NCBI GenBank assembly: GCA_034658835.1
Contig: JAYEGA010000058.1
Coordinates: 1-44,683 of the forward strand
From: Thermodesulfobacteriota bacterium
Lineage (GTDB): Bacteria; Desulfobacterota; Syntrophia; Syntrophales; JADFWA01
DNA: 44,683 bases
Reading direction: 5' to 3'
The notes under the pieces are model-generated. The model was not told the origin of the DNA and made no database searches. It was given only the letters and a program-made list of their open reading frames with translations. This document shows positions 1-44,683 of the stretch, piece after piece; positions within the stretch are counted from its first letter, which is position 1; each line of letters starts with the position of its first letter. Made by a program: the position numbers and the translations under genes.

Positions 1-1
1 T

Positions 2-652
2 GTAATTTATCAGAAGATGAAAAACAAGAATAAAGATTATGATGTTTATTCCACAGTATATTCTCAGGTTTATGGAGGATATGATGTGGAGTCTGAATAT
101 TCTAACAGAGCTGTAGATGAAACCAGGGGAAGAATACTTATCTATGATAATCAGCCGGTTCTGGCCTATTTCCATTCAAACAGTGGTGGAATAACCGAGA
201 ATGCAAAGAATGTATGGACGGCGGATGTTCCTTATCTTAAAGGAAATTCAGATAGTTATAGCACAAAAGCCCCGAATTATTTATGGACGCTATTTTTGAG
301 CTTTAATGAGATGAAAAGTGCCCTGAATAAACATGGTGTTGGTATTGGTGACATACATGAAGTTACCGCTGTCGAGGTTAGTCCCAGCGGCAGGGTTAAA
401 AGAGTCAAAATCTTGCATAGCAGTGGGGAAATTACCCTTACCGGCAATAACTTTCGCATCAAAGTAGATCCTGCAATAATTAAGAGTACTCTCTTTACTA
501 TGACGAGAGAGGGGAACGGAATTCGTTTTGATGGTAGAGGATATGGCCATGGTGTTGGGCTCAGCCAGTGGGGAGCATATATAATGGCCAAAGAGGGACA
601 TTCCTGCAGGGATATCTTAAAGCATTACTATTCACGGGTGAAAATCAGGTAG
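2..652 (+). CDS. SpoIID/LytB-domain protein, 5'-truncated by the window edge
   Basis: The frame is open from position 2, with no stop before the listed ATG at 17. Motifs YFHSNSGGITEN and GYGHGVGLSQWGA are typical of the SpoIID/LytB domain. Confidence 0.8.
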   Translation, partial: VIYQKMKNKNKDYDVYSTVYSQVYGGYDVESEYSNRAVDETRGRILIYDNQPVLAYFHSNSGGITENAKNVWTADVPYLKGNSDSYSTKAPNYLWTLFLSFNEMKSALNKHGVGIGDIHEVTAVEVSPSGRVKRVKILHSSGEITLTGNNFRIKVDPAIIKSTLFTMTREGNGIRFDGRGYGHGVGLSQWGAYIMAKEGHSCRDILKHYYSRVKIR

Positions 653-682
653 ATAGAATTGGGATATAAAGAATGACGTTTC

Positions 683-722
683 AAAAAAAAAGGCCGGAAG
701 CTGAACCTTCCGGCCTTTCACA
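683..722. terminator. Bidirectional rho-independent terminator between convergent genes
   Basis: A perfect 10-bp stem, AGGCCGGAAG (691-700) / CTTCCGGCCT (707-716), has a 6-nt loop. It is preceded by an A9 run (a T-run on the minus strand) and followed by a T-rich tail. Confidence 0.65.
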
Positions 723-726
723 TTTT

Positions 727-2055
727 TTACTCTTCGTCCTCGTCTTCGTCCTCATCCTCATAGAAATCATCTACAGTTTCTGCGCCTTCAGGGACTTCCG
801 CTTCTATAGAACGCGTAATTCCCCTTACAAGAATTGCAAGAATAAGGAAGAGTAAAATAACTGAAATCACAATAATCATGGCGATTGTTGTTGTCCACGA
901 TTTTACTTCTTTCTCTACATTCTCGGAGTAAGCCCTGGCGAGTGTGTTAAACTTCTCTACATCTACTCCCATTCCTATCCACCCAAATCCACCAGGCTTT
1001 GGATAACTTTTGCTATAGAACTTAATAGGTGCATAAGCCACAAATTTTGTGTGACCTTTGAACTTATAGGTCTTGGTCCCGGAATTTCCCGCAGCCGCAT
1101 CATTTGAAATTTCCCGCATACCGCGATCCATGAAATCGAGAAGATTGAGATTTAATACCTCTTTTCCTTTTTCAGATAGCGTCTTTGCAGTTTTTTCGGT
1201 AAGCGGCGGGACAGGTGTGCCATTACTATAAAGACCAATTATATGGTAGTCACTCGGATGAGAAATAATAAATCCCCTGTTGTCCACCATATAGGCATAG
1301 TTACCGGTTGATGCATCTGCCTCTACAACGTATTCAGACTGAGTCGGCACAATATGATCAGTAAACTCAGCAAGATGCCTTACATCAAGAGCTAAAGTAA
1401 CTATTCCCGAAAATCCTTTCTGATCAAATAAAGGAGTGGCCATGCGGATTATACCTGTGAACCTCTTTCCCTTTTCAAAATCCGATCTGCTCACATACCA
1501 GCCGGTGACATGAGAAATATAAACTTTCCCTTTTTTGAGACTCCTGGCCTTGGCGAAATAGTCCTCAGATTTGTAAGTGGTATTTGCAGGATCACTCACA
1601 TTTTTCAGTTTTGATTTAGGTACTATCTCTCCATCAACAATCTTTATCAATTCGTCACCAGTTCTGTCAGTCAGAGACATCTCGGTGTAAAGAGGGGCCA
1701 GAATCTTACGGACCTTTTTATCTTTTTTTACCCAGATGTAACCCCCCTTCTTGCTTACAAACTCCTTATATGCAGAATCGGTTGTCGGAATGATCGTTGC
1801 AATCAAGAGATCATTCCTTCTCTCCCCGAGGAATTTGGCAACTTCTTCAGCCGTATTGATGGCACGTGTCCTGATTTCATTCTGGGATTTTTCGTCCAGG
1901 GCAGCAGTTGCCCGCTGCCTTGTTGTTTCCCCAACTTTGAAGATGCCGTTGGCTATAAGAAGAGCCATGAGTGATAAGGGGATCACGATAAGCAGGAAGA
2001 ATATCCTCCCTACAGTGAATAGCTGCTTCTCTTTTTTAGTTTCTGACATTATCAT
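727..2055 (-). CDS. Membrane protein with a large periplasmic double-Cache-like domain, no output domain and a poly-acidic C-terminal tail
   Basis: 442-aa ORF. It has an N-terminal TM segment (FFLLIVIPLSLMALLIANGIF), about 350 aa of extracytoplasmic Cache-like sequence (YISHVTGWYVS, YAYMVDNRGFIISHP, FVAYAPI) and a second TM (IAMIIVISVILLFLILAILV). The cytoplasmic tail is only about 35 aa and ends in YEDEDEDEDEE. The gene lies 43 nt downstream of atpE on the same strand. Confidence 0.65.
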   Translation of the reverse strand: MIMSETKKEKQLFTVGRIFFLLIVIPLSLMALLIANGIFKVGETTRQRATAALDEKSQNEIRTRAINTAEEVAKFLGERRNDLLIATIIPTTDSAYKEFVSKKGGYIWVKKDKKVRKILAPLYTEMSLTDRTGDELIKIVDGEIVPKSKLKNVSDPANTTYKSEDYFAKARSLKKGKVYISHVTGWYVSRSDFEKGKRFTGIIRMATPLFDQKGFSGIVTLALDVRHLAEFTDHIVPTQSEYVVEADASTGNYAYMVDNRGFIISHPSDYHIIGLYSNGTPVPPLTEKTAKTLSEKGKEVLNLNLLDFMDRGMREISNDAAAGNSGTKTYKFKGHTKFVAYAPIKFYSKSYPKPGGFGWIGMGVDVEKFNTLARAYSENVEKEVKSWTTTIAMIIVISVILLFLILAILVRGITRSIEAEVPEGAETVDDFYEDEDEDEDEE

Positions 2056-2097
2056 TCCCCCTAACTGTTGTTAGCTATTGAAGTTAATTACCTGATA

Positions 2098-2472
2098 CTA
2101 TCCAAGAAAATAGCTCATGTAGGGGTTTGCGAAGAGGAGAACAAGAGAAATAACGAGGGCATATATGGCGATTGATTCTGCCATGGCCATACCAACAAGC
2201 ATGGTCATCAATATCTTTCCCTGAACTCCGGGATTTCTTCCAACTGCCGTGCATGCTCCGTTTCCAATGTTGCCGATCCCTATACCCGCGCCGACAGCCC
2301 CCACGCCAATAGCAATACCTGCTGCAATCATTGCTCCGACTGACCAGATAACCTTTGTGTAAGATTCACTTGCAGGAAGCGCTTCTGCGGCAAAGGCCAC
2401 TGATGAAGATATTAGCAGGATAACCGTTGTTGTTAAGAGGGCTAATAACATTTTTCTGAGTTTCTGTGACAT
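2098..2472 (-). CDS. atpE: F-type ATP synthase subunit c with an N-terminal signal-peptide-like extension
   Basis: The GxGxGxG helix-1 motif (GAVGAGIGIGNIGNG), the RNPG loop and the helix-2 carboxylate motif MAMAESIAIYALVISLVLLFANP are present. The first ~30 aa look like a Sec signal (KK, a hydrophobic core, then AFA-AE). A strong SD (AAAGGAG) sits 9 nt upstream of the ATG. Confidence 0.85.
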   Translation of the reverse strand: MSQKLRKMLLALLTTTVILLISSSVAFAAEALPASESYTKVIWSVGAMIAAGIAIGVGAVGAGIGIGNIGNGACTAVGRNPGVQGKILMTMLVGMAMAESIAIYALVISLVLLFANPYMSYFLG

Positions 2473-2586
2473 TTCTCATTACTCCTTTCATTGTTCAATG
2501 TTTTTTTATTTTCCGCTTTTCCTTTTCTTATAGCACGAAATACGTTTCGTGGAAAGTGGAAATTTTTGAGAACCGAATGGGGGTTT

Positions 2587-2602
2587 TGCAACAGTTATGC
2601 CA
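2587..2602 (-). promoter_or_regulatory. Candidate sigma-54 (-24/-12) promoter directed at atpE
   Basis: The minus strand reads TGGCATAACTGTTGCA, against the consensus TGGCAC-N5-TTGCW. GG and GC have the canonical spacing. The site is about 116 nt upstream of the atpE ATG, and a 7-bp-stem hairpin (2534-2551) lies in the predicted leader. Confidence 0.6.
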
Positions 2603-2695
2603 CTTTATTCTGGATTGTGGTTTCTGCTTTAACATAGTATAAATGTTTATATAATTTGAATTTCGGGTCCCTGTGCTCAATATTCTTCCAGGGAG

Positions 2696-2753
2696 CGCAG
2701 TTTAACGTCTTGTTAAATTGCGTCCTGCGAATTTAACGAATTGTAAAATTGGC
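2696..2753. promoter_or_regulatory. Two tandem dyad-symmetric sites, candidate enhancer (UAS) for a sigma-54 activator
   Basis: Site 1 is CGCAGTTTAAC-N5-GTTAAATTGCG (2696-2722, 10/11 symmetric). Site 2 is GCGAATTTAAC-N5-GTAAAATTGGC (2727-2753, 9/11 symmetric). Their centres are about 31 bp apart, and about 110 and 140 bp upstream of the -24 element. Confidence 0.45.
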
Positions 2754-2774
2754 TCACATATCAGTATATTTTTA

Positions 2775-2803
2775 TTGAAATATTTTGACTGGAACGATAG
2801 TAT
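2775..2803 (+). promoter_or_regulatory. Possible sigma-70 promoter for the small-ORF/kinase operon
   Basis: TTGAAA (2775-2780), 17-nt spacer, TAGTAT (2798-2803). The match is weak to moderate. Confidence 0.3.
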
Positions 2804-2885
2804 GCAGGAGCCAGATGAGTTTATTCGTAAGAGAGTGGATAAAGGTTCTGGAACTTTTGATTCCATGTTGTGAGAGGGTAAAATA

Positions 2886-3062
2886 ATGATGCAGGAAGTA
2901 TTGACCGCTGTAACCTATCTGGTTGTTTGGCTTATCTGTGAAAAGGTTATTGGTATTGAGAGTGGATTGACCAAGCTTCTTATTTCGTTGGGTTCTGCTG
3001 TGGGTGTTTATATATTGATGGCTGTTAAAGAACATAAAGAGAAAGACCAAAGAAAGGAGTAA
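2886..3062 (+). CDS. Small (58 aa) predicted two-TM membrane protein, below the ORF-track cutoff
   Basis: My translation is MMQEVLTAVTYLVVWLICEKVIGIESGLTKLLISLGSAVGVYILMAVKEHKEKDQRKE. An SD-like GAGAGGG lies 7 nt upstream. The TAA stop abuts the TTG start of the kinase at 3063, and the kinase SD (AAGGAG) lies in the last codons of this ORF. Confidence 0.4.
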   Translation: MMQEVLTAVTYLVVWLICEKVIGIESGLTKLLISLGSAVGVYILMAVKEHKEKDQRKE

Positions 3063-5696
3063 TTGACTGTGCAGAAAACCCGGTCCAGCGATAAAAATAA
3101 GCGTTTTGAAATCAATTCAATGCTTTCCATCTGGCTGGCCACTCTAACTGTTGTTTTCTTGATTGTCCTGTTTGCTCTGGTCATCAACAGTGCAAGGGAA
3201 AAAGATATGGTGGAGCAGTATAGTAAACAGCAGCTTACTATTGCCAGGGGGACAGCCGCTGGAATAGAGGATCTCGTTGTTGGCGTTGAGAGGAGTATGA
3301 TAAATCTGTCCAGGCTTCCATGTGTTAAGGGAACTATGCCCGAAGCCACACTCCAGAGCTTGAAGGTAATATATAGTGATCTGGAAGGGAAGGTCAGTTT
3401 TATAGCCATAGAAGATAAGGATGGAGTAGCTATAGGTGCTTACCCGGCTTCTTTCCTGAAAGAAATGACGGGTGAGAGCTTTCAATTTTACCGCTATTTT
3501 CAGGAGGTAAAGAAAACAGGAAGACCGTATATAAGCGATCTGGTACTGGCGGGTGGAGAAAAAGGTAAGGACTTGGAAAGCAAATTTAAGTCTATTATTA
3601 TTGCTGTTCCCAGATATGATTCAGACAATGAGTTTTCCGGTGTGGTTTTTGCCGCCCTTTCTCTTTCCACCATAATCGATCGGTACATCAGGCCGGTCAA
3701 GTGTGAGGTATCGTGCTATTCCTGGATGGTGGATGATGGTGGTACAATACTTGTCCACCATGACGCGGAATTTATAGGAAAGAATATAGGGATACTCGAA
3801 GGCGCTAAATCTCAGGGATCAATACCCCTGAAAGATATTCTGCTGAAAGATGAAGGGGGATACGGTGAGTATTTGCTGCTTGCAGATGGTGGCAGGGTTG
3901 AAAAAAATGTTGTAGCCTATGCCCCGATTCATCTGGGTTCACGAAAAAGGGTGATCGCCATCAATTCTCCTTATGATATGGTGATTTCACTTTTGCGTAA
4001 GACTTTTCTCGATATCATGTCTGTAGCTGTCGGGTTGATTGTTGTCGTTATTATCGGAAGTATGTTTATGGTCCATTCGGGGAGAAAGCGACTGCGTCTC
4101 GAAGAAGAAGTGAAGCACCTGAAGGAGAGGAGTGTCTGGCAGGAAAAACTCGCCAGGGAGAAGAAGACCATTGAAGGAATCATAGAAGGATCTCCCATAC
4201 CGACATTTGTCATAAATAAAGAGCATGAGATCATCCTCTGGAGCAAGGCCTGTACTGAGCTGACCGGTTTTGACAGCAAGGAGATGATAGGCACAGACAG
4301 GCAGCATGTTCCATTCTATCCGGACAAGAGACCGGTTATAGCCGATCTGATTATTGATAATGATACTGAAGGATTGAAAAAGTATTATGGTGGTAAGATG
4401 GTACAGGAGTCGGTGGTAGTAAAGGGTGCTTATGAAGCGAGTGATTTCTTTAAGGACTTAGGTGGTAAAGATAGACACCTCTATTTTTTGGCGGCTCCGA
4501 TATATGATAAAAAAGGGGAGGTTATTGCAGCTATTGAAACCCTTCAGGATGTCTCCCATGAAAAGGAAATGGGACTCAAATTAAAGGAATATGCGGAGAC
4601 CCTCGAAAATGAACTGGATAAAAATGTCAGGCTAAAAGATGAGATGGAAGGACTTTACAATTATCTACAGTCTATATTGGATAGTTCCCCCGATCTGGTA
4701 TTTGTCTTCAACAGTGAGGGAGCTATCGATTATGTCAGCCGGGAAATGAGAGAAAAAAACGGATCTGCCTTTCAGCAGATCAAGGGTAAACATTTTACAG
4801 GATTTGTTGCCCCGGAACACAGGGATTCCATGCTTGAAAAATGGAAAGAGATAAAGAGAGGAATATTTAAACCTTTCGAGATTGAGGTAAAAAGAGAGGA
4901 TGGTTCGGCAAGAAATTTATTGTTAATCTCCGGCCCGATTAAGGGCACGGACCGGTATGTTGTTGTTCAACGTGATATTACGGAATTTAAAAACCTTGAG
5001 AAAAAATTCTATGAGAGCCAGAAGCTTGCTGCTGTGGGACAGTTGTCCGCCGGTATTGCACACGAAGTCAGAAACCCGCTTTCTTCTATAAAAATGAGCC
5101 TTCAAATTCTGGAAAAAAGGCTGAAACCTTCAGGAAATGATTTGAAGAGATTCAAGATTGCCGAGAAGGAGGTTGAGCACCTGGAGAAACTGGTAAGAGA
5201 TATCCTTATTTTTGCCAAGCCTGGAGAACCTAAAAAGGAACTTGATGATATCAATAAATTTCTTGGACGTTCTCTTGCAATGGCTGAAAAGGAAATATCG
5301 GACAAAAAGATAAATATCCAGTATATGTATGATAAAAATATTCCGCTTGTGAAATTTGATTCAGCCATGTTGGAGGAGGCATTTTTAAATATCTATCTCA
5401 ATGCTGTTGACGCAATGGAAGATCGGGGAAAGCTCTTAATATCGACGAAACTGCTTAAGAATAAGCATGATTCCATCGTTGTTAAGATTGAGGATAATGG
5501 TTGTGGTATTGATGAGGAGGACCTGCATCACATATTCAACCCATTTTTTACGAAGAAGAAGTATGGTACCGGTCTTGGGTTGACCCAGGTTAAGAAGATT
5601 GTTGACCTGCATCAGGGAACGGTGGAAGTCGTAAGTAAAAAGGGGAAAGGAACGACAGTTTGTATCACATTTCCTATTTTCAGTGAGGAAACGTGA
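3063..5696 (+). CDS. Sensor histidine kinase (TM, periplasmic Cache, TM, two PAS domains, HisKA, HATPase_c)
   Basis: H-box is AAVGQLSAGIAHEVRNPL. N-box is LNIYLNAVDAM. G-boxes are DNGCGI and GTGLGL. Two hydrophobic segments flank about 270 aa of Cache-like sequence. The TTG start sits 5 nt after AAGGAG; an alternative ATG is at 3120. Confidence 0.9.
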   Translation: MTVQKTRSSDKNKRFEINSMLSIWLATLTVVFLIVLFALVINSAREKDMVEQYSKQQLTIARGTAAGIEDLVVGVERSMINLSRLPCVKGTMPEATLQSLKVIYSDLEGKVSFIAIEDKDGVAIGAYPASFLKEMTGESFQFYRYFQEVKKTGRPYISDLVLAGGEKGKDLESKFKSIIIAVPRYDSDNEFSGVVFAALSLSTIIDRYIRPVKCEVSCYSWMVDDGGTILVHHDAEFIGKNIGILEGAKSQGSIPLKDILLKDEGGYGEYLLLADGGRVEKNVVAYAPIHLGSRKRVIAINSPYDMVISLLRKTFLDIMSVAVGLIVVVIIGSMFMVHSGRKRLRLEEEVKHLKERSVWQEKLAREKKTIEGIIEGSPIPTFVINKEHEIILWSKACTELTGFDSKEMIGTDRQHVPFYPDKRPVIADLIIDNDTEGLKKYYGGKMVQESVVVKGAYEASDFFKDLGGKDRHLYFLAAPIYDKKGEVIAAIETLQDVSHEKEMGLKLKEYAETLENELDKNVRLKDEMEGLYNYLQSILDSSPDLVFVFNSEGAIDYVSREMREKNGSAFQQIKGKHFTGFVAPEHRDSMLEKWKEIKRGIFKPFEIEVKREDGSARNLLLISGPIKGTDRYVVVQRDITEFKNLEKKFYESQKLAAVGQLSAGIAHEVRNPLSSIKMSLQILEKRLKPSGNDLKRFKIAEKEVEHLEKLVRDILIFAKPGEPKKELDDINKFLGRSLAMAEKEISDKKINIQYMYDKNIPLVKFDSAMLEEAFLNIYLNAVDAMEDRGKLLISTKLLKNKHDSIVVKIEDNGCGIDEEDLHHIFNPFFTKKKYGTGLGLTQVKKIVDLHQGTVEVVSKKGKGTTVCITFPIFSEET

Positions 5697-5739
5697 GAAA
5701 GATTGGAGATTAAGGGTTAAGTTTATTAGGAGTGGTGGC

Positions 5740-7119
5740 ATGTCGAAGATTCTTGTAGTGGATGATGACAGTTCTATATGTGAGACCCTCAAACTATATT
5801 TGACTGAAGAAGGGCATGAAGTACATACAGCACTGACCGGTACTGATGGGTTGAATAAGGTAGTTGAGGTTTCCCCTGATGTTGTAATTCTGGATATAAG
5901 ACTCCCGGATATTGACGGCTTTACCGTATTGGAAGATCTAAAAACGGATGATGAAGACACTAAAGTGATTATGATTACCGCTCATCATGATATGGATACG
6001 GCTATCAAGGCAATGAAGGAGGGGGCCTTTGATTACATTCACAAACCTATTGATGTTGATGAGCTGGACATAACCATTCAGAAGGCTTTAACAACCCTTG
6101 AAATGGAAAAGAAGATAAATGGTCTCCTCATGGAGCCTTCGAGGGATTTCAAGGTGGGGGACATTATTGGTGCAAGCAGTGCGATGAGCGAGATTTTTAA
6201 AATCATAGGAGTTGTTTCTCAGAGTAAAACAACAGTGCTTATTCAAGGAGAGAGCGGAACTGGTAAGGAACTGATTGCAAAGGTTATACATAGTAGCACG
6301 TCGAGCATTGAGCCTTATATAGCGATAAACTGCTCCGCCATTGTGGATACCCTCCTCGAATCTGAACTTTTTGGTCATGAGAAGGGCTCTTTTACCGGGG
6401 CAATAAGCAGAAAATTGGGTAAATTTGAGCTTGCCCGTTATGGTACGGTTTTTTTAGATGAGATCAGCGAGATGTCGATAAACCTTCAGGCCAAGCTCCT
6501 GAGAGTACTCCAGGAGATGGAGTTTGAGAGGGTTGGAGGTAAAGACAGGGTAAAGGTTAATGCAAGGATAATCACTGCCACCAACAAGGATCTCAAGAAA
6601 CTTGTGAGAGAAGGAAAATTCAGGGATGATCTTTATTATCGCCTGAATATTGTGTCAATAAACATCCCTCCACTGAGAGAGAGGGGAGAGGATATCCATC
6701 CACTTGTTAACTATCTCCTCAAAAAGATCAATCGTGAACTTCATAAGAGGATTGTTGGTGTATCTGATGAAATGATGGACGTCTTTATGAAATACAACTG
6801 GCCTGGAAATATCAGGGAGCTGGAGAATCTTCTGGTTAGAGCTACTGTTATAGCCAAGGGGCAGGTTCTCGGAAGAGGTGATTTCCCTGATCTGTTGGAA
6901 GACTTTTCCGAAGGAGAAATTCGGAGCGAAACGATAAACGAAGAAAGCGAAAAAGATGAGAATTTTGAGATCTGTACCATAGATGAAATAGAAAAGAAGC
7001 ATATAAGGAGAATAATCGAGAAAACCGGCAGGAATAAGGGTGAAATCTGCAAAATACTCGGTATCTCGCGGCCTACACTTGAGAGAAAATTAGAAAAGTA
7101 TGGTATAAAGTTTGAGTAA
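5740..7119 (+). CDS. Sigma-54-dependent response regulator (REC, AAA+ sigma-54 interaction domain, Fis-type HTH)
   Basis: The REC domain shows ILVVDDD and ILDIRLPDIDG. Walker A is GESGTGKE, and the GAFTGA-type loop is GSFTGA. ESELFGHEKG is present, and the C-terminal HTH is ICKILGISRPTLERKL. I prefer the ATG at 5740 (SD AGGAG upstream) over the track's GTG at 5683, which overlaps the kinase. Confidence 0.92.
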   Translation: MSKILVVDDDSSICETLKLYLTEEGHEVHTALTGTDGLNKVVEVSPDVVILDIRLPDIDGFTVLEDLKTDDEDTKVIMITAHHDMDTAIKAMKEGAFDYIHKPIDVDELDITIQKALTTLEMEKKINGLLMEPSRDFKVGDIIGASSAMSEIFKIIGVVSQSKTTVLIQGESGTGKELIAKVIHSSTSSIEPYIAINCSAIVDTLLESELFGHEKGSFTGAISRKLGKFELARYGTVFLDEISEMSINLQAKLLRVLQEMEFERVGGKDRVKVNARIITATNKDLKKLVREGKFRDDLYYRLNIVSINIPPLRERGEDIHPLVNYLLKKINRELHKRIVGVSDEMMDVFMKYNWPGNIRELENLLVRATVIAKGQVLGRGDFPDLLEDFSEGEIRSETINEESEKDENFEICTIDEIEKKHIRRIIEKTGRNKGEICKILGISRPTLERKLEKYGIKFE

Positions 7120-7125
7120 TAATGA

Positions 7126-7713
7126 ATGAAAATAACATCGGTAGACTTCATAAAGAGTGCCAGGGAACCCTCTCAGTATCCGAAGAGTTCACTTCCGGAG
7201 GTAGCCTTTGCCGGTAGATCCAACGTGGGAAAATCTTCGCTTATTAACACGCTTGTTAATCGAAAAAGGTTTGCCCGGACGAGCACCACTCCCGGAAGAA
7301 CACGGCTTATAAATTTTTTCATGATAAATAACCGTGTTTGTTTCGTCGACCTTCCCGGTTATGGATATGCCAGGGTACCCCTTTCTGTAAAGAGGGATTG
7401 GGGACCCATGGTGGAAAAATATCTTAGGGAACGGGAGAATCTGCGCCTTGTCATTTTAATCCTTGATGTAAGAAGGGATCCATCTGAGGGTGATCTTTCT
7501 CTTCTTGAATGGCTCCATTTTTATCGTATTAATGTCCTCGTTATTCTGACAAAAATCGACAAACTTTCCAGGAATCAAATAAAGATTCGACAGCAATGTA
7601 TAAAAAAGATCTTAGAATTATCTCTTGATAGTAACATAATTCTGTTTTCTGCCAGGACGGGCGAAGGAAAAGGGGCTATCTGGAAGGAGATAGAAAAAAG
7701 CAGTAAGCAGTAA
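7126..7713 (+). CDS. engB: Ribosome-biogenesis GTPase EngB/YsxC/YihA
   Basis: G1 is GRSNVGKSSLIN, G3 is DLPGYG and G4 is TKIDK. The length is typical at 195 aa. The gene starts 6 nt after the regulator stop. Confidence 0.9.
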   Translation: MKITSVDFIKSAREPSQYPKSSLPEVAFAGRSNVGKSSLINTLVNRKRFARTSTTPGRTRLINFFMINNRVCFVDLPGYGYARVPLSVKRDWGPMVEKYLRERENLRLVILILDVRRDPSEGDLSLLEWLHFYRINVLVILTKIDKLSRNQIKIRQQCIKKILELSLDSNIILFSARTGEGKGAIWKEIEKSSKQ

Positions 7714-7747
7714 GCAGTTTTCTTTTTGTAGTATCATCAATCCCGAG

Positions 7748-10700
7748 GTGTGGAAGTTGTTAAAAGAGAGCGAAAAAATTGGTGCTGTGATGGTTGTGGG
7801 TTCGGGTATAGCAGGAATCCAGGCTTCCCTTGACCTTGCGAATTCCGGCATAAAGGTATACCTCGTTGAAGATAGCATCAGTATCGGTGGTGTTATGGCC
7901 CAGCTCGACAAGACATTTCCCACCAATGACTGTTCTACCTGTATTCTGTCTCCAAAGCTGGTTGAAGTCGGAAGACACCCGAATGTGGAAATCATGACGA
8001 GGAGGACGGTAGAATCCGTTGAGGGAGAACCCGGACTCTTTAAGGTAAAACTCAAGAAGGCGCCGAGATTCGTTGACATTGATAAATGTACCGGGTGTGG
8101 TGATTGCGCCAATGTTTGTCCTGTATCAGTCCCGTCGGATTTTGATGAGAACCTGGATAACAGGAAGGCTATATACAGGCATTTCCCCCAGGCCATCCCG
8201 AGTGCTTTTGCCATAGACAAACTGGGGACATCTCCATGTAAGGCGGCATGTCCGACCCATATCAGTGTGCAGGGCTATGTGGCCCTGATTGCCGAGGGGA
8301 AGTACAGGGAGGCCCTGGAGCTCATCAAGAGAGACAATCCCTTTCCAGCCGTTTGCGGCAGGGTTTGCCACCATCCCTGTGAGGCGGCCTGTAAGAGGGG
8401 TGAGGTTGAAGAGCCGATCGCCATTATGCATTTGAAGAGATTTGTGGCCGACCTTGATCTGGATGATGAGACAAAGTATGTCCCGGAGGTAAAGGAGAAG
8501 AAGGATAAGAAGGTTGCCATAATCGGTTCCGGTCCTGCCGGACTGAGTGCTGCCTATTATCTTGCCATTGAAGGTTATCAGATTACTGTATTTGAATCCC
8601 TTCCAGTTGCCGGCGGAATGCTGGCAGTGGGTATCCCGGAATACCGCCTCCCGAAAGATATCCTCAACGCAGAAATAAAGATTATTGAAGACCTTGGTGT
8701 TAAAATCAAGGTCAATGCAAAAGTGGGCAAAGATATCACGATGGGTGACCTTAAAGATGGATATGATGCCCTGTTTATTGGTGTAGGCTCCCATGTTAGC
8801 AGCAAGCTTGACGTTTCAGGAGAGGAACTTGAAGGGGTTATTCACGGGATAGACTTTTTGAGAAGGGTGAATCTGGGAGAAAAGGTTTTCCTGGGGGATA
8901 GGGTTGCGGTAATCGGCGGTGGAAATGTTGCGATGGATGCTGTTCGTACGGCGCTCAGAACCGGTTCCAGGGATGCTTTCGTGCTCTACAGGAGATCGCG
9001 TGCCGAGATGCCCGCCTTACCTGAAGAGATTGAAGGAGCAATAGAGGAAGGGATCAAGATCGAATATCTGGTAGCGCCGGTGAAGATACTTGGCACGGAT
9101 GGTAAAGTGACCGGCGTCGAATGTGTCCGTATGAAACTGGGTGAACCTGATGCAGGCGGCCGCAGACGTCCTGTTCCGATAGAGGGATCGGAATTTATAC
9201 TTGAAGCAGATGCGGTTCTTCCCGCGATAGGTCAGACAAGTGATCTGTCATTTATTGCAGAGGAAAGCGAAATTTCTATCAACAGGTGGAATACCTTTGA
9301 AGTTGATCCGGTGACCTTTGCTACCAGCGTGGAGGGTGTTTTTGCGGGTGGTGATGATGTTACGGGTCCCGCCACTGTGGTCGAGGCCATCAACGCCGGG
9401 AAAGAGGCGGCTATTTCTATAGACCGTTATTTTAAAAATGTGGATATTAAGGCGGGCAGGGAGAGAGATTGGACCAAAGGTATTGCTGATGAGGCTGACA
9501 CCAGCGGAATGAAGAAAATTGATCGATACAGACCATCCACCCTCGAACCAGAGAGGAGAATAACCGACTTTGATGAAGTTGTTAAAATTTTAAGTGAGGG
9601 TGATGCTGTCAGAGAGGCAAAAAGGTGTCTTGACTGCGGGATATGTTCTGAATGTTACCGGTGTGTTGATGCCTGTCTGGCTGATGCCATTGACCATGAA
9701 ATGAAGGCAGAGGAGGAAACCATCGAGGTTGGCGCTGTTATTGCTGCCCCTGGATTTGAAGTCTTTGATGCAAAGATTAAAGGAGAATATGGCTTTGGTG
9801 TCTACGACAATGTGGTGACAAGTATACAGTTTGAAAGGATATTATCCGCGTCCGGTCCCTATTTTGGTCACGTTAAAAGAATCTCTGATGGCAAAGAGCC
9901 TGAGAAGATAGCCTTTATTCAGTGTGTAGGTTCAAGAGATACATCCTGCGGGAATAGCTGGTGTTCTTCCGTATGCTGTATGTACGCAACAAAGGAGGCC
10001 ATTATCAGCAAAGAGCATGTCAGGGGGCTTGAACCTGCCATATTCTACATGGATATCCGTGCCTACGGAAAGGATTTTGACCGGTTTGTCGAAAGGGCCA
10101 GGGAGGAGTACGGTATAAGATATATCAGATCTATACCTTCAACAATTAAGGAGATGCAGCAGACAAAAAATCTTCTTATTACATATGTCCTGGAAGATGG
10201 AACGCTTACTGAAGAAGAGTTTGATATGGTGGTTCTTTCTGTCGGTCTAACCCCGCCAAAGGATGCACCGAAACTTGCAGAGACTCTGGGAATAGAGTTA
10301 GATGAACATGGTTTCTGCAGAACCTCTCTAATAAATCCTGTGCAGACCTCCCGTGACGGTGTTTTTGTTTGTGGCGTCTTTGGTGGTCCCAAGGACATCC
10401 CTGAGACTATTATGGAGGCGAGTGGTGCCGTGGCATGTGCGGAAGGTTTGCTGGCTTCCCGGCGGGGGACACTTATTACGGAGGAAGAAATTCCTTTAGA
10501 GATAGATTTGAGAGGTGTTGGTCCGAGGATAGGGGTTTTTGTATGCCGTTGCGGAATCAATATAGGCGGAGTGGTGGATGTGCCTGTAGTAGTTGAATAT
10601 ACTAGGACCCTTCCCAATGTGGTCTACGTTGAGGAGAACCTTTTTACCTGTTCTCAGGATACAGCGGTGAATATGGCTGAAGTAATCAAGAATCACAACC

Positions 10701-12187
10701 TTACCAGAGTTGTGGTGGCATCCTGTTCTCCCCGGACACATGAAAGTCTCTTTCAGGAGAATTGTGAAAAGGCGGGTCTGAACAGGCATCTCTTTGAGAT
10801 GGCTAATATCAGAGATCAGGATTCGTGGGTCCATATGAATGAACCTGAGGCGGCGACGGAGAAGGCGAAGGATCTGGTTCGTATGGCTGTGGCTAAGGCG
10901 GAGTATCTGAACCCTTTGAAGCCTGGGCAGCTCAGTGTAAATAAAACAACATTGATCATCGGAGGTGGACTTGCCGGGATAACGGCTGCCCTCTCTCTTG
11001 CTGATCAGGGTTTTGAATCCTATATCGTGGAGAAGGAAAACGAGCTGGGTGGAAATTATCGGAAGTTGTATTATACTCTGGAAGGCCTTGATACCAGGGA
11101 ACACCTAACTGCCCTGCTGGAGCGTGTTGAAAAGAGTGAATTGGTACATGTTTACGCCGGGGCAAAGATAAAGAATATCGAAGGATTTATAGGTAATTAC
11201 GAGACCACAATTGAAGCTGGAGGAGACGAGCACCGGTTTGAACATGGTGTGGTTATAGTGGCAACAGGGGCATGCGAACTTAAGACAGATGAATATCTCT
11301 ATGGTCAGAATGATAATGTGGTAACTCAGCGGGAGCTTGAAGAACTCATTTATGAAAAGGGCGCAAAGGTTGTCAGAGCAAAAAGCGTAGTCATGATACA
11401 GTGTGTCGGCTCAAGGAATGCCGAGAGACCGTACTGCAGCAGATATTGTTGCAGTGAGGCCATAAAAAATGCCCTGAAGTTAAAAGAGACTGATCCGGAC
11501 AAGGATGTCACTGTACTCTACAGGGATATCAGGACATACGGACTTAAGGAAGAGTATTATAAAAAGGCCCGTGAGGCCAATGTCAAGTTCATCTGCTATG
11601 ATGAAGAGAGGAAGCCTGAAGTAAAGAGCGTTGGCTCTAAAGTTTATGTAACGGTTTTTGATCCGATATTGAATGAATCGGTGGAACTAGAAGCGGATAT
11701 GCTGGTGTTGAGTGTTGGCACGGTTGCCAATCCTGACAATGATGCCATTGGCAAAGCGCTGAAGGTGTCGATAAATCAGGATGGTTTCTTCCTTGAGGCC
11801 CATGTAAAGTTAAGGCCTGTTGATTTTGCAACGGATGGTATTTTCCTGTGCGGGATGGCCCATTCTCCGAAGATGAGTGATGAGACCATCACTCAGGCTA
11901 ATGCTGCCGTATCCAGGGCATGTACTATTCTGACCAAAGACTTTATAGAATCCGAAGGGAAGATTGCCTGTGTAATCAAGGAAAGATGTATGGCCTGCGG
12001 GCTTTGTGAGGTAAACTGTCCCTTTGGCGCTATAGAGGTGGATGAGAAAGAGGGTTATGCTGTGGTGAACACAGTTCTCTGTAAGGGATGTGGTGTGTGT
12101 ACTGCCTCGTGCAGGATGAATGCAGTTGATTTGGAAGGATTTAATAATGAGGAAATTCTGGCACAGATAGCAGCATTGACAGGTTAG
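7748..12187 (+). CDS. Giant HdrA-like flavo-iron-sulfur fusion protein: an HdrA module with an inserted GltD/NfnB-type NAD(P)H module, followed by a second complete HdrA module (HdrL-like)
   Basis: aa 14-70 show the HdrA FAD motifs VVGSGIAGIQASLDLA and FPTNDCSTCIL. CTGCGDCANVCP is at aa 114-125. aa ~160-560 resemble the glutamate-synthase small subunit (CKAACP...NPFPAVCGRVCHHPCEAACKRG, IIGSGPAGLSAA, VIGGGNVAMDA, VFAGGDD). CLDCGICSECYRCVDAC is at aa 627-643. CVGSRD...CSSVCCMYATKEA follows. The second module starts near aa 925 with IGVFVCRCGINIGG, IIGGGLAGITAA and CVGSRN...CSRYCCSEAIKNA. The C-terminus carries CMACGLCEVNCP and CKGCGVCTASC. The frame is continuous, with no internal stop. Confidence 0.85.
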   Translation: MWKLLKESEKIGAVMVVGSGIAGIQASLDLANSGIKVYLVEDSISIGGVMAQLDKTFPTNDCSTCILSPKLVEVGRHPNVEIMTRRTVESVEGEPGLFKVKLKKAPRFVDIDKCTGCGDCANVCPVSVPSDFDENLDNRKAIYRHFPQAIPSAFAIDKLGTSPCKAACPTHISVQGYVALIAEGKYREALELIKRDNPFPAVCGRVCHHPCEAACKRGEVEEPIAIMHLKRFVADLDLDDETKYVPEVKEKKDKKVAIIGSGPAGLSAAYYLAIEGYQITVFESLPVAGGMLAVGIPEYRLPKDILNAEIKIIEDLGVKIKVNAKVGKDITMGDLKDGYDALFIGVGSHVSSKLDVSGEELEGVIHGIDFLRRVNLGEKVFLGDRVAVIGGGNVAMDAVRTALRTGSRDAFVLYRRSRAEMPALPEEIEGAIEEGIKIEYLVAPVKILGTDGKVTGVECVRMKLGEPDAGGRRRPVPIEGSEFILEADAVLPAIGQTSDLSFIAEESEISINRWNTFEVDPVTFATSVEGVFAGGDDVTGPATVVEAINAGKEAAISIDRYFKNVDIKAGRERDWTKGIADEADTSGMKKIDRYRPSTLEPERRITDFDEVVKILSEGDAVREAKRCLDCGICSECYRCVDACLADAIDHEMKAEEETIEVGAVIAAPGFEVFDAKIKGEYGFGVYDNVVTSIQFERILSASGPYFGHVKRISDGKEPEKIAFIQCVGSRDTSCGNSWCSSVCCMYATKEAIISKEHVRGLEPAIFYMDIRAYGKDFDRFVERAREEYGIRYIRSIPSTIKEMQQTKNLLITYVLEDGTLTEEEFDMVVLSVGLTPPKDAPKLAETLGIELDEHGFCRTSLINPVQTSRDGVFVCGVFGGPKDIPETIMEASGAVACAEGLLASRRGTLITEEEIPLEIDLRGVGPRIGVFVCRCGINIGGVVDVPVVVEYTRTLPNVVYVEENLFTCSQDTAVNMAEVIKNHNLTRVVVASCSPRTHESLFQENCEKAGLNRHLFEMANIRDQDSWVHMNEPEAATEKAKDLVRMAVAKAEYLNPLKPGQLSVNKTTLIIGGGLAGITAALSLADQGFESYIVEKENELGGNYRKLYYTLEGLDTREHLTALLERVEKSELVHVYAGAKIKNIEGFIGNYETTIEAGGDEHRFEHGVVIVATGACELKTDEYLYGQNDNVVTQRELEELIYEKGAKVVRAKSVVMIQCVGSRNAERPYCSRYCCSEAIKNALKLKETDPDKDVTVLYRDIRTYGLKEEYYKKAREANVKFICYDEERKPEVKSVGSKVYVTVFDPILNESVELEADMLVLSVGTVANPDNDAIGKALKVSINQDGFFLEAHVKLRPVDFATDGIFLCGMAHSPKMSDETITQANAAVSRACTILTKDFIESEGKIACVIKERCMACGLCEVNCPFGAIEVDEKEGYAVVNTVLCKGCGVCTASCRMNAVDLEGFNNEEILAQIAALTG

Positions 12188-12201
12188 AAAGCTTTGAAAA
12201 T

Positions 12202-12639
12202 ATGGCTGAAAATAGACTAAATAAAGGTTGGGAGCCAAAGATTGTTGCTTTTTGTTGTAACTGGTGTACCTATGCCGGGGCTGACCTGGCAGGTATAAGC
12301 CGGATACAGTATCCACCGAATGTGAGAATAATAAGGGTTCCATGTACGGGCAGGATAGATCCCTTTTATATTGTCAAGGCTCTTCAGGAAGGAGCGGATG
12401 GTGTGCTTGTATCCGGTTGTCACCCCGGGGAGTGCCACTATCTGACAGGGAATTTATCTGCCAGGAGAAAATTTGCCATGTTGAAGAATTTCCTTTCATA
12501 CCTTGGGATAGAACCTGACAGGACTGTATTTACATGGGTTTCTGCGTCTGAGGGGGAGAAATTTGCCCGGGTTGTCAAAGGTGTGACGGATGCTGTTAAG
12601 ACGCTTGGTCCGGCGAATAAACTGGTAAAAAGAATATAA
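12202..12639 (+). CDS. mvhD: MvhD/FlxD-type (methyl-viologen-reducing hydrogenase delta subunit-like) protein
   Basis: IVAFCCNWCTYAGADLAG...RVPCTGR...LVSGCHPGECHY is the characteristic MvhD cysteine pattern. The gene starts 14 nt after the HdrL-like stop. Confidence 0.85.
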   Translation: MAENRLNKGWEPKIVAFCCNWCTYAGADLAGISRIQYPPNVRIIRVPCTGRIDPFYIVKALQEGADGVLVSGCHPGECHYLTGNLSARRKFAMLKNFLSYLGIEPDRTVFTWVSASEGEKFARVVKGVTDAVKTLGPANKLVKRI

Positions 12640-12651
12640 TAACAGTTTACA

Positions 12652-12686
12652 GTGGTTAGTGGTCAGTGGTCAGTGGTTAGTGGTCA
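12652..12686. repeat. Heptanucleotide tandem repeat (GTGGTYA)x5
   Basis: The sequence reads GTGGTTA GTGGTCA GTGGTCA GTGGTTA GTGGTCA. It lies between the mvhD stop (12639) and the first plausible start of the next gene. Confidence 0.9.
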
Positions 12687-13717
12687 GGGAACAGGGGTCA
12701 GAAATATTGGAAAGCATAGAAAAACAACTGCGGGAAGAAGCAAAAAGACTGTTGGTTGAAAAGAGAGTGGATGTCATTGTGGGGTATGAAAAAGGCACTC
12801 TTCCTCTTTGCTCTGTACCATGTTTTATATCAGATTCAGGAGATGCGGAAAGGCTCGTCTGGGATTTCTTCTGTATGCAGAACCTGGCTAAATATGTACA
12901 TGATCTCCTTTTTCAGCATAAGGAATCACAAAGGAATGTTAAACCGGAGGATAAAACAAGAAAGGTTATAGGAGTTGTTGCAAAAGGGTGTACTTCCAGA
13001 TCTCTGGTAATACATCTTCAGGAGAGACAGTATGACAGGGATGAAGTGGTGATTATTGGCGTTCCCTGCGCAGGTTATGTGGCTAAAGAAAAGATGGTCG
13101 AGAGAGTAAGCGGCGAGGAAATACTTGAGGGAAGGGTTGAAGGAGACAGGGTATCAGTCAAGATAGCGAGTGGTGTTAAAGATATTCCGTTGAGGGATGT
13201 TATTGCCGATAATTGTCTTACATGCCGTTTTAATAATCCGGTTATATCAGATATGATGATAGGTGATGAAACCCCGCCGATAGATGCTGATCGGGAATAC
13301 GTTCAGGTCGATGAATTTGAGAAACTGCCGCTTGAAGAGCGCTGGGCCTATTTTGCCGGTGAGATGGGCAAATGCATACGTTGTTATGCCTGCCGTAACG
13401 CCTGTCCGTCCTGTTACTGCAAAGTCTGTTTTGTTGAACAGAGCCGGCCCAACTGGGTCGGAATCGGCGAGGATCAAACAGACACACAGGTGTTTCAAAT
13501 AATGCGTATGTTCCATACAGCCGGACGTTGTGTCGACTGTGGATCATGTGTGGAAGTGTGTCCCATGAACGTTGATTTGAGGAAGTTTCTGAAGAAACTG
13601 GACAAGGATTCTTTTGAGTTGTTTGAACACAGAGCGGGAATTGTGCTTGATGAACCCGCACCTCTTGCCACTTTCAGGGATACCGATAAAGAAGAATTTA
13701 TATTTGATCCGGAATGA
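12659..13717 (+). CDS. Iron-sulfur protein, FlxC/HydB(AsrA)-like, with two [4Fe-4S]-type motifs
   Basis: CIRCYACRNACPSCYC and CVDCGSCVEVCP have the same arrangement as the protein at 15200-16225. The start is uncertain. The track's GTG at 12659 lies inside the heptamer repeat. TTG at 12707, preceded by GGGG, or GTG at 12680 are alternatives. There is no ATG near the 5' end. Confidence 0.6.
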   Translation: MVSGQWLVVREQGSEILESIEKQLREEAKRLLVEKRVDVIVGYEKGTLPLCSVPCFISDSGDAERLVWDFFCMQNLAKYVHDLLFQHKESQRNVKPEDKTRKVIGVVAKGCTSRSLVIHLQERQYDRDEVVIIGVPCAGYVAKEKMVERVSGEEILEGRVEGDRVSVKIASGVKDIPLRDVIADNCLTCRFNNPVISDMMIGDETPPIDADREYVQVDEFEKLPLEERWAYFAGEMGKCIRCYACRNACPSCYCKVCFVEQSRPNWVGIGEDQTDTQVFQIMRMFHTAGRCVDCGSCVEVCPMNVDLRKFLKKLDKDSFELFEHRAGIVLDEPAPLATFRDTDKEEFIFDPE

Positions 13718-13736
13718 AAAAGTTGATGGAGTAAAT

Positions 13737-14261
13737 ATGGAAACATTTCTGGAAGAAGTCAACAGTAGAATAGACGGTGTGCCCATACAGAGATGTTATC
13801 ACTGCCGGAAGTGCACGGCAGGGTGTCCTGTAGCCTTTGCAATGGATTACAATCCAAATACGATCATAAAAATGATTCAGATGGGTAGAAGAGATGAGGT
13901 ACTCAACAGTTCTACTATATGGCTATGTGCTTCCTGCGAAACCTGTGTTACGCGCTGTCCTAATGAGGTTGATATAGCCAGGATGATGGATGTCTTAAGA
14001 GAGATGGCTATAGAATCAGAGGTAAGGATTAAGGAAAAGAATATACTGAAATTTCATGAGGCTTTCCTTTCAAATGTGAAGATGGGTGGGCGTATAAATG
14101 AACCTCTTATGATTGTTAATTATAAGTTAAAATCGGGTGATTACTTTTCTGATATGGCGTTGGGTATAAGTATGTTTATTAAAGGCAAGCTTTTCCTCCT
14201 TTCCCCGAGAACAAAAGACATGAAATCAGTAAAAAAGATATTTGAGGAAACGAAAAGATAA
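13737..14261 (+). CDS. hdrC: Heterodisulfide reductase subunit C-like protein
   Basis: The spacing of CYHCRKCTAGCP and CASCETCVTRCP is typical of HdrC. The ATG at 13737 is preceded by GATGGAG. The track's upstream extension overlaps the previous gene. Confidence 0.8.
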   Translation: METFLEEVNSRIDGVPIQRCYHCRKCTAGCPVAFAMDYNPNTIIKMIQMGRRDEVLNSSTIWLCASCETCVTRCPNEVDIARMMDVLREMAIESEVRIKEKNILKFHEAFLSNVKMGGRINEPLMIVNYKLKSGDYFSDMALGISMFIKGKLFLLSPRTKDMKSVKKIFEETKR

Positions 14262-14287
14262 CTGAAAGTGTATCAAGGAGAATATAG

Positions 14288-15139
14288 TTGAGAGTTTCAT
14301 ATTACCCAGGATGCTCCCTTCACGCTACGGCAACAGAATACAATCAATCTGTTCGAGCTGTAAGCAGGGCCTTGGGGATCGAGCTTAAGGAAGTTGAAGA
14401 TTGGTCCTGTTGCGGTGCCACTTCTGCCCACAGTACCAATTTCAAATTATCGATTGCCCTTCCCACCAGAAATCTCGTCTCTGCAGAAAAGGATGACCTG
14501 GATATGATAATGGTTCCCTGTGCGGCCTGCTTTAACCGTTTTAAAACCGCTCAATATCACCTTGGGAGGGATGAAGAGCTAAGGACTGAGATAGAGGATA
14601 TCGTTGGTGGAGAATATAAGGGGAGCATTGCGGTAAGGAATCCTGTGGATGTTGTTTTCAATGAAATTGGCCTTGATGTTCTGAATGAAAAGGTAACCAG
14701 AAAATTATCAGGCCTTAAACCGGTTTCTTATTATGGATGTCTCTTGCTGAGACCCCCGGAGATCTGTGAATTTGATAACTACGAAAATCCGTATATGTTG
14801 GATGGAATTATGGAGAGCCTTGGCGCTGAATCCCGCCCGTGGTCCTATAAGACGGATTGCTGTGGAGGAAGCCTTACCCTGGGCAAAACTGAAATTGTCG
14901 TTCGCCTGGTGGATAAGTTAATGAGGATGGCGAGAGAAGCGGGCGCCAATTGCCTGGTTACTGCCTGTCCGATCTGCATGGCAAATTTGGATATGAGGGC
15001 CAGCGAGGGCGTGAGACTTCCGGCATTTTACTTTACGGAACTTATTGCCTTAGCGATGGGTTTGGAGGGACCGGAGAAGTGGTTCAAGATGCACAATGTT
15101 GACCCGAGATCTCTTCTTAACTCTCTGGGGTTTATATAG
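14288..15139 (+). CDS. hdrB: Heterodisulfide reductase subunit B-like protein (two CCG domains)
   Basis: YYPGCSL...WSCCGA is followed by YYGCLL...CCGG...ACPICMANL, the duplicated CCG cysteine motif. The TTG start is preceded by AAGGAG. Confidence 0.85.
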   Translation: MRVSYYPGCSLHATATEYNQSVRAVSRALGIELKEVEDWSCCGATSAHSTNFKLSIALPTRNLVSAEKDDLDMIMVPCAACFNRFKTAQYHLGRDEELRTEIEDIVGGEYKGSIAVRNPVDVVFNEIGLDVLNEKVTRKLSGLKPVSYYGCLLLRPPEICEFDNYENPYMLDGIMESLGAESRPWSYKTDCCGGSLTLGKTEIVVRLVDKLMRMAREAGANCLVTACPICMANLDMRASEGVRLPAFYFTELIALAMGLEGPEKWFKMHNVDPRSLLNSLGFI

Positions 15140-15199
15140 TATGGGACAGTTTTGGATGGTTATGCAAAGATTTAAGTATAAGTGGTGAGAAGGAAAGGT

Positions 15200-16225
15200 A
15201 TGGAAAAAAGGCTGATAAATAAGGAAATGCTTTCCGATGCTATAAAGAGAATTGCTGAAGAAATGCCGGTTTATGCACCGGTTAGAGAAGATGGAGACAT
15301 TTTCTTCAGAGTCTTGGAAGAGGGGATGGAACTTTTGACAGACTATTCCAATTCTAAAAATGCTCCCAAAAACATTTTCTTTCCCCATACCGAGGTAATG
15401 ATGAAATATACCAGAACCGACATGGGAATGGAGATTTCAGGGGGCGGGGAGGAAGCAAAAGAGGCGGTGCTCTTCGGTGTTCGTCCCTGTGATGCATTGA
15501 GTTTTGTCCTTCTGGATATGGTTTTTGACCAGAAAGAGTACCGTGATCCTTATTATATTGATAAGAGGAAGAAAACTATCATTATATCGCTTGCCTGCGT
15601 GCATCCCCCCTATACGACCTGTTTCTGTACATCGGTTGGGGGAAGCCCCATATCCTCGGAGGGTGCGGATGTGTTACTGACAGATATTGGGAAGAATTAT
15701 CTTGTTGAGTTTATAACTGACAAAGGAGAGAAACTCCTGGAGAAATTTGGAGACCTTCCCAAAGCCGACAGGGGAGTTGAAACACTTAAGGAAGAGATAT
15801 GTGAAAGAGCAGAAAAAGAGATCAAGTCCCATATACCTGCCCGTGAGATAAAACCGATACTGGATAACAATTTTGAACACCCCTTCTGGGATACAATCCA
15901 CCAAAGGTGTCTTGCCTGTGGAACCTGTACTTATTTATGTCCGACCTGTCATTGTTTCGACATCAGTGATGAGGTCAAGGGTGATGGTGGAAGGCGGATA
16001 AGATCCTGGGATTCCTGTATGTACTGGTTATTTACCCATGAAGCATCCGGTCACAATCCGAGACCGTCGCAGAAGGAGAGGTGGAGGCAGAGGGTGATGC
16101 ACAAGTTTAAGTATTATGTGGACAATTTTCAGGCCATTTCCTGTGTGGGTTGTGGCAGGTGTGTGAGGTATTGCCCGGTTAACATAGATATTAGAAAGAT
16201 AGTTGAAGATGTATCTAAGCTATAG
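15200..16225 (+). CDS. Iron-sulfur protein, FlxB / sulfhydrogenase-beta (HydB) / AsrA-like
   Basis: CLACGTCTYLCPTCHCFD and CVGCGRCVRYCP match the hallmark pattern of the HydB/AsrA family. I prefer the ATG at 15200. Confidence 0.7.
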   Translation: MEKRLINKEMLSDAIKRIAEEMPVYAPVREDGDIFFRVLEEGMELLTDYSNSKNAPKNIFFPHTEVMMKYTRTDMGMEISGGGEEAKEAVLFGVRPCDALSFVLLDMVFDQKEYRDPYYIDKRKKTIIISLACVHPPYTTCFCTSVGGSPISSEGADVLLTDIGKNYLVEFITDKGEKLLEKFGDLPKADRGVETLKEEICERAEKEIKSHIPAREIKPILDNNFEHPFWDTIHQRCLACGTCTYLCPTCHCFDISDEVKGDGGRRIRSWDSCMYWLFTHEASGHNPRPSQKERWRQRVMHKFKYYVDNFQAISCVGCGRCVRYCPVNIDIRKIVEDVSKL

Positions 16226-16240
16226 ATTGTGGAGATAGTA

Positions 16241-17080
16241 ATGCAGAATCCATATATGCCGATCCCTGTTGATGTGGAGAAAATTATAACAGAGGTAGAC
16301 ACGAAAGATATCAAGACCTTCAGGGTGGTTTTTGTTCGTGAAGAAGAAAAAGAAAACTTTAAGTATCTGCCGGGGCAGTTTGCCGAGCTTTCTATCTTCG
16401 GCAAGGGGGAATCCCCGATCGGTATTGCATCGTCACCGACGCAGCCGGACTACCTTGAATTTACAGTTCAGAAAGCGGGTGTTGTAACCACTGCGCTTCA
16501 TAATCTTGAGGAAGGAAGCCGGATCGGTATAAGGGGTCCCCTGGGCAATTCGTGGCCCATTGACTATCTCGAGGGGAAAAATATTGTTGTGGTTGGTGGT
16601 GGTTTTGCCTTTACTACTCTCAGGTCTCTGATTAACTATATGATTCACGACAATAACAGGTCACGATTCGGTAATATCACGGTTGTTTACGGGGCAAGGA
16701 GCCCAGGTCTTTTGATCTACAAAGATGAACTTTCCGACTGGGAAAAAAGGGAAGATATTGATATATATGTTACTGTGGATAAGGGAGATGAGACCTGGAA
16801 GGGTAGGGAAGGGTTTGTTCCTACGGTCTGCAAAGAGGTAGGGCCGAGCTCTGAAAATGCCGTGACCTTGATATGCGGGCCACCGATTATGATCCGTTTT
16901 ACACTGCCGGTATTTTTTGAATTAGGTTTTTCCAGAGAGAACATCATTACTTCTCTTGAAATGAGAATGAAGTGCGGGATCGGGAAATGTGGACGTTGTA
17001 ATGTCGGCAATAAATATGTCTGTAAGGATGGACCTATCTTTTCACTGACTGAGCTTGATGAACTTACGAAAGAATATTAG
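16241..17080 (+). CDS. FAD/NAD(P)H-binding oxidoreductase with a C-terminal [2Fe-2S] motif, FlxA / sulfhydrogenase-gamma (HydG) / AsrB / PyrK-like
   Basis: The flavin-binding segment is FKYLPGQFAELSIFG and the NAD-binding segment is VVVGGGFAF. The C-terminal motif is MKCGIGKCGRCNVG. Confidence 0.75.
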   Translation: MQNPYMPIPVDVEKIITEVDTKDIKTFRVVFVREEEKENFKYLPGQFAELSIFGKGESPIGIASSPTQPDYLEFTVQKAGVVTTALHNLEEGSRIGIRGPLGNSWPIDYLEGKNIVVVGGGFAFTTLRSLINYMIHDNNRSRFGNITVVYGARSPGLLIYKDELSDWEKREDIDIYVTVDKGDETWKGREGFVPTVCKEVGPSSENAVTLICGPPIMIRFTLPVFFELGFSRENIITSLEMRMKCGIGKCGRCNVGNKYVCKDGPIFSLTELDELTKEY

Positions 17081-17088
17081 AATTTTTT

Positions 17089-17132
17089 GCAAACGGTGGC
17101 ATATAAGGTGCCTTTTACATGCCACCGTTTGC
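17089..17132. terminator. Strong hairpin between convergent flxA-like and atpB genes, probably a bidirectional terminator
   Basis: A perfect 14-bp stem, GCAAACGGTGGCAT (17089-17102) / ATGCCACCGTTTGC (17119-17132), is preceded by a T6 run. Confidence 0.6.
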
Positions 17133-17160
17133 TGAAAGCTGACGGCTGAAAGCTGATAGC
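17131..17160. repeat. Heptamer-type tandem repeat (GCTGANN)x4
   Basis: The sequence reads GCTGAAA GCTGACG GCTGAAA GCTGATA GC. It lies immediately 3' of atpB. Confidence 0.75.
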
Positions 17161-17164
17161 TCTT

Positions 17165-17821
17165 TTAGTGTGCTTCCTCCATCGCCCCTGCTATATACAT
17201 CATCGACAGCAGTACGAAGACCAGTGTCTGGATTACCGCCACAAGAAATTCAAGCGCAAGAACCGGCAATGGTACAATCAGGGGAACCAGCACAAACAAC
17301 ACACCCAGCATAATGTGTCCACCCTCCATATTTCCGAATAGTCGCACCGAAAGAGACAGAGGACGGGACAGATGACTTATTACCTCAATCGGAAACATAA
17401 GTGGCGTTAGCCACCAGACAGGTCCCAGGAATTGTTTAATGTACTTAAATCCGTGAATCTTGACGCCAATGATATGTGTCGTAACGAAAACGACCAGCGC
17501 CATGGAAACGGTAGTATTGAGATTGCTGGTGGGTCCCTCAAATCCCGGAATCTTCCCTACTATATTTGAGGTCAAAATGAAAAGGGCCAAAGTTGCCATA
17601 AGGGGGAAGAACTTTCTCCCTTCAGGTCCCATGGTATCGACAAGTAAATTGTCTATACCGCCTATGATCACTTCCATAAAATTCTGAAATCTGCCTGGAT
17701 AGATATCCATACGGCGCGTTGCCAGAAAGGAAAACAGGAGCAGGAGTACCATAATGAACCAGGTATAAGTTACATGTGGTGGAAAAAAGTTATTCTCAAA
17801 AAATAAAAAAGAATGCTGCAT
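17165..17821 (-). CDS. atpB: F-type ATP synthase subunit a
   Basis: The conserved region [15 protein letters not shown] contains the essential Arg. The protein has a multi-TM profile and a typical length of 218 aa. Confidence 0.9.
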
Positions 17822-17824
17822 CGC

Positions 17825-18220
17825 TTATTTGACCTCCTCAGCGTAGTTTTTTTTTGAAAGCTCAATAACTGTTGTAAATATAATGCTTATTACAACTATG
17901 GAAAGTCCGACTATCAAACCAATCACATCGACAGATGTTTGTGTAATGACAAGAAAAAGCACAATTGCCGTGACGGCTAATCTGATATAGTATTTGAATA
18001 CTACAACTGACGTCGTACTATCTGTAACCCTCTCAAATGCCTTTCGAAGGTTCTGGTAAAGCCAGTAAAAATTTATGATGCTTACAAGGCCGCCCAACAG
18101 TATCCCGAGAGTAAACCTGTGTGACATAAAGATTAAGCTGACTGTGAGAAAAATCCCGAGGATAATCCAGTTTCTCACCTTAAGCTTTCTGGGGATCTGG
18201 TCTTCTTCTGTGCGGTTCAT
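17825..18220 (-). CDS. atpI: ATP synthase protein I-like small membrane protein
   Basis: This 131-aa four-TM protein lies directly upstream of atpB. The listed ATG overlaps the upstream gene by 41 nt; a GTG start at 18178 is an alternative. Confidence 0.6.
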   Translation of the reverse strand: MNRTEEDQIPRKLKVRNWIILGIFLTVSLIFMSHRFTLGILLGGLVSIINFYWLYQNLRKAFERVTDSTTSVVVFKYYIRLAVTAIVLFLVITQTSVDVIGLIVGLSIVVISIIFTTVIELSKKNYAEEVK

Positions 18221-18464
18221 ATTTTAAACGCTTTATTATAGGCTTTTCATCTCTGAAGTTCTTTTTGATCACATAATATACATTCCTGAATCCCGCAGTA
18301 GTCCCTATGAGAAAAAACAGCAGTGCAAGTTTATGTCCTGTCCCAAGTTTCCGATCCAGGTATGCTCCAACAAGGAGACCTCCAGCACTCATGATGACCA
18401 TCGCAAAACCGAGGCTGCTGACATGAGCCATCTGGATCATGGATGTTTTCATTTCTTTATCCAT
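18180..18464 (-). CDS. AtpZ/AtpR-type small membrane protein ('F0F1-ATPase gene 1' family)
   Basis: There are two TM helices, with the motifs LGFAMVIMSAGGLLVGAYLDRKLGT and LLFFLIGTTAGFRNVY. The position upstream of atpI-atpB fits. The start is uncertain; I use the ATG at 18464, whereas the track's start at 18506 overlaps the fcl stop. Confidence 0.6.
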   Translation of the reverse strand: MDKEMKTSMIQMAHVSSLGFAMVIMSAGGLLVGAYLDRKLGTGHKLALLFFLIGTTAGFRNVYYVIKKNFRDEKPIIKRLKYEPHRRRPDPQKA

Positions 18465-18502
18465 TGCAAACCAAGATCTTCTATCACAAAGCGCAGGGGA
18501 AG

Positions 18503-20495
<1,993 letters not shown>

Positions 20496-20597
20496 TTAAA
20501 AACACCTCCCACGTGGGTTCAGTGTTACGAATATTATCTTCATCGAACTTTGAAATCAAGGAAATAAAAGGTCTTGAGGAGAGAGGGGTTTTTAAAA

Positions 20598-20646
20598 AGA
20601 AAAAAAGGGCACCGTATTGGTAAAAATAACTTTTACCCCGGTGCCC
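20598..20646 (-). terminator. Rho-independent terminator ending the long minus-strand MMC operon
   Basis: On the minus strand, GGGCACCG...CGGTGCCC (with an inner GGTAAAA/TTTTACC extension) is followed by a T7 run, just after the carboxyltransferase stop at 20670. Confidence 0.65.
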
Positions 20647-20669
20647 CATTTTTAAAGCTTCAACTTGTC

Positions 20670-22247
20670 TTACTCCGGCATAAGCTCGTGCTTCTTATAT
20701 GGCAACTTAACATCCTTGTCCTTGAATAGCTTAAGTGCCTTGCATACAAGAGGTCTTGTTTCTACAGGATCTATAACACTATCCAGATTAAGATTAGCTG
20801 CCGGTGTAGTGGCTATCAGGAAGAGGTTTCTATACTCTTTCAGCAACTCCGCTCGCTTCGCATTGGGATCTTCTGCCGCCTTTATCGCTTTGCGCTCGAT
20901 GACATTTACTGCGCCTGCCGGCCCCATAACCGCCATTTCACATCCGGGCCATACCATAACAATATCCGCACCCATGTCCTTGGAGCACATGCCCAGATAA
21001 GAACCCCCGTATGCCTTCCTGGTAACCACGGTTATCTCAGGCACTGTTGCTTCAGCATAGGAATAAAGCATTTTTGCCCCATGTCTGATTATACCCATCC
21101 ATTCCTGGTCTGTTCCCGGCAGATATCCGGGAACATCAACAAGATTCAGTATTGGGATGTTATAAGCATCGCAGAACCTGATGAACCTGGAGCCTTTATC
21201 GGAACAGTTTACATCAAGAGAGGCTGCCAGAACCATAGGATTCTGTGCCAGTATACCTACCGTATTTCCATCCATTCTGGCCAGGGCACATATAAGGTTT
21301 CTGGCATACCGATCCTGCCAATCCATAAAGTCCCCATTGTCCACTATTGTTCCTATAAGCTTTTTCATATTAAAAGGTCTTGTCGGGCTGTCAGGAACAA
21401 AACTGGCCAGTTCCGGTGAGGTTCTATCCGGTGGATCACCGGTTTCAACATGTGGTGGTTTCTCCTTGGCGCTTCCCGGCATAAAACTGAGGAACCTCTT
21501 TATCTGCTCAATGCAATCATCTTCGCTCTTAACGAAGAATGTGGAAACCCCACTCGTCCCGCTGTGAACACCTGCTCCACCAATATCCTCATCCTCAACT
21601 TCCTCGTCAGTAGCTGCCTTTATTGTAGCCGGATCATTGGCGTACATTTTGGTTATCTTATCCACTGTGAATACACAGTCCGCGAGGCCCGGGATAAGAG
21701 TAATTCCGCCTGTGCATGACCCCATAACAGCGCAGAGTTGAGGTATGGCTCCCGAAAAGAGGGTCATGTTATATACTATATCTCCAAGGCCGCTCAGTGA
21801 ATCGGGTCCTTCTTTTACCCTTAAACCTTCCGAGTCGATAACATACAGCATGGGACAGCCAACGTTATTAGCCTCTTTCATGACTCTCACTATCTTATCT
21901 GCGTGTATTTTTCCCAGCGTTCCACCCATAACCGTAATGTCCTGGAAGGCGCTGTAAAGAATCCTCCCATTGACGGTTCCGTATCCCGTTACCACGGCAT
22001 CCGCCGGTGTATCTTCCTTAAATACATCATAATGTGGAGTTACGGATTTACAAAATACACCTGTTTCGACAAAGGTTCCCGGGTCATAAAGCTTTTCCAG
22101 CCTCTCCCTTGCCGTATATTTTTCCATGTCGTGCTGGCGCTTTATTGCTTTCTTGCCGCCCATTTCATGGATTTTTGCCTCTAACTTCTTCATATGTTCA
22201 ATCTTTTCCAACGTACCCATATCGTCAAATGTTTTCTTCTCTGCCAT
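20670..22247 (-). CDS. Acyl-CoA carboxyltransferase (12S / PccB family), paralog A: N-domain motifs degenerate, C-domain motifs canonical
   Basis: The C-domain motifs VDVPGYLPGTDQE, GIIRHGAKMLY, TRKAYGGSY and the LPYKKH tail are conserved. The N-domain reads DSEGLRVKEG, GSCTGGITLIPG and MYANDP where the family consensus is DSGGARIQEG, AGGxVYSPA and MFITGP. Confidence 0.85.
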   Translation of the reverse strand: MAEKKTFDDMGTLEKIEHMKKLEAKIHEMGGKKAIKRQHDMEKYTARERLEKLYDPGTFVETGVFCKSVTPHYDVFKEDTPADAVVTGYGTVNGRILYSAFQDITVMGGTLGKIHADKIVRVMKEANNVGCPMLYVIDSEGLRVKEGPDSLSGLGDIVYNMTLFSGAIPQLCAVMGSCTGGITLIPGLADCVFTVDKITKMYANDPATIKAATDEEVEDEDIGGAGVHSGTSGVSTFFVKSEDDCIEQIKRFLSFMPGSAKEKPPHVETGDPPDRTSPELASFVPDSPTRPFNMKKLIGTIVDNGDFMDWQDRYARNLICALARMDGNTVGILAQNPMVLAASLDVNCSDKGSRFIRFCDAYNIPILNLVDVPGYLPGTDQEWMGIIRHGAKMLYSYAEATVPEITVVTRKAYGGSYLGMCSKDMGADIVMVWPGCEMAVMGPAGAVNVIERKAIKAAEDPNAKRAELLKEYRNLFLIATTPAANLNLDSVIDPVETRPLVCKALKLFKDKDVKLPYKKHELMPE

Positions 22248-22293
22248 AGGAAACCTCCTTTGATTTATACTTTACCCCTTATTCTAACCGGTT

Positions 22294-23916
22294 CTAATGC
22301 GGTTTGACGTTGTGTTTCTTATACGGTAAATCGATCTCTTTCTTTTCAAACATCTTAAGCGCTTTACATATAAGGGGCCTGGTGTCAGCAGCATCTATGA
22401 TCTCGTCAATGTATAACTTAGCCGCTGGTACAGCCGGATCTGAGAAACGAGACCTGTAATCCAGCTCATCTCCCCCAATGGTAGCCACTGCGCTTTCAGG
22501 GCTCGCAGCCGCCATCTCACATGTGGGCCATGCCAGAACTAAGTCCGAACCCAGGTCCTTGGAGCCGATGAGAGCCGGCGCTCCAAACGCCTTCCTGGTT
22601 ATAACGGTTATTTTGGGAACAATAGCCTCAGCATAAGCCTGGATCAGCTTTGCCACATGCCTGATTATGCCGCCTACCTCCTGGTCCTTTCCGGCAGCAT
22701 ATTCGGAGGCATCAACGAAGCTTATAATGGGTACATTGTATGCATCACACAACCTCATGAATCTGGATCCCTTGTCACCGGAGTTTATATCCAGGGCACC
22801 ATTAAGATGCATCGGATTCTGCGCTATTATTCCTACTGAAGCTCCATTCATCCTGGCAAAAGCGCATATGAGGTTTGGTGCAAAGAGTTCCTGCCATTCA
22901 AAGAAGTCTCCATTATCGACTACTGTTTCTATGACCTTCTTCATGTCAAATGGCTCGGTCAGACTATCAGGAATTATCTTCCTCAATTCCGGTGTGGTTC
23001 TGTCCGCTGGATCACCGGTTTCGACATATGGAGGTTTCTCCTTGGCGCTTCCCGGCAAGAAGCTGAGCAGTTTCTTTATCTGCCATATGCATTCGTCTTC
23101 GTCCCTGGCGTAAAATGTGCCGTTTCCACTTCGTTCACAATTAACCCTGGCGCCGCCAAGTTCTTCCTTTCCAACCTCCTGTCCCAGAATTGCCTTTATC
23201 ACTATTGGCCCGGTGATGAACATCTCAGTTTCACCTTCCACTGTGAATATACAATCCATCAGCGCCGGTGAATAGACGGCCCCTCCGGCACAGGGTCCAA
23301 TAATGGCACAGAGCTGTGGAACACAACCCGAATATATACTGTTGGTATAGAAGAGATCGCCATAGCCGGCCAGTGAATCGGTTCCCTCCTGTATTCTGGC
23401 TCCACCGGAATCGGCAATATACAATATGGGACAGCTATTCTGAACTGCCTCACCCGCGACCCTTTTTATTTTATCCGCGTGTGTTTTTCCCAGCGTTCCA
23501 CCCCAACATGTAAAGTCCTGAAGGAAAGCATAAACAGGCCTTCCTTCGATAAGTCCATAACCTGCTGCTATACCATCTGCAGGAATATCCTCCAATGGGA
23601 CTTTGTACATATCGTAATGGAGACATGAAGATTTGCAATGCAGGCCAATCTCGACGAATGTTCCGGGGTCAAATAGCAGATCGATTCTTTCTCTTATAGT
23701 ATATTTGCCTCTTTCATGCTGTCGATTTATCCCCCTTATACCACCCATCCGCTCCAGAACGCCCTTGCGTGCCTGGAAGACCTCATATTTCTCTTCTGTG
23801 GTCAACTCAGGCCATTTTTTGTCCTTATACTTCTCTGTAACTTCCTTATACTTCTCTTCCCTTTCAGTAGCCCACTCTTCTGTAGTGGTCCATTTTGATT
23901 CTTTCCCCTCAGCCAT
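22294..23916 (-). CDS. Acyl-CoA carboxyltransferase (12S / PccB family), paralog B: N-domain motifs canonical, C-domain motifs degenerate
   Basis: The N-domain motifs DSGGARIQEG, GPCAGGAVYSPAL and MFITGP are conserved. The C-domain reads VDASEYAAGKDQE, GIIRHVAKLIQ and TRKAFGAPAL where the family consensus is VDVPGFLPG, GIIRRGAKLLY and RKAYGGAY. Confidence 0.85.
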   Translation of the reverse strand: MAEGKESKWTTTEEWATEREEKYKEVTEKYKDKKWPELTTEEKYEVFQARKGVLERMGGIRGINRQHERGKYTIRERIDLLFDPGTFVEIGLHCKSSCLHYDMYKVPLEDIPADGIAAGYGLIEGRPVYAFLQDFTCWGGTLGKTHADKIKRVAGEAVQNSCPILYIADSGGARIQEGTDSLAGYGDLFYTNSIYSGCVPQLCAIIGPCAGGAVYSPALMDCIFTVEGETEMFITGPIVIKAILGQEVGKEELGGARVNCERSGNGTFYARDEDECIWQIKKLLSFLPGSAKEKPPYVETGDPADRTTPELRKIIPDSLTEPFDMKKVIETVVDNGDFFEWQELFAPNLICAFARMNGASVGIIAQNPMHLNGALDINSGDKGSRFMRLCDAYNVPIISFVDASEYAAGKDQEVGGIIRHVAKLIQAYAEAIVPKITVITRKAFGAPALIGSKDLGSDLVLAWPTCEMAAASPESAVATIGGDELDYRSRFSDPAVPAAKLYIDEIIDAADTRPLICKALKMFEKKEIDLPYKKHNVKPH

Positions 23917-23976
23917 AAGATACCTCCTTATTTATACTTGGTTTAACTTTGGTGGTCTCGTGAAAAATTCACACAG

Positions 23977-24095
23977 TGTCATTCTGAGGAGTCCTGAGTG
24001 TAAACGAAGAAACTTGACGAAGAATCTCAACAATACCTGCCTGCCGCGCTGCGGCGCAGGCAGGTCAGATTCTTCTCTATTGCTCAGAATGACAT
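23977..24095. repeat. REP/MITE-like nested palindromic intergenic element (~120 bp)
   Basis: The outer arms are TGTCATTCTGAG (23977-23988) / CTCAGAATGACA (24084-24095). The inner arms are GAAGAATCT/AGATTCTTC and ACCTGCCTGC/GCAGGCAGGT. The 5' end, GTCATTCTGAGGAGT, resembles GTCATTGCGAGGAGT at 37023. Confidence 0.7.
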
Positions 24096-24218
24096 TTGAA
24101 AAAGGACTCCTTGATGCTCTGAATATTTTCTGCTCGCAGAGTCCTGTTTCACCTTTAAATGTTCCGGTTCTCTTCCCAACCGGGCGATTATACCCGGATA
24201 ACCCTTCCAGCGTTGCTT

Positions 24219-25034
24219 TTACTGTTCAACCGTAAAAGCAGGAGCTTCAATCTTCGGCTCGGGCTTACCAGTGGGAGGACCTATCACTTTGGCTGGTTCT
24301 TTCTTGCCCTTCAGTCTCAGGTAACCCAAAACCAGTTCCCTTTTCATGAGCTGGATAGCCCGGGCCGGGTCTACTCCTTTAGGACATACGTTAGAACACT
24401 CCCCGGCATAATGACAGCTAAAAACACCGTGGGATGAGGTCACCACATCGGCTCTGTTCTTTTCACCATCGTCACGAGTATCTGCATTATAGCGGTATGC
24501 CTGGGTAAGGGGCATCGGTCCAAGAAATTCCCGGTCTGTGGCAGATCCGGGACAGGCAGATATACAACAACCGCACTTCATGCAATAGGTGAACTGAAGA
24601 TATTCTTCGAGTTCTTCGGTAGATTGTATGTATTCCCGTGTAGGGTTTTCCATCTCTTCGGTATCTGCCCGCTGGAGATAAGGCATGACGGAAGCATGCT
24701 TATCTAACATCGGAATTAAGTCAGGTACCAGGTCTCTAATTACATGGAAGTTTGGAAGTGGCGCAAGGGTCAGTACCTTATCAGTTACGTGCAGAATCTG
24801 GGTGTTGCAGGACATAGTAGGTGTTCCATTTATTAACATGGCGCAGGAACCACATACCCCCATTCTGCATGAAAAGCGATAGGAAAGACTTGCGTCCTGA
24901 TTCTCCTTAATCCAATGCAAACCATCCAGCACGGTCATCCCTTCTTCTACAGGGACAGTAAATTGCTGCCACCGAGGAGCCTTGTCCTCCTCGGGATTAA
25001 AACGTCTGATATTAAAAGTAATGTTAGTTGCCAT
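24219..25034 (-). CDS. sdhB: Succinate dehydrogenase / fumarate reductase iron-sulfur subunit
   Basis: The three cluster motifs are CRMGVCGSCAMLING, CMKCGCCISACP and CHYAGECSNVCPKGV. Confidence 0.9.
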   Translation of the reverse strand: MATNITFNIRRFNPEEDKAPRWQQFTVPVEEGMTVLDGLHWIKENQDASLSYRFSCRMGVCGSCAMLINGTPTMSCNTQILHVTDKVLTLAPLPNFHVIRDLVPDLIPMLDKHASVMPYLQRADTEEMENPTREYIQSTEELEEYLQFTYCMKCGCCISACPGSATDREFLGPMPLTQAYRYNADTRDDGEKNRADVVTSSHGVFSCHYAGECSNVCPKGVDPARAIQLMKRELVLGYLRLKGKKEPAKVIGPPTGKPEPKIEAPAFTVEQ

Positions 25035-25047
25035 TTTATTGTCCTTT

Positions 25048-25422
25048 CTAAAGAGCTGTTTCTACTGTTCGCACTGCGATAGCAGCATAAGTTCCAACGA
25101 TGAAAAGAACGATACCTACTGCCCAAAAAAAGGCAGTCCAGACCCGCTCAACCTGTTTTCTGGGCCCCATTTCAAATACAATTGTGCGTAGCCCGTAAAA
25201 TCCATGGTAGAGCGCTGCTGCCAGCAGGATGATATAAGTGAAAGTAAAGAATCCGGACTTACTTCGATAAATCACATTATCCCAGTCAAGTGCCGAGCCT
25301 CCAGCGGGGTTAAAGATTCCAAGAATTCCATCCAGGTGTTGAATCATCATGTGTAACCCAAGAAGGACAAAAATTACAACTCCTGCAATGATAAAAAATA
25401 TCCAAGAACCACTTTTATTCAT
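25048..25422 (-). CDS. sdhD: Succinate dehydrogenase small hydrophobic anchor subunit (SdhD-like)
   Basis: This 124-aa protein has three predicted TM helices and the His-containing motif LYHGFYGLR. It lies between the sdhC-like gene and sdhB. Confidence 0.6.
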   Translation of the reverse strand: MNKSGSWIFFIIAGVVIFVLLGLHMMIQHLDGILGIFNPAGGSALDWDNVIYRSKSGFFTFTYIILLAAALYHGFYGLRTIVFEMGPRKQVERVWTAFFWAVGIVLFIVGTYAAIAVRTVETAL

Positions 25423-25440
25423 AATAAAAACCTCCTTTAT

Positions 25441-25878
25441 TTATGCTAAAAAGAAAATATCGATTCCTCCCACTACTATGATAATACCAGCAATTACCAT
25501 TACTGCTATCCTCAGGGATCGCTGCACATCGAGTGATGACTGGTAAGGGTAGACCGGTTGCTCCGGCTTTCCTACCATGAATCCCAACTCGATCAGAATA
25601 AGCCGGATGCCATTCAGGGCATGAAAAGCAAAACCTATGAAGACAAAGGCCTCACCGATCTTAAAGACGGGATTTTGCAGAACGATCATCGTTACTTTCC
25701 AACTTTCCGGACCGAAGACTCTTCCAGAACTTGCAAATATATGAATCACGAAAAAGAGCAGGATACCTACTCCAGTAATCCTGTGGAGAGTATATAGATA
25801 ACGTTCTATTCCCCACTTACCACCTATTGCCCATCCCAACAATTCCAAGTGATTATCGTATCTCTTATTGTTTTCCAT
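25441..25878 (-). CDS. sdhC: Succinate dehydrogenase cytochrome-b-type anchor subunit (SdhC-like)
   Basis: This 145-aa protein has three predicted TM helices and the motifs LHRITG and FHALNGIR. It lies directly downstream of sdhA. Confidence 0.65.
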   Translation of the reverse strand: MENNKRYDNHLELLGWAIGGKWGIERYLYTLHRITGVGILLFFVIHIFASSGRVFGPESWKVTMIVLQNPVFKIGEAFVFIGFAFHALNGIRLILIELGFMVGKPEQPVYPYQSSLDVQRSLRIAVMVIAGIIIVVGGIDIFFLA

Positions 25879-25889
25879 ACTTCATCTCC

Positions 25890-27644
25890 TCAGTATTTGC
25901 GTTCAACCGGCAGCCATTTGGTCATCGTTACCGGCTTGTAACTAAGTTTTGGACCATCCTTAGTATTGGTTATCAATGTATGTTTGAGCCATTTCTCATC
26001 GTCACGCACGGGAAAGTCAGTCCGGGCGTGTCCCCCACGGGATTCCTCGCGGGCCAGGGCTGCCATCACCATTCCTTCAGCTACATCCAGAAGGTTTCTT
26101 GTCTCCAGAACATTGATCAAGTTGGTATTATATACATGTCCACCATCCTGAACGTAGATGTCACGGTATCGCTCATTTAACTCCTTGATCAGTTTTAGCC
26201 CTTTTTTCATTTCTTCTCCACTACGATAAACCCCCATATAATCGCGCATTGTAGCCCTGATGCCGGTCTTAATATCATAAGGATTTTCCTTTCCTTTTTT
26301 CTGGAGCAGGCCTTCGAAAAGACGAGCATATTCTGCATCAACCTGATCTAAGGGCAAATCTGCTAAAGGTGGATCAGTGTCTATATATTTAACCATTTCT
26401 TCTCCGGTTATCGCCCCGTACACCAGACACTCCATGGTGGAATTGCAACCAAGGCGATTGGCGCCATGGGTTGAGTGACAGGCAGCTTCTCCCGCTGTCC
26501 AGACGCCTCTCATGGCTGTTCCTCCATCTATATCCGACTCAATTCCTCCCATGCTGTAATGGGCAACAGGACGTATTGGGATCGCTTTCTCAATAGGATC
26601 GAGTCCGATATAATCCAGACAGACTTCCCGGATTAAGGGCAGGACACGGTTAATCTTGTCTGCTCCCAGGTGAGTAAGATCCAGATGAAGATAATCCAAC
26701 CCCGGAGGTCCCTCAAAACCTCGTCCTTCCAGAATCTCGGTCATCTCGGATCGGGAGACGATATCACGGGGCGCCAGCTCCATCCTGTCCGCGGCATACT
26801 TCTCCATGAATCTTTCTCCCTCTGAGTTTCTCAGATACCCTCCTTCCCCACGACATGCTTCGGTCATAAGGATGCCGCTGGGGATGAGACCGGTAGGGTG
26901 AAACTGGAGAAATTCCGAATCCTCAAGGTTCAGGCCGGCCCGGTAGGCTATGGCATGTCCATCTGCGGTAACAGTCTGAGAAAATGTGGTGAAAAGATAA
27001 AGATTCCCAAGACCACCGGTAGAGATGAGCATTGCCCTTGCCCGCAGGACATAAAATTTCCCGGTACACATATCTATGGCCGTAACGCCGCAAAATTCAC
27101 CATCTTTACCTGTCAAGATTGAGGTAACAAAGAATTCGTCATAACGGGTTAAGTTTTCATACTTCATCAGGGTATCATAAAGAACCTGTACCTCAAAAAA
27201 ACCGGTCTTGTCAGCGGCCATTGTAGCTCGTGGATAACTGTGCCCCCCGAAGGGTCGCTGTTGGAGTCTGCCATCCTCGGTTCGCGACCAGGGCATCCCC
27301 AGGTGATCAAGAAAATGTATTTCTTTGGGGGCTCTTTCCACGAATCGGTATATCACGTCCTGATCCCCCAGAAAATCGGCACCCTTGACGGTATCCCAGG
27401 CGTGAACATCAAAGTTGTCACCCTGGTCTTCCCGGAGCACTGCCGCGCTGCCGCCTTCGGCACATACCGAGTGGGGACGCTGTATCTGTTGCTTGGAGAT
27501 AAGCCCTACATTCATTGCGTCTTTAGTTGACTGAGAGACCTCCAGCGCTGCCCGAAACCCGGCCAGTCCCGTACCGAAAATCAAGACGTCATGCGTAACC
27601 ACTTCTATCTTATTAGTGTATCCCAAATTTACCATATCTTCCAT
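25890..27644 (-). CDS. sdhA: Succinate dehydrogenase / fumarate reductase flavoprotein subunit
   Basis: The FAD dinucleotide fold is [21 protein letters not shown] carries the His for covalent FAD. Active-site regions are FHPTG and HYSMGG, and RGGHAR is also present. The second ATG at 27635 has better SD spacing. Confidence 0.92.
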
Positions 27645-27890
27645 CCCCTCATTAAATTATGAAGAATTTCAAATAAATCCTTCATTCTTTTTTCGTTAAG
27701 CAAAAAATGGAAAGAAACAATCTCTCTAATGGGTTGCCTCATACAATAAACTTACAATGGATAAAATCACCTCAAGGATAGAGAAATCATCCCCTGCCAT
27801 AAAATATAGCAACGAATCTACTCCATCCCTCCTTGCAATGGCAGATGCTATGAGGTCCTCAATTAAACATTCTATTAGTTAGTTGATCTG

Positions 27891-28448
27891 TTATTCTTTC
27901 CTGTATTTTTTCGCTCCTTCCACGTAAAGATCTCCTCCCCTGACATCATTAACCACCACTACCGGAAAATCTTCTACCTCTAATTTCCGGATGGCTTCGG
28001 GTCCGAGCTCTTCATAGGCAACAATCTCTGCCTTTTTTATGCTTTTGGCAATGAGGGCTCCTGCTCCTCCGGTAGCGCCGAAGTATACTGTCTTATGTTT
28101 TTTCATGGCTTCGATGACTTCCGGAGCACGGTTTCCCTTGCCAATCATTCCCTTCAATCCCAACTCCATAAGCCTGTGTGCATAGGCATCCATACGGTAA
28201 CTGGTTGTAGGACCGGCGGAACCGATTGCCTGTCCCGGTTTGGCAGGCGCAGGCCCAACATAATAGATCACCTGACCTTTGATATCTATAGGGAGCTCCT
28301 TACCCTCATCGAGAAGATCAACCAATCTCTTGTGGGCGGCATCCCTTCCGGTATAGATTGTGCCATTCAAGAATACCTTGTCCCCGATATTCAATTTTTC
28401 CACATCTTCGTCAGAAAGTGGAGTAGTCAATACTATCTTTTCTGCCAT
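27891..28448 (-). CDS. Class I (Fe-S) fumarate hydratase, beta subunit (C-terminal domain type)
   Basis: Motifs GTIYTGRDAAHKRL, GPTTSYRMD and GKGNR are typical of the fumarase/tartrate-dehydratase beta subunit. Confidence 0.85.
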   Translation of the reverse strand: MAEKIVLTTPLSDEDVEKLNIGDKVFLNGTIYTGRDAAHKRLVDLLDEGKELPIDIKGQVIYYVGPAPAKPGQAIGSAGPTTSYRMDAYAHRLMELGLKGMIGKGNRAPEVIEAMKKHKTVYFGATGGAGALIAKSIKKAEIVAYEELGPEAIRKLEVEDFPVVVVNDVRGGDLYVEGAKKYRKE

Positions 28449-28556
28449 TTTTTCCTCCAGCTTTAATACTTCCCAGAACCAGAACTATTAAATGTTCTTA
28501 GTAAGATCGCTATTAAAAGAACACTATTTTAGTAAATGGTTTTGATTAAGTAATCG

Positions 28557-29399
28557 TTAAATTACTGCCTCTTTATGTCTTGCCGCGTGGCACTGGACAT
28601 TGACCGCACACGGTAAGCTGGCAATGTGGCATGGTTCAATTTCAAAGAATACATCGAGGGTAGTCGTGTTCCCTCCGTATCCCATCGGGCCGATCCCCAG
28701 CTTATTGATTCTTTCGAGCATTTCTTCTTCCGCCTTTGCCAGTTCCGGATCGGGATTTCTCTCTCCTATCTTCCGGAGCAGCGCTTTTTTGGCTAAAAAT
28801 GCCGAGCGTTCATATGTTCCTCCAACACCTACACCGATCACCGTGGGAGGACAGGGATTGGATCCGGCTTCTTCCACTCTTGTCACAATGAAATCCTTTA
28901 CACCTTCAATACCTACCGCAGGAGTGAGCATGGTTACCCTGCTCATATTTTCACTGCCACCCCCTTTAGGGGCGATGGTAATCTTCATCTTATCTCCCGG
29001 GACAATCTCAAGATGAATAATCGCAGGAGTATTATCTCCGGTGTTCTTTCGTGTAAAGGGATGACAAGCCGATTTTCTCAAATAACCATCGGCGTATCCC
29101 TGTCTAACCCCTTCGTTTACGGCCTCTTTAAAATCACCGCCCACAACATGGATTTCCTGTCCCAGTTCAATAATCACAACCGCAAGACCGCAGTCCTGAC
29201 AGATGGGGACCAGTTCTTCCCGGGCAATCTGTGAGTTCTCCTTCAGTTCTTTTATGATCTCCACGGCTACAGGGGATTCATCGGTCTCGATTGCCTTGTC
29301 AAAAGCGGCCTCGACATCATCTCCCAGATTGCAGTCGGCGTCAATACAGAGGTCTCGTATGACCTTAATAATCTCATCGCAAGAAATCTCTCTCATCAC
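28557..29399 (-). CDS. Class I (Fe-S) fumarate hydratase, alpha subunit (N-terminal domain type)
   Basis: Motifs ICQDCG, KGGGSEN and GVGVGGT, plus conserved Cys residues, fit the family. The gene is paired with the beta subunit 108 nt downstream. Confidence 0.85.
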   Translation of the reverse strand: MMREISCDEIIKVIRDLCIDADCNLGDDVEAAFDKAIETDESPVAVEIIKELKENSQIAREELVPICQDCGLAVVIIELGQEIHVVGGDFKEAVNEGVRQGYADGYLRKSACHPFTRKNTGDNTPAIIHLEIVPGDKMKITIAPKGGGSENMSRVTMLTPAVGIEGVKDFIVTRVEEAGSNPCPPTVIGVGVGGTYERSAFLAKKALLRKIGERNPDPELAKAEEEMLERINKLGIGPMGYGGNTTTLDVFFEIEPCHIASLPCAVNVQCHAARHKEAVI

Positions 29400-29429
29400 C
29401 TTGCTCCTTTTAATTTTACAACATTACCT

Positions 29430-29459
29430 TTAGGGGATGGACCTGAGTCCATCCCCTAA
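29430..29459. other. Intercistronic 13-bp-stem hairpin between malic enzyme and the fumarase alpha subunit
   Basis: TTAGGGGATGGAC, a CTGA loop, then GTCCATCCCCTAA. No T-run follows on the transcribed (minus) strand, so this is more likely an mRNA processing or stability element than a terminator. Confidence 0.4.
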
Positions 29460-29475
29460 AAACCTGGACCAGTTA

Positions 29476-30933
29476 TTAACTGCTTCGTACCTCGGCAACA
29501 GCTCTCTTAAGTGCATCTTCCAGCATACTGACAGGTGGTTTTTCAATAAACCCTGCATCCATCAAGCTATTATAGATGTCCATTGATTCTTTCTGGTCTT
29601 TCTCTGTTTTCTTATATACCTCTTCCGCGGTTATCTTTACTCTGGCGACGCCATCTTCTATTGCCTGCATGGCTACATCGGCCGCTTCCTGCGGAAAGAC
29701 ATCCAGTTCGTTCATCAGAGGAGCAATTTTCTCCGGATTGATACCTTTGGATTCGGCAGTCGCAGCGATGGAACGAGCGGCAGTGACAGCCATATTGTCC
29801 GTAACTCCAGTCGCCCTGACCAGGAGAGCACCTTTCAAAATTCCCGGGAATCCAAGGGAGTTATTAACCTGGTTGGGGAAATCTCCTCTTCCCGTAGCAA
29901 CGATATATGCTCCTGCATCTTTCGCTTCATAGGGATAAATTTCCGGTACCGGGTTGGAACATGCGAAGACTATAGATTTATCAGCCATGTCTTTTACCCA
30001 GTCGCCTTTGATTACGCCGGGTCCCGGTGTTGAAAGGGCGATGAGTACATCGGCACCTTTCATCGCGTCTACTATGTTGTCGACCTTCTTCGGATTGGTG
30101 GCTTCACAGATTTCCCATTTACGATAGAATCTCGGATCGGCTTTGATGTTATCACGATCCTTGTGGAGGCCGCCCTTGGAATCACACATAACTATTCTTT
30201 CCGGATCCGCACCCGCCTGCATAATTAGACGAGCAATGGTGGTATTTGAAGCGCCGGCGCCGAAAAAGGCCATGTTAATATCGCCGATAGGTTTATCAAC
30301 AAGTTTAAGGGCATTGAGGAGACCGGCCAGGGTTACGCAGGCTGTTCCCTGGGCGTCATCATGCCACACAGGAATATCACAATCCTGCAGCTCATCCAGC
30401 ACTTTAAAGCAGTTCGGCTGAGAAATATCTTCAAGGTTGACAGCGCCGAAGCTGGGTGTAAGCATCTTTACAAATTCGATGATTTTATCAGGATCATTTT
30501 CACCCTTCTCGTTTTTGCTGTCGACACAGAGAGCAACTGCGTCAATACCGGCCAGGGTCTTCATCAGGAATGCTTTTCCTTCCATGACCCCGAGACCACC
30601 GGGAGGTGTGCAGTCTCCATCACCCAGGACTCTGGTAGAATCGCTGACAACTGCAACAAAATTTCCACGGTTTGTGATATCAAAAGAGGTAAGATTATCA
30701 TCTCTGATGGTGGTCGAAATCGAGGATACTCCCGGCGTATACCAGACGTTGTACCAGTTGAAGCCGTAAAATCCACACTTGGGAACGGTTACCATTTTAC
30801 CACCGTAGAGTTTATGCGTTTCATAGGCCAGATCTTTCAGGAAAAGGGTCTGTCCCTGGGCAATCTGTGCTTCCGTGAAATCTTCAGGAAATGCCTTCCT
30901 TAGATCGGTAAGTTCCAAATCTACTTTGCTCAT
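29476..30933 (-). CDS. NAD(P)-dependent malic enzyme (short MaeB-type, no PTA domain)
   Basis: Motifs WYTPGVS, VAVVSDSTRVLGDGD, GVMEGKA and FFGAGASN (the dinucleotide fold) are present. A C-terminal extension of about 80 aa follows the catalytic core. Confidence 0.85.
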   Translation of the reverse strand: MSKVDLELTDLRKAFPEDFTEAQIAQGQTLFLKDLAYETHKLYGGKMVTVPKCGFYGFNWYNVWYTPGVSSISTTIRDDNLTSFDITNRGNFVAVVSDSTRVLGDGDCTPPGGLGVMEGKAFLMKTLAGIDAVALCVDSKNEKGENDPDKIIEFVKMLTPSFGAVNLEDISQPNCFKVLDELQDCDIPVWHDDAQGTACVTLAGLLNALKLVDKPIGDINMAFFGAGASNTTIARLIMQAGADPERIVMCDSKGGLHKDRDNIKADPRFYRKWEICEATNPKKVDNIVDAMKGADVLIALSTPGPGVIKGDWVKDMADKSIVFACSNPVPEIYPYEAKDAGAYIVATGRGDFPNQVNNSLGFPGILKGALLVRATGVTDNMAVTAARSIAATAESKGINPEKIAPLMNELDVFPQEAADVAMQAIEDGVARVKITAEEVYKKTEKDQKESMDIYNSLMDAGFIEKPPVSMLEDALKRAVAEVRSS

Positions 30934-30978
30934 AATTTACTCCTTTCACGTTTAAAGTTTACGGTTTTTGTTAATACC

Positions 30979-31380
30979 TTACCTTTGGCATAGCTCAAGC
31001 ATTATACCATAGGTTTCTTTCGGGTGAACAAAGGCAATTTTTGCGCCTCCGGCCCCTCTTCTCGGTGTTTCATCGATGAGACGAACCCCTCTCTCTTTCA
31101 GTTCTTTCAGCGCTTCTTCAATGTTAGTGACCCTGAGAGCGACGTGTTGTACCCCTTGACCTTTTTTCTCAATATACTTGGCTATCGGTCCGTCCGGAGC
31201 GGTGGATTCCAGAAGCTCTAATTCACTACCAGGGACGGGCAGAAAAGCTACCCTGACCTTCTGTTCTTCTACCGTTTCAATCTCAGACGCCTTCAACCCC
31301 AGAGCATCCTCGAAAAATTTAAGGGCCTCATCCATGTTACTCACCGCTATTCCGACATGGTCAATCCTCAGTATCTCCAT
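30979..31380 (-). CDS. mce: Methylmalonyl-CoA epimerase (VOC/glyoxalase fold)
   Basis: The protein is 133 aa, with IDHVGIAV at the N-terminus, [11 protein letters not shown] and FVHPK. The pathway context supports the call. Confidence 0.85.
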
Positions 31381-31463
31381 CCCTAACCTCCTTTTTTTTT
31401 ATTCCGCAGTTGAAAGCAGGACTTACTTAGCCCTTCCCACCTGCATTTGTTTTTGTATAAAAT

Positions 31464-32351
31464 CTATTGAAGCAGTCCACGTTCTTCCAGTGTCTTTTTC
31501 ACGGTTGCCCCGATATCGGCCGGGTTCTCTACTACCGCTATCCCTGCTTCCGTGAGCGCCTTCATCTTTTCTGCGGCGGTTCCCTTTCCTCCGGCGATGA
31601 TCGCGCCGGCATGACCCATTCTTCTGCCTGGAGGGGCAGTCTGACCGGCGATGAAAGAAACGACCGGCTTTGTCATATTATCCTTGACGTACTGAGCGGC
31701 TTCTTCCTCCGCGGTTCCCCCGATCTCACCGATAAGAACGACCAGATCCGTCTGAGGATCTTTTTCATACAACTCCAGAAGATCTATAAATCCGGAACCT
31801 ACGATAGGATCACCACCAATGCCGATGGAAGTTGATTGCCCGATTCCCAGAGCGGTTAGCTGATCAATCGCCTCATAGGTCAGAGTTCCGCTTCGGGAGA
31901 TTACCCCCACATTGCCTTTTTTGTGGATAAAATTAGGCATGAAGCCGATTTTTCCCACACCGGGTGTCGTAATGCCCGGACAATTTGGGCCAATAAGATA
32001 AGCGCCGGAACCCTTAAGGACCTTTTTCACCTTCACCATCTCCAGAACGGGAACGCCCTCCGTTACGGCTACAATAAATTTAATTCCCGCTTCGACGGCC
32101 TCCAGGATGGCATCGGGAGTAAAGGCAGCGGGAACATATATTCCGGCAACGTTAGCCCCTTGTTCTGATACCGCTTCACTCACTCGATTGTAGACCGGAA
32201 TTCCATCAACATCCGCTCCTCCTTTACCAGGAGTCACACCGGCCACTACGTTGGTTCCAAACTCTACTGCTACACGGGTATGAAAGCTTCCTTCGCCCCC
32301 GGTGATTCCCTGAATCACTATCCGACTATTTTCATCTAATAGAATACTCAC
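31464..32351 (-). CDS. sucD: Succinyl-CoA synthetase alpha subunit
   Basis: Motifs [23 protein letters not shown] and MGHAGA (the phospho-His loop) are present. Confidence 0.95.
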
Positions 32352-32381
32352 GTTCTTCCCTCTCTCTCTATATTAAGATTA

Positions 32382-33545
32382 TTACTGTGCTATTTTTACC
32401 GCTTTTTCGGCTGCCTCATAGAGACCATCAGCAACTTCGAATTTTACAGATGATTCCTCGAGAATTTTCTTACCTTCTGCTTCATTGGTACCATGAAGTC
32501 TTATCACCATAGGAATTTTTAAGTCCAGATTCTTTGCCGCTTGAACGATTCCATTTGCCAGGCGATCACACCTGAGGATTCCCCCGAAGATGTTAACGAG
32601 AATAGCCTTGACGCTATCATCCGAGGTAAGGATCTTGAATGCGTTTTCTACCTGTTCCGGCGTGGCTCCACCTCCTACGTCGAGGAAATTGGCCGGCTCA
32701 CCACCCGCCAGTTTTATAAGATCCATGGTGGTCATGGCAAGTCCTGCGCCATTGACCATGCAGCCTACGTTCCCGTCCAGCTTTATGTAATTTACCCCCA
32801 GTTTCTTTGCTTCTACCTCAAGGGGATCTTCTTCGTCAATGTCATACAGTTCCTTGATTTCCGGATGACGGAACAGGCCATCATCATCAAAATTTATCTT
32901 GGCGTCCAAAGCTACAAGCTGATCATCCTCGGTGATTACAAGAGGATTAATCTCTACTAATGAAGCATCCTTTCCGATCATCAGGCGGTACAGGCTTGCT
33001 ACGATTTTGGAGCACTGGCCAATAAGGGGTTTATCCAGGCCAAGACCGTAGGCGATTTTCCTTCCCTGAAATCCACTGAAACTTCCGGCGGGATGAGCAG
33101 CGACCTTTATGATCGCGTCAGGGTTTTCTGCCGCCACTTCCTCGATCGACATTCCACCTTCCTGGGAAGCCATAACTACAGGCGCTTCCGTATCTCGAGA
33201 TCGATCGACTACTATTCCCAGGTAAAGTTCCTTTTTGATCTTTCCAGCCGCTTCTACCAGAACGGTCTTTACCTTTTTACCCTCCGGGCCGGTCTGAGGT
33301 GTTACCAGTTGCATGCCGATAATTTCTTTTGCCGCTGCTTCTGCTTCATCGGGAGAGGAAACCAGTTTTATTCCTCCGCCTTTTCCTCTTCCGCCGGCAT
33401 GGATCTGGGCCTTGACAACCACTTTCCCGCCAATTTCAGAAGCGATTTTTTTTGCCTCTTCAGGGGTACTTGCTACCCTCCCTTCAGGAACGGGAATCCC
33501 GTATTCTTTCAGGATATCCTTTGCTTGATACTCATGAATATTCAT
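32382..33545 (-). CDS. sucC: Succinyl-CoA synthetase beta subunit
   Basis: [12 protein letters not shown], the ATP-grasp motifs [16 protein letters not shown] and NIFGGI(L)RCD are present. Confidence 0.95.
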
Positions 33546-33717
33546 ATTTGACTTCCTTTCCTAAATATTTTTTGACACCCGATTACTCCATCAAAGCGCT
33601 TAACATAAACGAAGTTCCTGTGTCAATATTTTTTTTGATTTTGACCCCTGCAAAAAGACGATATTTTGGTAAAGATTCAGGAATATCAATTGCCGAATAT
33701 CCAGTGTTGGGAAATGC

Positions 33718-33746
33718 TTGACACACTGTTAACTCTTTGCTATATG
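33718..33746 (+). promoter_or_regulatory. Candidate sigma-70 promoter of the mutase operon
   Basis: TTGACA (33718-33723), 17-nt spacer, TATATG (33741-33746). The site is about 70 nt upstream of the ATG at 33818, which has the SD AGGAGG. Confidence 0.4.
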
Positions 33747-33817
33747 AACGGGAGATTTAATGATCGATGGCATAGGGGGTAGTTACTAAGGAAACAAATA
33801 ATTAGAGGAGGTAGGCT

Positions 33818-35497
33818 ATGATAGACAAAAAGGAATTGGAAAAAGTTAAGAAAGGGCGAGAGAGCTGGGAAGAAGGAACGCTAGGGAAGACTTTAAGTAA
33901 AAGAGGCGAGCGAAGAGAGGTCTTCACCAGTATCTCCGGAACCCCGATCGAGCGTCTTTACACACCTGAAAGCATAAAGGATCTGGACTACGAGAAAGAC
34001 CTTGGCTTTCCCGGAGATTATCCGTACACACGTGGAGTCCAGCCAACCATGTACAGGGGCAGATTCTGGACCATGCGCCAGTATGCCGGTTTTGGTAGTG
34101 CCAAAGATACCAATGCGCGTTACCGCTACCTTTTAGAACAAGGGCAGACGGGCTTGAGCGTGGCTTTCCATCTCCCCACCCAGGCAGGTTATGACAGCGA
34201 TCACCCCCTCTCAATGGGGGAGGTTGGAAAAGTAGGAGCGGCCATCGATTCAATCGAGGACATGCAAATTCTGTTTGACCAAATCCCCCTGGATAAGGTT
34301 ACAGTATCCATGACGATCAATGCCGCGGCCACAGTGCTCCTTGCCATGTACTTAAGCCTTGCGGAAGAAAAGGGTATTTCCCCTGACAAGTTAGGCGGGA
34401 CGATTCAGAACGACGTCCTGAAGGAGATCATCTGTCGTGGACAGTACATTTATCCTCCCGGGCCGACCATGCGACTTACTACCGACCTGATCACATACTG
34501 CCAGAAAAATGTTCCCCGGTGGAATAGCATCAGTGTCAGCGGTTATCACATCCGTGAGTCAGGGTCTACAGCCGCTCAGGAGATGGCCTTTACTATCGCC
34601 GATGGAATCGCCTACACACAGGCATGTATCGACAAAGGCATGGATGTTGACTCTTTTGCCCCGCGGCTGAGCTTCTTCTTCAATGTCTTCACCAATGTGT
34701 GTGAAGAGGTGGCCAAGTTCAGGGCAGGTCGACGCTACTGGGCCAAGGTAATGAAGGAACGCTTTGGAGCCAAGGATCCCCGCTCCATGATGATGCGTTA
34801 CCACGTCCAGACCGGTGGTGTTACACTCACATATCAACAAGTGTTGAACAATATTGTGCGTGTAGGCCTCCAGACGTATGCCGCAGTTGCAGGAGGATGC
34901 CAGTCCCTCCATACTGATTCTTATGACGAGGCTCTGTGTCTTCCGACGGAGGGAGCTGTGCTTGTCGCTCTCAGGACACAGCAGATGGTGGCCGAAGAAA
35001 GCGGCGCCTGCGATACCATTGATCCATTTGCCGGATCATATTATGTGGAAGCACTGACTGACCAGATCGAAGCTGAAATCGATGGGTACATCAAGAAGAT
35101 TGATGAGATGGGCGGTACCCTGGTCGCCATAGATGAGGGATACATCCAAAAAGAAATCCAGAACAGCTCTTATCAGTTCCAGAAGGAGATTGAGTCTGGA
35201 GACCTGGCTTACGTGGGAGTCAACAAGTACATCATGGAAGAACCCCCTGCAACGGGTCTTCTCAAAGTTGACATGGCGCTGGGAGATGTTGAAGCCGAAA
35301 AGCTGAAAAAACTCCGAGCCGAGCGTGACAATGCCGCATGGCAGAAGGCGCTGGATAATCTGCGTGAAGTCTCAAAGACAGAAGAGAACGTCATGCCGGC
35401 GGTTATCGAGGCGGTGAAGGCCAAGGCCACAGTCGGCGAGGTATGTGATGTGTGGCGTGAACTTTTTGGAGAGTATCGACCCAAAGAATTTGTTTAA
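33818..35497 (+). CDS. Methylmalonyl-CoA mutase, catalytic (N-terminal/TIM-barrel) subunit
   Basis: Motifs YPYTRGV, MYRGRFWTMRQYAGF, TGLSVAF and TIQNDVLKE are nearly invariant in MCM. Confidence 0.93.
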   Translation: MIDKKELEKVKKGRESWEEGTLGKTLSKRGERREVFTSISGTPIERLYTPESIKDLDYEKDLGFPGDYPYTRGVQPTMYRGRFWTMRQYAGFGSAKDTNARYRYLLEQGQTGLSVAFHLPTQAGYDSDHPLSMGEVGKVGAAIDSIEDMQILFDQIPLDKVTVSMTINAAATVLLAMYLSLAEEKGISPDKLGGTIQNDVLKEIICRGQYIYPPGPTMRLTTDLITYCQKNVPRWNSISVSGYHIRESGSTAAQEMAFTIADGIAYTQACIDKGMDVDSFAPRLSFFFNVFTNVCEEVAKFRAGRRYWAKVMKERFGAKDPRSMMMRYHVQTGGVTLTYQQVLNNIVRVGLQTYAAVAGGCQSLHTDSYDEALCLPTEGAVLVALRTQQMVAEESGACDTIDPFAGSYYVEALTDQIEAEIDGYIKKIDEMGGTLVAIDEGYIQKEIQNSSYQFQKEIESGDLAYVGVNKYIMEEPPATGLLKVDMALGDVEAEKLKKLRAERDNAAWQKALDNLREVSKTEENVMPAVIEAVKAKATVGEVCDVWRELFGEYRPKEFV

Positions 35498-35516
35498 TGT
35501 GTGGAGGTAATATATT

Positions 35517-35915
35517 ATGGCAGATAAGAAGATAAAGATTATTGTGGCGAAACCAGGGCTGGATGGACATGATCGTGGCGCGAAGCTCCTTTCCAGAATT
35601 TTTGCAGAGGCCGGCATGGAAGTGGTCTACACCGGTTTGAGGCAAACACCGGAGATGATAGTGGAAGCCGCCCTTCAGGAAGATGCTGACGTTGTAGGTC
35701 TCAGTAGCCTTTCAGGAGTGCACAGCCACTTTTTTCCGAAGGTGGTAGAACTTCTCAAGGAAAAGAAGCTTGACGATGTTCTGGTGGTAGGCGGAGGGAT
35801 CATTCCCCTGGAAGATATACCGGAATTGAAAAAAGCGGGAATAGCGGAGATCTTTGGACCAGGTACCCCTACGCCCACGATTGTTGATTTTATCACGGGT
35901 AATGTTCGTTCTTGA
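35517..35915 (+). CDS. Methylmalonyl-CoA mutase, B12-binding subunit
   Basis: The DxHxxG cobalamin-binding motif is [10 protein letters not shown], with GLSSLSG and GGGIIP also present. The protein is 132 aa. Confidence 0.9.
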
Positions 35916-35936
35916 GATTAACAGGGAAGATAAACT

Positions 35937-36911
35937 ATGACCATTGATTATGCTGGTGAGGTACTCCAGGGATCCCCGCGTGCTGTTGCGCGAGTGATCA
36001 GCTGGCTGGAAAATGAAGATGAACTGGCCCGCCCCTGCATGGAAAGTCTCTATCCACACACCGGTAGAGCATACGTTGTGGGGATCACAGGAAGCCCTGG
36101 TACCGGCAAGAGCACACTTACAGATAAACTTACCCAACATATACGTAAAAAGGGGCTTACTGTGGGGATCATAGCTGTCGATCCCTCAAGCCCCTTTACC
36201 GGTGGCGCCGTACTTGGAGATCGGGTCCGGATGAGCGAAATTGCACAGGACCCGGGAGTTTTCATCCGGAGTATGGCTACGCGCGGCTTTCTGGGGGGTT
36301 TATCTCAAGCTGCAAGCAAAGTGGTTAATGTTATGGATGCCTCAGGCAAAGACGTAATTCTTATTGAAACGGTTGGTGTGGGGCAGGACGAAGTGGAAGT
36401 CATGCGAATTGCTGATACTACCTGTCTGGTTATGGCCCCTGGCCTGGGGGATGCGATCCAGAGCATGAAGGCGGGGGTGATGGAGATCGCAGACATTTAT
36501 GTCATCAACAAATCCGACCGCCAGGGAGCCGATCAGCTTTTTGTAGAGGTATCCCATCGAGTGGATCAGGATGTCCATATTAAGGGCCGGAACCGGAACC
36601 GATCGTGGATACCTTCGGTTGTGCCGACCGCGGCTGTTAATGATATAGGGATTACAGATGTTCTGGATGCCATATTGTCACATCAGGACCACCTGGAACA
36701 GACCGGTACCCTTATGGAAAAGCGGCGTGAGCGGACCCGGCAGCAGACTCTTCAGATGATCCACCACGAGGTGTTCAGCCTTCTTAGAAAACACTTGTCT
36801 GAAAGTGGCCGTATGGAACAATTAGTGGATGCGATCATGAATCATGAACAGGATCCTTACAGCGTCGTGCAGCAGTTGCTCAGTGAGTGGATTAAAGTGC
36901 CGGAAGGGTAG
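35937..36911 (+). CDS. meaB: MeaB/ArgK-type G-protein chaperone of methylmalonyl-CoA mutase
   Basis: The P-loop is GITGSPGTGKSTL. IIAVDPSSPFTGGAVLGD, ETVGVGQ and the NKSD (G4) motif are present. Confidence 0.9.
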   Translation: MTIDYAGEVLQGSPRAVARVISWLENEDELARPCMESLYPHTGRAYVVGITGSPGTGKSTLTDKLTQHIRKKGLTVGIIAVDPSSPFTGGAVLGDRVRMSEIAQDPGVFIRSMATRGFLGGLSQAASKVVNVMDASGKDVILIETVGVGQDEVEVMRIADTTCLVMAPGLGDAIQSMKAGVMEIADIYVINKSDRQGADQLFVEVSHRVDQDVHIKGRNRNRSWIPSVVPTAAVNDIGITDVLDAILSHQDHLEQTGTLMEKRRERTRQQTLQMIHHEVFSLLRKHLSESGRMEQLVDAIMNHEQDPYSVVQQLLSEWIKVPEG

Positions 36912-36962
36912 GGTAGTACTACTACAAACGAAGAAAACAGTTGTTTAAAAAACAGATATTAA

Positions 36963-36996
36963 AAGAGGCGCACAATTAAATGTGCGCCTCTTTTTT
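36963..36996 (+). terminator. Rho-independent terminator after meaB
   Basis: An 11-bp stem, AGAGGCGCACA / TGTGCGCCTCT, has a 6-nt loop and is followed by a T7 run. Confidence 0.75.
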
Positions 36997-37022
36997 TGGA
37001 CACCTTTGCATAATCAGCTCTT

Positions 37023-37130
37023 CGTCATTGCGAGGAGTGAAACGACGTGGCAATCTACCTTTCGTTCCCACGCTCCAGCGTGGGAACGAGGCACAAAGAG
37101 GGGTGGCATGGACAAACTTGTTTGTCCGTG
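37023..37130. repeat. REP-like composite of small palindromes in a convergent intergenic region
   Basis: GTCATTGCGAGGAGTGAAACGACGTGGCAATC is related to the 5' end of the element at 23977. Two hairpins follow: CGTTCCCACGC-N4-GCGTGGGAACG and GGACAAAC-TTG-TTTGTCC. Confidence 0.5.
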
Positions 37131-37141
37131 TCAGAATCAAT

Positions 37142-39001
37142 TTACCACTGCGGTGTATACTCCGGTACGATTTCCTGGAGTTTCTTCTTTATAGCCGTGG
37201 CATCATAGGTGCCTGCAACAGTCAGAAGTTCATCAATTTTCACATTAAGAACATCCCGGTCGCGTGTGTTTCCTCGAATGACAAGAACCTTTTCATGATT
37301 TGTGGCCACGATTCCTTCCCCTTCTGTAATCAATTCTTCATAAAGCTTTTCCCCGGGGCGAAGACCGGTGAACTTAATGGGAATATCACGATCCGGTTCA
37401 AACCCGCTGAGGCGAATCAGATCCCGTGCCAGGTCAACTATACGTATGGACTTGCCCATATCCAGGATGAATATCTCGTTTCCCTCACCCATGGCGCCGG
37501 CCTGAAGGATTAATTGCGCGGCTTCCGAAAGACTCATGAAGTAGCGGGTTATTTCCGGGTGGGTAACGGTCACAGGCACACCTTTGGATATCTGTTTCTG
37601 AAATATGGGAATGGCCGATCCGGAACTCCAGAGGACATTTCCGAAGCGTACAGCCATAAGGCGGGTTGCAGTGTTCTCATTTACACATTCCACTAACATC
37701 TCGGCCACACGTTTGGTAGCCCCCATTACATTAGTGGGCCGCACCGCCTTGTCAGTCGAAACAAGGACAAAGCGTTCTGTCTGATTTTCCAGAGCCGCCT
37801 CAACCAGATTTCGTGTGCCCAAGATATTGTTCAATGTTGTCTCCCACGGGTTCAGCTCCTGCATCGGTACATGTTTATAAGCAGCCGCATGAAAAACCAC
37901 GTCCGGACTAAATTCCCGAAAAGCCCTGCCTACAGACGTACGATTCTTTATGTCCAGGAGGAATTCTGATGTCGGGATAAACTCAAAACGCTGTTTGCAT
38001 TCCATTGCTATCTTGAAAAGATTCACCTCACTAAACTCCATAAAGGCTATCGCCCGGGGATGAAAACGGCATACCTGCCTCACCAGCTCACCACCTATGG
38101 AGCCTCCGGCCCCCGTAATCAGAATGCGCTTATCTTTAAGGTACTGGCGAATATCTTCTTCATCCAGATGTATTTCTTCACGATCCAGCAAGTCCTCCAT
38201 GTGTACCTTACGAATTGCCTTTACCGAAACTCTCCCTTCGATAAGCTCCCAGATTCCGGGCAAAGTGCGGAACTGTTTACCTGTCTCTTCGCACAGTGAA
38301 ACAATCCTCCGCAGCTTTTCACCCCTGATTGAAGGGGTGGCAATCAGGATCTCATCAAATTCCTTCCGGGTTTTGTTAATATCATCCACCGTTCCCAGAA
38401 CCGGAACTCCATGAATAGTCATTCCTTGCTTGCTACGGTCATCGTCGAGGAGTCCCACGGGTTCAATTTTAATTGAAGGGGTTTCCTGGATTTCCCTCAG
38501 AATCTTTTCCCCTGCATCACCGGCTCCGATAATCATTAATTTCTTTTTCCTGGTTGATGGGCCCTTACTGGGCTTGAATATCCATAATGATGGGAAATAA
38601 TCGCCAAGGAAAACTCGAATGGCTACACGAATTCCTCCAATGAAAAGCAGAGTAAACACCCAGTCAATAACGAATACGGAGCGGGAATAACCATGAAAGC
38701 GGTACAGAAAAAGAATGGATAATACAATAATTATTGAGGAAAGGCTGGAGGCATTAAAAATGTTTCTCAGATCTACCAGACTTGTATATCTCCACATCCC
38801 TCTGTAGAGACCGAATATAAAGAAGCAAATTAGTTTTAAGGGAATTAAGAACGGTAATGTGCTTTTAAATTGTGCCCAGTGATCTAATGGAATGTGGCCT
38901 TCGAAACGCAGCAAGTATGCAAAGAAATAGGCCATCGTTACGAGGACCGCATCCAGAAGGAGCATTATATAAAAGTTTTTATTGCGTATAACGTTTTTCA
39001 T
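37142..39001 (-). CDS. Membrane-anchored polysaccharide biosynthesis protein, CapD/PglF/WbpM-type NDP-sugar 4,6-dehydratase
   Basis: There are four N-terminal TM segments and two Rossmann motifs (IIGAGDAG and ITGAGGSIG). The SDR catalytic region YKHVP, VSTDKAV and GATKR are present. Confidence 0.88.
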   Translation of the reverse strand: MKNVIRNKNFYIMLLLDAVLVTMAYFFAYLLRFEGHIPLDHWAQFKSTLPFLIPLKLICFFIFGLYRGMWRYTSLVDLRNIFNASSLSSIIIVLSILFLYRFHGYSRSVFVIDWVFTLLFIGGIRVAIRVFLGDYFPSLWIFKPSKGPSTRKKKLMIIGAGDAGEKILREIQETPSIKIEPVGLLDDDRSKQGMTIHGVPVLGTVDDINKTRKEFDEILIATPSIRGEKLRRIVSLCEETGKQFRTLPGIWELIEGRVSVKAIRKVHMEDLLDREEIHLDEEDIRQYLKDKRILITGAGGSIGGELVRQVCRFHPRAIAFMEFSEVNLFKIAMECKQRFEFIPTSEFLLDIKNRTSVGRAFREFSPDVVFHAAAYKHVPMQELNPWETTLNNILGTRNLVEAALENQTERFVLVSTDKAVRPTNVMGATKRVAEMLVECVNENTATRLMAVRFGNVLWSSGSAIPIFQKQISKGVPVTVTHPEITRYFMSLSEAAQLILQAGAMGEGNEIFILDMGKSIRIVDLARDLIRLSGFEPDRDIPIKFTGLRPGEKLYEELITEGEGIVATNHEKVLVIRGNTRDRDVLNVKIDELLTVAGTYDATAIKKKLQEIVPEYTPQW

Positions 39002-39026
39002 GTTTGATTAACTCAATTTCCGTAGA

Positions 39027-39055
39027 ACAGTAGGACAGGCGTCTCGCCTGTCTGT
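39027..39055. repeat. Small GC-rich palindromic (REP-like) hairpin
   Basis: GACAGGCG-TCT-CGCCTGTC, with flanking ACAG/CTGT. It lies between the AbiEii stop and the PglF-like start. Confidence 0.4.
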
Positions 39056-39167
39056 AATTGTTCTTAGCATATCACAGGCCGTTCCATCAGCTCTTCTCAC
39101 TTCTTCATTCCCCAAAGTATAATAAATGTGTAAACAATTCTCAATCTCTTTTCCCCGCTCAAACAAT

Positions 39168-39866
39168 TTATATCCACTTTTCTATTTCATCTGTGTAATC
39201 TGTGGATTCTTTTTGTTTTTCAATTAGCGTCCTCTTAAATATTTTGAAGTTTTCAACAGAATAATATTTCCGTTGTTCTTTTTCTAATAGTGAGCCAAGC
39301 TTGACGGTATAATCTCTCCGGGGTAAGGCATCGATAAGCCTGAGAACCTCTCTTAGCGTATCAGCAGATGCCTCAAGCGGAACGCCTCTTTTAAACAGAA
39401 ATTCCATGTCAAAGACATCCCTGATTTCCTGGCGATCCAGAAATGCCTCGATTTTCGACTCCATCATATCGCTTAAGGATACTGCCTTCAAAAAAACCTG
39501 CGTATTTGCATATTTGCTGTAAGCGATTACCTGTTCCACATGGATTTTTTTGACTTCCCTGCGGATTTCCAGTTTCAAGCTCCGGGGATAAGCAGGCGAT
39601 TTTAATTCAAAAAGGATTGTATAAAATTTCTCCGCACTGTCTCTTAGGTCATAATACCTCGCAAGATAAGCCTTCATATTTTCAAAGAATTCCGGCTTCA
39701 GATCCTTGATAACCCAAAAATCCAGATCAACGGAAAATCGTTCGAGTCCATGGCACAGACGCAGCATGGTCCCCCCGCCAAAGATAATCTGATTGAGAAA
39801 TTTACCGCTGTTGAGCCTGTCCAGAACTTCCAGCTCAAACCGCTCCTGCATGATTAAATCCTGCAT
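39168..39866 (-). CDS. AbiEii/AbiGii-family nucleotidyltransferase toxin (DUF1814)
   Basis: The N-terminal NTase motif is GGTMLRLCHGLERFSVDLDF. A 13-nt overlap with the upstream AbiEi-like gene is typical of type IV TA pairs. Confidence 0.8.
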   Translation of the reverse strand: MQDLIMQERFELEVLDRLNSGKFLNQIIFGGGTMLRLCHGLERFSVDLDFWVIKDLKPEFFENMKAYLARYYDLRDSAEKFYTILFELKSPAYPRSLKLEIRREVKKIHVEQVIAYSKYANTQVFLKAVSLSDMMESKIEAFLDRQEIRDVFDMEFLFKRGVPLEASADTLREVLRLIDALPRRDYTVKLGSLLEKEQRKYYSVENFKIFKRTLIEKQKESTDYTDEIEKWI

Positions 39867-40441
39867 AGTCCTCTGATAGTCTTCCGCGTTTTTTCAGGGA
39901 AAATGACCATGATATCGGCAATTAATTTCTTATCCAGCACCTTTAGATCACAGGCATGCCAATCCATGGAATATTTCCCGAACGCGCAGAGATGCGCTGT
40001 ATCAACAAATGCCTTTTCCTTCGTGGCAATAAAAAGATCTCCGCGCCTTACAAATCCAAAGTAATACTCTTTTTTAAATTTGTAGTAATTAAACGCGACG
40101 CCCTCTGCCTCGAATCTGATCGACCGTTTAACAGAAATATTATCATACCAGTCTCTCTGCACCTGGGTAGTAATCCCGTAAAATGAAAGTGCTGTCACGC
40201 AAGACACATACGACGGAACCTGCAGATAATTGGCTATTTTGAAGTAATCCTCACGATTATAACGTGGCCAGTTTCCGGCCGATACATAGAAATTTTTCTT
40301 TAACCTTAAAAAGGTCTCATTCTTAACATAACGGCTGCATAATACCTGAGCGGATTCATTTTTAATACCAGCAGCTTCCGCCAGGTCATCCACGGAAAAA
40401 AACAACTTATTCGATAAATAATTCAGGGTCTTTATTTTCAT
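39854..40441 (-). CDS. AbiEi-family antitoxin / transcriptional regulator
   Basis: An N-terminal wHTH-like region (FSVDDLAEAAGIKNESAQVLCSRYVKN) and a C-terminal segment (PSYVSCVTALSFYGITTQ) resemble AbiEi. The pairing with AbiEii supports the call. The start is ambiguous among 40441, 40456 and a TTG at 40465. Confidence 0.7.
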   Translation of the reverse strand: MKIKTLNYLSNKLFFSVDDLAEAAGIKNESAQVLCSRYVKNETFLRLKKNFYVSAGNWPRYNREDYFKIANYLQVPSYVSCVTALSFYGITTQVQRDWYDNISVKRSIRFEAEGVAFNYYKFKKEYYFGFVRRGDLFIATKEKAFVDTAHLCAFGKYSMDWHACDLKVLDKKLIADIMVIFPEKTRKTIRGLCRI

Positions 40442-40529
40442 AATGTAAACATACATCCTTAACAATTATGTTAAGAATATATACTCAGACAATATATGTC
40501 AACTAAAAACGTTCCGTTCTTTCCGGTTT

Positions 40530-40557
40530 CCTGTCTCCGGTCTCCATCCTCCCGTCT
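40530..40557. repeat. Heptamer-type tandem repeat (CCNNYCT)x4
   Basis: CCTGTCT CCGGTCT CCATCCT CCCGTCT ends exactly at the stop codon of the truncated transferase. A related tract, TCTGTCTCCCGTCTCC, occurs at about 42870. Confidence 0.6.
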
Positions 40558-40878
40558 TTAATGTGTTACCCCTTCTCTCCTTACAACCTTCACAGGAATC
40601 GGCAGTTCATCCAGACTGAACTTGCGCCAAAAAGACCCGATCGGTGTAAGGTAAATATCAGGATCTTTCATTAGATGGGTTGCGACAGCAGGGGTATCTG
40701 TGATCATCGTCCGAAACTTGGGCATTCTGAATATACTGTTATTGATCCCCACCCTGTCCGACCAGTACAACACCGGCCCTTCTGAGGTCAGTTTCACTAT
40801 CAATCCGACAACAAAAATCGGCACACTTAAAAAACACAATAAAAAATCGGCCATAGCCAGATCCAAAATACGCTTCAT
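40558..40878 (-). pseudogene. 3'-truncated PglC/WbaP-type polyprenyl-phosphate sugar phosphotransferase
   Basis: The N-terminal 92 aa are canonical: a re-entrant helix, GPVLYWSDRVG, KFRTM and FSLDELP. Right after DELP, where family members continue with QL.NVL.GDMS.VGPRP, the sequence becomes unrelated (IPVKVVRREGVTH-stop). The ORF is 106 aa, against about 200 aa for intact homologs. Confidence 0.75.
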
Positions 40879-40892
40879 TAGAATTTATTACC

Positions 40893-41354
40893 TCACGCAA
40901 AGGCGCAAAGACGCCAAGTTATTCTTTCAAACCATTTACGATTCTTGATATGCCGTCACGAATCAGTTCCGAACCGAAATTGATTAACAATCCCAACCTC
41001 TTGTCTGCTAACCTGAGATAAGTTAACAATTGTTTTTTATGGACAGGAACTATCTTTTCAACAGACTTAAGTTCCACAATAACTTTTCCTTCTACAATCA
41101 AATCTGCTCTGAATCCCTCATCGAACTTTATATCATCATAAACAATAGTAACCGGCACCTGCCGTTTAACCTTCAGGCCTCTTTTCTTCAATTCATAAGC
41201 CAAAACAATTTCGTATACAGACTCCAAAAGCCCTGGCCCAAGCCTTTTGTGAATTTGAAATGCCGCATCAACAACTATCTTCGCAATCTCATTTTCAGTC
41301 ATAATCTTTTTTTATATTGTTTTTATGTTTTAGCGTCTTTGCGCCTTTGCGTGA
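40893..41354. mobile_element. 462-bp cassette: GxxExxY gene bounded by perfect 22-bp inverted repeats
   Basis: TCACGCAAAGGCGCAAAGACGC (40893-40914) is the exact reverse complement of GCGTCTTTGCGCCTTTGCGTGA (41333-41354). No transposase is present, so mobility is only inferred. Confidence 0.4.
40919..41302 (-). CDS. GxxExxY-family protein (PD-(D/E)xK nuclease-like fold)
   Basis: The protein is 127 aa. The signature is GPGLLESVYE. DLIVEGKVIVELK is a D...E.K nuclease-like motif, and LLINFG lies near the C-terminus. Confidence 0.85.
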   Translation of the reverse strand: MTENEIAKIVVDAAFQIHKRLGPGLLESVYEIVLAYELKKRGLKVKRQVPVTIVYDDIKFDEGFRADLIVEGKVIVELKSVEKIVPVHKKQLLTYLRLADKRLGLLINFGSELIRDGISRIVNGLKE

Positions 41355-41510
41355 TCTTTGTATTGTTTTTCACTTTAGCGTCTTAGTGCCTTTGCGTGAG
41401 GCAGTTTTCTACTTTAGCGCCTTTGCGTGATCTTTGTATTGTTTTTCACTTTAGCGTCTTAGCGCCTTTGCGTGAGGCAGTTTTCTACTTTAGCGCCTTT
41501 GCGTGACTAT
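41329..41510. repeat. Higher-order tandem repeat, 76-bp period (~2.4 copies), built from two ~38-bp subrepeats
   Basis: GCGCCTTTGCGTGA recurs at 41341, 41417 and 41493, giving the 76-bp period. The core GCCTTTGCGTGA occurs five times. The alternating 'spacers' TCTTTGTATTGTTTTTCAC and GGCAGTTTTCTAC are themselves repeated. Confidence 0.85.
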
Positions 41511-41515
41511 GTCAT

Positions 41516-42748
41516 TCACAAAGCCGCCACAGGAATACACTGAACCCTGCTGGTGAGAGGCAGTGACATTTCTGCCAGGCAGATCACCCCTCCCGGTCCG
41601 ACGGGCATATTCAGTTTATCCAAAACTTTAAAGTGCCTGATGGCGTCTTTTTTTGGAGCTGCGGTTTTTTTGAACTCCAGAGGATAGATCGTTCCATCCT
41701 TAATTATAAGCAAATCAATCTCTTTTTTATCCTTGTCCCGATAGTAGTAAAACTGAGCGCGTCTTCCGTTATGCCAGTAACTCTTCAAGATTTCCGCCAT
41801 GATCCATGTTTCCAGAACAGCGCCTGACATAGCGCCGGCCTCCAGTGTTTCCGGACTTGACCATTCGGTCAGGTATGCGCCCAGTCCTGTATCAAGGAAA
41901 TAGAGCTTGGGCCTTTTGACCAGTCTTTTGGTTATATTGCTGTAATAAGGTTCAAGCAGAAAGACAATTCCGGAGGCCTGCAGGATGGAAAGCCAGCTCT
42001 TTGCGGTATTGGGTGCCACATCGGCATCACGGGCCAGATCAGAAAGGTTCAGCAATTGCCCGGTTCTCGCGGCTGCTGCCCGCAGAAAACGCAAAAACGC
42101 CATCTCATCACCGATTCTGGCCAGGTCCCTGATGTCCCGCTGCAAATACGTCTGGACATAAGAACTGTAAAACAGGTCCCTGTCAATTTCTTTATTAATA
42201 GCTATTGCAGGAAATGACCCTCTCCAAATGCACTGATAAAGGGCTTTCAGCGAAAGCGTCTCCCGATCTTCAAGCCGGTTTTTGATAATATCATCTGTCG
42301 GTAGAAACGGTTTTGCTTTGTCTGATTTTCCGATCAATTCTCCGCGTGAAAAGCCCAGCAGATTCACAACACCAACCCGGCCGGCAAGAGATTCCGACAC
42401 CCCCTTCATCAGATGAAATTGCTGGGAATCGGTCAGCCAGAACATGCCAGGTTTACGCTTCTTGTCAACCTCGATCTTAATGAACGGCAAAAGCTCAGGG
42501 GCATACTGGATTTCATCAATAAGCACAGGATGCTGAAAACGCTGCAGGAACAATCCAGGGTCCTCTTTCGCCAGGTCGCGAACCATCGGATCATCAAGAG
42601 TTACATACTCTCTCTCCTCTCCGCTGATATGCTGAAGAAATGTTGTTTTGCCAACCTGTCGTGGACCAGCCAGCAACAATACCGGAAACTGGCGATTAGC
42701 TTTCTTGAAAAAATCCTCAAGAGTGCGGGGGAAATAAATCATAAGCAC
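41516..42748 (-). CDS. AAA+ ATPase with a C-terminal DUF4143 / PD-(D/E)xK-like domain
   Basis: Walker A is LLAGPRQVGKTT and Walker B-like is VLIDEIQ. The C-terminus, KEIDLLIIKDGTIYPLEFKK, resembles a restriction-endonuclease-fold motif. Confidence 0.85.
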   Translation of the reverse strand: MLMIYFPRTLEDFFKKANRQFPVLLLAGPRQVGKTTFLQHISGEEREYVTLDDPMVRDLAKEDPGLFLQRFQHPVLIDEIQYAPELLPFIKIEVDKKRKPGMFWLTDSQQFHLMKGVSESLAGRVGVVNLLGFSRGELIGKSDKAKPFLPTDDIIKNRLEDRETLSLKALYQCIWRGSFPAIAINKEIDRDLFYSSYVQTYLQRDIRDLARIGDEMAFLRFLRAAAARTGQLLNLSDLARDADVAPNTAKSWLSILQASGIVFLLEPYYSNITKRLVKRPKLYFLDTGLGAYLTEWSSPETLEAGAMSGAVLETWIMAEILKSYWHNGRRAQFYYYRDKDKKEIDLLIIKDGTIYPLEFKKTAAPKKDAIRHFKVLDKLNMPVGPGGVICLAEMSLPLTSRVQCIPVAAL

Positions 42749-42750
42749 CT

Positions 42751-42795
42751 CATTATCGTCTGTTTTTCAATTACAATGCAATATAGACGATAATG
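42751..42795. promoter_or_regulatory. 11-bp inverted repeat immediately upstream of the ATPase start, a possible operator
   Basis: The arms are CATTATCGTCT (42751-42761) and AGACGATAATG (42785-42795), with a 23-bp AT-rich spacer. Confidence 0.3.
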
Positions 42796-43021
42796 GATTC
42801 CATGTCAACCGGAAACGGCAGTATAGGAACACTTTTTTCAACCGTGGGGTGGGTCAAAGCGGATCTCTGACCTCTGTCTCCCGTCTCCAGTTCTCCGTCA
42901 GCTTGTTGCGGGGAGCTTCAAATTTGCGAGAATCTGTGGATAACAGTGGAGCGAAGGTTGTCACATTAAACCCTCGCTTTTCCTATAATTGCTCTATAGT
43001 CTGCATGATAATAGGTTGGAT

Positions 43022-43531
43022 TCAATCGCCGGATAACTCCCTGGCCTTGCGAACAGCTTTTAGATAAACTTCTTCTTTGAGATAGAATCCAGACTGAACA
43101 ATATCCTCCATGATAGACAGAAATTGGTCAAAGTTAAGTGAGTGATTTTTGACAGCCTTTAAGATCAACCACAGAGTGCCGATAGGTCTGAGACCTGCCA
43201 GTTCAGAAGCAGCTCTGGCCTTGGCGTCATCAATGAGCACTACTTCAATCCCTTTTTCTTTGGCCAGAGAGATAGCCTCTGCCTCGCCAGGATGGATTGT
43301 GATCTCAACAGGATAGATAATCTTGATACCTTGAACTATCATCCACCCTTGTTTGATAGCTCTTTCAACACGATAAGCATCTTTTTCTTCCAGACGCTTA
43401 CCTTCAATGACTACTTCCCGGTAGACAGCTTCAGGTATAAATACCTGCTTGACCATGCCCTGGAGAAGGCTCAGTTGATTTGCCCTGGCCAAATAGATGA
43501 GTGGTGTGGCGTTGGAAACAACCCTATCCAT
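43022..43531 (-). CDS. DUF3368-family PIN-like protein, a putative toxin
   Basis: Motifs VVSNATPLIYLARANQLSLL, GEAEAISLAKE, VLIDDAKAR and PIGTLWLILKA fit the DUF3368 (COG2405-type) pattern. Confidence 0.75.
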   Translation of the reverse strand: MDRVVSNATPLIYLARANQLSLLQGMVKQVFIPEAVYREVVIEGKRLEEKDAYRVERAIKQGWMIVQGIKIIYPVEITIHPGEAEAISLAKEKGIEVVLIDDAKARAASELAGLRPIGTLWLILKAVKNHSLNFDQFLSIMEDIVQSGFYLKEEVYLKAVRKARELSGD

Positions 43532-43826
43532 TGAGCGCCCTCAAATCCTTTTCAAATTCTTTCAAGTCATAGGAAGTATGGATGTGGGCGCGTTTTACTT
43601 CCCGAATCATTTCCCAGAGCGACAGATCACAGCGCTGAGCTGCTTCCCAGAGGGTTGTTGTGCCAGCCTTATAGTCTTCCAGAGAATCACGTATAGTATG
43701 TTCTTTTAAGGCACAGAGAAAAAAGGATCGCAACAGTGCAGAGCGGTCAATACCTTTTCGCGCGGCCATTTCATCAATCTTTTTAACATACCCATCATCT
43801 AAACGCGTAGTTACGGTCTTAGCCAT
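43524..43826 (-). CDS. RHH (CopG-like) - UPF0175 fusion protein, a putative antitoxin
   Basis: The N-terminus, MAKTVTTRLDDGYVKKIDEMAARKGIDRSALLR, looks like a ribbon-helix-helix. The C-terminus, YKAGTTTLWEAAQRCDLSLWEMIREVKRAHI, is UPF0175-like. An 8-nt overlap with the downstream PIN-like gene fits a TA pair. The ATG at 43826 is preceded by GGTGAGG. Confidence 0.7.
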   Translation of the reverse strand: MAKTVTTRLDDGYVKKIDEMAARKGIDRSALLRSFFLCALKEHTIRDSLEDYKAGTTTLWEAAQRCDLSLWEMIREVKRAHIHTSYDLKEFEKDLRALNG

Positions 43827-44026
43827 AATGTTCACCTCACCCTTCCGTTCTGTATGCAATTGCATTAATTGCATACAGGCTACCTGCCATCCCCTGATAA
43901 GTCAAGTGAAAAAACTTCCTGCTACCAATCTAATCATCCAGTCATCCAGTTTTTAACATCTATACCAAAGAAACCAATGGACGTCTCACAAGCGCCCCCG
44001 GCTCTAAGACTCTTTTTGAATTTTGC

Positions 44027-44056
44027 TTGACATAATAAAGAAACAACATCTATAAT
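44027..44056 (+). promoter_or_regulatory. Near-consensus sigma-70 promoter of the AbrB/RelE pair
   Basis: TTGACA (44027-44032), 18-nt spacer, TATAAT (44051-44056). Confidence 0.55.
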
Positions 44057-44082
44057 TGTTTAAAAGTTTAATTGTTTAAAAG
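44054..44082 (+). promoter_or_regulatory. Direct 13-bp repeats overlapping the -10 box and the leader, a likely antitoxin operator
   Basis: AATTGTTTAAAAG occurs at 44054-44066 and again at 44070-44082. The SD AGGAGG follows at 44081-44086. Confidence 0.4.
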
Positions 44083-44091
44083 GAGGACTTT

Positions 44092-44370
44092 ATGCCTACG
44101 ATAATGAAAATCAGCCCACAGGGCCAGATCCGAATACCAAATAAAATCATGAACTCGCTTGGCATTACAAAAGGCGACTATGTTGAAGTGGATGTGAAAG
44201 ACAGTGACATCATCTTGAAACCGAGAAAGCTCATTGATCCTTCGCAGGGGTGGCACTGGACAAAAGAATGGCAGAAAATGGAGGCCTGCGTTGATGGCGA
44301 GATCGAAAAAGGGTTTGTTTCGCCAACATTTAAGACTGCGGAAGAAGGATTAAAATGGTTGAAAAAGTAA
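44092..44370 (+). CDS. AbrB/MazE/SpoVT-family antitoxin
   Basis: The N-terminus, MKISPQGQIRIPNKIMNSLGITKGDYVEVDVKDSDIILKP, is a swapped-hairpin AbrB-type motif. A 16-nt overlap with the downstream toxin gene fits a TA pair. Confidence 0.8.
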   Translation: MPTIMKISPQGQIRIPNKIMNSLGITKGDYVEVDVKDSDIILKPRKLIDPSQGWHWTKEWQKMEACVDGEIEKGFVSPTFKTAEEGLKWLKK

Positions 44371-44624
44371 CAGCCTACCAGTTCAGCAAGCGATTCAAAA
44401 AAGAATATAATAAACTGCCCAAAGAAATTCAAAAAGCCTTCGATGAAAAACTATCTCTCTTTTTGAAACAAACGTCGCACCCCTCGCTCAGAGTTAAACA
44501 AATCCAGGGAACAAAAAATCGGTGGGAGGGATCAATTACCATGAAATATCGCTTCTCCTTTGAATTTCTTAAAGACGGGGTTCTATTTCGAGCCATCGGC
44601 ACACATGACATATTGAAACGATGA
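44355..44624 (+). CDS. RelE/ParE-superfamily toxin
   Basis: The protein is 89 aa. FKKEYNKLPKEIQKAFDEKLSLF, then HPSLRVKQIQG..WEGSIT..YRF.F....V.F...GTHD match the pattern of RelE/ParE-type toxins. Confidence 0.7.
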   Translation: MVEKVTAYQFSKRFKKEYNKLPKEIQKAFDEKLSLFLKQTSHPSLRVKQIQGTKNRWEGSITMKYRFSFEFLKDGVLFRAIGTHDILKR

Positions 44625-44683
44625 AACTAACCTCTCGCCTTCTAATTTTCTAACCTTATCATCTTCTTCCACCTCTGGCGCCT

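What the first reader, a model, noticed from the sequence alone, without database searches (positions are those of the whole stretch)
2534..2753. Sigma-54 promoter with two phased dyad sites, aimed at atpE and facing the operon that encodes the only sigma-54 activator in the window
The minus strand at 2602->2587 reads TGGCATAACTGTTGCA. This matches the -24/-12 consensus TGGCAC-N5-TTGCW, with the invariant GG and GC at the canonical spacing. It lies about 116 nt upstream of the atpE ATG. About 110 and 140 bp further upstream are two imperfect dyads. Their cores are AGTTTAAC-N5-GTTAAATT (2699-2719) and AATTTAAC-N5-GTAAAATT (2730-2750). Their centres are about 31 bp apart, roughly three helical turns. 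An AT-rich tract (about 2630-2665) between them and the promoter could bend DNA. This is the textbook enhancer-binding-protein architecture. The NtrC-type activator (5740-7119) and its Cache-PAS kinase are transcribed divergently from the same intergenic region. Sigma-54/two-component control of an ATP-synthase c subunit plus an orphan dCache protein would, to my knowledge, be unusual. A 7-bp-stem hairpin (2534-2551) sits in the predicted leader.
Basis: partly seen in the sequence, partly recalled or inferred. Interest (0 to 1): 0.72.

Follow-up and report, generated by a model that had tools for sequence, protein, structure and literature searches.

The report
Sigma-54 promoter driving ATP-synthase c-subunit paralogue
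A sigma-54 promoter with two upstream activator-binding sites, conserved across an order of syntrophic bacteria (Syntrophales), controls an ATP-synthase c-subunit gene and a sensor-like membrane protein, probably through the two-component system encoded next door.

Summary

- **Promoter.** TGGCATAACTGTTGCA (2602->2587, minus strand) is the only exact -24/-12 match in the window (0.08 expected). The same element lies 91-145 nt upstream of the orthologous gene in 71 of 72 assessable Syntrophales loci. GG and GC never vary, while the spacer does.
- **Activator sites.** Two 17-bp dyads (2701-2717 and 2732-2748; family consensus TTGAAC-N5-GTTCAA) sit 30-31 bp apart. They keep a nearly fixed distance from the promoter in about 63 of 71 loci.
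- **Other conserved parts.** An A/T-rich, IHF-like element lies between the dyads and the promoter. The leader forms a hairpin. A sigma-70 promoter serves the divergent kinase/regulator operon.
- **Regulator.** The adjacent NtrC-type regulator has a GSFTGA motif and a near-invariant DNA-binding helix.
- **New context.** atpZ-atpI-atpB lies in the same window with no c gene after atpB. This c gene (c1) is a paralogue. Some relatives also carry a second c gene (c2), and in one genome examined c2 has a sigma-70-type promoter.

The regulatory device is textbook and the target is unusual: a new member of a known kind, of moderate interest.

The parts
2587..2602 (-). Sigma-54 promoter, -24/-12 element TGGCATAACTGTTGCA (GG at 2601/2600, GC at 2589/2588)
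   Evidence: Sequence. It is the only exact match in the window, with 0.08 expected. It is present in 71 of 72 orthologous regions. G12, G13, A15, T23, G24 and C25 are invariant in alignment A2.
2576..2576 (-). Predicted transcription start (+1), plus or minus 2 nt. The leader would be about 104 nt.
   Evidence: Inferred from the canonical position of the -12 C (2588). Not mapped.
2701..2717 (.). Promoter-proximal activator dyad (atpE sense: TTTAACAAGACGTTAAA), centre 2709, about -133 from the predicted start
   Evidence: Scores 10 of 12 against TTGAAC-N5-GTTCAA. An orthologous site is centred at -105 to -111 from TGGCA in about 63 of 71 loci.
2732..2748 (.). Promoter-distal activator dyad (atpE sense: TTTTACAATTCGTTAAA), centre 2740, about -164 from the predicted start
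   Evidence: Scores 9 of 12. An orthologous site is centred at -135 to -142, which is 30-31 bp from the proximal site.
2629..2665 (-). A/T-rich tract ending in the conserved TTxCxx-N4-TTA element (TGTTAA at 2634->2629). Candidate IHF or DNA-bending site, about -53 to -90 from the predicted start.
   Evidence: It forms a conserved block in the upstream alignment. The best IHF-consensus score averages 7.1 of 9 against 6.6 in shuffles, and 30% against 8.5% score at least 8. The best sites cluster at one position. The window itself matches only about 6 of 9.
2512..2566 (-). Leader stem-loop. The basal stem pairs a pyrimidine tract with a purine tract. The apical hairpin is 2534-2551 and carries the conserved UGUGYUA.
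   Evidence: - Covariance model R1 hits 30 loci, all at the homologous position, in 1 Mb.
- 75.7% of cells pair, against 52-62% with slid partners, and 11 of 17 pairs show double changes.
- Mean MFE z is -1.85 in sense and -0.85 in antisense.
- RNAalifold and Rfam gave nothing.
2482..2489 (-). Shine-Dalgarno sequence GAAAGGAG
   Evidence: Near-invariant in alignment A2.
2098..2472 (-). F-type ATP-synthase c-subunit paralogue 'c1' (124 aa) with a signal-peptide-like N-terminal extension
   Evidence: - PF00137, E = 7e-18.
- TIGR01260 scores 44.8 against a cut-off of 43.95.
- The closest solved c-rings are from A. woodii and Spirulina.
- The RNP loop and the TM2 Glu are present.
727..2055 (-). 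Co-transcribed membrane protein (442 aa) with a periplasmic dCache_1 domain, no output domain and an acidic C-terminal tail
   Evidence: PF02743. It is 59-87% identical across 80 loci and always lies 40-70 nt after c1. The acidic tail is conserved.
2775..2803 (+). Sigma-70-type promoter of the divergent operon (-35 TTGAAA at 2775-2780, -10 TAGTAT at 2798-2803)
   Evidence: Consensus scan. TTGAAA-N16-18-TAnnnT is found upstream of the small gene in 53 of 62 loci.
2886..3062 (+). Conserved 58-aa membrane protein, first gene of the regulator operon
   Evidence: Found by tblastn in about 64 loci at 53-91% identity. No family match.
3063..5696 (+). Sensor histidine kinase (dCache_1, two PAS domains, HisKA, HATPase_c)
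   Evidence: Pfam. The PAS-kinase core is conserved. The length of the N-terminal sensor region varies, giving ORFs of 520-1170 aa across loci.
5740..7119 (+). NtrC-family response regulator (REC, sigma-54 AAA+ domain with GSFTGA, HTH_8)
   Evidence: - Pfam.
- GSFTGA is at 6385 and this is the only such protein in the window.
- The HTH NKGEICEILGISRPT[LF]ERKLEKYGI is near-invariant across loci.
- It scores below the AtoC and NtrC equivalog cut-offs.
17165..18464 (-). Context: atpZ-like (18180-18464), atpI (17825-18220) and atpB (17165-17821), followed by a hairpin and no c gene
   Evidence: PF00119 and PF03899. Sequence and ORFs. No c gene follows atpB in 48 long related loci.

Best explanation
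The intergenic region 2473-2885 is a bidirectional control region.

**Leftward (minus strand).** It holds a sigma-54-dependent promoter at 2602-2587. This promoter transcribes a two-gene operon: an F-type ATP-synthase c-subunit paralogue (c1, 2098-2472) and a dCache membrane protein (727-2055).

**How activation most likely works.**

1. The promoter is silent until the NtrC-family response regulator (5740-7119) is phosphorylated by its dCache-PAS histidine kinase (3063-5696).
2. The phosphorylated regulator binds as dimers to two 17-bp dyads (2701-2717 and 2732-2748), about three helical turns apart, and forms an oligomer.
3. A bend at the conserved A/T-rich, IHF-like element (2629-2665) brings the oligomer to the sigma-54 holoenzyme.
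4. ATP hydrolysis then opens the promoter, with a start near 2576.
5. The transcript carries a leader of about 104 nt with a stem-loop and a strong ribosome-binding site.

**Rightward (plus strand).** A sigma-70-type promoter (2775-2803) expresses the small protein, the kinase and the regulator.

**Shown here:** the sequence elements, their conservation and geometry, the protein domains, and the gene linkage.

**Inferred:** DNA binding by this particular regulator, bending by IHF, the transcription start, and the activating signal.
For: - **Promoter.** It is the only exact match in the window, with 0.08 expected. A -24/-12 element is present in 71 of 72 assessable orthologous regions at -91 to -145. 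GG and GC are invariant and the spacer varies in an alignment whose mean column identity is 47%.
- **Dyads.** 6-N5-6 sites are centred at -139 and -109 (each within about 3 bp) from TGGCA, 30-31 bp apart, in about 63 of 71 loci. The window holds only this one pair.
- **Regulator.** It has REC, AAA+ with GSFTGA, and HTH_8. The order EngB<-RR<-HK<-small | c1->dCache is conserved in 58 loci where the regulator lies within the fetched DNA. The recognition helix is near-invariant.
- **Bending element.** It is conserved and modestly enriched for the IHF consensus at one position.
- **No rival promoter.** No sigma-70-like site lies on the minus strand between the dyads and the ATG. The conserved TGTGYTA in the leader never has T at the -7 position.
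- **Paralogue contrast.** Contig FWPV01000504.1 carries both c1 and c2. There c1 has the sigma-54 promoter and the dyads, and no -24/-12 element was found in the 320 nt upstream of c2 in any of 14 loci, including this contig. In a different genome (L162/L163), c2 has TTGACA-N18-TAAAAT and no GG-N10-GC.
Against: - Nothing here is experimental. There is no mapped start, no binding data, and rpoN was not seen in the window or in the fetched loci.
- In at least five loci (L014, L019, L048, L058, L077) the promoter and dyads persist although no regulator lies within 7.5 kb upstream. Adjacency is therefore not obligatory.
- Smithellaceae-like loci have GTGCA or ATGCA at -12 and a single dyad at about -196, although the HTH is the same.
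- The IHF-like element matches the E. coli consensus only about 6 of 9 in the window.
- A sigma-54 promoter as the sole promoter would be odd if c1 were the cell's only c subunit.
Confidence: 0.72

Rival explanations
1. The promoter is a real sigma-54 promoter, but the dyads are bound by a different activator or regulator encoded elsewhere. The neighbouring two-component system would then control something else.
For: Five or more loci keep the promoter and dyads without an adjacent regulator. No binding data exist.
Against: The regulator operon is adjacent and divergent in 58 loci. The 6-N5-6 geometry fits Fis-type HTH dimers of NtrC-family regulators. The regulator's recognition helix is near-invariant, in parallel with the conserved half-sites. 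It is the only sigma-54 activator in 44.7 kb.
Confidence: 0.12
2. The c1 operon is mainly transcribed from another, unrecognised promoter. The sigma-54 promoter only adds a conditional boost.
For: A c subunit is normally needed constitutively. The window lacks the c2 paralogue. Simple consensus scans miss atypical promoters.
Against: No sigma-70-like site lies on the minus strand upstream of the ATG. The only conserved blocks in the region are the sigma-54 element, the dyads, the A/T element and the leader. The TGTGYTA block lacks the -7 T in every lineage.
Confidence: 0.12
3. The dyads mainly serve autoregulation of the divergent sigma-70 promoter of the kinase/regulator operon rather than activation of c1.
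For: The distal dyad edge (2748) is 27 bp from the -35 hexamer (2775) in the window.
Against: The distance from the dyads to the sigma-54 promoter is fixed within about 3 bp across the order. The distance to the sigma-70 promoter varies by more than 100 bp. This function could coexist with activation.
Confidence: 0.05
4. The -24/-12 match and the dyads are chance similarities in an A/T-rich intergenic region.
For: With one mismatch allowed, the pattern occurs as often as in shuffles: 3 observed against 3.02 expected.
Against: The exact match is expected 0.08 times. The elements are conserved in position and sequence in 71 of 72 loci, amid otherwise 47% column identity.
Confidence: 0.02

Closest known systems
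NtrC-activated glnAp2 promoter of enteric bacteria (from my own knowledge of the literature)
   Same: - A sigma-54 -24/-12 promoter.
- Two strong 17-bp 6-N5-6 dyads about three helical turns apart, more than 100 bp upstream.
- An activator of REC, AAA+ and Fis-type HTH architecture, phosphorylated by a partner kinase.
   Different: - The half-sites are TTGAAC/GTTCAA rather than TGCACC/GGTGCA.
- The sites lie about 25 bp further upstream (about -133 and -164 here, against -108 and -140).
- A conserved A/T-rich element lies between the sites and the promoter.
- The target is a c-subunit/dCache operon, not nitrogen assimilation.
- The regulator scores below the NtrC equivalog cut-off, 425.6 against 558.6.
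IHF-assisted sigma-54 promoters such as Pu (XylR) of the TOL plasmid and nifH (NifA) (from my own knowledge)
   Same: Tandem upstream activator sites at about -120 to -175, a bend site centred near -60, and a -24/-12 promoter.
   Different: The activator here is a phosphorylation-controlled response regulator, not a ligand- or redox-controlled one. The bend element matches the IHF consensus only partly.
AtoS/AtoC two-component system (best NCBIfam matches)
   Same: The domain order of the kinase core and the regulator. AtoC is the best-scoring equivalog model at 476.5 bits and AtoS at 262.3 bits.
   Different: Both are far below the curated cut-offs of 714 and 646. The target genes differ. From my own knowledge, the AtoC binding site is an unrelated 20-bp repeat.
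Multiple c-subunit isoforms of one F-type ATP synthase, for example Acetobacterium woodii c1 and c2/c3 (PDB 4bem)
   Same: More than one c-subunit gene occurs per genome in some Syntrophales. A. woodii c subunits are the closest solved structures.
   Different: Here the isoform genes are unlinked from each other and from atpB. One of them is under sigma-54 and two-component control and is co-transcribed with a dCache protein. Whether both enter one ring is unknown.

Membership tests
Sigma-54 (-24/-12) promoter | GG and GC doublets exactly 10 nt apart within TGGCAC-N5-TTGCW | tested here: met
   TGGCATAACTGTTGCA. It fits the degenerate pattern TGGCAY-N5-TTGCW exactly.
Sigma-54 (-24/-12) promoter | Correct orientation and distance upstream of a gene, conserved in orthologous regions | tested here: met
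   Found in 71 of 72 loci at -91 to -145 from the start codon, with GG and GC invariant.
Sigma-54 (-24/-12) promoter | rpoN present in the genome | not testable with these tools
   No RpoN box was found in the window or in 163 fetched loci. These cover only small parts of the genomes. The presence of rpoN is inferred from the GSFTGA-bearing activator.
Sigma-54 (-24/-12) promoter | Transcription start about 12 nt downstream of the GC, dependent on sigma-54 | not testable with these tools
   This needs 5'-RACE, dRNA-seq or in vitro transcription.
Bacterial enhancer (UAS) of an NtrC-family activator | Two or more inverted-repeat sites of 6-N5-6 type, phased by whole helical turns, 80-200 bp upstream of the promoter | tested here: met
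   The centres are 31 bp apart, at about -133 and -164. The geometry is conserved within about 3 bp in about 63 of 71 loci.
Bacterial enhancer (UAS) of an NtrC-family activator | A cognate activator with an AAA+ GAFTGA-type loop and a C-terminal HTH | tested here: met
   PF00158, PF02954 and GSFTGA are present. The protein is adjacent in 58 loci.
Bacterial enhancer (UAS) of an NtrC-family activator | Demonstrated binding of the activator to the sites | not testable with these tools
   Only co-conservation of the HTH and the half-sites is available.
IHF binding site | WATCAANNNNTTR preceded by an A/T tract, between the UAS and the promoter | tested here: inconclusive
   The position and the A/T tract fit. 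The consensus match is about 6 of 9 in the window. The family mean is 7.1 against 6.6 in shuffles.
F-type ATP synthase subunit c | Two-helix hairpin with a glycine-rich TM1, an R-N/Q-P loop and a TM2 carboxylate | tested here: met
   PF00137, E = 7e-18. TIGR01260 is just above its cut-off. GRNP and AMAES are aligned to solved c-rings.
F-type ATP synthase subunit c | Gene located within the atp operon next to atpB | tested here: not met
   atpB (17165-17821) is 15 kb away and ends its own operon. The same holds in 48 related loci. This is typical gene context rather than a strict family criterion.
Known cis-regulatory RNA family (Rfam) | Match of the leader to a curated covariance model | tested here: not met
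   No Rfam match at E <= 1 in 2000-3200.
AtoC / NtrC / ZraR equivalogs | Score above the curated NCBIfam cut-off | tested here: not met
   AtoC scores 476.5 against 714, NtrC 425.6 against 558.6, and ZraR 376.8 against 760.

The most novel reading that the evidence does not exclude
Syntrophales may own two Fo c-subunit isoforms. One would be a housekeeping c2, which in one genome examined has a sigma-70-type promoter. The other is the c1 described here, made only when a dedicated sensor kinase and sigma-54 activator fire, together with a dCache membrane protein.

The cell could then remodel, or newly equip, its ATP-synthase c-ring in response to an external signal. That could change the ion-to-ATP ratio or the ion specificity. 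The dCache partner might act as an assembly factor or as a feedback sensor. This would be a regulated gear change in organisms that live at the thermodynamic limit.

In lineages like the window's, where c2 is not found nearby, c1 could even be the only c subunit. The whole F-ATPase would then be signal-dependent.
Probability: 0.18. Interest if true: 0.8.

Novelty: new member of a known kind. Interest (0 to 1): 0.5.

Why it matters
ATP-synthase genes are usually treated as housekeeping genes. I found no report of a c-subunit gene under sigma-54 or two-component control in the searchable literature.

Here the arrangement is conserved across an order of syntrophic bacteria. Their energy budget depends on running the ATP synthase and reverse electron transport close to equilibrium.

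If the prediction holds, it gives three things:

- a defined promoter, binding motif and regulator with which to study how syntrophs adjust their membrane energetics;
- a handle (the kinase and the dCache protein) on the signal they respond to;
- a reason to ask whether c-ring composition is regulated.

As a regulatory device, however, it is an ordinary NtrC-type enhancer and promoter.

Tried and rejected
1. **Consensus leader structure.** RNAalifold on MAFFT alignments of the leader found no consensus structure, because hairpin registers shift between lineages. A hand-given structure, a covariance model and a realignment were needed. That support is moderate, and the realignment leans towards the model.
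2. **Rfam.** No match in the region.
3. **Leader block as a sigma-70 promoter.** I tried reading the conserved leader block TGTGYTA as an extended -10 sigma-70 promoter. I rejected this because the -7 position is a purine in every lineage.
4. **IHF.** The match to the E. coli consensus is only partial, so I keep it as a candidate.
5. **Chimera test.** Leader halves from the same sequence fold better than chimeras, -4.9 against -3.4 kcal/mol. The median rank was only 0.28, so the evidence is weak.
6. **Is c1 the only c subunit?** I tried to decide this. I found atpZ-atpI-atpB without a c gene and a c2 paralogue in 14 of 48 related loci. I could not scan the window's own genome.
7. **rpoN.** Not found in the fetched DNA, which is uninformative.
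8. **Literature.** Searches for sigma-54 or RpoN with atpE, c subunit, Syntrophus or Smithella gave no precedent. The Pelobacter genome paper was irrelevant.

Full report
**What is in the window.** Genes and domains are as follows.

| Coordinates | Strand | Product |
|---|---|---|
| 727-2055 | - | 442-aa membrane protein with a dCache_1 domain and no output domain |
| 2098-2472 | - | 124-aa ATP-synt_C protein with a signal-peptide-like N-terminus |
| 2473-2885 | | 413-bp intergenic region |
| 2886-3062 | + | 58-aa membrane protein |
| 3063-5696 | + | histidine kinase: dCache_1, two PAS domains, HisKA, HATPase_c |
| 5740-7119 | + | response regulator: REC, sigma-54 AAA+, HTH_8 |
| 7126-7713 | + | EngB GTPase |

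The regulator carries GSFTGA. It is the only sigma-54 activator in the 44.7 kb. No RpoN box occurs in the window.

**Check of the observation.**
- The -24/-12 element TGGCATAACTGTTGCA runs 2602->2587 on the minus strand.
- The dyads are at 2701-2717 and 2732-2748, with centres 31 bp apart.
- The A/T-rich tract is at 2630-2665.
- The 7-bp hairpin is at 2534-2551.

The exact pattern TGGCAY-N5-TTGCW occurs once, against 0.08 expected. With one mismatch allowed it is not enriched, so the exact match and its context carry the argument. The dyad pair is the only such pair in the window.

**Comparative evidence for the promoter.**
- A profile of the dCache protein retrieved 80 loci from species-representative genomes. 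All are Syntrophales or 'Deltaproteobacteria' MAGs, 59-87% identical.
- The order EngB<-RR<-HK<-small | c-subunit->dCache is conserved in 58 loci where the regulator lies within the fetched DNA.
- A -24/-12 element lies 91-145 nt upstream of the c-subunit start in 71 of 72 assessable loci. The remaining locus has a run of N there.
- In the alignment from promoter to ATG, G12, G13, A15, T23, G24 and C25 are invariant. The 5-nt spacer and the flanks vary, and mean column identity is 47%. That is the signature of selection on the element itself.
- A small Smithellaceae-like group has GTGCA or ATGCA at -12.

**The upstream sites.**
- With sequences anchored on TGGCA, two 17-bp sites resembling TTGAAC-N5-GTTCAA are found. 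Their centres are at -135 to -142 and -105 to -111, 30-31 bp apart, in about 63 of 71 loci.
- Family consensus for the distal site is TTyyAC-yTTTC-GTTCAA. For the proximal site it is TTGAAT-GAAAy-GTTmAA.
- Relative to the predicted start at about 2576, the window's sites are centred at about -133 and -164.
- The Smithellaceae-like loci instead have one TTTAAC-AAAAC-TTTAAA site at about -196.
- The regulator's HTH (NKGEICEILGISRPT[LF]ERKLEKYGI) is near-invariant in all loci that encode it next door. This parallels the conserved half-sites.
- At least five loci keep the promoter and dyads but have unrelated genes upstream. The regulator can therefore act from elsewhere in the genome, or a different protein binds there.

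**Other conserved parts.**
- Between the dyads and the promoter lies an A/T tract ending in TTxCxx-N4-TTA (window 2629-2665). This is where IHF sites sit in Pu-type and nifH-type promoters. The match to WATCAANNNNTTR is partial, 7.1 against 6.6 of 9, and the best sites cluster at one position.
- Upstream of the small gene, TTGAAA-N17-TAGTAT (2775-2803) is conserved in 53 of 62 loci. It is a sigma-70-type promoter for the regulator operon.

**The leader.** The leader contains a conserved pyrimidine tract, the block UGUGYUA, a purine tract and an invariant GAAAGGAG.
- RNAalifold and Rfam see nothing.
- Sense-strand folding is more stable than shuffles: z is -1.85, against -0.85 for antisense.
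- A covariance model finds 30 homologous leaders and nothing else in 1 Mb.
- On the model-fitted alignment 75.7% of cells pair, against 52-62% with slid partners, and 11 of 17 pairs show double changes.
- I rate the structure as moderately supported. Its function (mRNA stability or control of translation) is unknown.
- It is not a terminator, because no U-run follows it. It is not a sigma-70 -10 element, because no T is ever found at -7.

**What the target gene is.**
- The core of the 124-aa protein is a normal F-type c subunit. It has a GxGxG helix, a GRNP loop and AMAES in helix 2.
- The window also holds atpZ-like (18180-18464), atpI (17825-18220) and atpB (17165-17821) on the minus strand. 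A hairpin follows atpB and no c gene does.
- In five loci, atpZ-atpI-atpB lies directly beside the regulator gene, convergent with it.
- In 48 long metagenome loci encoding AtpB relatives, none has a c gene after atpB.
- Fourteen of those loci carry a second c gene, c2. It has GRNPEAQGK and is 48-59% identical to the window's protein. It lies 4-9 kb from atpI and appears monocistronic in the three loci whose gene context was examined (L125, L162, L163).
- One contig, FWPV01000504.1, carries both genes. There c1 has the sigma-54 promoter and both dyads. No -24/-12 element was found in the 320 nt upstream of c2 in any of the 14 loci, including this contig.
- In a 3.48-Mb genome, c2 is preceded by TTGACA-N18-TAAAAT and has no GG-N10-GC.
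- The window has no c2, although the flanking epimerase genes are syntenic with that genome.
- So c1 is a distinct paralogue. It is always linked to the dCache gene and to the sigma-54 promoter. Whether the window's organism has c2 elsewhere could not be tested.

**Mechanism and comparison.**
- The most likely mechanism is the classical one: kinase, then phospho-regulator, then oligomer on two phased dyads, then a loop over a bend, then opening of the sigma-54 closed complex.
- It works like NtrC at glnAp2 and like IHF-assisted promoters such as Pu.
- The regulator and the kinase are not equivalogs of AtoSC, NtrBC or ZraSR, since all scores are below the cut-offs.
- The half-site sequence, the target operon and the conserved leader are specific to this system.
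- I found no precedent for sigma-54 control of a c-subunit gene.

**Verdict.** It is a new member of a known regulatory kind with an unusual target. The interest lies in the target. A signal-controlled c-subunit isoform with a dCache partner, in bacteria that live on minimal energy, suggests regulated remodelling of the ATP synthase. That remains speculation.

Noticed in passing
window 17165-18464 (-): atpZ-like, atpI and atpB form an operon that ends in a strong hairpin (about 17100-17150). No c-subunit gene follows. The hairpin contains a pseudo -24 match, TGGCATGTAAAAGGCA at 17124.
   Followed up: yes
L125 3789-4244 (-); L162/L163 10001-10369; L023 3762-4139: A second c-subunit paralogue, c2, exists in Syntrophales. 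It also has a signal-peptide-like N-terminus. It is monocistronic in the loci whose context was examined and has a sigma-70-type promoter in one genome (L162/L163). It sits 4-9 kb from atpZ-atpI-atpB in 14 of 48 loci and is absent from the syntenic place in the window.
   Followed up: partly
window 3063-5696 and the kinase ORFs of L001-L080, L161: The PAS-HisKA-HATPase core of the kinase is conserved. The N-terminal sensor region varies, giving ORFs of 520-1170 aa. The kinase of L161 (519 aa) has no dCache domain, whereas the operon's separate dCache protein is highly conserved. The orphan dCache protein might serve as a co-sensor.
   Followed up: partly
window 727-2055 (-), C-terminus: The dCache protein ends in a conserved, strongly acidic tail (YEDEDEDEDEE) after its second transmembrane helix. 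It is only 26% identical to the kinase's own dCache domain.
   Followed up: no
window 7748-17080 (+): A large HdrA-like flavoprotein (1479 aa), MvhD/FlpD, several Fe-S proteins, a CCG-domain protein and an FNR-like reductase lie here. This heterodisulfide-reductase-like electron-transfer cluster sits between the regulator operon and atpB.
   Followed up: no
window 20670-36911: A nearly complete methylmalonyl-CoA pathway set lies here: two carboxyltransferases, succinate dehydrogenase/fumarate reductase, fumarase, malic enzyme, epimerase, succinyl-CoA synthetase, B12-dependent mutase and MeaB. It suggests a syntrophic propionate oxidiser.
   Followed up: no
window 39168-40465 (-): An AbiEii-family nucleotidyltransferase toxin gene overlaps an upstream 203-aa ORF with no family match. 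The ORF may be its antitoxin.
   Followed up: no
L012, L028, L076, L078, L079: Smithellaceae-like loci have GTGCA or ATGCA at -12 and a single TTTAACAAAACTTTAAA site at about -196, instead of two dyads at -109 and -139. The regulator's HTH is unchanged.
   Followed up: partly
L014 1319-3543; L053 4400-7300: In L014, V-type ATPase I and K subunit genes lie upstream of the c1 locus. In L053, a 3.3-kb insertion with a 755-aa ORF separates the regulator operon from the dyads and the promoter, which remain intact.
   Followed up: no
window 2508-2530 (-) and orthologous leaders: The purine-rich 3' strand of the leader stem carries repeated GGA motifs close to the GAAAGGAG ribosome-binding site. This pattern is reminiscent of CsrA-type binding sites.
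   Followed up: no

Follow-up and report, generated by a model that had tools for sequence, protein, structure and literature searches.

The window analyzed here, a 44,683-nucleotide contig (JAYEGA010000058.1) from a Thermodesulfobacteriota bacterium, carries an open reading frame, hdrL, which an earlier note described from sequence as an HdrA-HdrA tandem with a GltD/NfnB-type NAD(P)H module spliced into the first ferredoxin domain. Such an arrangement raises the question of whether the frame represents a genuine gene and, if so, whether its flavins form separate bifurcating sites or parts of one electron-transfer unit.

The hdrL gene and its domains

The 1479-amino-acid frame was recovered as previously reported, with the terminal TAG as its sole stop; in-frame TGA codons were absent and this copy has no selenocysteine, as the earlier note had held. 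Translation probably starts at TTG 7757, yielding 1476 amino acids, since GAGG at 7745-7748 leaves a spacing of 8 nt and most homologues have this length. Coordinates of hdrL, its domains and the downstream genes are listed in Table 1.

Table 1. Features of hdrL and the adjoining genes in the window
Feature	Position	Strand	Remarks
hdrL ORF	7748..12187	+	1479 aa from GTG 7748
Module 1, N-terminal part (aa 1-157)	7748..8218	+	FAD fold GSGIAG aa 18-23
GltD/NfnB-type NADPH cassette (aa 158-632, 475 aa)	8219..9643	+	Bounds set from insert-free homologue L053
Module 1, C-terminal part (aa 633-905)	9644..10462	+	Rest of inserted ferredoxin domain and thioredoxin-reductase-like domain
Inter-module linker, ~20 aa (aa 906-925)	10463..10522	+	Three-way alignment
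Module 2, HdrA N-terminal domain (aa 926-1066)	10523..10945	+	Invariant C933, C935, C968, C993
Module 2, thioredoxin-reductase-like FAD domain (aa 1067-1398)	10946..11941	+	GGGLAG at aa 1072
Module 2, C-terminal 2x[4Fe-4S] ferredoxin domain (C1414-C1424, C1445-C1455), then stop codon	11942..12187	+	
mvhD/flxD, 145 aa, FlpD family, [2Fe-2S] type	12202..12639	+	All-Cys form
flxC-like Fe-S protein, 352 aa	12659..13717	+	
hdrC, two CxxCxxCxxxC motifs	13737..14261	+	Mechanical ORF begins TTG 13614
hdrB, 283 aa, two complete CCG motifs	14288..15139	+	
flxB-like Fe-S subunit, HydB/ShyB/AsrA type, 347 aa, Fer4_22	15182..16225	+	
flxA-like NAD(P)H-binding flavoprotein, HydG/AsrB type, 283 aa	16229..17080	+	
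Terminator-like hairpin with T run, directly 3′ of flxA	17098..17112	+	Consensus match only

The earlier note had itself named the alternative that would undo its description: separate genes joined artificially by misassembly or a frameshift. Split forms of the same HdrA partnership do occur in other genomes; in two loci (L032 and L050) the modules are separate adjacent genes, divided at the linker position. However, more than 120 homologue clusters from independent assemblies shared 74-86% identity over 99-100% coverage at lengths of 1445-1502 amino acids, and, among the 80 best genome loci, 37 carried the full-length gene fused and 7 more carried it fused with Sec, making 44 from many phyla; related loci span at least 10 phyla. 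With no internal stop and all cofactor ligands intact, an artefact or pseudogene is hardly credible, and hdrL is a real, intact gene for a giant iron-sulfur flavoprotein.

HdrL aligned with HdrA (5odc_A; E value, 1e-190) in four colinear pieces and with Thermotoga maritima NfnB (4ylf_B; E value, 2e-103) over NfnB residues 44-459 of 468, and Pfam matches were obtained for Fer4_20 (161-238) and Pyr_redox_2 (254-551). By these sequence comparisons the domain assignment is far above chance. All motifs quoted in the earlier note were found where it had placed them: GxGxxG at aa 18, 260, and 1072; GxGxxA at aa 390; CxxCxxCxxxC at aa 114, 633, 1414, and 1445; FPTNDCSTC, holding C62/C65; a Cys-rich segment (C164, C168, C203, C207, C211, and C215); FVCRCGINIGG (C933 and C935); and, supplying the [4Fe-4S] ligands of the two thioredoxin-reductase-like domains, CVGSRD...CC (C726, C739, C743, and C744) and CVGSRN...CC (C1219, C1230, C1234, and C1235). 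The predicted cofactors are nine [4Fe-4S] clusters, three FAD, and one NADPH site, which amends the earlier count of two potential bifurcating flavin sites to three flavin sites. No cluster cysteine was missing from more than one of 23 tandem homologues.

Complementarity of the two HdrA modules

Alignment with HdrA upheld the tandem but not the completeness of either half. Module 1, said to start normally, lacks the ~130-aa HdrA N-terminal domain and also the C-terminal ferredoxin domain. It carries C62 and C65, equivalent to HdrA Cys194 and Cys197, and the protein's one inserted ferredoxin domain lies here too, with C114, C117, C120, and C124 in its first half and C633, C636, C639, and C643 in its second. 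[quoted passage not shown] Common to the two modules are an FAD fold, a CVGSR...C..CC cluster, and, beside the flavin, a Glu/Lys pair (E696 and K749 in module 1, corresponding to HdrA E356 and K409; E1198 and K1240 in module 2). In HdrA, the fourth ligand of the N-terminal-domain cluster, Cys197, comes from the partner protomer (PMC9012536). As judged from alignment, the halves of HdrL are complementary fragments that together make up a single-chain asymmetric HdrA "heterodimer"; the polypeptide would thus mimic one asymmetric HdrA dimer, not two independent bifurcating units.

This complementarity was kept across the 23 tandem homologues at identities down to 41%. FPTNDCxxC was present in module 1 of 21 and in module 2 of none, and C62/C65 aligned to Cys in 22. 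One tandem homologue without the insert (L053, ~1020 aa) was colinear with aa 8-157 plus 633-1479. All of these homologues kept E696 and K749 of module 1; the module 2 pair was less constant, with K1240 in 19/23 and E1198 in 20/23.

Such conservation bears on whether HdrL, HdrBC, and Flx could simply act as an NAD(P)H:disulfide or NADH:NADP+ oxidoreductase, with the HdrA flavins and clusters acting only as a wire and the module 1 flavin possibly structural. Nothing in the sequence proves bifurcation, and one HdrA module has none of the accessory domains that would give its flavin three exits. However, both modules keep the Glu/Lys pair associated with bifurcating HdrA, and holding nine clusters and three flavins constant across phyla is a costly way to run a reaction that a small flavoprotein could perform. 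Absence of energy coupling is therefore considered quite improbable.

The inserted cassette and the operon

Query residues 39-158 corresponded to HdrA 171-290 and residues 633-850 to HdrA 293-511, so the cassette separates the first cluster motif of the inserted ferredoxin domain from the second, as originally proposed. Its GltD/NfnB-type character was supported by the NfnB and Pfam matches and by the predicted fold, judged from an AlphaFold model and Foldseek. The structure-prediction check suggested in the earlier note returned a GltD fold for the insert (TM 0.74-0.76, normalised to NfnB/GltD chains); beyond the GltD domain the model has low confidence (pLDDT 61), and it gives no inter-cluster distances. 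The cassette contains cluster ligands E212 and K230 in addition to the six cysteines of the Cys-rich segment. Its FAD fold lies at aa 260, and a Rossmann fold of NADPH type follows (GGGNVA at aa 390-395, a GxGxxA form, with the YRR Y414-R415-R416). At the C-terminal end is 'PERRITDFDEVV...EAKRC627LDC630', the permuted N-terminal segment of GltD, and the cassette is, on this evidence, a circular permutation relative to NfnB with two predicted clusters and FAD.

Identity between the insert and NfnB was ~44%, C203 is present as in TmNfnB, E212 was found in 22/23 tandem homologues, and R300 (TmNfnB R187) was invariant. In bifurcating NfnB the equivalent Arg hydrogen-bonds the flavin N5. The best solved matches, all ahead of NfnB, were the NfnA subunits of Caldicellulosiruptor (9bov_A; E value, 4e-144) and T. 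sibiricus (9n5u_A) and StnC (8oh5_C; E value, 7e-129). In the HdrL cassette, as in StnC and NfnA of NfnABC, the order is permuted, '...RCLxCG' coming after the Rossmann domains, and the FAD-proximal cluster has a Lys ligand (K230, kept in 21/23 homologues). C203 is NfnB-like, not Stn-like. In these NADPH-oxidising domains of StnC (PMC10482914) and NfnA (PMC11829005), the FAD is terminal and non-bifurcating.

The operon has the order hdrL-mvhD-flxC-hdrC-hdrB-flxB-flxA, and the transcription unit probably ends at the hairpin 3′ of flxA. MvhD is all-Cys, whereas its Smithella orthologues carry Sec at Cys73; in the two Smithella loci it is the mvhD adjoining hdrL that carries Sec. The C-terminal cluster domains of the FlxC-like and FlxB-like proteins are paralogous (27% identity; E value, 2e-7). 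The likely hdrC start is ATG 13737, with GGAG upstream. HdrB retains all ten CCG-domain cysteines (C9, C41C42, C78, and C81; C151, C191C192, C227, and C230), and FlxA comprises FAD_binding_6, NAD_binding_1, and a [2Fe-2S] motif (C249, C254, C257, and C265). No DsrC-like gene was identified among the window ORFs scanned. Across 80 HdrL loci, neighbors included MvhD (68), HdrC (50), and HdrB (36); the FlxC-FlxB-FlxA block occurred in 18-22, among them the five closest relatives, which share the gene order of the window. Flx genes were absent from most of these loci, approximately three-quarters being without FlxA.

Proposed electron routes and known systems

The wiring of HdrL was inferred from published HdrA, Stn, and NfnABC structures. 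In solved HdrA, the trans-ligand role of Cys197, the three branch routes, and docking of MvhD on the C-terminal ferredoxin domain have been described (PMC9012536). By analogy, the N-terminal-domain cluster of HdrL would be built across the module interface, and a single HdrA flavin would lie at a three-way junction, module 2 being its simplest location. A second branch could run from the module's own [4Fe-4S] cluster through HdrC to the non-cubane clusters of HdrB and a disulfide/dithiol couple, and a third from the N-terminal cluster through the inserted ferredoxin and GltD clusters to the GltD FAD and NADP(H). The GltD flavin would end the wire as a simple two-electron/one-electron converter and sit where free ferredoxin would dock, so that NADP(H) could take the place of ferredoxin as third substrate. 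We give about an even chance to the proposal that the hdrL product is a single-chain asymmetric HdrA "heterodimer" carrying a GltD-type NADPH port with NADP(H) so used; its function is most likely that of a Flx/MvhD/HdrBC-linked disulfide reductase with NADP(H) replacing ferredoxin at the HdrA flavin junction. The preferred, though speculative, net reaction would be 2 NADH + NADP+ + RSSR <-> 2 NAD+ + NADPH + 2 RSH; disulfide reduction would then drive a transhydrogenation, or the process would run the other way. Given the scarcity of Flx genes, the MvhD-branch partner appears variable and this equation fits at best the subtype in the window. The less strict conservation of K1240/E1198 than of K749/E696 does not favor module 2 as sole catalytic flavin, and invariant R300 with an NfnB-like C203 leaves some probability for a bifurcating GltD flavin.

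The same wiring could serve opposite roles, NADPH entering via the cassette as mid-potential donor and the HdrA flavin bifurcating to a disulfide (high potential, via HdrBC) and to a low-potential acceptor such as ferredoxin, reached from the C-terminal ferredoxin domain through MvhD and the Flx Fe-S subunits; in reverse this would be confurcation. Such a scheme follows the model proposed for archaeal type III HdrA. The homologous cassette feeds a "mid-potential electron path" in Stn (PMC10482914) and NfnABC (PMC11829005), NAD(P)H has been proposed as a mid-potential donor (PMC12054007), and MvhD must have other partners wherever Flx is missing from the locus. However, the MvhD branch here ends in FlxA, an FNR-like NAD(P)H flavoprotein and an odd low-potential terminus, and the low-potential exit of solved HdrA is the inserted-ferredoxin branch (PMC9012536), making this exchange of roles unlikely.

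The earlier note, with its two potential bifurcating flavin sites, and Chadwick et al. point to bifurcating flavins in series. In this reading the GltD/NfnB-like FAD would itself bifurcate as in NfnAB, giving two or three such flavins, with one exit through its two [4Fe-4S] clusters to HdrA and the other to a [2Fe-2S] partner (FlxA, taken as NfnA-fold) or a module 1 cluster. Consistent with this are the NfnB-like residues and identity noted above, the NfnA-like domain architecture of FlxA, the Glu/Lys pair in both modules, and a printed proposal for ANME HdrA9-11. However, the closest solved homologues, which match the cassette in permuted topology and in the Lys ligand, serve as ports that do not bifurcate, and StnC keeps the equivalent Arg without N5 contact (PMC10482914), so Arg conservation is not diagnostic. 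FlxA scores as HydG/AsrB-type (187-225 bits) and reaches 85 bits for the NfnA-type family PRK06222, against a cut-off of 220, and it is missing from most HdrL loci. A series arrangement is thus rather doubtful.

The link to HdrL drawn in the earlier note was sound, and, as it remarked, no biochemical characterisation of this class turned up in the literature searched; nor did the PDB contain a full-length match to HdrL. HdrL was published in 2009, ANME HdrA with an NfnB insert and fused HdrAs in 2022 (PMC9012536), and type II/III HdrA in 2025 (PMC12054007); the architecture is already described and the protein class is widespread in anaerobes. The idea of two bifurcation sites plus NADPH is in print for archaea (PMC9012536; PMC12054007), and for archaeal type III HdrA the GltD domain was concluded to block the ferredoxin site, in line with the proposal made here for HdrL (PMC12054007).

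The hdrL reading frame and its two complementary HdrA halves

The open reading frame (ORF) claimed in the earlier note for hdrL is real: it runs for 1,479 codons from a GTG, its sole stop is the terminal TAG, and there is no in-frame TGA, as that note had stated. All of the motifs listed there were found at the residues to which they had been assigned. The true start is likely TTG 7757, given the GAGG at 7745 to 7748 and a resulting length of 1,476 aa, the modal length among homologs. Both HdrA-type and GltD-type domains were recognized by Pfam and NCBIfam. The cutoff of NCBIfam PRK12771 ("NAD(P)-binding protein") was passed over aa 160 to 662 (582 versus 516 bits), which explains the uninformative public names of hdrL homologs, and those of HdrA2 (982 versus 1100 bits) and HdrA (716 versus 1400 bits) were missed. 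The name "NADPH-dependent glutamate synthase," carried by some homologs, was rejected, as the surroundings are wholly Hdr/Flx and lack a GltB-like gene.

Comparison of the hdrL product with the solved HdrA (5ODC) using phmmer returned four colinear pieces (see the table). [quoted passage not shown] Conversely, module 2 (aa 926 to 1479) carried the N-terminal domain (C933, C935, C968, and C993) and the C-terminal 2x[4Fe-4S] domain and was without the Cys197 motif and the inserted ferredoxin domain. An FAD fold, a CVGSR...C..CC cluster, and residues aligned with HdrA Glu356/Lys409 were identified in both. Neither module has the full HdrA domain set; the accessory elements are divided between the two, and the chain holds one of each. 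Thus, the HdrA-HdrA tandem proposed in the earlier note stands, but its description of a first module that starts normally and a second HdrA that is complete does not. In the solved HdrA, the N-terminal cluster of each protomer is completed by Cys197 of its partner (PMC9012536). With its two complementary halves, the hdrL chain therefore reads as one asymmetric HdrA dimer.

Among 23 aligned tandem homologs, with identities down to 41%, the cluster cysteines were invariant or kept in at least 22, and a Cys197 motif in module 2 was found in none. The Glu/Lys pair was invariant in module 1 and kept in 19 to 20 of the 23 in module 2. The TrxR cores of modules 1 and 2 shared 50 and 41% identity, respectively, with HdrA and 32% with each other, which points to a fusion of long-diverged paralogs rather than a recent duplication. 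In two related loci (L032, 4702 to 9102, and L050, 10058 to 14485), the chain is divided at the module boundary into adjacent genes of 900 plus 566 aa and 909 plus 566 aa, respectively. Insert-free tandem HdrAs of ∼1,020 to 1,090 aa were colinear with HdrL minus aa 158 to 632; one of these (L053, 9732 to 12797; 1,022 aa, 55% identity) was colinear with aa 8 to 157 and 633 to 1479 and fixes the limits of the cassette at aa 158 to 632. Together, the split and insert-free homologs support a conserved partnership of the two modules.

More than 120 protein clusters at 74 to 86% identity and 99 to 100% query coverage, with lengths of 1,445 to 1,502 aa, came from assemblies that are independent of one another and bear the names Syntrophales, Smithellaceae, Syntrophaceae, or Syntrophus; judged by sequence, the hdrL ORF is not an artifact. 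Using aa 1 to 930 as a query against 50%-identity protein representatives identified dozens more clusters, comprising tandem (∼1,470 to 1,530 aa) and single-module (∼900 to 1,135 aa) forms. In a species-level genome set (one genome per species), at least 597 relatives were confirmed by tblastn. Of the best 80 loci, 37 had one ORF spanning the whole query and a further 7 did so with a TGA, giving 44 full-length fused copies. These were labeled as Desulfobacterota orders, Bacillota, Chloroflexota, Acidobacteriota, Planctomycetota, Spirochaetes, Bacteroidota, Thermotogae, Aminicenantes, TA06, and an Asgard archaeon. HdrL-type proteins are therefore common across many anaerobic phyla, Asgard archaea included. 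Desulfobacterium and Syntrophobacterales MAG loci (L066, L014, and L021) shared ∼50% identity with the hdrL product over its full length. The Asgard locus (L026, 10001 to 21974; Promethearchaeota MAG) holds a full-length fused hdrL and, on the strand opposite to it, mvhD, flxC-, flxB-, and flxA-like genes, and hdrCB, the same parts list as the window.

Features of the window (nucleotide positions) and of the hdrL product (aa positions)
Feature	Position	Remarks
Histidine kinase (dCache/PAS), sigma-54 response regulator, ysxC (ribosome-biogenesis GTPase)	3063-7713	Upstream of hdrL, tiny gaps
hdrL	7748-12187 (+)	HdrA-HdrA tandem with GltD-type cassette
mvhD	12202-12639	Directly after hdrL
flxC-like		352-aa Fe-S protein, between mvhD and hdrC
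hdrC	13737-14261	
hdrB	14288-15139	Both CCG motifs complete
flxB-like		HydB/AsrA-like Fe-S protein, after hdrB
flxA-like		HydG/AsrB-like FAD/NAD(P)H/[2Fe-2S] protein, after flxB-like
Terminator-like hairpin	17098-17112	After flxA-like gene
Methylmalonyl-CoA pathway genes	20670-36911	Two carboxyltransferases, sdhB/D/C/A, two-subunit fumarase, malic-enzyme-like protein, glyoxalase-family epimerase, sucD/sucC, methylmalonyl-CoA mutase and B12-binding subunit, MeaB
AbiEii toxin	39168-39866 (-)	Upstream partner ORF 39854-40465
phmmer piece	aa 39-158	HdrA 171-290
phmmer piece	aa 633-850	HdrA 293-511
phmmer piece	aa 926-1102	HdrA 4-180
phmmer piece	aa 1304-1475	HdrA 474-647
Module 1 TrxR-like FAD domain		GxGxxG aa 18-23; C726/739/743/744; E696/K749
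Module 2 TrxR-like FAD domain		GxGxxG aa 1072-1077; C1219/1230/1234/1235; E1198/K1240

The GltD-type cassette

The insert in module 1 contains two [4Fe-4S] sites and two Rossmann folds, one for FAD and one for NAD(P)H (Pfam Fer4_20 and Pyr_redox_2). It matched T. maritima NfnB (4ylf_B; E value, 2e−103) and Pyrococcus furiosus NfnL (1.5e−100), with better matches to Caldicellulosiruptor NfnA (9bov_A; 4e−144), T. sibiricus NfnA (9n5u_A; 7e−137), and Sporomusa StnC (8oh5_C; 7e−129). In NfnB, an RxxFxEV...EAxRCLxC segment lies N-terminal to the PCxxxCP motif. The corresponding FxEV...RCLxC segment of the insert was located at aa 599 to 630, after both Rossmann domains, with R626, C627, and C630 invariant. 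The canonical GltD/NfnB segment order is not kept, and the permuted order is shared by StnC and the NfnA of NfnABC. Given this position of the RCLxC segment, the cassette is, as judged from motif order, circularly permuted, with its start and end at the Fe-S end beside the host clusters.

An AlphaFold2 model of aa 1 to 924, built from a shallow alignment at 73 to 87% identity, had a pLDDT of 61 and a pTM of 0.54 and was confident for aa 240 to 570 (the GltD Rossmann domains) only, with a pLDDT of 75 to 94 in the insert. Foldseek matched it to NfnABC, Stn, NfnB, GltD, and DPD, with TM scores of 0.74 to 0.76 when normalized to the NfnB/GltD chains. The GltD fold, on which the earlier note had staked its reading of the insert, is thus confirmed at the level of a predicted structure by AlphaFold2 and Foldseek in agreement; the model carries no information on cluster wiring.

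The FAD-proximal cluster in a solved Stn/NfnABC-type relative has three Cys and Lys170 as ligands (PMC11829005). The equivalents in the window are C168, C207, C211, and K230, the last kept in 21 of the 23 tandem homologs. Arg300, corresponding to the N5-contacting Arg of NfnB, was invariant in the tandem homologs. In StnC, however, the FAD "lost the ability to bifurcate" and passes its electrons to clusters in a linear chain, and the same Arg is equally conserved but displaced and not bonded to N5 (PMC10482914). Thus, R300 does not discriminate between a bifurcating and a nonbifurcating flavin.

The NAD(P)H fold carries GGGNVA and Y414-R415-R416 (8987 to 8995), as in NADPH-binding NfnB. After the second Rossmann strand, Y-R-R was found in 12 to 13 of the 23 tandem homologs (window included) and C-L-E in 9 to 11, which suggests NADPH- and NADH-specific subfamilies, respectively.

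The operon and its surroundings

Genes 3′ of hdrL are separated by gaps of 3 to 42 nt, and all FlxABCD-HdrABC parts were identified in this one cluster, with HdrL standing in for HdrA. The flxC assignment rests on 27% identity of the C-terminal domain to the paralogous flxB-like protein together with conserved gene order. FlxA has an NfnA-like domain set, yet it scores as HydG/AsrB-type and falls under the PRK06222 cutoff. As called mechanically, the hdrC ORF begins at TTG 13614 and shares 104 nt with the gene before it; a start at ATG 13737, with GGAG upstream, is likely and gives a 174-aa HdrC without overlap.

Among the best 80 loci, MvhD was present in 68, HdrC in 50, HdrB in 36, and the FlxC-FlxB-FlxA block in 18 to 22, with FlxA missing from most of these HdrL loci. 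The association of hdrB, hdrC, and mvhD with hdrL is retained in relatives, and the five closest of the 80 keep the gene order of the window. In Smithella loci, the mvhD after hdrL carries selenocysteine (Sec) and was found by direct translation only: L002 (∼5522 to 6000) and L003 (∼14470 to 14900) have an in-frame TGA at VLVSG-U-HPGECHY, corresponding to Cys73 of the window MvhD. These loci and the window are predicted to hold one operon in a Sec and a Cys form, respectively. Within hdrL itself, a TGA at FPTNDCAM-U-(I/V)ISPK, ∼60 codons into the gene, was identified in the Desulfobacterales loci L015, L019, L020, L038, L039, L044, and L047.

Adjacency of ysxC and hdrL is retained in Smithella (L002 and L003), but orthologs of the kinase and the regulator are not conserved. 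A scan for sigma-54 promoters (TGGCAC-N5-TTGC, ≤2 mismatches) gave 26 matches versus 31.8 expected, none of them upstream of hdrL, and hence no evidence for control of the operon by the adjacent sigma-54 response regulator. Scans for sigma-70-like promoters and terminators were close to shuffle expectation, except for the hairpin after flxA. The composition profile around the cluster had no island signature, and no DsrC-like gene turned up among the window ORFs that were scanned.

On the minus strand, two stretches (2098 to 2472 and 17165 to 18220) hold genes for ATP synthase, comprising atpI-atpB and atpE (c subunit) and parted by the 14.7-kb plus-strand block that extends from the histidine kinase gene to flxA. 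In L001, atpI, an epimerase gene, and gmd are syntenic 3′ of the cluster. The methylmalonyl-CoA pathway gene set of the window is complete; the host looks like a propionate-metabolizing syntroph and appears to be of the Syntrophales type. Mobile- or defense-type genes were identified at the 3′ end of the window (39168 to 43531 (-)), where the AbiEii toxin gene is joined by those for a PD-(D/E)XK nuclease, an AAA_14/DUF4143 ATPase, and a DUF3368-containing protein.

Putative electron paths and comparison with known systems

Four families of flavin-based electron-bifurcating enzymes are known, and HdrA-based complexes form one of them. In the model favored here, which we hold with about even confidence, one HdrA flavin would sit at a three-way junction, with NADP(H) replacing ferredoxin. 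One branch would run through MvhD to Flx and end at its NAD(P)H site, and a second through HdrC to HdrB and end at a disulfide. The third would lead from the N-terminal cluster via those of the inserted ferredoxin domain and then the GltD clusters and FAD to NADP(H). The GltD cassette would fill the ferredoxin docking site, and NADP(H) would for this reason take the place of ferredoxin, an idea already put forward for archaeal type III HdrA (PMC12054007). Such a junction would directly link the NADH, NADPH, and thiol/disulfide pools, which matters to organisms that live close to the thermodynamic limit, syntrophic propionate oxidizers among them.

The net reaction could, speculatively, be NADH/NADP+ transhydrogenation coupled to disulfide reduction. 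It is rather unlikely, in our estimate, that HdrL-MvhD-FlxABC-HdrBC joins Nfn and Stn/NfnABC as an energy-coupled transhydrogenase of a third kind. In that case, the HdrA flavin would split NADH electrons arriving via Flx and MvhD, one passing to the disulfide and the other through a hard-wired low-potential branch and the nonbifurcating GltD cassette to NADP+. Disulfide reduction, not ferredoxin oxidation, would then pay for NADPH formation from NADH, the reverse direction would be possible in syntrophic propionate oxidation, and YRR versus C-L-E at the 2′-phosphate site would mark the NADPH- and NADH-specific subfamilies. The all-Cys window copy, from a Syntrophales-type organism and with all partner genes in one operon, would be convenient for heterologous expression.

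The name HdrL dates from 2009, when it was given to an "HdrA/glutamate synthase fusion" with mvhD as the next gene (Strittmatter 2009, PMC2702500), and the HdrL of Syntrophobacter fumaroxidans (Sfum_0824) is abundant under sulfate reduction (Sedano-Nunez 2018, PMC5947623). The hdrL product belongs to this class as an HdrA/glutamate-synthase-small-subunit-like fusion of 1.4 to 1.5 thousand residues with mvhD downstream. By their published descriptions, the HdrLs of Desulfobacterium autotrophicum HRM2 and S. fumaroxidans are large fusions of the same HdrA/glutamate-synthase type and carry NAD(P)H site(s), and mvhD is always next and hdrBC often near, as in the window. S. fumaroxidans, like the window host, has the methylmalonyl-CoA pathway. 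Desulfobacterales copies carry Sec at the Cys197-equivalent position (window Cys65, within 7931 to 7942), the trans-ligand of the partner's N-terminal cluster, whereas the window copy is all-Cys. A further difference from described HdrLs is the full Flx-type set (flxC, flxB, and flxA) interleaved with hdrCB. Literature searches on HdrL, HdrA with NfnB, Syntrophus with HdrA, and NfnABC found no biochemical characterization of any HdrL, and no HdrL is known to have been purified or solved.

In ANME archaea, an NfnB insert lies in the inserted ferredoxin domain of HdrA9-11, and the fused HdrAs (HdrA3/4) have been called "their own heterodimeric partners" (PMC9012536). A 2025 classification places the NfnB/GltD insert in type III and the fused double HdrA in type II, neither studied biochemically (PMC12054007). 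The insertion point is the same in ANME/archaeal type III HdrA and window HdrL (PMC9012536, PMC12054007). The fused archaeal forms show the same complementarity, with N- and C-terminal ferredoxin domains on one half and Cys197 on the other. Both modifications are joined in one chain in the window, where the Cys197-bearing half comes first, the reverse of the module order in HdrA3/4. The Rossmann motif also differs: GxGxxA with YRR points to NADPH in the window, whereas GxGxxG, read as NADH, was reported for archaeal type III (PMC12054007).

The MvhADG-HdrABC complex of Methanothermococcus thermolithotrophicus (5ODC) shares the cluster motifs, Glu356/Lys409, and the MvhD, HdrB, and HdrC partners. 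Its HdrA is a symmetric homodimer, whereas the window has one asymmetric chain with each accessory domain present once, no hydrogenase, and a GltD cassette at the ferredoxin site. StnC (8OH5) and the NfnA of NfnABC (9BOV and 9N5U), the best solved matches, share the permuted order and the Lys ligand (K230), and their GltD domain is likewise a cassette within a host Fe-S protein. That host is a NuoG-like subunit in StnC/NfnABC and the HdrA ferredoxin domain in the window. C203 of the window is Ser, Leu, or Thr in Stn/NfnABC, and StnC Cys114 is absent from the window.

In the FlxABCD-HdrABC system of Desulfovibrio vulgaris, MvhD, HdrB, and HdrC are joined by two Fe-S subunits of the HydB-like type and an NAD(P)H flavoprotein of the HydG-like type. 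This parts list is that of the window, except that HdrL replaces HdrA; the window differs in its order (hdrL-flxD-flxC-hdrC-hdrB-flxB-flxA, flxD being mvhD) and in that its Hdr side has a second site for pyridine nucleotide. The D. vulgaris system was reportedly described by Ramos et al. in 2015 (as cited in PMC5861303 and PMC5947623). The HdrL architecture is thus already described, and the window protein adds to it the combined modifications, reversed module order, NADPH-type motif, and Flx-type operon. Added here are the complementarity rule for a bacterial protein, the finding that its permuted cassette recurs in Stn and NfnABC, the definition of this cassette by insert-free and split homologs, the division into YRR and C-L-E forms, and the Sec positions in relatives.

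Follow-up and report, generated by a model that had tools for sequence, protein, structure and literature searches.

The window, a 44,683-nt stretch of DNA from a Thermodesulfobacteriota bacterium, carries seven tightly spaced genes on one strand (7748-17080, +) in the order hdrL-flxD-flxC-hdrC-hdrB-flxB-flxA, and the ORFs and domain matches fit these coordinates (Table 1). Spacers within the string are roughly 3-70 bp; mvhD (flxD) directly follows hdrL, starting 14 bp past its stop codon, and the flxB/flxA gap is 3 bp. Pfam, NCBIfam and PDB matches show that the component families of a Flx-Hdr system are present, probably including FlxC, as the initial annotation had recognized. There is no separate hdrA in the string, and a 1479-aa HdrL occupies its place. 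The FlxC-like protein probably starts at TTG 12707, giving 336 aa, and the start of hdrC, whose ORF is listed from 13614, is M42 of that ORF (13737; read from the sequence). Beyond flxA, an inverted repeat encloses a smaller GC hairpin and is followed by a T run, with a hairpin-scan match at 17098-17112; the element resembles a terminator and sits where the flxA-like gene and atpB converge. The window gave no matches in Rfam or tRNA scans.

Table 1. Genes of the string, segments of HdrL and the downstream hairpin, in window coordinates.
Feature	Coordinates	Strand	Evidence or remark
hdrL	7748..12187	+	1479 aa; HdrA, GltD/NfnB and FAD domains (Pfam, NCBIfam)
HdrL residues 1-158, start of HdrA unit 1	7748..8221	+	aligns to HdrA 5odc_A 171-290
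HdrL residues ~160-625, NfnB/GltD-type module	8225..9622	+	PDB matches to NfnB-type chains
HdrL residues 626-905, rest of HdrA unit 1	9623..10462	+	aligns to HdrA 5odc_A 293-511
HdrL residues 926-1479, HdrA unit 2	10523..12187	+	aligns to HdrA 4-180 and 474-647
mvhD/flxD, [2Fe-2S] connector subunit	12202..12639	+	Pfam FlpD, E 6e-55
FlxC-position FeS protein, FdhB/FrhB-like fold	12707..13717	+	ORF listed from GTG 12659
hdrC, 2x[4Fe-4S] subunit	13737..14261	+	NCBIfam HdrC models, E 1e-19
hdrB, two complete CCG domains	14288..15139	+	Pfam CCG, 2 stretches, E 2e-25; TIGR03288, E 5e-45
FlxB-like, HydB/AsrA family FeS subunit	15182..16225	+	Pfam Fer4_22, E 4e-35; NCBIfam ShyB/HydB/AsrA
FlxA-like, HydG/AsrB/PyrK family	16229..17080	+	Pfam FAD_binding_6, NAD_binding_1, DHODB_Fe-S_bind
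Terminator-like hairpin	17091..17132	.	13-bp inverted repeat (CAAACGGTGGCAT / ATGCCACCGTTTG), read from sequence

HdrL fuses two HdrA-type FAD/FeS units and an NfnB/GltD-type module in one chain. In phmmer searches of the PDB it matched HdrA (5odc_A, E 1e-190) in four stretches and also matched NfnB-type chains; domain and PDB matches thus agree with the earlier proposal that HdrA is replaced by an HdrL with its own GltD/NfnB-type nucleotide site. In the alignment to 5odc_A, unit 1 lacks the HdrA N-terminal domain and the C-terminal ferredoxin domain. Residues 1-158 hold a Rossmann GxGxxG motif, a DCSTC motif (C62, C65) and the first Cys motif (C114-C124) of the inserted ferredoxin domain, with the Gly and Cys residues invariant in 32 orthologues. 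The second Cys motif of that domain lies in residues 626-905, together with a CVGSRD...CC cluster motif and the FAD-N5 lysine K749; these Cys residues and K749 are found in 32/32 orthologues. The NfnB/GltD-type module is inserted between the two Cys motifs and is predicted to contain two [4Fe-4S] sites, a FAD site and an NAD(P)H site. It matched 9bov_A (E 2.5e-137), 9n5u_A, 8oh5_C and Thermotoga maritima NfnB (4ylf_B, E 1e-103). After its second Rossmann motif come R415 and R416 (31/32 orthologues), which we take to be an NADPH-type signature; going by this Arg-Arg pair alone, the site probably prefers NADPH. R300 and C164, C168, C203, C207, C211 and C215 are each present in 32/32 orthologues, and R300 aligned with NfnB R187, which is hydrogen-bonded to N5 of the bifurcating FAD (PMC6405883). 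K749 occupies the position of HdrA K409 (alignment; PMC6405883).

Unit 2 has the N-terminal domain, a FAD domain (GGGLAG, K1240) and a C-terminal 2x[4Fe-4S] ferredoxin domain. It lacks the inserted ferredoxin domain and the DCSxC motif, and in its middle part it is some 90 residues shorter than HdrA; its Cys residues are conserved in 32/32 orthologues and K1240 in 31/32. In HdrL as a whole, the HdrA N-terminal domain, the inserted ferredoxin domain and the C-terminal ferredoxin domain thus each occur once. Because its two HdrA halves bear complementary accessory domains, the sequence suggests an asymmetric pseudo-dimer that replaces the HdrA homodimer. The two HdrA-type FADs and the NfnB-type FAD in HdrL bring the gene set to at least four flavin domains, where the initial annotation had counted three, and three or four flavin sites are candidate bifurcation sites by sequence. 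HdrL residues 1-900 aligned end to end with many clusters at the 50% identity level, and among the 150 best matches listed for this region about 25 are near 1470-1530 aa long.

The cofactor residues of the smaller subunits are also conserved among the 32 orthologues. MvhD has invariant C19, C22, C48 and C78, and in 5 orthologues an in-frame TGA stands at the C73 position; an exact-match search with the window MvhD yielded just two contigs, each of about 1 kb. HdrC has eight invariant Cys residues, and all ten CCG-motif Cys residues of HdrB, whose CCG domains are the predicted site of disulfide reduction, occur in 32/32 orthologues. The FlxB-like protein has fifteen invariant Cys residues and matched the beta subunit of Pyrococcus furiosus sulfhydrogenase (9nez_B, E 2.5e-48). 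FAD, NAD(P)H and [2Fe-2S] sites are predicted in the FlxA-like protein, which matched 9nez_C (E 2.5e-56) and has invariant [2Fe-2S] Cys residues (four) and an invariant GGG motif. With the NfnB-type module of HdrL, it makes up the two separate pyridine-nucleotide modules that had been predicted.

The FlxC-like protein differs from its supposed paralogue. Its AF2 model (pLDDT 81) matched FdhB chains of Hdr supercomplexes best among PDB entries (Foldseek; 7bkb_E, TM 0.70, E 1e-17; also 8rvu_E; TM 0.65-0.70), and the modelled protein has an overall FdhB/FrhB fold. Pfam FrhB_FdhB_C was matched weakly by 26/49 orthologues; homologues are 335-340 aa long, share sixteen invariant Cys residues (32 orthologues) and carry the JGI name "formate dehydrogenase beta subunit". 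The CPxC(Y/H)C motif is indeed common to the FlxC-like and FlxB-like proteins (CPSCYC at 249-254 and CPTCHC at 253-258), but BLASTP and hhalign matched them only in a C-terminal dicluster domain of about 84 residues. We therefore retain paralogy for this domain and reject it over the full length. At the flxC position of canonical-order clusters (L055-L058 and L079) the homologues are 29-40% identical, and the FlxA-like protein is 58-59% identical to its positional counterpart in L055/L057.

The seven genes keep the same order, on a single strand, in 31 GTDB species-representative Syntrophales genomes, in the window and in one independent JGI metagenome contig, which rules out a chance juxtaposition unique to this assembly. 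Protein identity across the conserved string is 58-91% (71-86% for HdrL orthologues in Syntrophales), and every predicted Fe-S Cys of the string is invariant in 32 orthologues. The arrangement is far beyond chance and constitutes a conserved unit, an operon, which is found in Smithella/Smithellaceae-labelled genomes and across Syntrophales. There is no nfnA in the window; in 20 other species and in L082, nfnAB directly follows the string, a position that fits a role in NADH/NADPH/ferredoxin balancing. Three loci from Smithella/Smithellaceae genomes (L029, L045 and L079) have a second set in canonical order, hdrD-hdrA-mvhD-flxC-flxB, immediately downstream. Homologues of the string proteins also occur in canonical-order clusters (hdrA-mvhD-flxC-flxB-flxA) of other phyla. 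Syntrophales thus share one strictly conserved operon, distinct from canonical Flx-Hdr, in which HdrA is a fused double unit with an NfnB-type, probably NADPH-linked module; nfnAB often comes next downstream. Almost all genome-based models of syntrophic metabolism call on Flx-Hdr complexes, and to our knowledge none from a syntroph has been characterized; the operon offers a well-defined object for purification, structural work and the mining of metatranscriptomes.

The FlxABCD-HdrABC system of Desulfovibrio vulgaris, reportedly the subject of Ramos et al. 2015, is said to carry out NADH-dependent reduction of ferredoxin and DsrC and to be needed for ethanol/NADH metabolism. By description rather than direct sequence comparison, its subunit families (FlxA, HydB-like FlxB, MvhD-like FlxD, HdrB, HdrC and, probably, the second FeS protein FlxC) match those of the string, which also keeps the flxD-C-B-A order and the hdrA-flxD adjacency. 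The string differs in having HdrL, with two HdrA units and the NfnB module, in place of HdrA, and in its extra second nucleotide site, probably for NADPH. Its order is scrambled, as the initial annotation noted: hdrCB is found between flxC and flxB and not upstream of hdrA as in the canonical hdrCBA-flxDCBA. The D. vulgaris system is cited in PMC5947623, PMC6687939 and PMC10553843.

HdrL was defined as a fusion of HdrA with a glutamate-synthase-type module, followed by mvhD, from HdrL1-3 of Desulfobacterium autotrophicum HRM2 (Strittmatter et al. 2009, PMC2702500), and the window protein has both the HdrA-GltD/NfnB-type fusion and the adjacent mvhD. In D. autotrophicum, HdrL and MvhD are paired with, for example, dsrABC or fdhB, and some are selenoproteins (PMC2702500). 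In Syntrophobacter fumaroxidans, another propionate-oxidizing member of the Desulfobacterota, genes described as HdrL, MvhD, an FdhB/hydrogenase-beta-type FeS protein and HdrBC are clustered (Sfum_0819-0824); unlike the string, this cluster has a separate HdrA, is not described with FlxB/FlxA, and is abundant only with sulfate (PMC5947623). S. fumaroxidans is the sole organism with proteomics on a related HdrL cluster. An "Hdr/Flox" cluster has been reported from Ca. Smithella cisternae and other syntrophic Smithella (PMC5606693). Since the string plus the second hdrD-hdrA-mvhD-flxC-flxB set approximates the 14 genes quoted for it, this is probably the same locus type, although that report treats it generically as HdrABC/MvhD-like and gives no account of HdrL, its NfnB module or the order of the genes.

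The methanogen complexes Fdh-Hdr-Fmd (7BKB), Elp-Hdr (8RVU) and MvhAGD-HdrABC (5ODC) contain homologous HdrA, HdrB, HdrC and MvhD, and in the first two an FdhB-fold subunit resembling the FlxC-like protein. The string encodes no hydrogenase or Fdh catalytic subunit, its predicted donors are pyridine nucleotides, and its HdrA is duplicated, fused and interrupted by an insertion. That insertion shares with NfnAB/Stn-type transhydrogenases (4YLF, 5JCA, 8OH5; PMC6405883, PMC10482914) the NfnB fold signature, two [4Fe-4S] sites, the bifurcating-FAD Arg and an NADPH-type site, but it is embedded in the HdrA ferredoxin domain and has no NfnA partner, the FlxA-like protein being only a distant PyrK-family relative (E 4e-16).

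We think it fairly likely that the operon encodes a soluble HdrL-type variant of Flx-Hdr, vertically inherited throughout Syntrophales as general redox-balancing equipment. The best reading of its product is a flavin-based bifurcating or confurcating NAD(P)H:disulfide(/ferredoxin) oxidoreductase; we infer its assembly as a single complex, and its electron paths are modelled on homologous solved complexes. The FlxA-like protein (NAD(P)H, FAD, [2Fe-2S]) would pass electrons to the FeS clusters of the FlxB-like protein, as from gamma to beta in sulfhydrogenase. The FdhB-fold FlxC-like protein and MvhD would relay them to the cluster of the HdrA N-terminal domain, found only in the second half of HdrL. 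This relay would copy the FdhB-MvhD-HdrA route in the Fdh-Hdr and Elp-Hdr complexes of methanogens, whose FdhB chains feed MvhD/HdrA, and we count the fold match to these chains in its favour. An HdrA-type FAD would then split or merge electron pairs. The high-potential branch could run through the single C-terminal ferredoxin domain and HdrC to the two CCG clusters of HdrB, where a disulfide would be reduced; the low-potential branch would exit via the single inserted ferredoxin domain, extended by the NfnB-type module with its own bifurcation-type FAD and NADPH-type site. Such paths would link NADH, NADPH, a thiol/disulfide couple and probably ferredoxin, in the direction of bifurcation or confurcation according to the need of the cell. 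Earlier papers already describe Flx-Hdr as a bifurcating system of the NADH:ferredoxin/DsrC type and call it a "syntroph-associated" complex (PMC5606693, PMC7382037, PMC6687939).

A more specific version, which we regard as rather improbable, starts from the pseudo-dimer of HdrA with one complete path. Here the NfnB-type and HdrA-type bifurcating flavins would act in series at the low-potential exit, and HdrL with FlxABCD and HdrBC would form a disulfide-coupled NADH/NADPH transhydrogenase, possibly independent of ferredoxin. We know of no description of this reaction type for Hdr enzymes.

The proposal of a single complex has to be weighed against two separate enzymes, an NADPH:disulfide(/ferredoxin) oxidoreductase made of HdrL, MvhD, the FdhB-like protein and HdrCB, and an independent NAD(P)H:acceptor oxidoreductase of HydB/HydG type (FlxBA). 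HdrL does have its own nucleotide site, the Desulfobacterales HdrL (about 50% identical to that of the window) occurs with MvhD alone and has no Flx or HdrBC genes nearby, the S. fumaroxidans cluster is described without FlxAB (PMC5947623), and in the string hdrCB separates the closely spaced flxBA from flxC. However, FlxBA always travels with MvhD-FlxC, here as well as in the canonical-order clusters found in other phyla, and it has no catalytic partner of its own in the operon: no AsrC sirohaem subunit and no [NiFe] alpha/delta subunits lie beside the AsrA/AsrB-like pair, only beta- and gamma-like subunits. A two-enzyme arrangement is therefore unlikely. We give still less credence to a formate- or H2-dependent Hdr, in which the FdhB-fold protein would dock an FdhA or hydrogenase encoded elsewhere, as in the methanogen Fdh-Hdr. 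The fold and JGI name of the FlxC-like protein favour docking of this kind, as do the hdrA/L-mvhD-fdhB-fdhA loci of D. autotrophicum (PMC2702500), yet no FdhA or hydrogenase gene was found in or beside the string at 32 loci, and two NAD(P)H modules are present instead. The operon and its flanks, in the window and in related loci, contain no [NiFe] hydrogenase or FdhA catalytic subunit, and readings as sulfhydrogenase, AsrABC, Fdh-Hdr or Bam (class II benzoyl-CoA reductase) were discarded because no locus has a catalytic subunit.

The initial annotation had tentatively linked the string to a nearby methylmalonyl-CoA (MMC) pathway, such that the complex would serve confurcation or reverse electron flow for succinate oxidation during syntrophic propionate oxidation. 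Syntrophs are thought to require such devices (PMC5947623), and the MMC genes do start at 20670, 3.59 kb downstream. They form a core set rather than the complete pathway that was claimed, as the window ORFs that were scanned include neither a CoA-transferase/ligase nor a transcarboxylase 5S/1.3S subunit nor a malate dehydrogenase. With all MMC proteins as tblastn queries against the fetched flanks, adjacency was detected in only one of the approximately 30 species with enough flank, L004, which has an identical layout (85% HdrL identity). L021 keeps the GMD-epimerase-atpIB neighbours without the carboxyltransferase or other MMC genes, and 20 species have nfnAB downstream instead. Among the 120 matches listed to the window methylmalonyl-CoA mutase (MCM), the nearest relatives below 90% identity are from Syntrophobacteraceae, Desulfacinum and Desulfoglaeba, unlike those of HdrL, and none lies on the large string-bearing Syntrophales contigs; because these are the best 120 matches only, they give weak negative evidence on genome-level co-occurrence of the string and MCM. 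The distribution of the string, in Smithella-labelled genomes and throughout the order, also argues against dedication to this pathway. The window Sdh has two membrane Sdh_cyt subunits and is thus quinone-linked, with no evident predicted link to a soluble CCG enzyme. In S. fumaroxidans, always grown on propionate, abundance of the related HdrL cluster tracked sulfate availability and not syntrophic propionate oxidation (PMC5947623). A complex dedicated to the MMC pathway is accordingly very doubtful, and the adjacency appears to be a lineage-specific accident of synteny rather than a conserved link, a warning against inferring function from the gene neighbourhood of one window.

A histidine kinase and a sigma-54 activator are encoded upstream of the operon. 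Sigma-54 control by this pair was rejected, as no -24/-12 element precedes hdrL in the window and such an element is present at just 1 of 45 related loci. In the window a good -24/-12 element does precede the divergent atpE, and five relatives match a looser form of the pattern.

Searches of the open reading frames against Pfam, NCBIfam and PDB sequences bore out the gene list and coordinates of the initial annotation for the hdrL-mvhD-flxC-like-hdrC-hdrB-flxB-like-flxA-like string, whose genes are separated by spacers of roughly 3-70 bp. Homologues of the FlxC-like protein are 335-340 residues long and cover 95% of the listed ORF, and its real start is likely TTG 12707, with AGGGG just before it. 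The hdrC start at M42 lies 19 bp past the preceding stop codon. Short arrays of tandem heptamers lie in spacers before (AAGCAGT), inside (CAGTGGT) and after (GCTGAAA) the operon, and the GTG listed as the start of the FlxC-like ORF falls within one of them.

Features of the Flx-Hdr string and its surroundings (window coordinates)
Feature	Position	Strand	Remarks
atpE	2098-2472	-	
-24/-12 element TGGCATAACTGTTGCA	2602-2587	-	near-consensus
Histidine kinase	3063-5696		
Sigma-54 activator	5683-7119		
AAGCAGT array	7698-7718		3 copies
HdrL ORF	7748-12187	+	1479 aa; HdrA + GltD/NfnB
MvhD ORF	12202-12639	+	145 aa; Pfam FlpD, E 6e-55
CAGTGGT array	12650-12687		5.4 copies
FlxC-position FeS protein ORF	12659-13717 (listed)	+	generic Fer4 matches only
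HdrC ORF	13614-14261 (listed)	+	real start M42 = 13737
HdrB ORF	14288-15139	+	two CCG domains; TIGR03288, E 5e-45
HydB/AsrA-type (FlxB-like) ORF	15182-16225	+	Fer4_22; P. furiosus sulfhydrogenase beta 9nez_B, E 2.5e-48
HydG/AsrB-type (FlxA-like) FAD/NAD/[2Fe-2S] ORF	16229-17080	+	9nez_C, E 2.5e-56
Inverted repeat (13 bp) around GC hairpin, with T run	17091-17132		directly 3' of flxA-like gene
GCTGAAA array	17131-17161		4.4 copies
atpB, atpI	17165-18220	-	
ATTTCCG array	19454-19489		5.1 copies
Core MMC genes	20670-36911		
MCM large subunit	33818-35497		
AbiEii-type toxin gene + overlapping upstream ORF	39168-40465		
76-bp tandem repeat	41337-41506		2.2 copies, 97% matches

We scanned one genome per GTDB species for HdrL, obtaining 79 loci (given L numbers here), and compared all window proteins with them by tblastn. 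In 31 genomes all seven genes follow one another in this order on a single strand, spanning 9.27-9.77 kb, with protein identities of 58% to 91%. These genomes are labelled Syntrophales, Syntrophaceae, Smithella or Smithellaceae, and a few carry generic labels only. The same order was recovered independently, through an FeS-protein homologue, in the Pfam-annotated gene calls of one JGI metagenome contig. Thus, the string is not a chance juxtaposition unique to this assembly. All predicted cluster cysteines are invariant across 32 orthologue sets (38 in HdrL, 10 in HdrB, 8 in HdrC, 15 in the FlxB-like, 16 in the FlxC-like and 4 in the FlxA-like protein). On sequence evidence, purifying selection maintains the string as a conserved functional unit.

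At the position of MvhD Cys73, the first cysteine of the conserved GCHPGEC stretch, an in-frame TGA is found in L019, L029, L039, L045 and L047, some of which are labelled Smithella or Smithellaceae; the window has Cys. The mvhD gene call (9504-9941) of L082, a further gene-called locus counted apart, is also split at this position. Therefore, some lineages probably produce a selenocysteine-containing MvhD.

HdrL aligned with M. thermolithotrophicus HdrA (5odc_A) in four stretches: residues 39-158, 633-850, 926-1102 and 1304-1475 match HdrA 171-290, 293-511, 4-180 and 474-647, respectively. HdrL 162-640 is matched by NfnB-type chains in the PDB (9bov_A, 9n5u_A, Stn 8oh5_C and T. maritima NfnB 4ylf_B). 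HdrL can thus be divided into two units. Of these, unit 1 contains the HdrA FAD domain and its inserted ferredoxin domain, which is split by the NfnB module between Cys motifs C114-C124 and C627-C643; it lacks the HdrA N-terminal domain and the C-terminal ferredoxin domain. Unit 2 retains the N-terminal domain, an FAD domain that is about 90 residues shorter than that of HdrA, and the C-terminal ferredoxin domain, and lacks the inserted ferredoxin domain and the DCSxC motif. Because the domain losses of the two units are complementary, the alignment suggests that HdrL is a fused asymmetric pseudo-dimer replacing the HdrA homodimer.

Within the NfnB module, the second Rossmann motif (GGGNVAMD) is followed by YRRS, whose Arg-Arg we take to be the NADPH-type signature of GltD/NfnB. 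The N5 of bifurcating flavins is contacted by HdrA K409 and NfnB R187 (PMC6405883). The equivalent lysine is kept in both HdrL units (K749 and K1240), as is the equivalent arginine in the insert (R300); K749 and R300 are conserved in 32/32 orthologues, and K1240, R415 and R416 in 31/32. Two HdrA-type FAD units and an NfnB module in HdrL, together with FlxA, bring the predicted number of flavin domains to four or more (HdrL contributing three and FlxA one), against the three counted initially. The two NAD(P)H modules proposed at that stage correspond to predicted nucleotide sites in the HdrL insert and the FlxA-like protein.

Single ORFs of about 1009 residues in L055 (2930-6001) and L057 (2262-5291) match HdrL 8-158 and 623-1477. 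They represent a double-HdrA fusion minus the NfnB insert and are followed by mvhD-flxC-flxB-flxA. These ORFs look like an evolutionary precursor form, and HdrL therefore looks as though it arose when an NfnB module entered an already existing double HdrA. We also searched HdrL residues 1-900 against 1.84 billion representatives. Among the best 150 matches, about 25 clusters at the 50% identity level are as long as complete HdrL and roughly as many measure 900-1140 residues, both groups aligning end to end with the query. Judging from these matches, the fusion type is widespread.

The FlxC-like and FlxB-like proteins had been described as HydB/AsrA-like paralogues. They do share the CPxC(Y/H)C motif, but their homology is confined to the C-terminal part, with 27% identity across only 105 residues by BLASTP and only 84 C-terminal columns in a profile-profile comparison (32 orthologues each). 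An AF2 model of the FlxC-like protein (pLDDT 81, pTM 0.83) best matched FdhB of the M. hungatei Fdh-Hdr-Fmd complex (7bkb_E, TM 0.70, E 1e-17) and the FdhB-like chain of M. marburgensis Elp-Hdr (8rvu_E), followed by FrhB and other F420-type beta subunits. Sulfhydrogenase beta was absent from the 16 matches with E <= 0.001. Pfam FrhB_FdhB_C was weakly matched by 26 of 49 orthologues, and JGI names the homologues "formate dehydrogenase beta subunit". The FdhB-type assignment agrees with reports on S. fumaroxidans Sfum_0822 (PMC5947623) and is consistent with the hdrA/L-mvhD-fdhB loci of D. autotrophicum (PMC2702500).

The string most likely encodes a Flx-Hdr-type flavin-based electron-bifurcating or -confurcating oxidoreductase. 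The analysis shows the gene content, its conservation and the motifs directly; we infer that the proteins form a complex, as well as its electron paths, substrates and direction, with the wiring taken from solved homologues. NAD(P)H would reduce the FAD and [2Fe-2S] cluster of FlxA, and electrons would continue to the FlxB clusters in the sulfhydrogenase gamma/beta pattern. FdhB-fold FlxC and MvhD would feed the cluster in the N-terminal domain of HdrL unit 2, as in the Fdh-Hdr pattern, and electrons would pass from this cluster to an HdrA-type FAD. One branch would then lead through the C-terminal ferredoxin domain and HdrC to the two CCG clusters of HdrB and a putative disulfide. The other would run through the inserted ferredoxin domain to the NfnB module, which could trade electrons with NADP(H) and perhaps ferredoxin.

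Alternatively, the string could encode two independent enzymes side by side, since HdrL carries a nucleotide site of its own and, in Desulfobacterales (about 50% identity), comes without Flx and is accompanied only by MvhD. The system could also be an Hdr fed by Fdh or a hydrogenase, with the catalytic subunit encoded elsewhere. Sulfhydrogenase, AsrABC and Bam readings do not hold, as the loci examined lack their catalytic subunits.

The order of the Flx-Hdr genes varies outside the 31 genomes. In loci labelled Peptococcaceae, Thermoplasmatota, Planctomycetaceae and, in one case, "bacterium", hdrL or a double hdrA is followed by mvhD and flxC; flxB and flxA come next where the contig continues, and hdrCB does not lie between. 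L029, L045 and L079 carry a second set directly downstream of the string, consisting of hdrD-like (391 aa)-hdrA (653 aa)-mvhD-flxC-like-flxB-like. This set is more canonical and similar to the Hdr/Flox of the HdrD type in S. fumaroxidans. Its presence argues that the HdrL string is a paralogous system and not merely the genome's copy of canonical Flx-Hdr. The "Hdr/Flox" cluster of roughly 14 genes in Ca. Smithella cisternae (PMC5606693) is probably a double locus of the same type.

In 20 Syntrophales species (including L005, L008, L014 and L048) and in L082 (14512-16753), nfnA and nfnB lie directly downstream of the flxA-like gene. Both are genuine, matching T. maritima NfnAB (4ylf) at E values of 6e-81 and 1e-179. 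That nfnAB is so often the neighbour is in keeping with a function in NADH, NADPH and ferredoxin balance. The window itself lacks nfnAB, and the convergent atpB, next past the inverted repeat, occupies the position after the flxA-like gene.

The initial annotation had linked the string to a nearby methylmalonyl-CoA (MMC) pathway, which it called complete. The core set is present: the window encodes two proteins with carboxyltransferase domains, SdhABCD (including two membrane Sdh_cyt subunits), a fumarase of class I, a protein resembling malic enzyme, the epimerase, SucCD, the large and the B12-binding subunit of MCM, and MeaB. However, "complete" is overstated because the window ORFs scanned include neither a CoA-transferase/ligase nor a transcarboxylase 5S/1.3S subunit nor a malate dehydrogenase. 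A survey of string/MMC co-occurrence had been proposed; with all window MMC proteins as queries, an MMC gene was found within 10 kb of HdrL only in L004 (85% HdrL identity) among related loci. In L021, GMD-epimerase-atpI-atpB adjoins the string, and carboxyltransferase was not found in the 1.8 kb past GMD. Below about 90% identity, the best listed matches to the window MCM large subunit are from Syntrophobacteraceae, Desulfacinum, Desulfosoma and Desulfoglaeba (78-83%), and other Syntrophales are not among these nearest relatives. None of the best 120 MCM matches lies on the large string-carrying contigs (0.2-2.8 Mb). The MMC cluster may have an evolutionary history different from that of the string. 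In S. fumaroxidans proteomics, with propionate throughout, the HdrABC/HdrL complex reached high abundance only in the presence of sulfate (PMC5947623). With adjacency restricted to L004, nfnAB downstream in the 20 species instead, and the best listed MCM matches below about 90% identity in Syntrophobacteraceae and the other genera named, the arrangement is best read as lineage-specific synteny. A dedicated MMC-pathway device, the source of the initial excitement, is not supported.

A histidine kinase and a sigma-54 activator are encoded upstream of the string and are kept with it in 7-9 loci. Sigma-54 control of the operon is disfavoured, as no -24/-12 element precedes hdrL in the window and, among 45 related loci, L010 alone has one. 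The TGGCATAACTGTTGCA element lies about 115 nt upstream of atpE and faces the divergent kinase/activator pair. It is identical in L043, and matches to a looser -24/-12 pattern occur near atpE in four further Syntrophales genomes (L032, L039, L045 and L047). The two-component pair more likely controls atpE than the operon, and these elements suggest sigma-54/two-component control of atpE. The atpE and atpIB genes are split by the 14.7-kb opposite-strand HK-RR-ysxC-hdrL...flxA block. This block is inverted relative to atpIB in L021, and in other Syntrophales it is flanked by either atpE or atpB. The ysxC-hdrL gap is 34 bp in the window, and about 5 kb is inserted there in L003 and L004, its closest relatives.

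HdrL was named as a protein type in 2009, and knowledge of Flx-Hdr dates from 2011-2015. "Hdr/Flox" clusters were already reported for Smithella (PMC5606693) and other syntrophs. In the literature searched, just two papers treat HdrL alongside syntrophy, neither of them on Syntrophales. Nor did we find a description of the hdrL-flxDC-hdrCB-flxBA operon conserved across the order, of the nfnAB genes that often extend it, of the logic behind the HdrL domains or of the FdhB fold of FlxC. The string is a well-defined target for biochemistry. Elsewhere in the window, the AbiEii-type toxin gene and its overlapping upstream ORF lie near the intergenic 76-bp tandem repeat.

Follow-up and report, generated by a model that had tools for sequence, protein, structure and literature searches.

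Why should a single operon carry two complete genes for what looks like the same carboxyltransferase (CT)? The question is raised by an uncultured bacterium of the Syntrophales, whose operon for the methylmalonyl-CoA pathway lies in a window (the whole stretch of DNA that was analyzed) of 44,683 nucleotides. Two paralogs, which we term B and A in the order of their transcription, are encoded in different reading frames with a stop between them (Table 1). They share 52% identity, and both are full-length CTs of the PccB/12S type. The family profile PF01039 comprises two crotonase-like halves, and in a profile search each protein gives a full-length match, A at residues 38-522 (profile positions 2-492 of 493, E = 1e-144) and B at residues 65-536 (positions 1-491 of 493, E = 3e-141). 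AF2 monomer models are confident in both halves of A and of B. The top NCBIfam model is TIGR01117 (mmdA) for both A (646.9 bits) and B (600.1 bits), and neither reaches its curated cut-off of 998.8 bits. The preliminary description of this DNA had called both proteins full-length 12S/PccB-type CTs; the match to PF01039 runs end to end in both, and the coordinates and every motif string that it quoted from A and B are borne out.

The strong ribosome-binding regions of A and B are nearly identical, and one terminator serves both genes. The spacer between them includes a stretch, AAGTATAAAT.AA(A)GGAGGT, that is almost identical to the region upstream of B.

Table 1. Positions of the paralogous CT genes, their active-site loops and their expression signals, counted from the first nucleotide of the window. 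Residue changes are in PccB numbering.
Feature	Position	Strand	Remarks
Paralog B, 540-aa carboxyltransferase	22294..23916	-	Canonical N-domain, altered C-domain; first transcribed
Paralog A, 525-aa carboxyltransferase	20670..22247	-	N-domain altered; 12S-like C-domain canonical
B translation initiation region, AAGTATAAATAAGGAGGT	23917..23941	-	
B N-terminal extension, residues 1-38 (KWTTTEEWA...EKYKDKKW)	23803..23916	-	B-clade-specific, kept in all B-types
B N-loop 1, DSGGARIQEG	23383..23412	-	Canonical
B N-loop 2, GPCAGGAVYSPA	23263..23298	-	GG is oxyanion hole 1 (PccB G182-G183), intact
B N-loop 3, MFITGP	23206..23223	-	Canonical
B C-loop 1, VDASEYAAG (canonical VDVPG[FY]LPG)	22690..22716	-	V376A, P377S, G378E, L380A, P381A
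B IRHVAKLI (canonical IRHGAKML)	22642..22665	-	G394V
B C-loop 2, RKAFGAPA (canonical RKAYGG[AS]Y)	22573..22596	-	Oxyanion hole 2: G419A, A420P
B C-loop 3, AAASPESAV (canonical AVMGxxGA[AV])	22486..22512	-	Altered
B-A spacer, 46 nt	22248..22293	-	Holds the Shine-Dalgarno sequence of A
A N-loop 1, DSEGLRVKEG (canonical DSGGARIQEG)	21807..21836	-	G142E, A144L, Q147K
A N-loop 2, GSCTGGITLIPG (canonical GPCAGGAVYSPA)	21687..21722	-	GG kept in source A
A N-loop 3, MYANDP (canonical MFITGP)	21630..21647	-	Altered
A C-domain loops, VDVPGYLPG, IRHGAKML, RKAYGGSY, AVMGPAGAV	20907..21140	-	Canonical
Intrinsic terminator after A, GGGGCACCG...CGGTGCCC, then T-run	20594..20647	-	

In this family each active site combines the N-domain of one chain, where the acyl-CoA enolate is held at oxyanion hole 1, with the C-domain of its partner, where carboxybiotin is held at hole 2. 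We mapped the substitutions in the two paralogs by alignment to solved structures, using PccB numbering and the published definition of both oxyanion holes. In each protein they lie in one crotonase-like half, at its three active-site loops, such that A has changed all three loops of the N-domain and B all three loops of the C-domain. The corresponding motifs DSGGAR, xAGGAVYSPA, [MA][FY]ITGP, RHG[AS]K, YGG[AS] and AVMG are nearly invariant in a reference set of 206 canonical homologues, and in comparison with that set the A-type and B-type loop states are confined to the A and B clades.

In place of the three nearly invariant N-domain loops, A carries DSEGLR, xTGGITLIPG and MYANDP. The changes G142E, A144L and Q147K in the first loop are fixed in 11 of 11 A-types. 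All 11 A-types have the A replacement residues E140, L142, K145, M161, G187, A203 and I222, with D205 found in 10 of the 11, and these sequences span lineages that are only 64% identical. The dipeptide in N-loop 2 is GG in the source genus and GA in more distant A-types. The C-domain loops of A are nearly identical to those of Propionibacterium shermanii 12S; the preliminary description had judged this domain canonical, and we find IRHGAKML, RKAYGGSY and AVMGPAGAV intact.

In B, oxyanion hole 1 and its flanking loops are fully canonical; the N-domain consensus attributed to this protein (DSGGARIQEG, GPCAGGAVYSPA and MFITGP) is present in its entirety. Oxyanion hole 2, together with the AVMG and RHGAK loops, is present in A and fails in B. 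Position 394 is N, T or V within the B clade. C-loop 2 is also short by one residue through deletion, and the substitution A420P, which places proline in the carboxybiotin oxyanion hole, is found in 15 of 15 B-types. In the predicted models the helix starting at hole 2 has four residues in B, compared with eight in A. The altered C-domain loops of B differ among subclades (A/T, A/V, N/V/T, A/G and A/P). Residues 13-29 of its N-terminal extension are predicted to form an extra helix, with pLDDT about 90. Thus neither A nor B alone has both holes with canonical flanking loops, while A and B together supply both.

We have quantified this reciprocity using 159 columns (77 N, 82 C) whose conservation in the canonical set is 95% or higher. 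The A clade has lost 18 of these invariant columns in the N-domain and 4 in the C-domain, and the B clade 5 and 15, respectively (Fisher's exact test on the 2 x 2 table, p = 4.7e-4). Losses outside the principally altered domain are mostly common to both clades, and 7 of the 18 N-domain columns lost by A are uniform across its 11 sequences. Stem branch lengths show the same pattern, being 0.44 for A and 0.12 for B in the N-domain, and 0.11 for A and 0.30 for B in the C-domain, with equal total stem divergence (0.51 each). The deviations of the A and B motifs are far beyond chance.

Both A and B are monophyletic (support 100/100 each), and together they form a sister pair (96/89) that lies within a clade whose two domains are both canonical. 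Their internal topologies are congruent, and the tree shows a single duplication. The starting point would have been a canonical CT gene of transcarboxylase type that was duplicated once, after which the N-domain loops would have changed in A and the C-domain loops in B. The pair has been inherited as a unit, and the B-then-A tandem is kept in every contig (L004, L005 and L007-L013) and genome (G001, G003, G004 and G053) examined. A further candidate, L016 in genome G040, was rejected as a tandem pair; its two CT genes lie apart with a biotin carboxylase between them, in an ordinary carboxylase cluster.

We consider it probable that A and B form an obligate heteromer with one live composite site per dimer, made from the N-domain of B and the C-domain of A. 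This interpretation had been put forward in the preliminary description, and it is supported by the alignment, the phylogeny, the conservation of the tandem and the gene inventory. The simplest assembly would be an A3B3 hexamer of three A:B dimers, in which each dimer would have one canonical site and one altered site, the latter combining the N-domain of A with the C-domain of B.

The inventory of CT genes bears directly on this. The source MAG, which is 1.3 Mb in size compared with 2.5-3.0 Mb in its congeners, contains no PF01039 genes other than A and B, and in the near-complete congeners G001 and G003 the two are the only full-length CTs found. Two homo-oligomers with every site crippled are therefore implausible. 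In the lineages of G004 and G053 the pair is not the sole gene with a CT domain, since G004 contains a further, incomplete frame resembling a CT (467 aa, open) and G053 has a third, canonical CT beside the pair.

Separate homo-oligomers with diverged activities could nevertheless be envisaged. B might, for example, be a biotin-independent methylmalonyl-CoA decarboxylase working through its acyl-CoA half, and A a carboxybiotin enzyme with a changed acceptor pocket. Each protein does retain the chemistry of one intact half-site, the monomer models predict that each folds on its own, and the homohexamer is the rule among solved members of the family. Yet all the sites of an A:A or B:B dimer would pair an intact with an altered half, such that a canonical site would be absent, and no other full-length CT was found in G001 or G003 for the canonical reaction that the complete pathway needs. 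The strict tandem co-inheritance, the congruent trees and the matched translation signals also argue against independent enzymes, and we regard this explanation as quite improbable.

All four domains are under purifying selection, with dN/dS of 0.05-0.15. In the altered domains dN/dS is about 0.1, and dN is only 1.5-1.8 times that of the intact domains. Copies of A and of B are conserved down to 64-69% identity, and stops and frameshifts are absent in all of them. These data are at odds with the proposal that one copy has lost its function and is decaying, and that the reciprocity arose by coincidence. The PF01039 scores might be read in that manner, as A and B score 483 and 467-472 bits, well under the approximately 650-700 bits of the canonical CTs of the phylum among the best 150 matches listed. 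However, with selection acting on each domain and the reciprocity statistically supported, decay is extremely improbable; the selection analysis has effectively refuted it already. For the same reason the word eroded, applied in the preliminary description to the N-domain of A and the C-domain of B, is too strong. It is correct that all three N-domain loops of A and all the C-domain loops of B have changed, but purifying selection acts on the halves that changed, and the A protein of the source retains the GG dipeptide of hole 1.

How far the altered site has lost its activity is a matter of degree. With the exception of the proline, we infer the loss, because the oxyanion holes use backbone NH groups; changes of side chain need not abolish such holes, and source A keeps GG at hole 1. 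The altered site may have gained another role, given that the changed loops of A are conserved, and the conserved, selected replacement residues of A would fit a new function equally as well as a site that is locked off. A heteromer could thus be imagined in which this site now works allosterically, binds another ligand, or is the surface where the biotin carrier or partner subunits dock, which would give the hexamer a polarity. The fixation of the replacement residues in A (all but D205 in 11 of 11 A-types) and the low dN/dS and modest rise in dN of the altered domains are consistent with this, as are the conserved extra N-terminal helix predicted in B and the finding that a large CT family separate from this one has independently acquired DSEGxR, with G again replaced by E. 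Against it, the C-domain loops of B vary by subclade, which resembles relaxation rather than a defined new pocket; the constraints of folding and hexamer packing could alone account for the purifying selection, and the sequence names neither ligand nor partner. On balance we think repurposing unlikely.

The separate CT family is larger and older, and displays the same split logic, DSEGxR included. Its tandem pairs occur in several phyla, some of them beside genes for glycyl-radical enzymes. It is conceivable, if rather doubtful, that split-site CT heteromers are recurrent, with at least two independent origins (the young Syntrophales pair and the older family) that converged on one design, down to the G-to-E change in DSGGAR, and that the altered site has perhaps been repurposed with a change of symmetry from D3 to polar C3. 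If so, the polar C3 particle would match partners that are themselves one-sided, a trimeric Na+ pump in the membrane being an example.

Returning to the obligate A/B heteromer, its likely role would be the interconversion of methylmalonyl-CoA and propionyl-CoA within the methylmalonyl-CoA pathway, which is complete around the two genes. A CT of this kind needs to be considered together with its biotin partner. There is no match to biotin carboxylase (PF02785) in the source MAG, and a true acyl-CoA carboxylase with a biotin carboxylase partner was rejected on this ground. Nor is there a match to 5S/OadA (PF02436) in the source MAG or in four congeners that are 94-98% complete. Incompleteness of the MAG is largely rejected as the reason for the missing 5S gene, because PF02436 is absent from the congeners too and the 5S-BCCP slot of the operon is filled by a malic-enzyme-like gene. 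On another contig of the MAG (C29) we find a 71-aa biotinyl domain (4603-4818) that is bare, without the usual linker, a beta subunit (4887-6008; PF03977, E = 8e-154; TIGR01109, E = 1e-148) and an OAD_gamma match (6057-6185). The trio of OadG-like, beta and BCCP genes is present in all four congeners as well. The CT genes, which are carried by contig C58, are thus unlinked from those for beta and BCCP. Since A and B are the only CTs and OadA/5S is absent, the biotin partner in the source genus is probably this membrane module, consisting of the OadG-like anchor, the Na+-pump beta subunit and the 71-aa biotin carrier. With it the enzyme would act as a Na+-coupled methylmalonyl-CoA decarboxylase, or in reverse. 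Elsewhere the CT cluster contains 5S-BCCP genes of 674-679 aa (L005 and L007), G053 has a 681-aa 5S frame, and in the canonical sister P0012 a 5S-BCCP gene adjoins the CT. In the more distant relatives with the pair the partner would be a 5S-BCCP fusion, making the enzyme a transcarboxylase. Methylmalonyl-CoA:pyruvate transcarboxylase is built from 12S, 5S (HMGL-like and PYC_OADA) and 1.3S subunits.

The cores of biotin-dependent CTs have long been assumed to be symmetric homohexamers, and the first mixed core, that of AccD4/AccD5, was resolved only in 2025-2026. If correct, the A/B heteromer would embody a different principle, in which the heteromer is obligate, only half of the sites are canonical and polarity is inbuilt. 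Tandems of this kind are now annotated as two copies of 'acyl-CoA carboxylase beta' or 'methylmalonyl-CoA carboxyltransferase', and models of syntrophic propionate metabolism would need to change in stoichiometry and energetics. The heteromer would also bear on how a CT core assembles with a membrane Na+ pump as against soluble 5S subunits. The pair is a clean and datable natural case in which a gene was duplicated and the copies then degenerated in complementary halves of an active site that lies at an interface, with a canonical sister clade that can be used as a control and a second instance that is apparently independent.

It is instructive to compare the pair with known systems. P. shermanii 12S (1on3) and Streptomyces coelicolor PccB (1xnv and 1xny) have the same fold and length as A and B, with about 45-50% identity, and the C-domain loops of 12S and A are almost identical (RKAYGGSYL.MC, VDVPG. 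and AVMG). Their active site lies across a dimer interface, as would that of A/B. However, 12S and PccB are homohexamers in which, unlike A/B, one gene gives both halves of all six sites.

The Na+-translocating methylmalonyl-CoA decarboxylase of Veillonella parvula and Propionigenium modestum, MmdABCD(E) (Bott et al. 1997, as cited in PMC8892533), resembles the module of the source genus, with its OadG/MmdD-like anchor, beta subunit and biotin carrier and its lack of OadA/5S. It differs in that the alpha subunit here would correspond to two paralogs that are unlinked from the membrane genes, and the carrier is a bare 71-aa domain. Two polypeptides also build each site in E. coli-type AccA/AccD and in MdcD/MdcE, by a beta-like N and an alpha-like C half (the matches are weak), but these are single-domain halves, whereas A and B are full two-domain proteins with a second half that is altered yet structurally intact. 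In trypanosomatid deoxyhypusine synthase and the yeast NAD-isocitrate dehydrogenase IDH1/IDH2, paralogs form a heteromer in which one shared site is live and the other dead. The logic is the same as that proposed for A/B, in that a homo-oligomer with active sites at its interfaces is duplicated and the copies degenerate in a complementary manner, leaving an obligate heteromer with catalytic sites and non-catalytic ones, the latter in some cases regulatory. The folds and chemistry are unrelated.

In the literature searched, mostly outside subscription journals, we found no earlier account of reciprocal or pseudo-site CT heteromers, and only the papers on the mycobacterial LCC are related. Its (AccD4)2(AccD5)4 core (PDB 9t97) brings together two PccB-type paralogs in a two-layered hexamer (bioRxiv 10.64898/2026.02.06.704326; PMC13612425), and so provides a precedent for a CT core that is not homomeric. 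AccD4 and AccD5 both keep both oxyanion holes, AccD4 being functional with G-A at hole 1, and all six sites bind substrate (PMC13612425). The paralogs differ in the chain length of their substrates, and AccE5 organizes their 2:4 assembly (PMC13612425). By contrast, A and B differ by reciprocal change of half-sites rather than by pocket size, with a predicted 3:3 stoichiometry and half of the sites canonical.

The two carboxyltransferase (CT) paralogs, A and B, are the last genes of a long minus-strand operon and adjoin one another with a spacer of 46 nt. A and B share 52% identity, and with solved homohexameric CTs, among them those of Thermotoga (1vrg), P. shermanii (12S, 1on3) and S. coelicolor (PccB), they share about 45-50%. 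The operon reads sucC, sucD, methylmalonyl-CoA epimerase, a malic-enzyme-like gene, a two-subunit fumarase, sdhA, sdhC, sdhD, sdhB, B, A and an intrinsic terminator, with methylmalonyl-CoA mutase, its B12 subunit and MeaB divergently transcribed from it, and the cluster is a complete methylmalonyl-CoA (propionate) pathway. Upstream of A and B alike lies a near-identical sequence, AAGTATAAAT.AA(A)GGAGGT, placed 5-6 nt ahead of the ATG; apparently the duplication took in the translation initiation region along with the gene, or the two regions were kept matched. The matched upstream sequences, the adjacency on one strand and the terminator 3' of A fit co-expression of the two proteins at matched levels. 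sdhB and B lie 302 nt apart, and this gap contains a nested palindrome (GTCATTCTGAG ... CTCAGAATGAC) about 120 nt long, its inner hairpin GC-rich. The palindrome could be a REP-like element, or could act as an internal attenuator or as a processing site separating CT from sdh expression. B-type proteins share a charged N-terminal extension of about 30-38 aa (KWTTTEEWA.E.E.KY.E..EKY.DK.W) that neither the A-types nor any canonical relative has. The structure model confidently predicts it as an additional helix, and it is a candidate docking element.

Locations of the genes and elements discussed (window positions unless a contig, genome or locus is named; C29 is a contig of the same genome)
Feature	Location	Strand	Remarks
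A	20670-22247	-	525-aa ORF; PF01039 end to end (E 1e-144)
B	22294-23916	-	540-aa ORF; PF01039 end to end (E 3e-141)
Near-identical 25-nt upstream regions	22248-22272 (A); 23917-23941 (B)	-	
N-terminal extension of B	23803-23916	-	
Nested palindrome	about 23977-24095		
Malic-enzyme-like gene	29476-30933	-	485 aa; epimerase-fumarase slot, likewise in locus L004
OadG-like anchor	C29:6057-6185	-	
Na+-translocating decarboxylase beta (OAD_beta)	C29:4887-6008	-	373 aa; PF03977 E 8e-154; TIGR01109 E 1e-148
Bare biotinyl domain (AMKM)	C29:4603-4818	-	71 aa; conserved in all congeners
5S-BCCP fusion	L005 8111-10150; L007 7184-9208		674-679 aa; same slot as the malic-enzyme-like gene
Partial CT-like frame	G004:C25:526-1578		
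Third CT of G053	G053:C61:10106-11560		630 bits
Second-family pairs	L015 2284-5429 (= G018:C50); L021 7001-10137; L022 7001-10178		

The preliminary description held that A and B have degenerated as mirror images, and this proves to be real and quantitative. We aligned 221 proteins from two homology searches together with the locus-derived pairs, removing sequences shorter than 480 aa. The motifs DSGGAR, xAGGAVYSPA, [MA][FY]ITGP, RHG[AS]K, YGG[AS] and AVMG are near-invariant in the 206 canonical sequences, and within the alignment the deviant loop states are confined to the A clade (n=11) or the B clade (n=15). Conserved columns, taken as those at ≥95% in canonical sequences, number 159, with 77 in the N-domain and 82 in the C-domain. 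A has lost 18 N and 4 C columns, and B 5 N and 15 C (Fisher p = 4.7e-4). The off-domain losses are mostly common to both clades, and therefore most of them probably predate the A/B split. When branch lengths were re-optimised on a fixed topology for N and C columns separately, the N-domain stem was 0.44 for A and 0.12 for B, and the C-domain stem 0.11 for A and 0.30 for B, while full-length divergence since the A/B ancestor is 0.51 for each.

Two glycine-based oxyanion holes have been defined by cryo-EM of the mycobacterial long-chain acyl-CoA carboxylase (called LCC) compared with PccB (1XNY). Hole 1 in the N-domain (G186-G187 in AccD5; G169-A170 in AccD4, where G-A is compatible with function) stabilises the acyl-CoA enolate, and hole 2 in the C-domain (G428-A429 in AccD5, G405-G406 in AccD4) stabilises carboxybiotin (bioRxiv 10.64898/2026.02.06.704326; PMC13612425). 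In a HMMER alignment to PccB, G182-G183 is the GG of CAGGAVY and G418-G419-A420 the GGA of FGGAY. The motif strings quoted earlier are all found in the two proteins. In PccB numbering, A carries G142E, A144L and Q147K in loop 1 (DSGGARIQEG to DSEGLRVKEG), P179S, A181T, A184I, V185T, Y186L, S187I and A189G in loop 2, and F204Y, I205A, T206N and G207D in loop 3 (MFITGP to MYANDP). B carries V376A, P377S, G378E, L380A and P381A in the first C-loop, G394V, then G419A and A420P at hole 2 with a one-residue deletion immediately following, and V444A, M445A, G446S and G449S in the third C-loop. In the crotonase-like repeat, the changed stretches correspond to three active-site loops that are structurally equivalent in each half (loop 1, the start of the oxyanion helix and loop 3), and all three are changed in the N half of A and in the C half of B. 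By PccB numbering and the published definition of the holes, the substitutions map to the oxyanion-hole loops. The N-domain of A had been called eroded; its three loops are indeed changed, but the GG of hole 1 itself is kept. Proline occupies position 420 in all 15 B-type sequences. A proline offers one backbone NH fewer at this point, and in the AF2 models the helix starting at hole 2 has 4 residues in B, compared with 8 in A. A caveat is that the remaining changes in both proteins are side-chain changes near oxyanion holes that are built from backbone, and that AccD4 functions with G-A at hole 1.

Each active site of the CT family brings together the N-domain of one chain and the C-domain of the other chain in the dimer, as in the 12S and PccB structures. 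An A:A dimer would place an altered N-domain against a good C-domain at both sites, and a B:B dimer a good N-domain against an altered C-domain; the A:B dimer alone would provide a fully canonical site, from N of B and C of A. The window's metagenome-assembled genome (MAG), rated 77% complete, has 99 contigs totalling 1.30 Mb; compared with four congeners of 2.5-3.0 Mb (94-98% complete) its real completeness is probably nearer half, so that absences in it alone are untrustworthy. A and B are its only PF01039 genes, and the only full-length ones found in the near-complete congeners G001 and G003. Because only A:B would give a canonical site, no other full-length CT was found in these three genomes and the pathway needs the reaction, an obligate heteromer is the most economical reading, and we regard it as fairly probable. 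That A and B form a heteromer as such we consider likely with good confidence, and both the proposed silence of half the sites and an A3B3 stoichiometry less so. G004 has an additional partial CT-like frame, and G053, from another family of the same order, has a third CT that scores fully canonical besides its B/A pair and a 5S-BCCP gene.

Maximum likelihood recovers A as one clade and B as another (100/100 for each) and joins the two as sisters (96/89), nested in a clade of 520-aa proteins canonical in both halves, with the homologue P0023 as next outgroup (99/96). The sister clades and the mirrored topologies of their subtrees indicate a single duplication, after which the genes were inherited together. 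The B-then-A tandem, with a spacer of 23-46 nt, is kept in all contigs examined: L004 (JGI 3300028169), L005 (ENA lake or sediment), L007-L009 (three JGI/Logan contigs), L010/L013 (NCBI VGTB01000003), L011 and L012 (two Syntrophales MAGs). The reference genomes G001, G003, G004 and G053 have the tandem too. G002, seemingly without the pair, has a fragment at a contig edge. Tree congruence and the invariable tandem show that the pair is conserved as a unit. The clade is small: clustered at 90% identity, a set of 5.8 billion proteins yields about 8 B-type and 5 A-type clusters. Close relatives of B were found in MAGs labelled 'uncultured Syntrophales bacterium' and 'Deltaproteobacteria bacterium'. 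Altered halves might simply be decaying, but this is ruled out by dN/dS values of 0.05-0.15 in all four domains in unsaturated comparisons (L004 vs L011: A-N 0.108, A-C 0.074, B-N 0.059, B-C 0.053). In deep comparisons non-synonymous change in the altered halves exceeds that in the intact ones by a factor of only about 1.5-1.8. A member of the canonical sister clade, P0019 (locus L020, Logan SRR11308169 contig), shares its contig with a thermosome, TiaS and PTH2; from this archaeal-looking context, the clade ancestral to A and B would span domains or have moved horizontally.

No biotin carboxylase (PF02785) was found in the MAG, and no 5S/OadA-type subunit (PF02436) in the MAG or the four congeners. 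In each of these genomes a single operon encodes an OadG-like small subunit, the beta subunit of a Na+-translocating decarboxylase and a bare biotinyl domain of 71-73 aa; in the MAG (C29:4603-6185) this operon adjoins a DUF364 gene. Two features typical of MmdC or 1.3S, the Ala/Pro linker and the N-terminal anchor, are absent from the 71-aa carrier. Among NCBIfam models, TIGR01117 (mmdA) matches A and B best, both falling under its cut-off. Given this trio, the lack of PF02436 and the mmdA match, the most likely role for A and B in this genus is that of alpha component in a Na+-coupled methylmalonyl-CoA decarboxylase. Run in reverse, the complex could be a Na+-driven propionyl-CoA carboxylase, the sequence being silent on direction. 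In distant pair-bearing lineages (L005, L007, G053) the epimerase-fumarase slot holds a 674-681-aa fusion of HMGL-like, PYC_OADA and biotinyl domains (5S-BCCP), and in the canonical sister P0012 the CT is followed by a fusion of this type. The ancestral partner was therefore probably of transcarboxylase type, the A/B pair having outlived a change of partner. The exchange in this slot, with no PF02436 gene in four near-complete genomes of the genus, suggests that malic enzyme and a Na+-coupled module took over from the transcarboxylase/oxaloacetate link.

A second tandem CT pair occurs in a Syntrophales genome (L015), beside a glycyl-radical-enzyme-like gene, and appears to belong to a much larger and older family with the same reciprocal logic in several phyla. 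Its 511-aa member comes from a family of at least 120 clusters (47-97% identity) with representatives in Spirochaetota, Chloroflexota/Dehalococcoidia and Syntrophomonadaceae. Among the 70 sequences listed, about four-fifths have DSEGxR, the same G-to-E change as A, and most have an MHVAPP-like motif in place of MFITGP; their C half still has RK.YGG, G.MG and RHG. At three loci the neighbouring partner has a more canonical N set (…AGS.YSP) and has lost all three C loops, with replacements such as GECSGYAE, RNCSGLGE or RRCWGATR, and GFLD, GRVA or RIEG, and with loss of RHG. The gene order is the opposite of B-then-A, the DSEGxR copy lying upstream and its C-loop-less partner downstream. In L015 and L021 a PFL-like glycyl radical enzyme stands on one side of the pair, and on the other stand (in L021) its activase, an acyl-CoA dehydrogenase and an ADP-forming acyl-CoA synthetase. 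A quick tree makes the two L015 proteins mutual sisters (0.93, long branches) outside the entire canonical, A and B group, so that split-site logic seems to have arisen at least twice in CTs.

Complementary degeneration of interface sites after duplication occurs in other enzyme families, for instance in trypanosomatid deoxyhypusine synthase and yeast NAD-IDH. For carboxyltransferases the literature searched, most subscription journals lying outside its scope, yielded no account of it. E. coli AccA/AccD and MdcD/MdcE compose a site of two different chains, as proposed for A/B, though each of their chains is a single-domain half. As a precedent, the mixed CT hexamer of the (AccD4)2(AccD5)4 LCC core comes nearest. 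Unlike A and B, AccD4 and AccD5 both keep both oxyanion holes, with substrate at all six sites and assembly dependent on AccE5 (bioRxiv 10.64898/2026.02.06.704326; PMC13612425).
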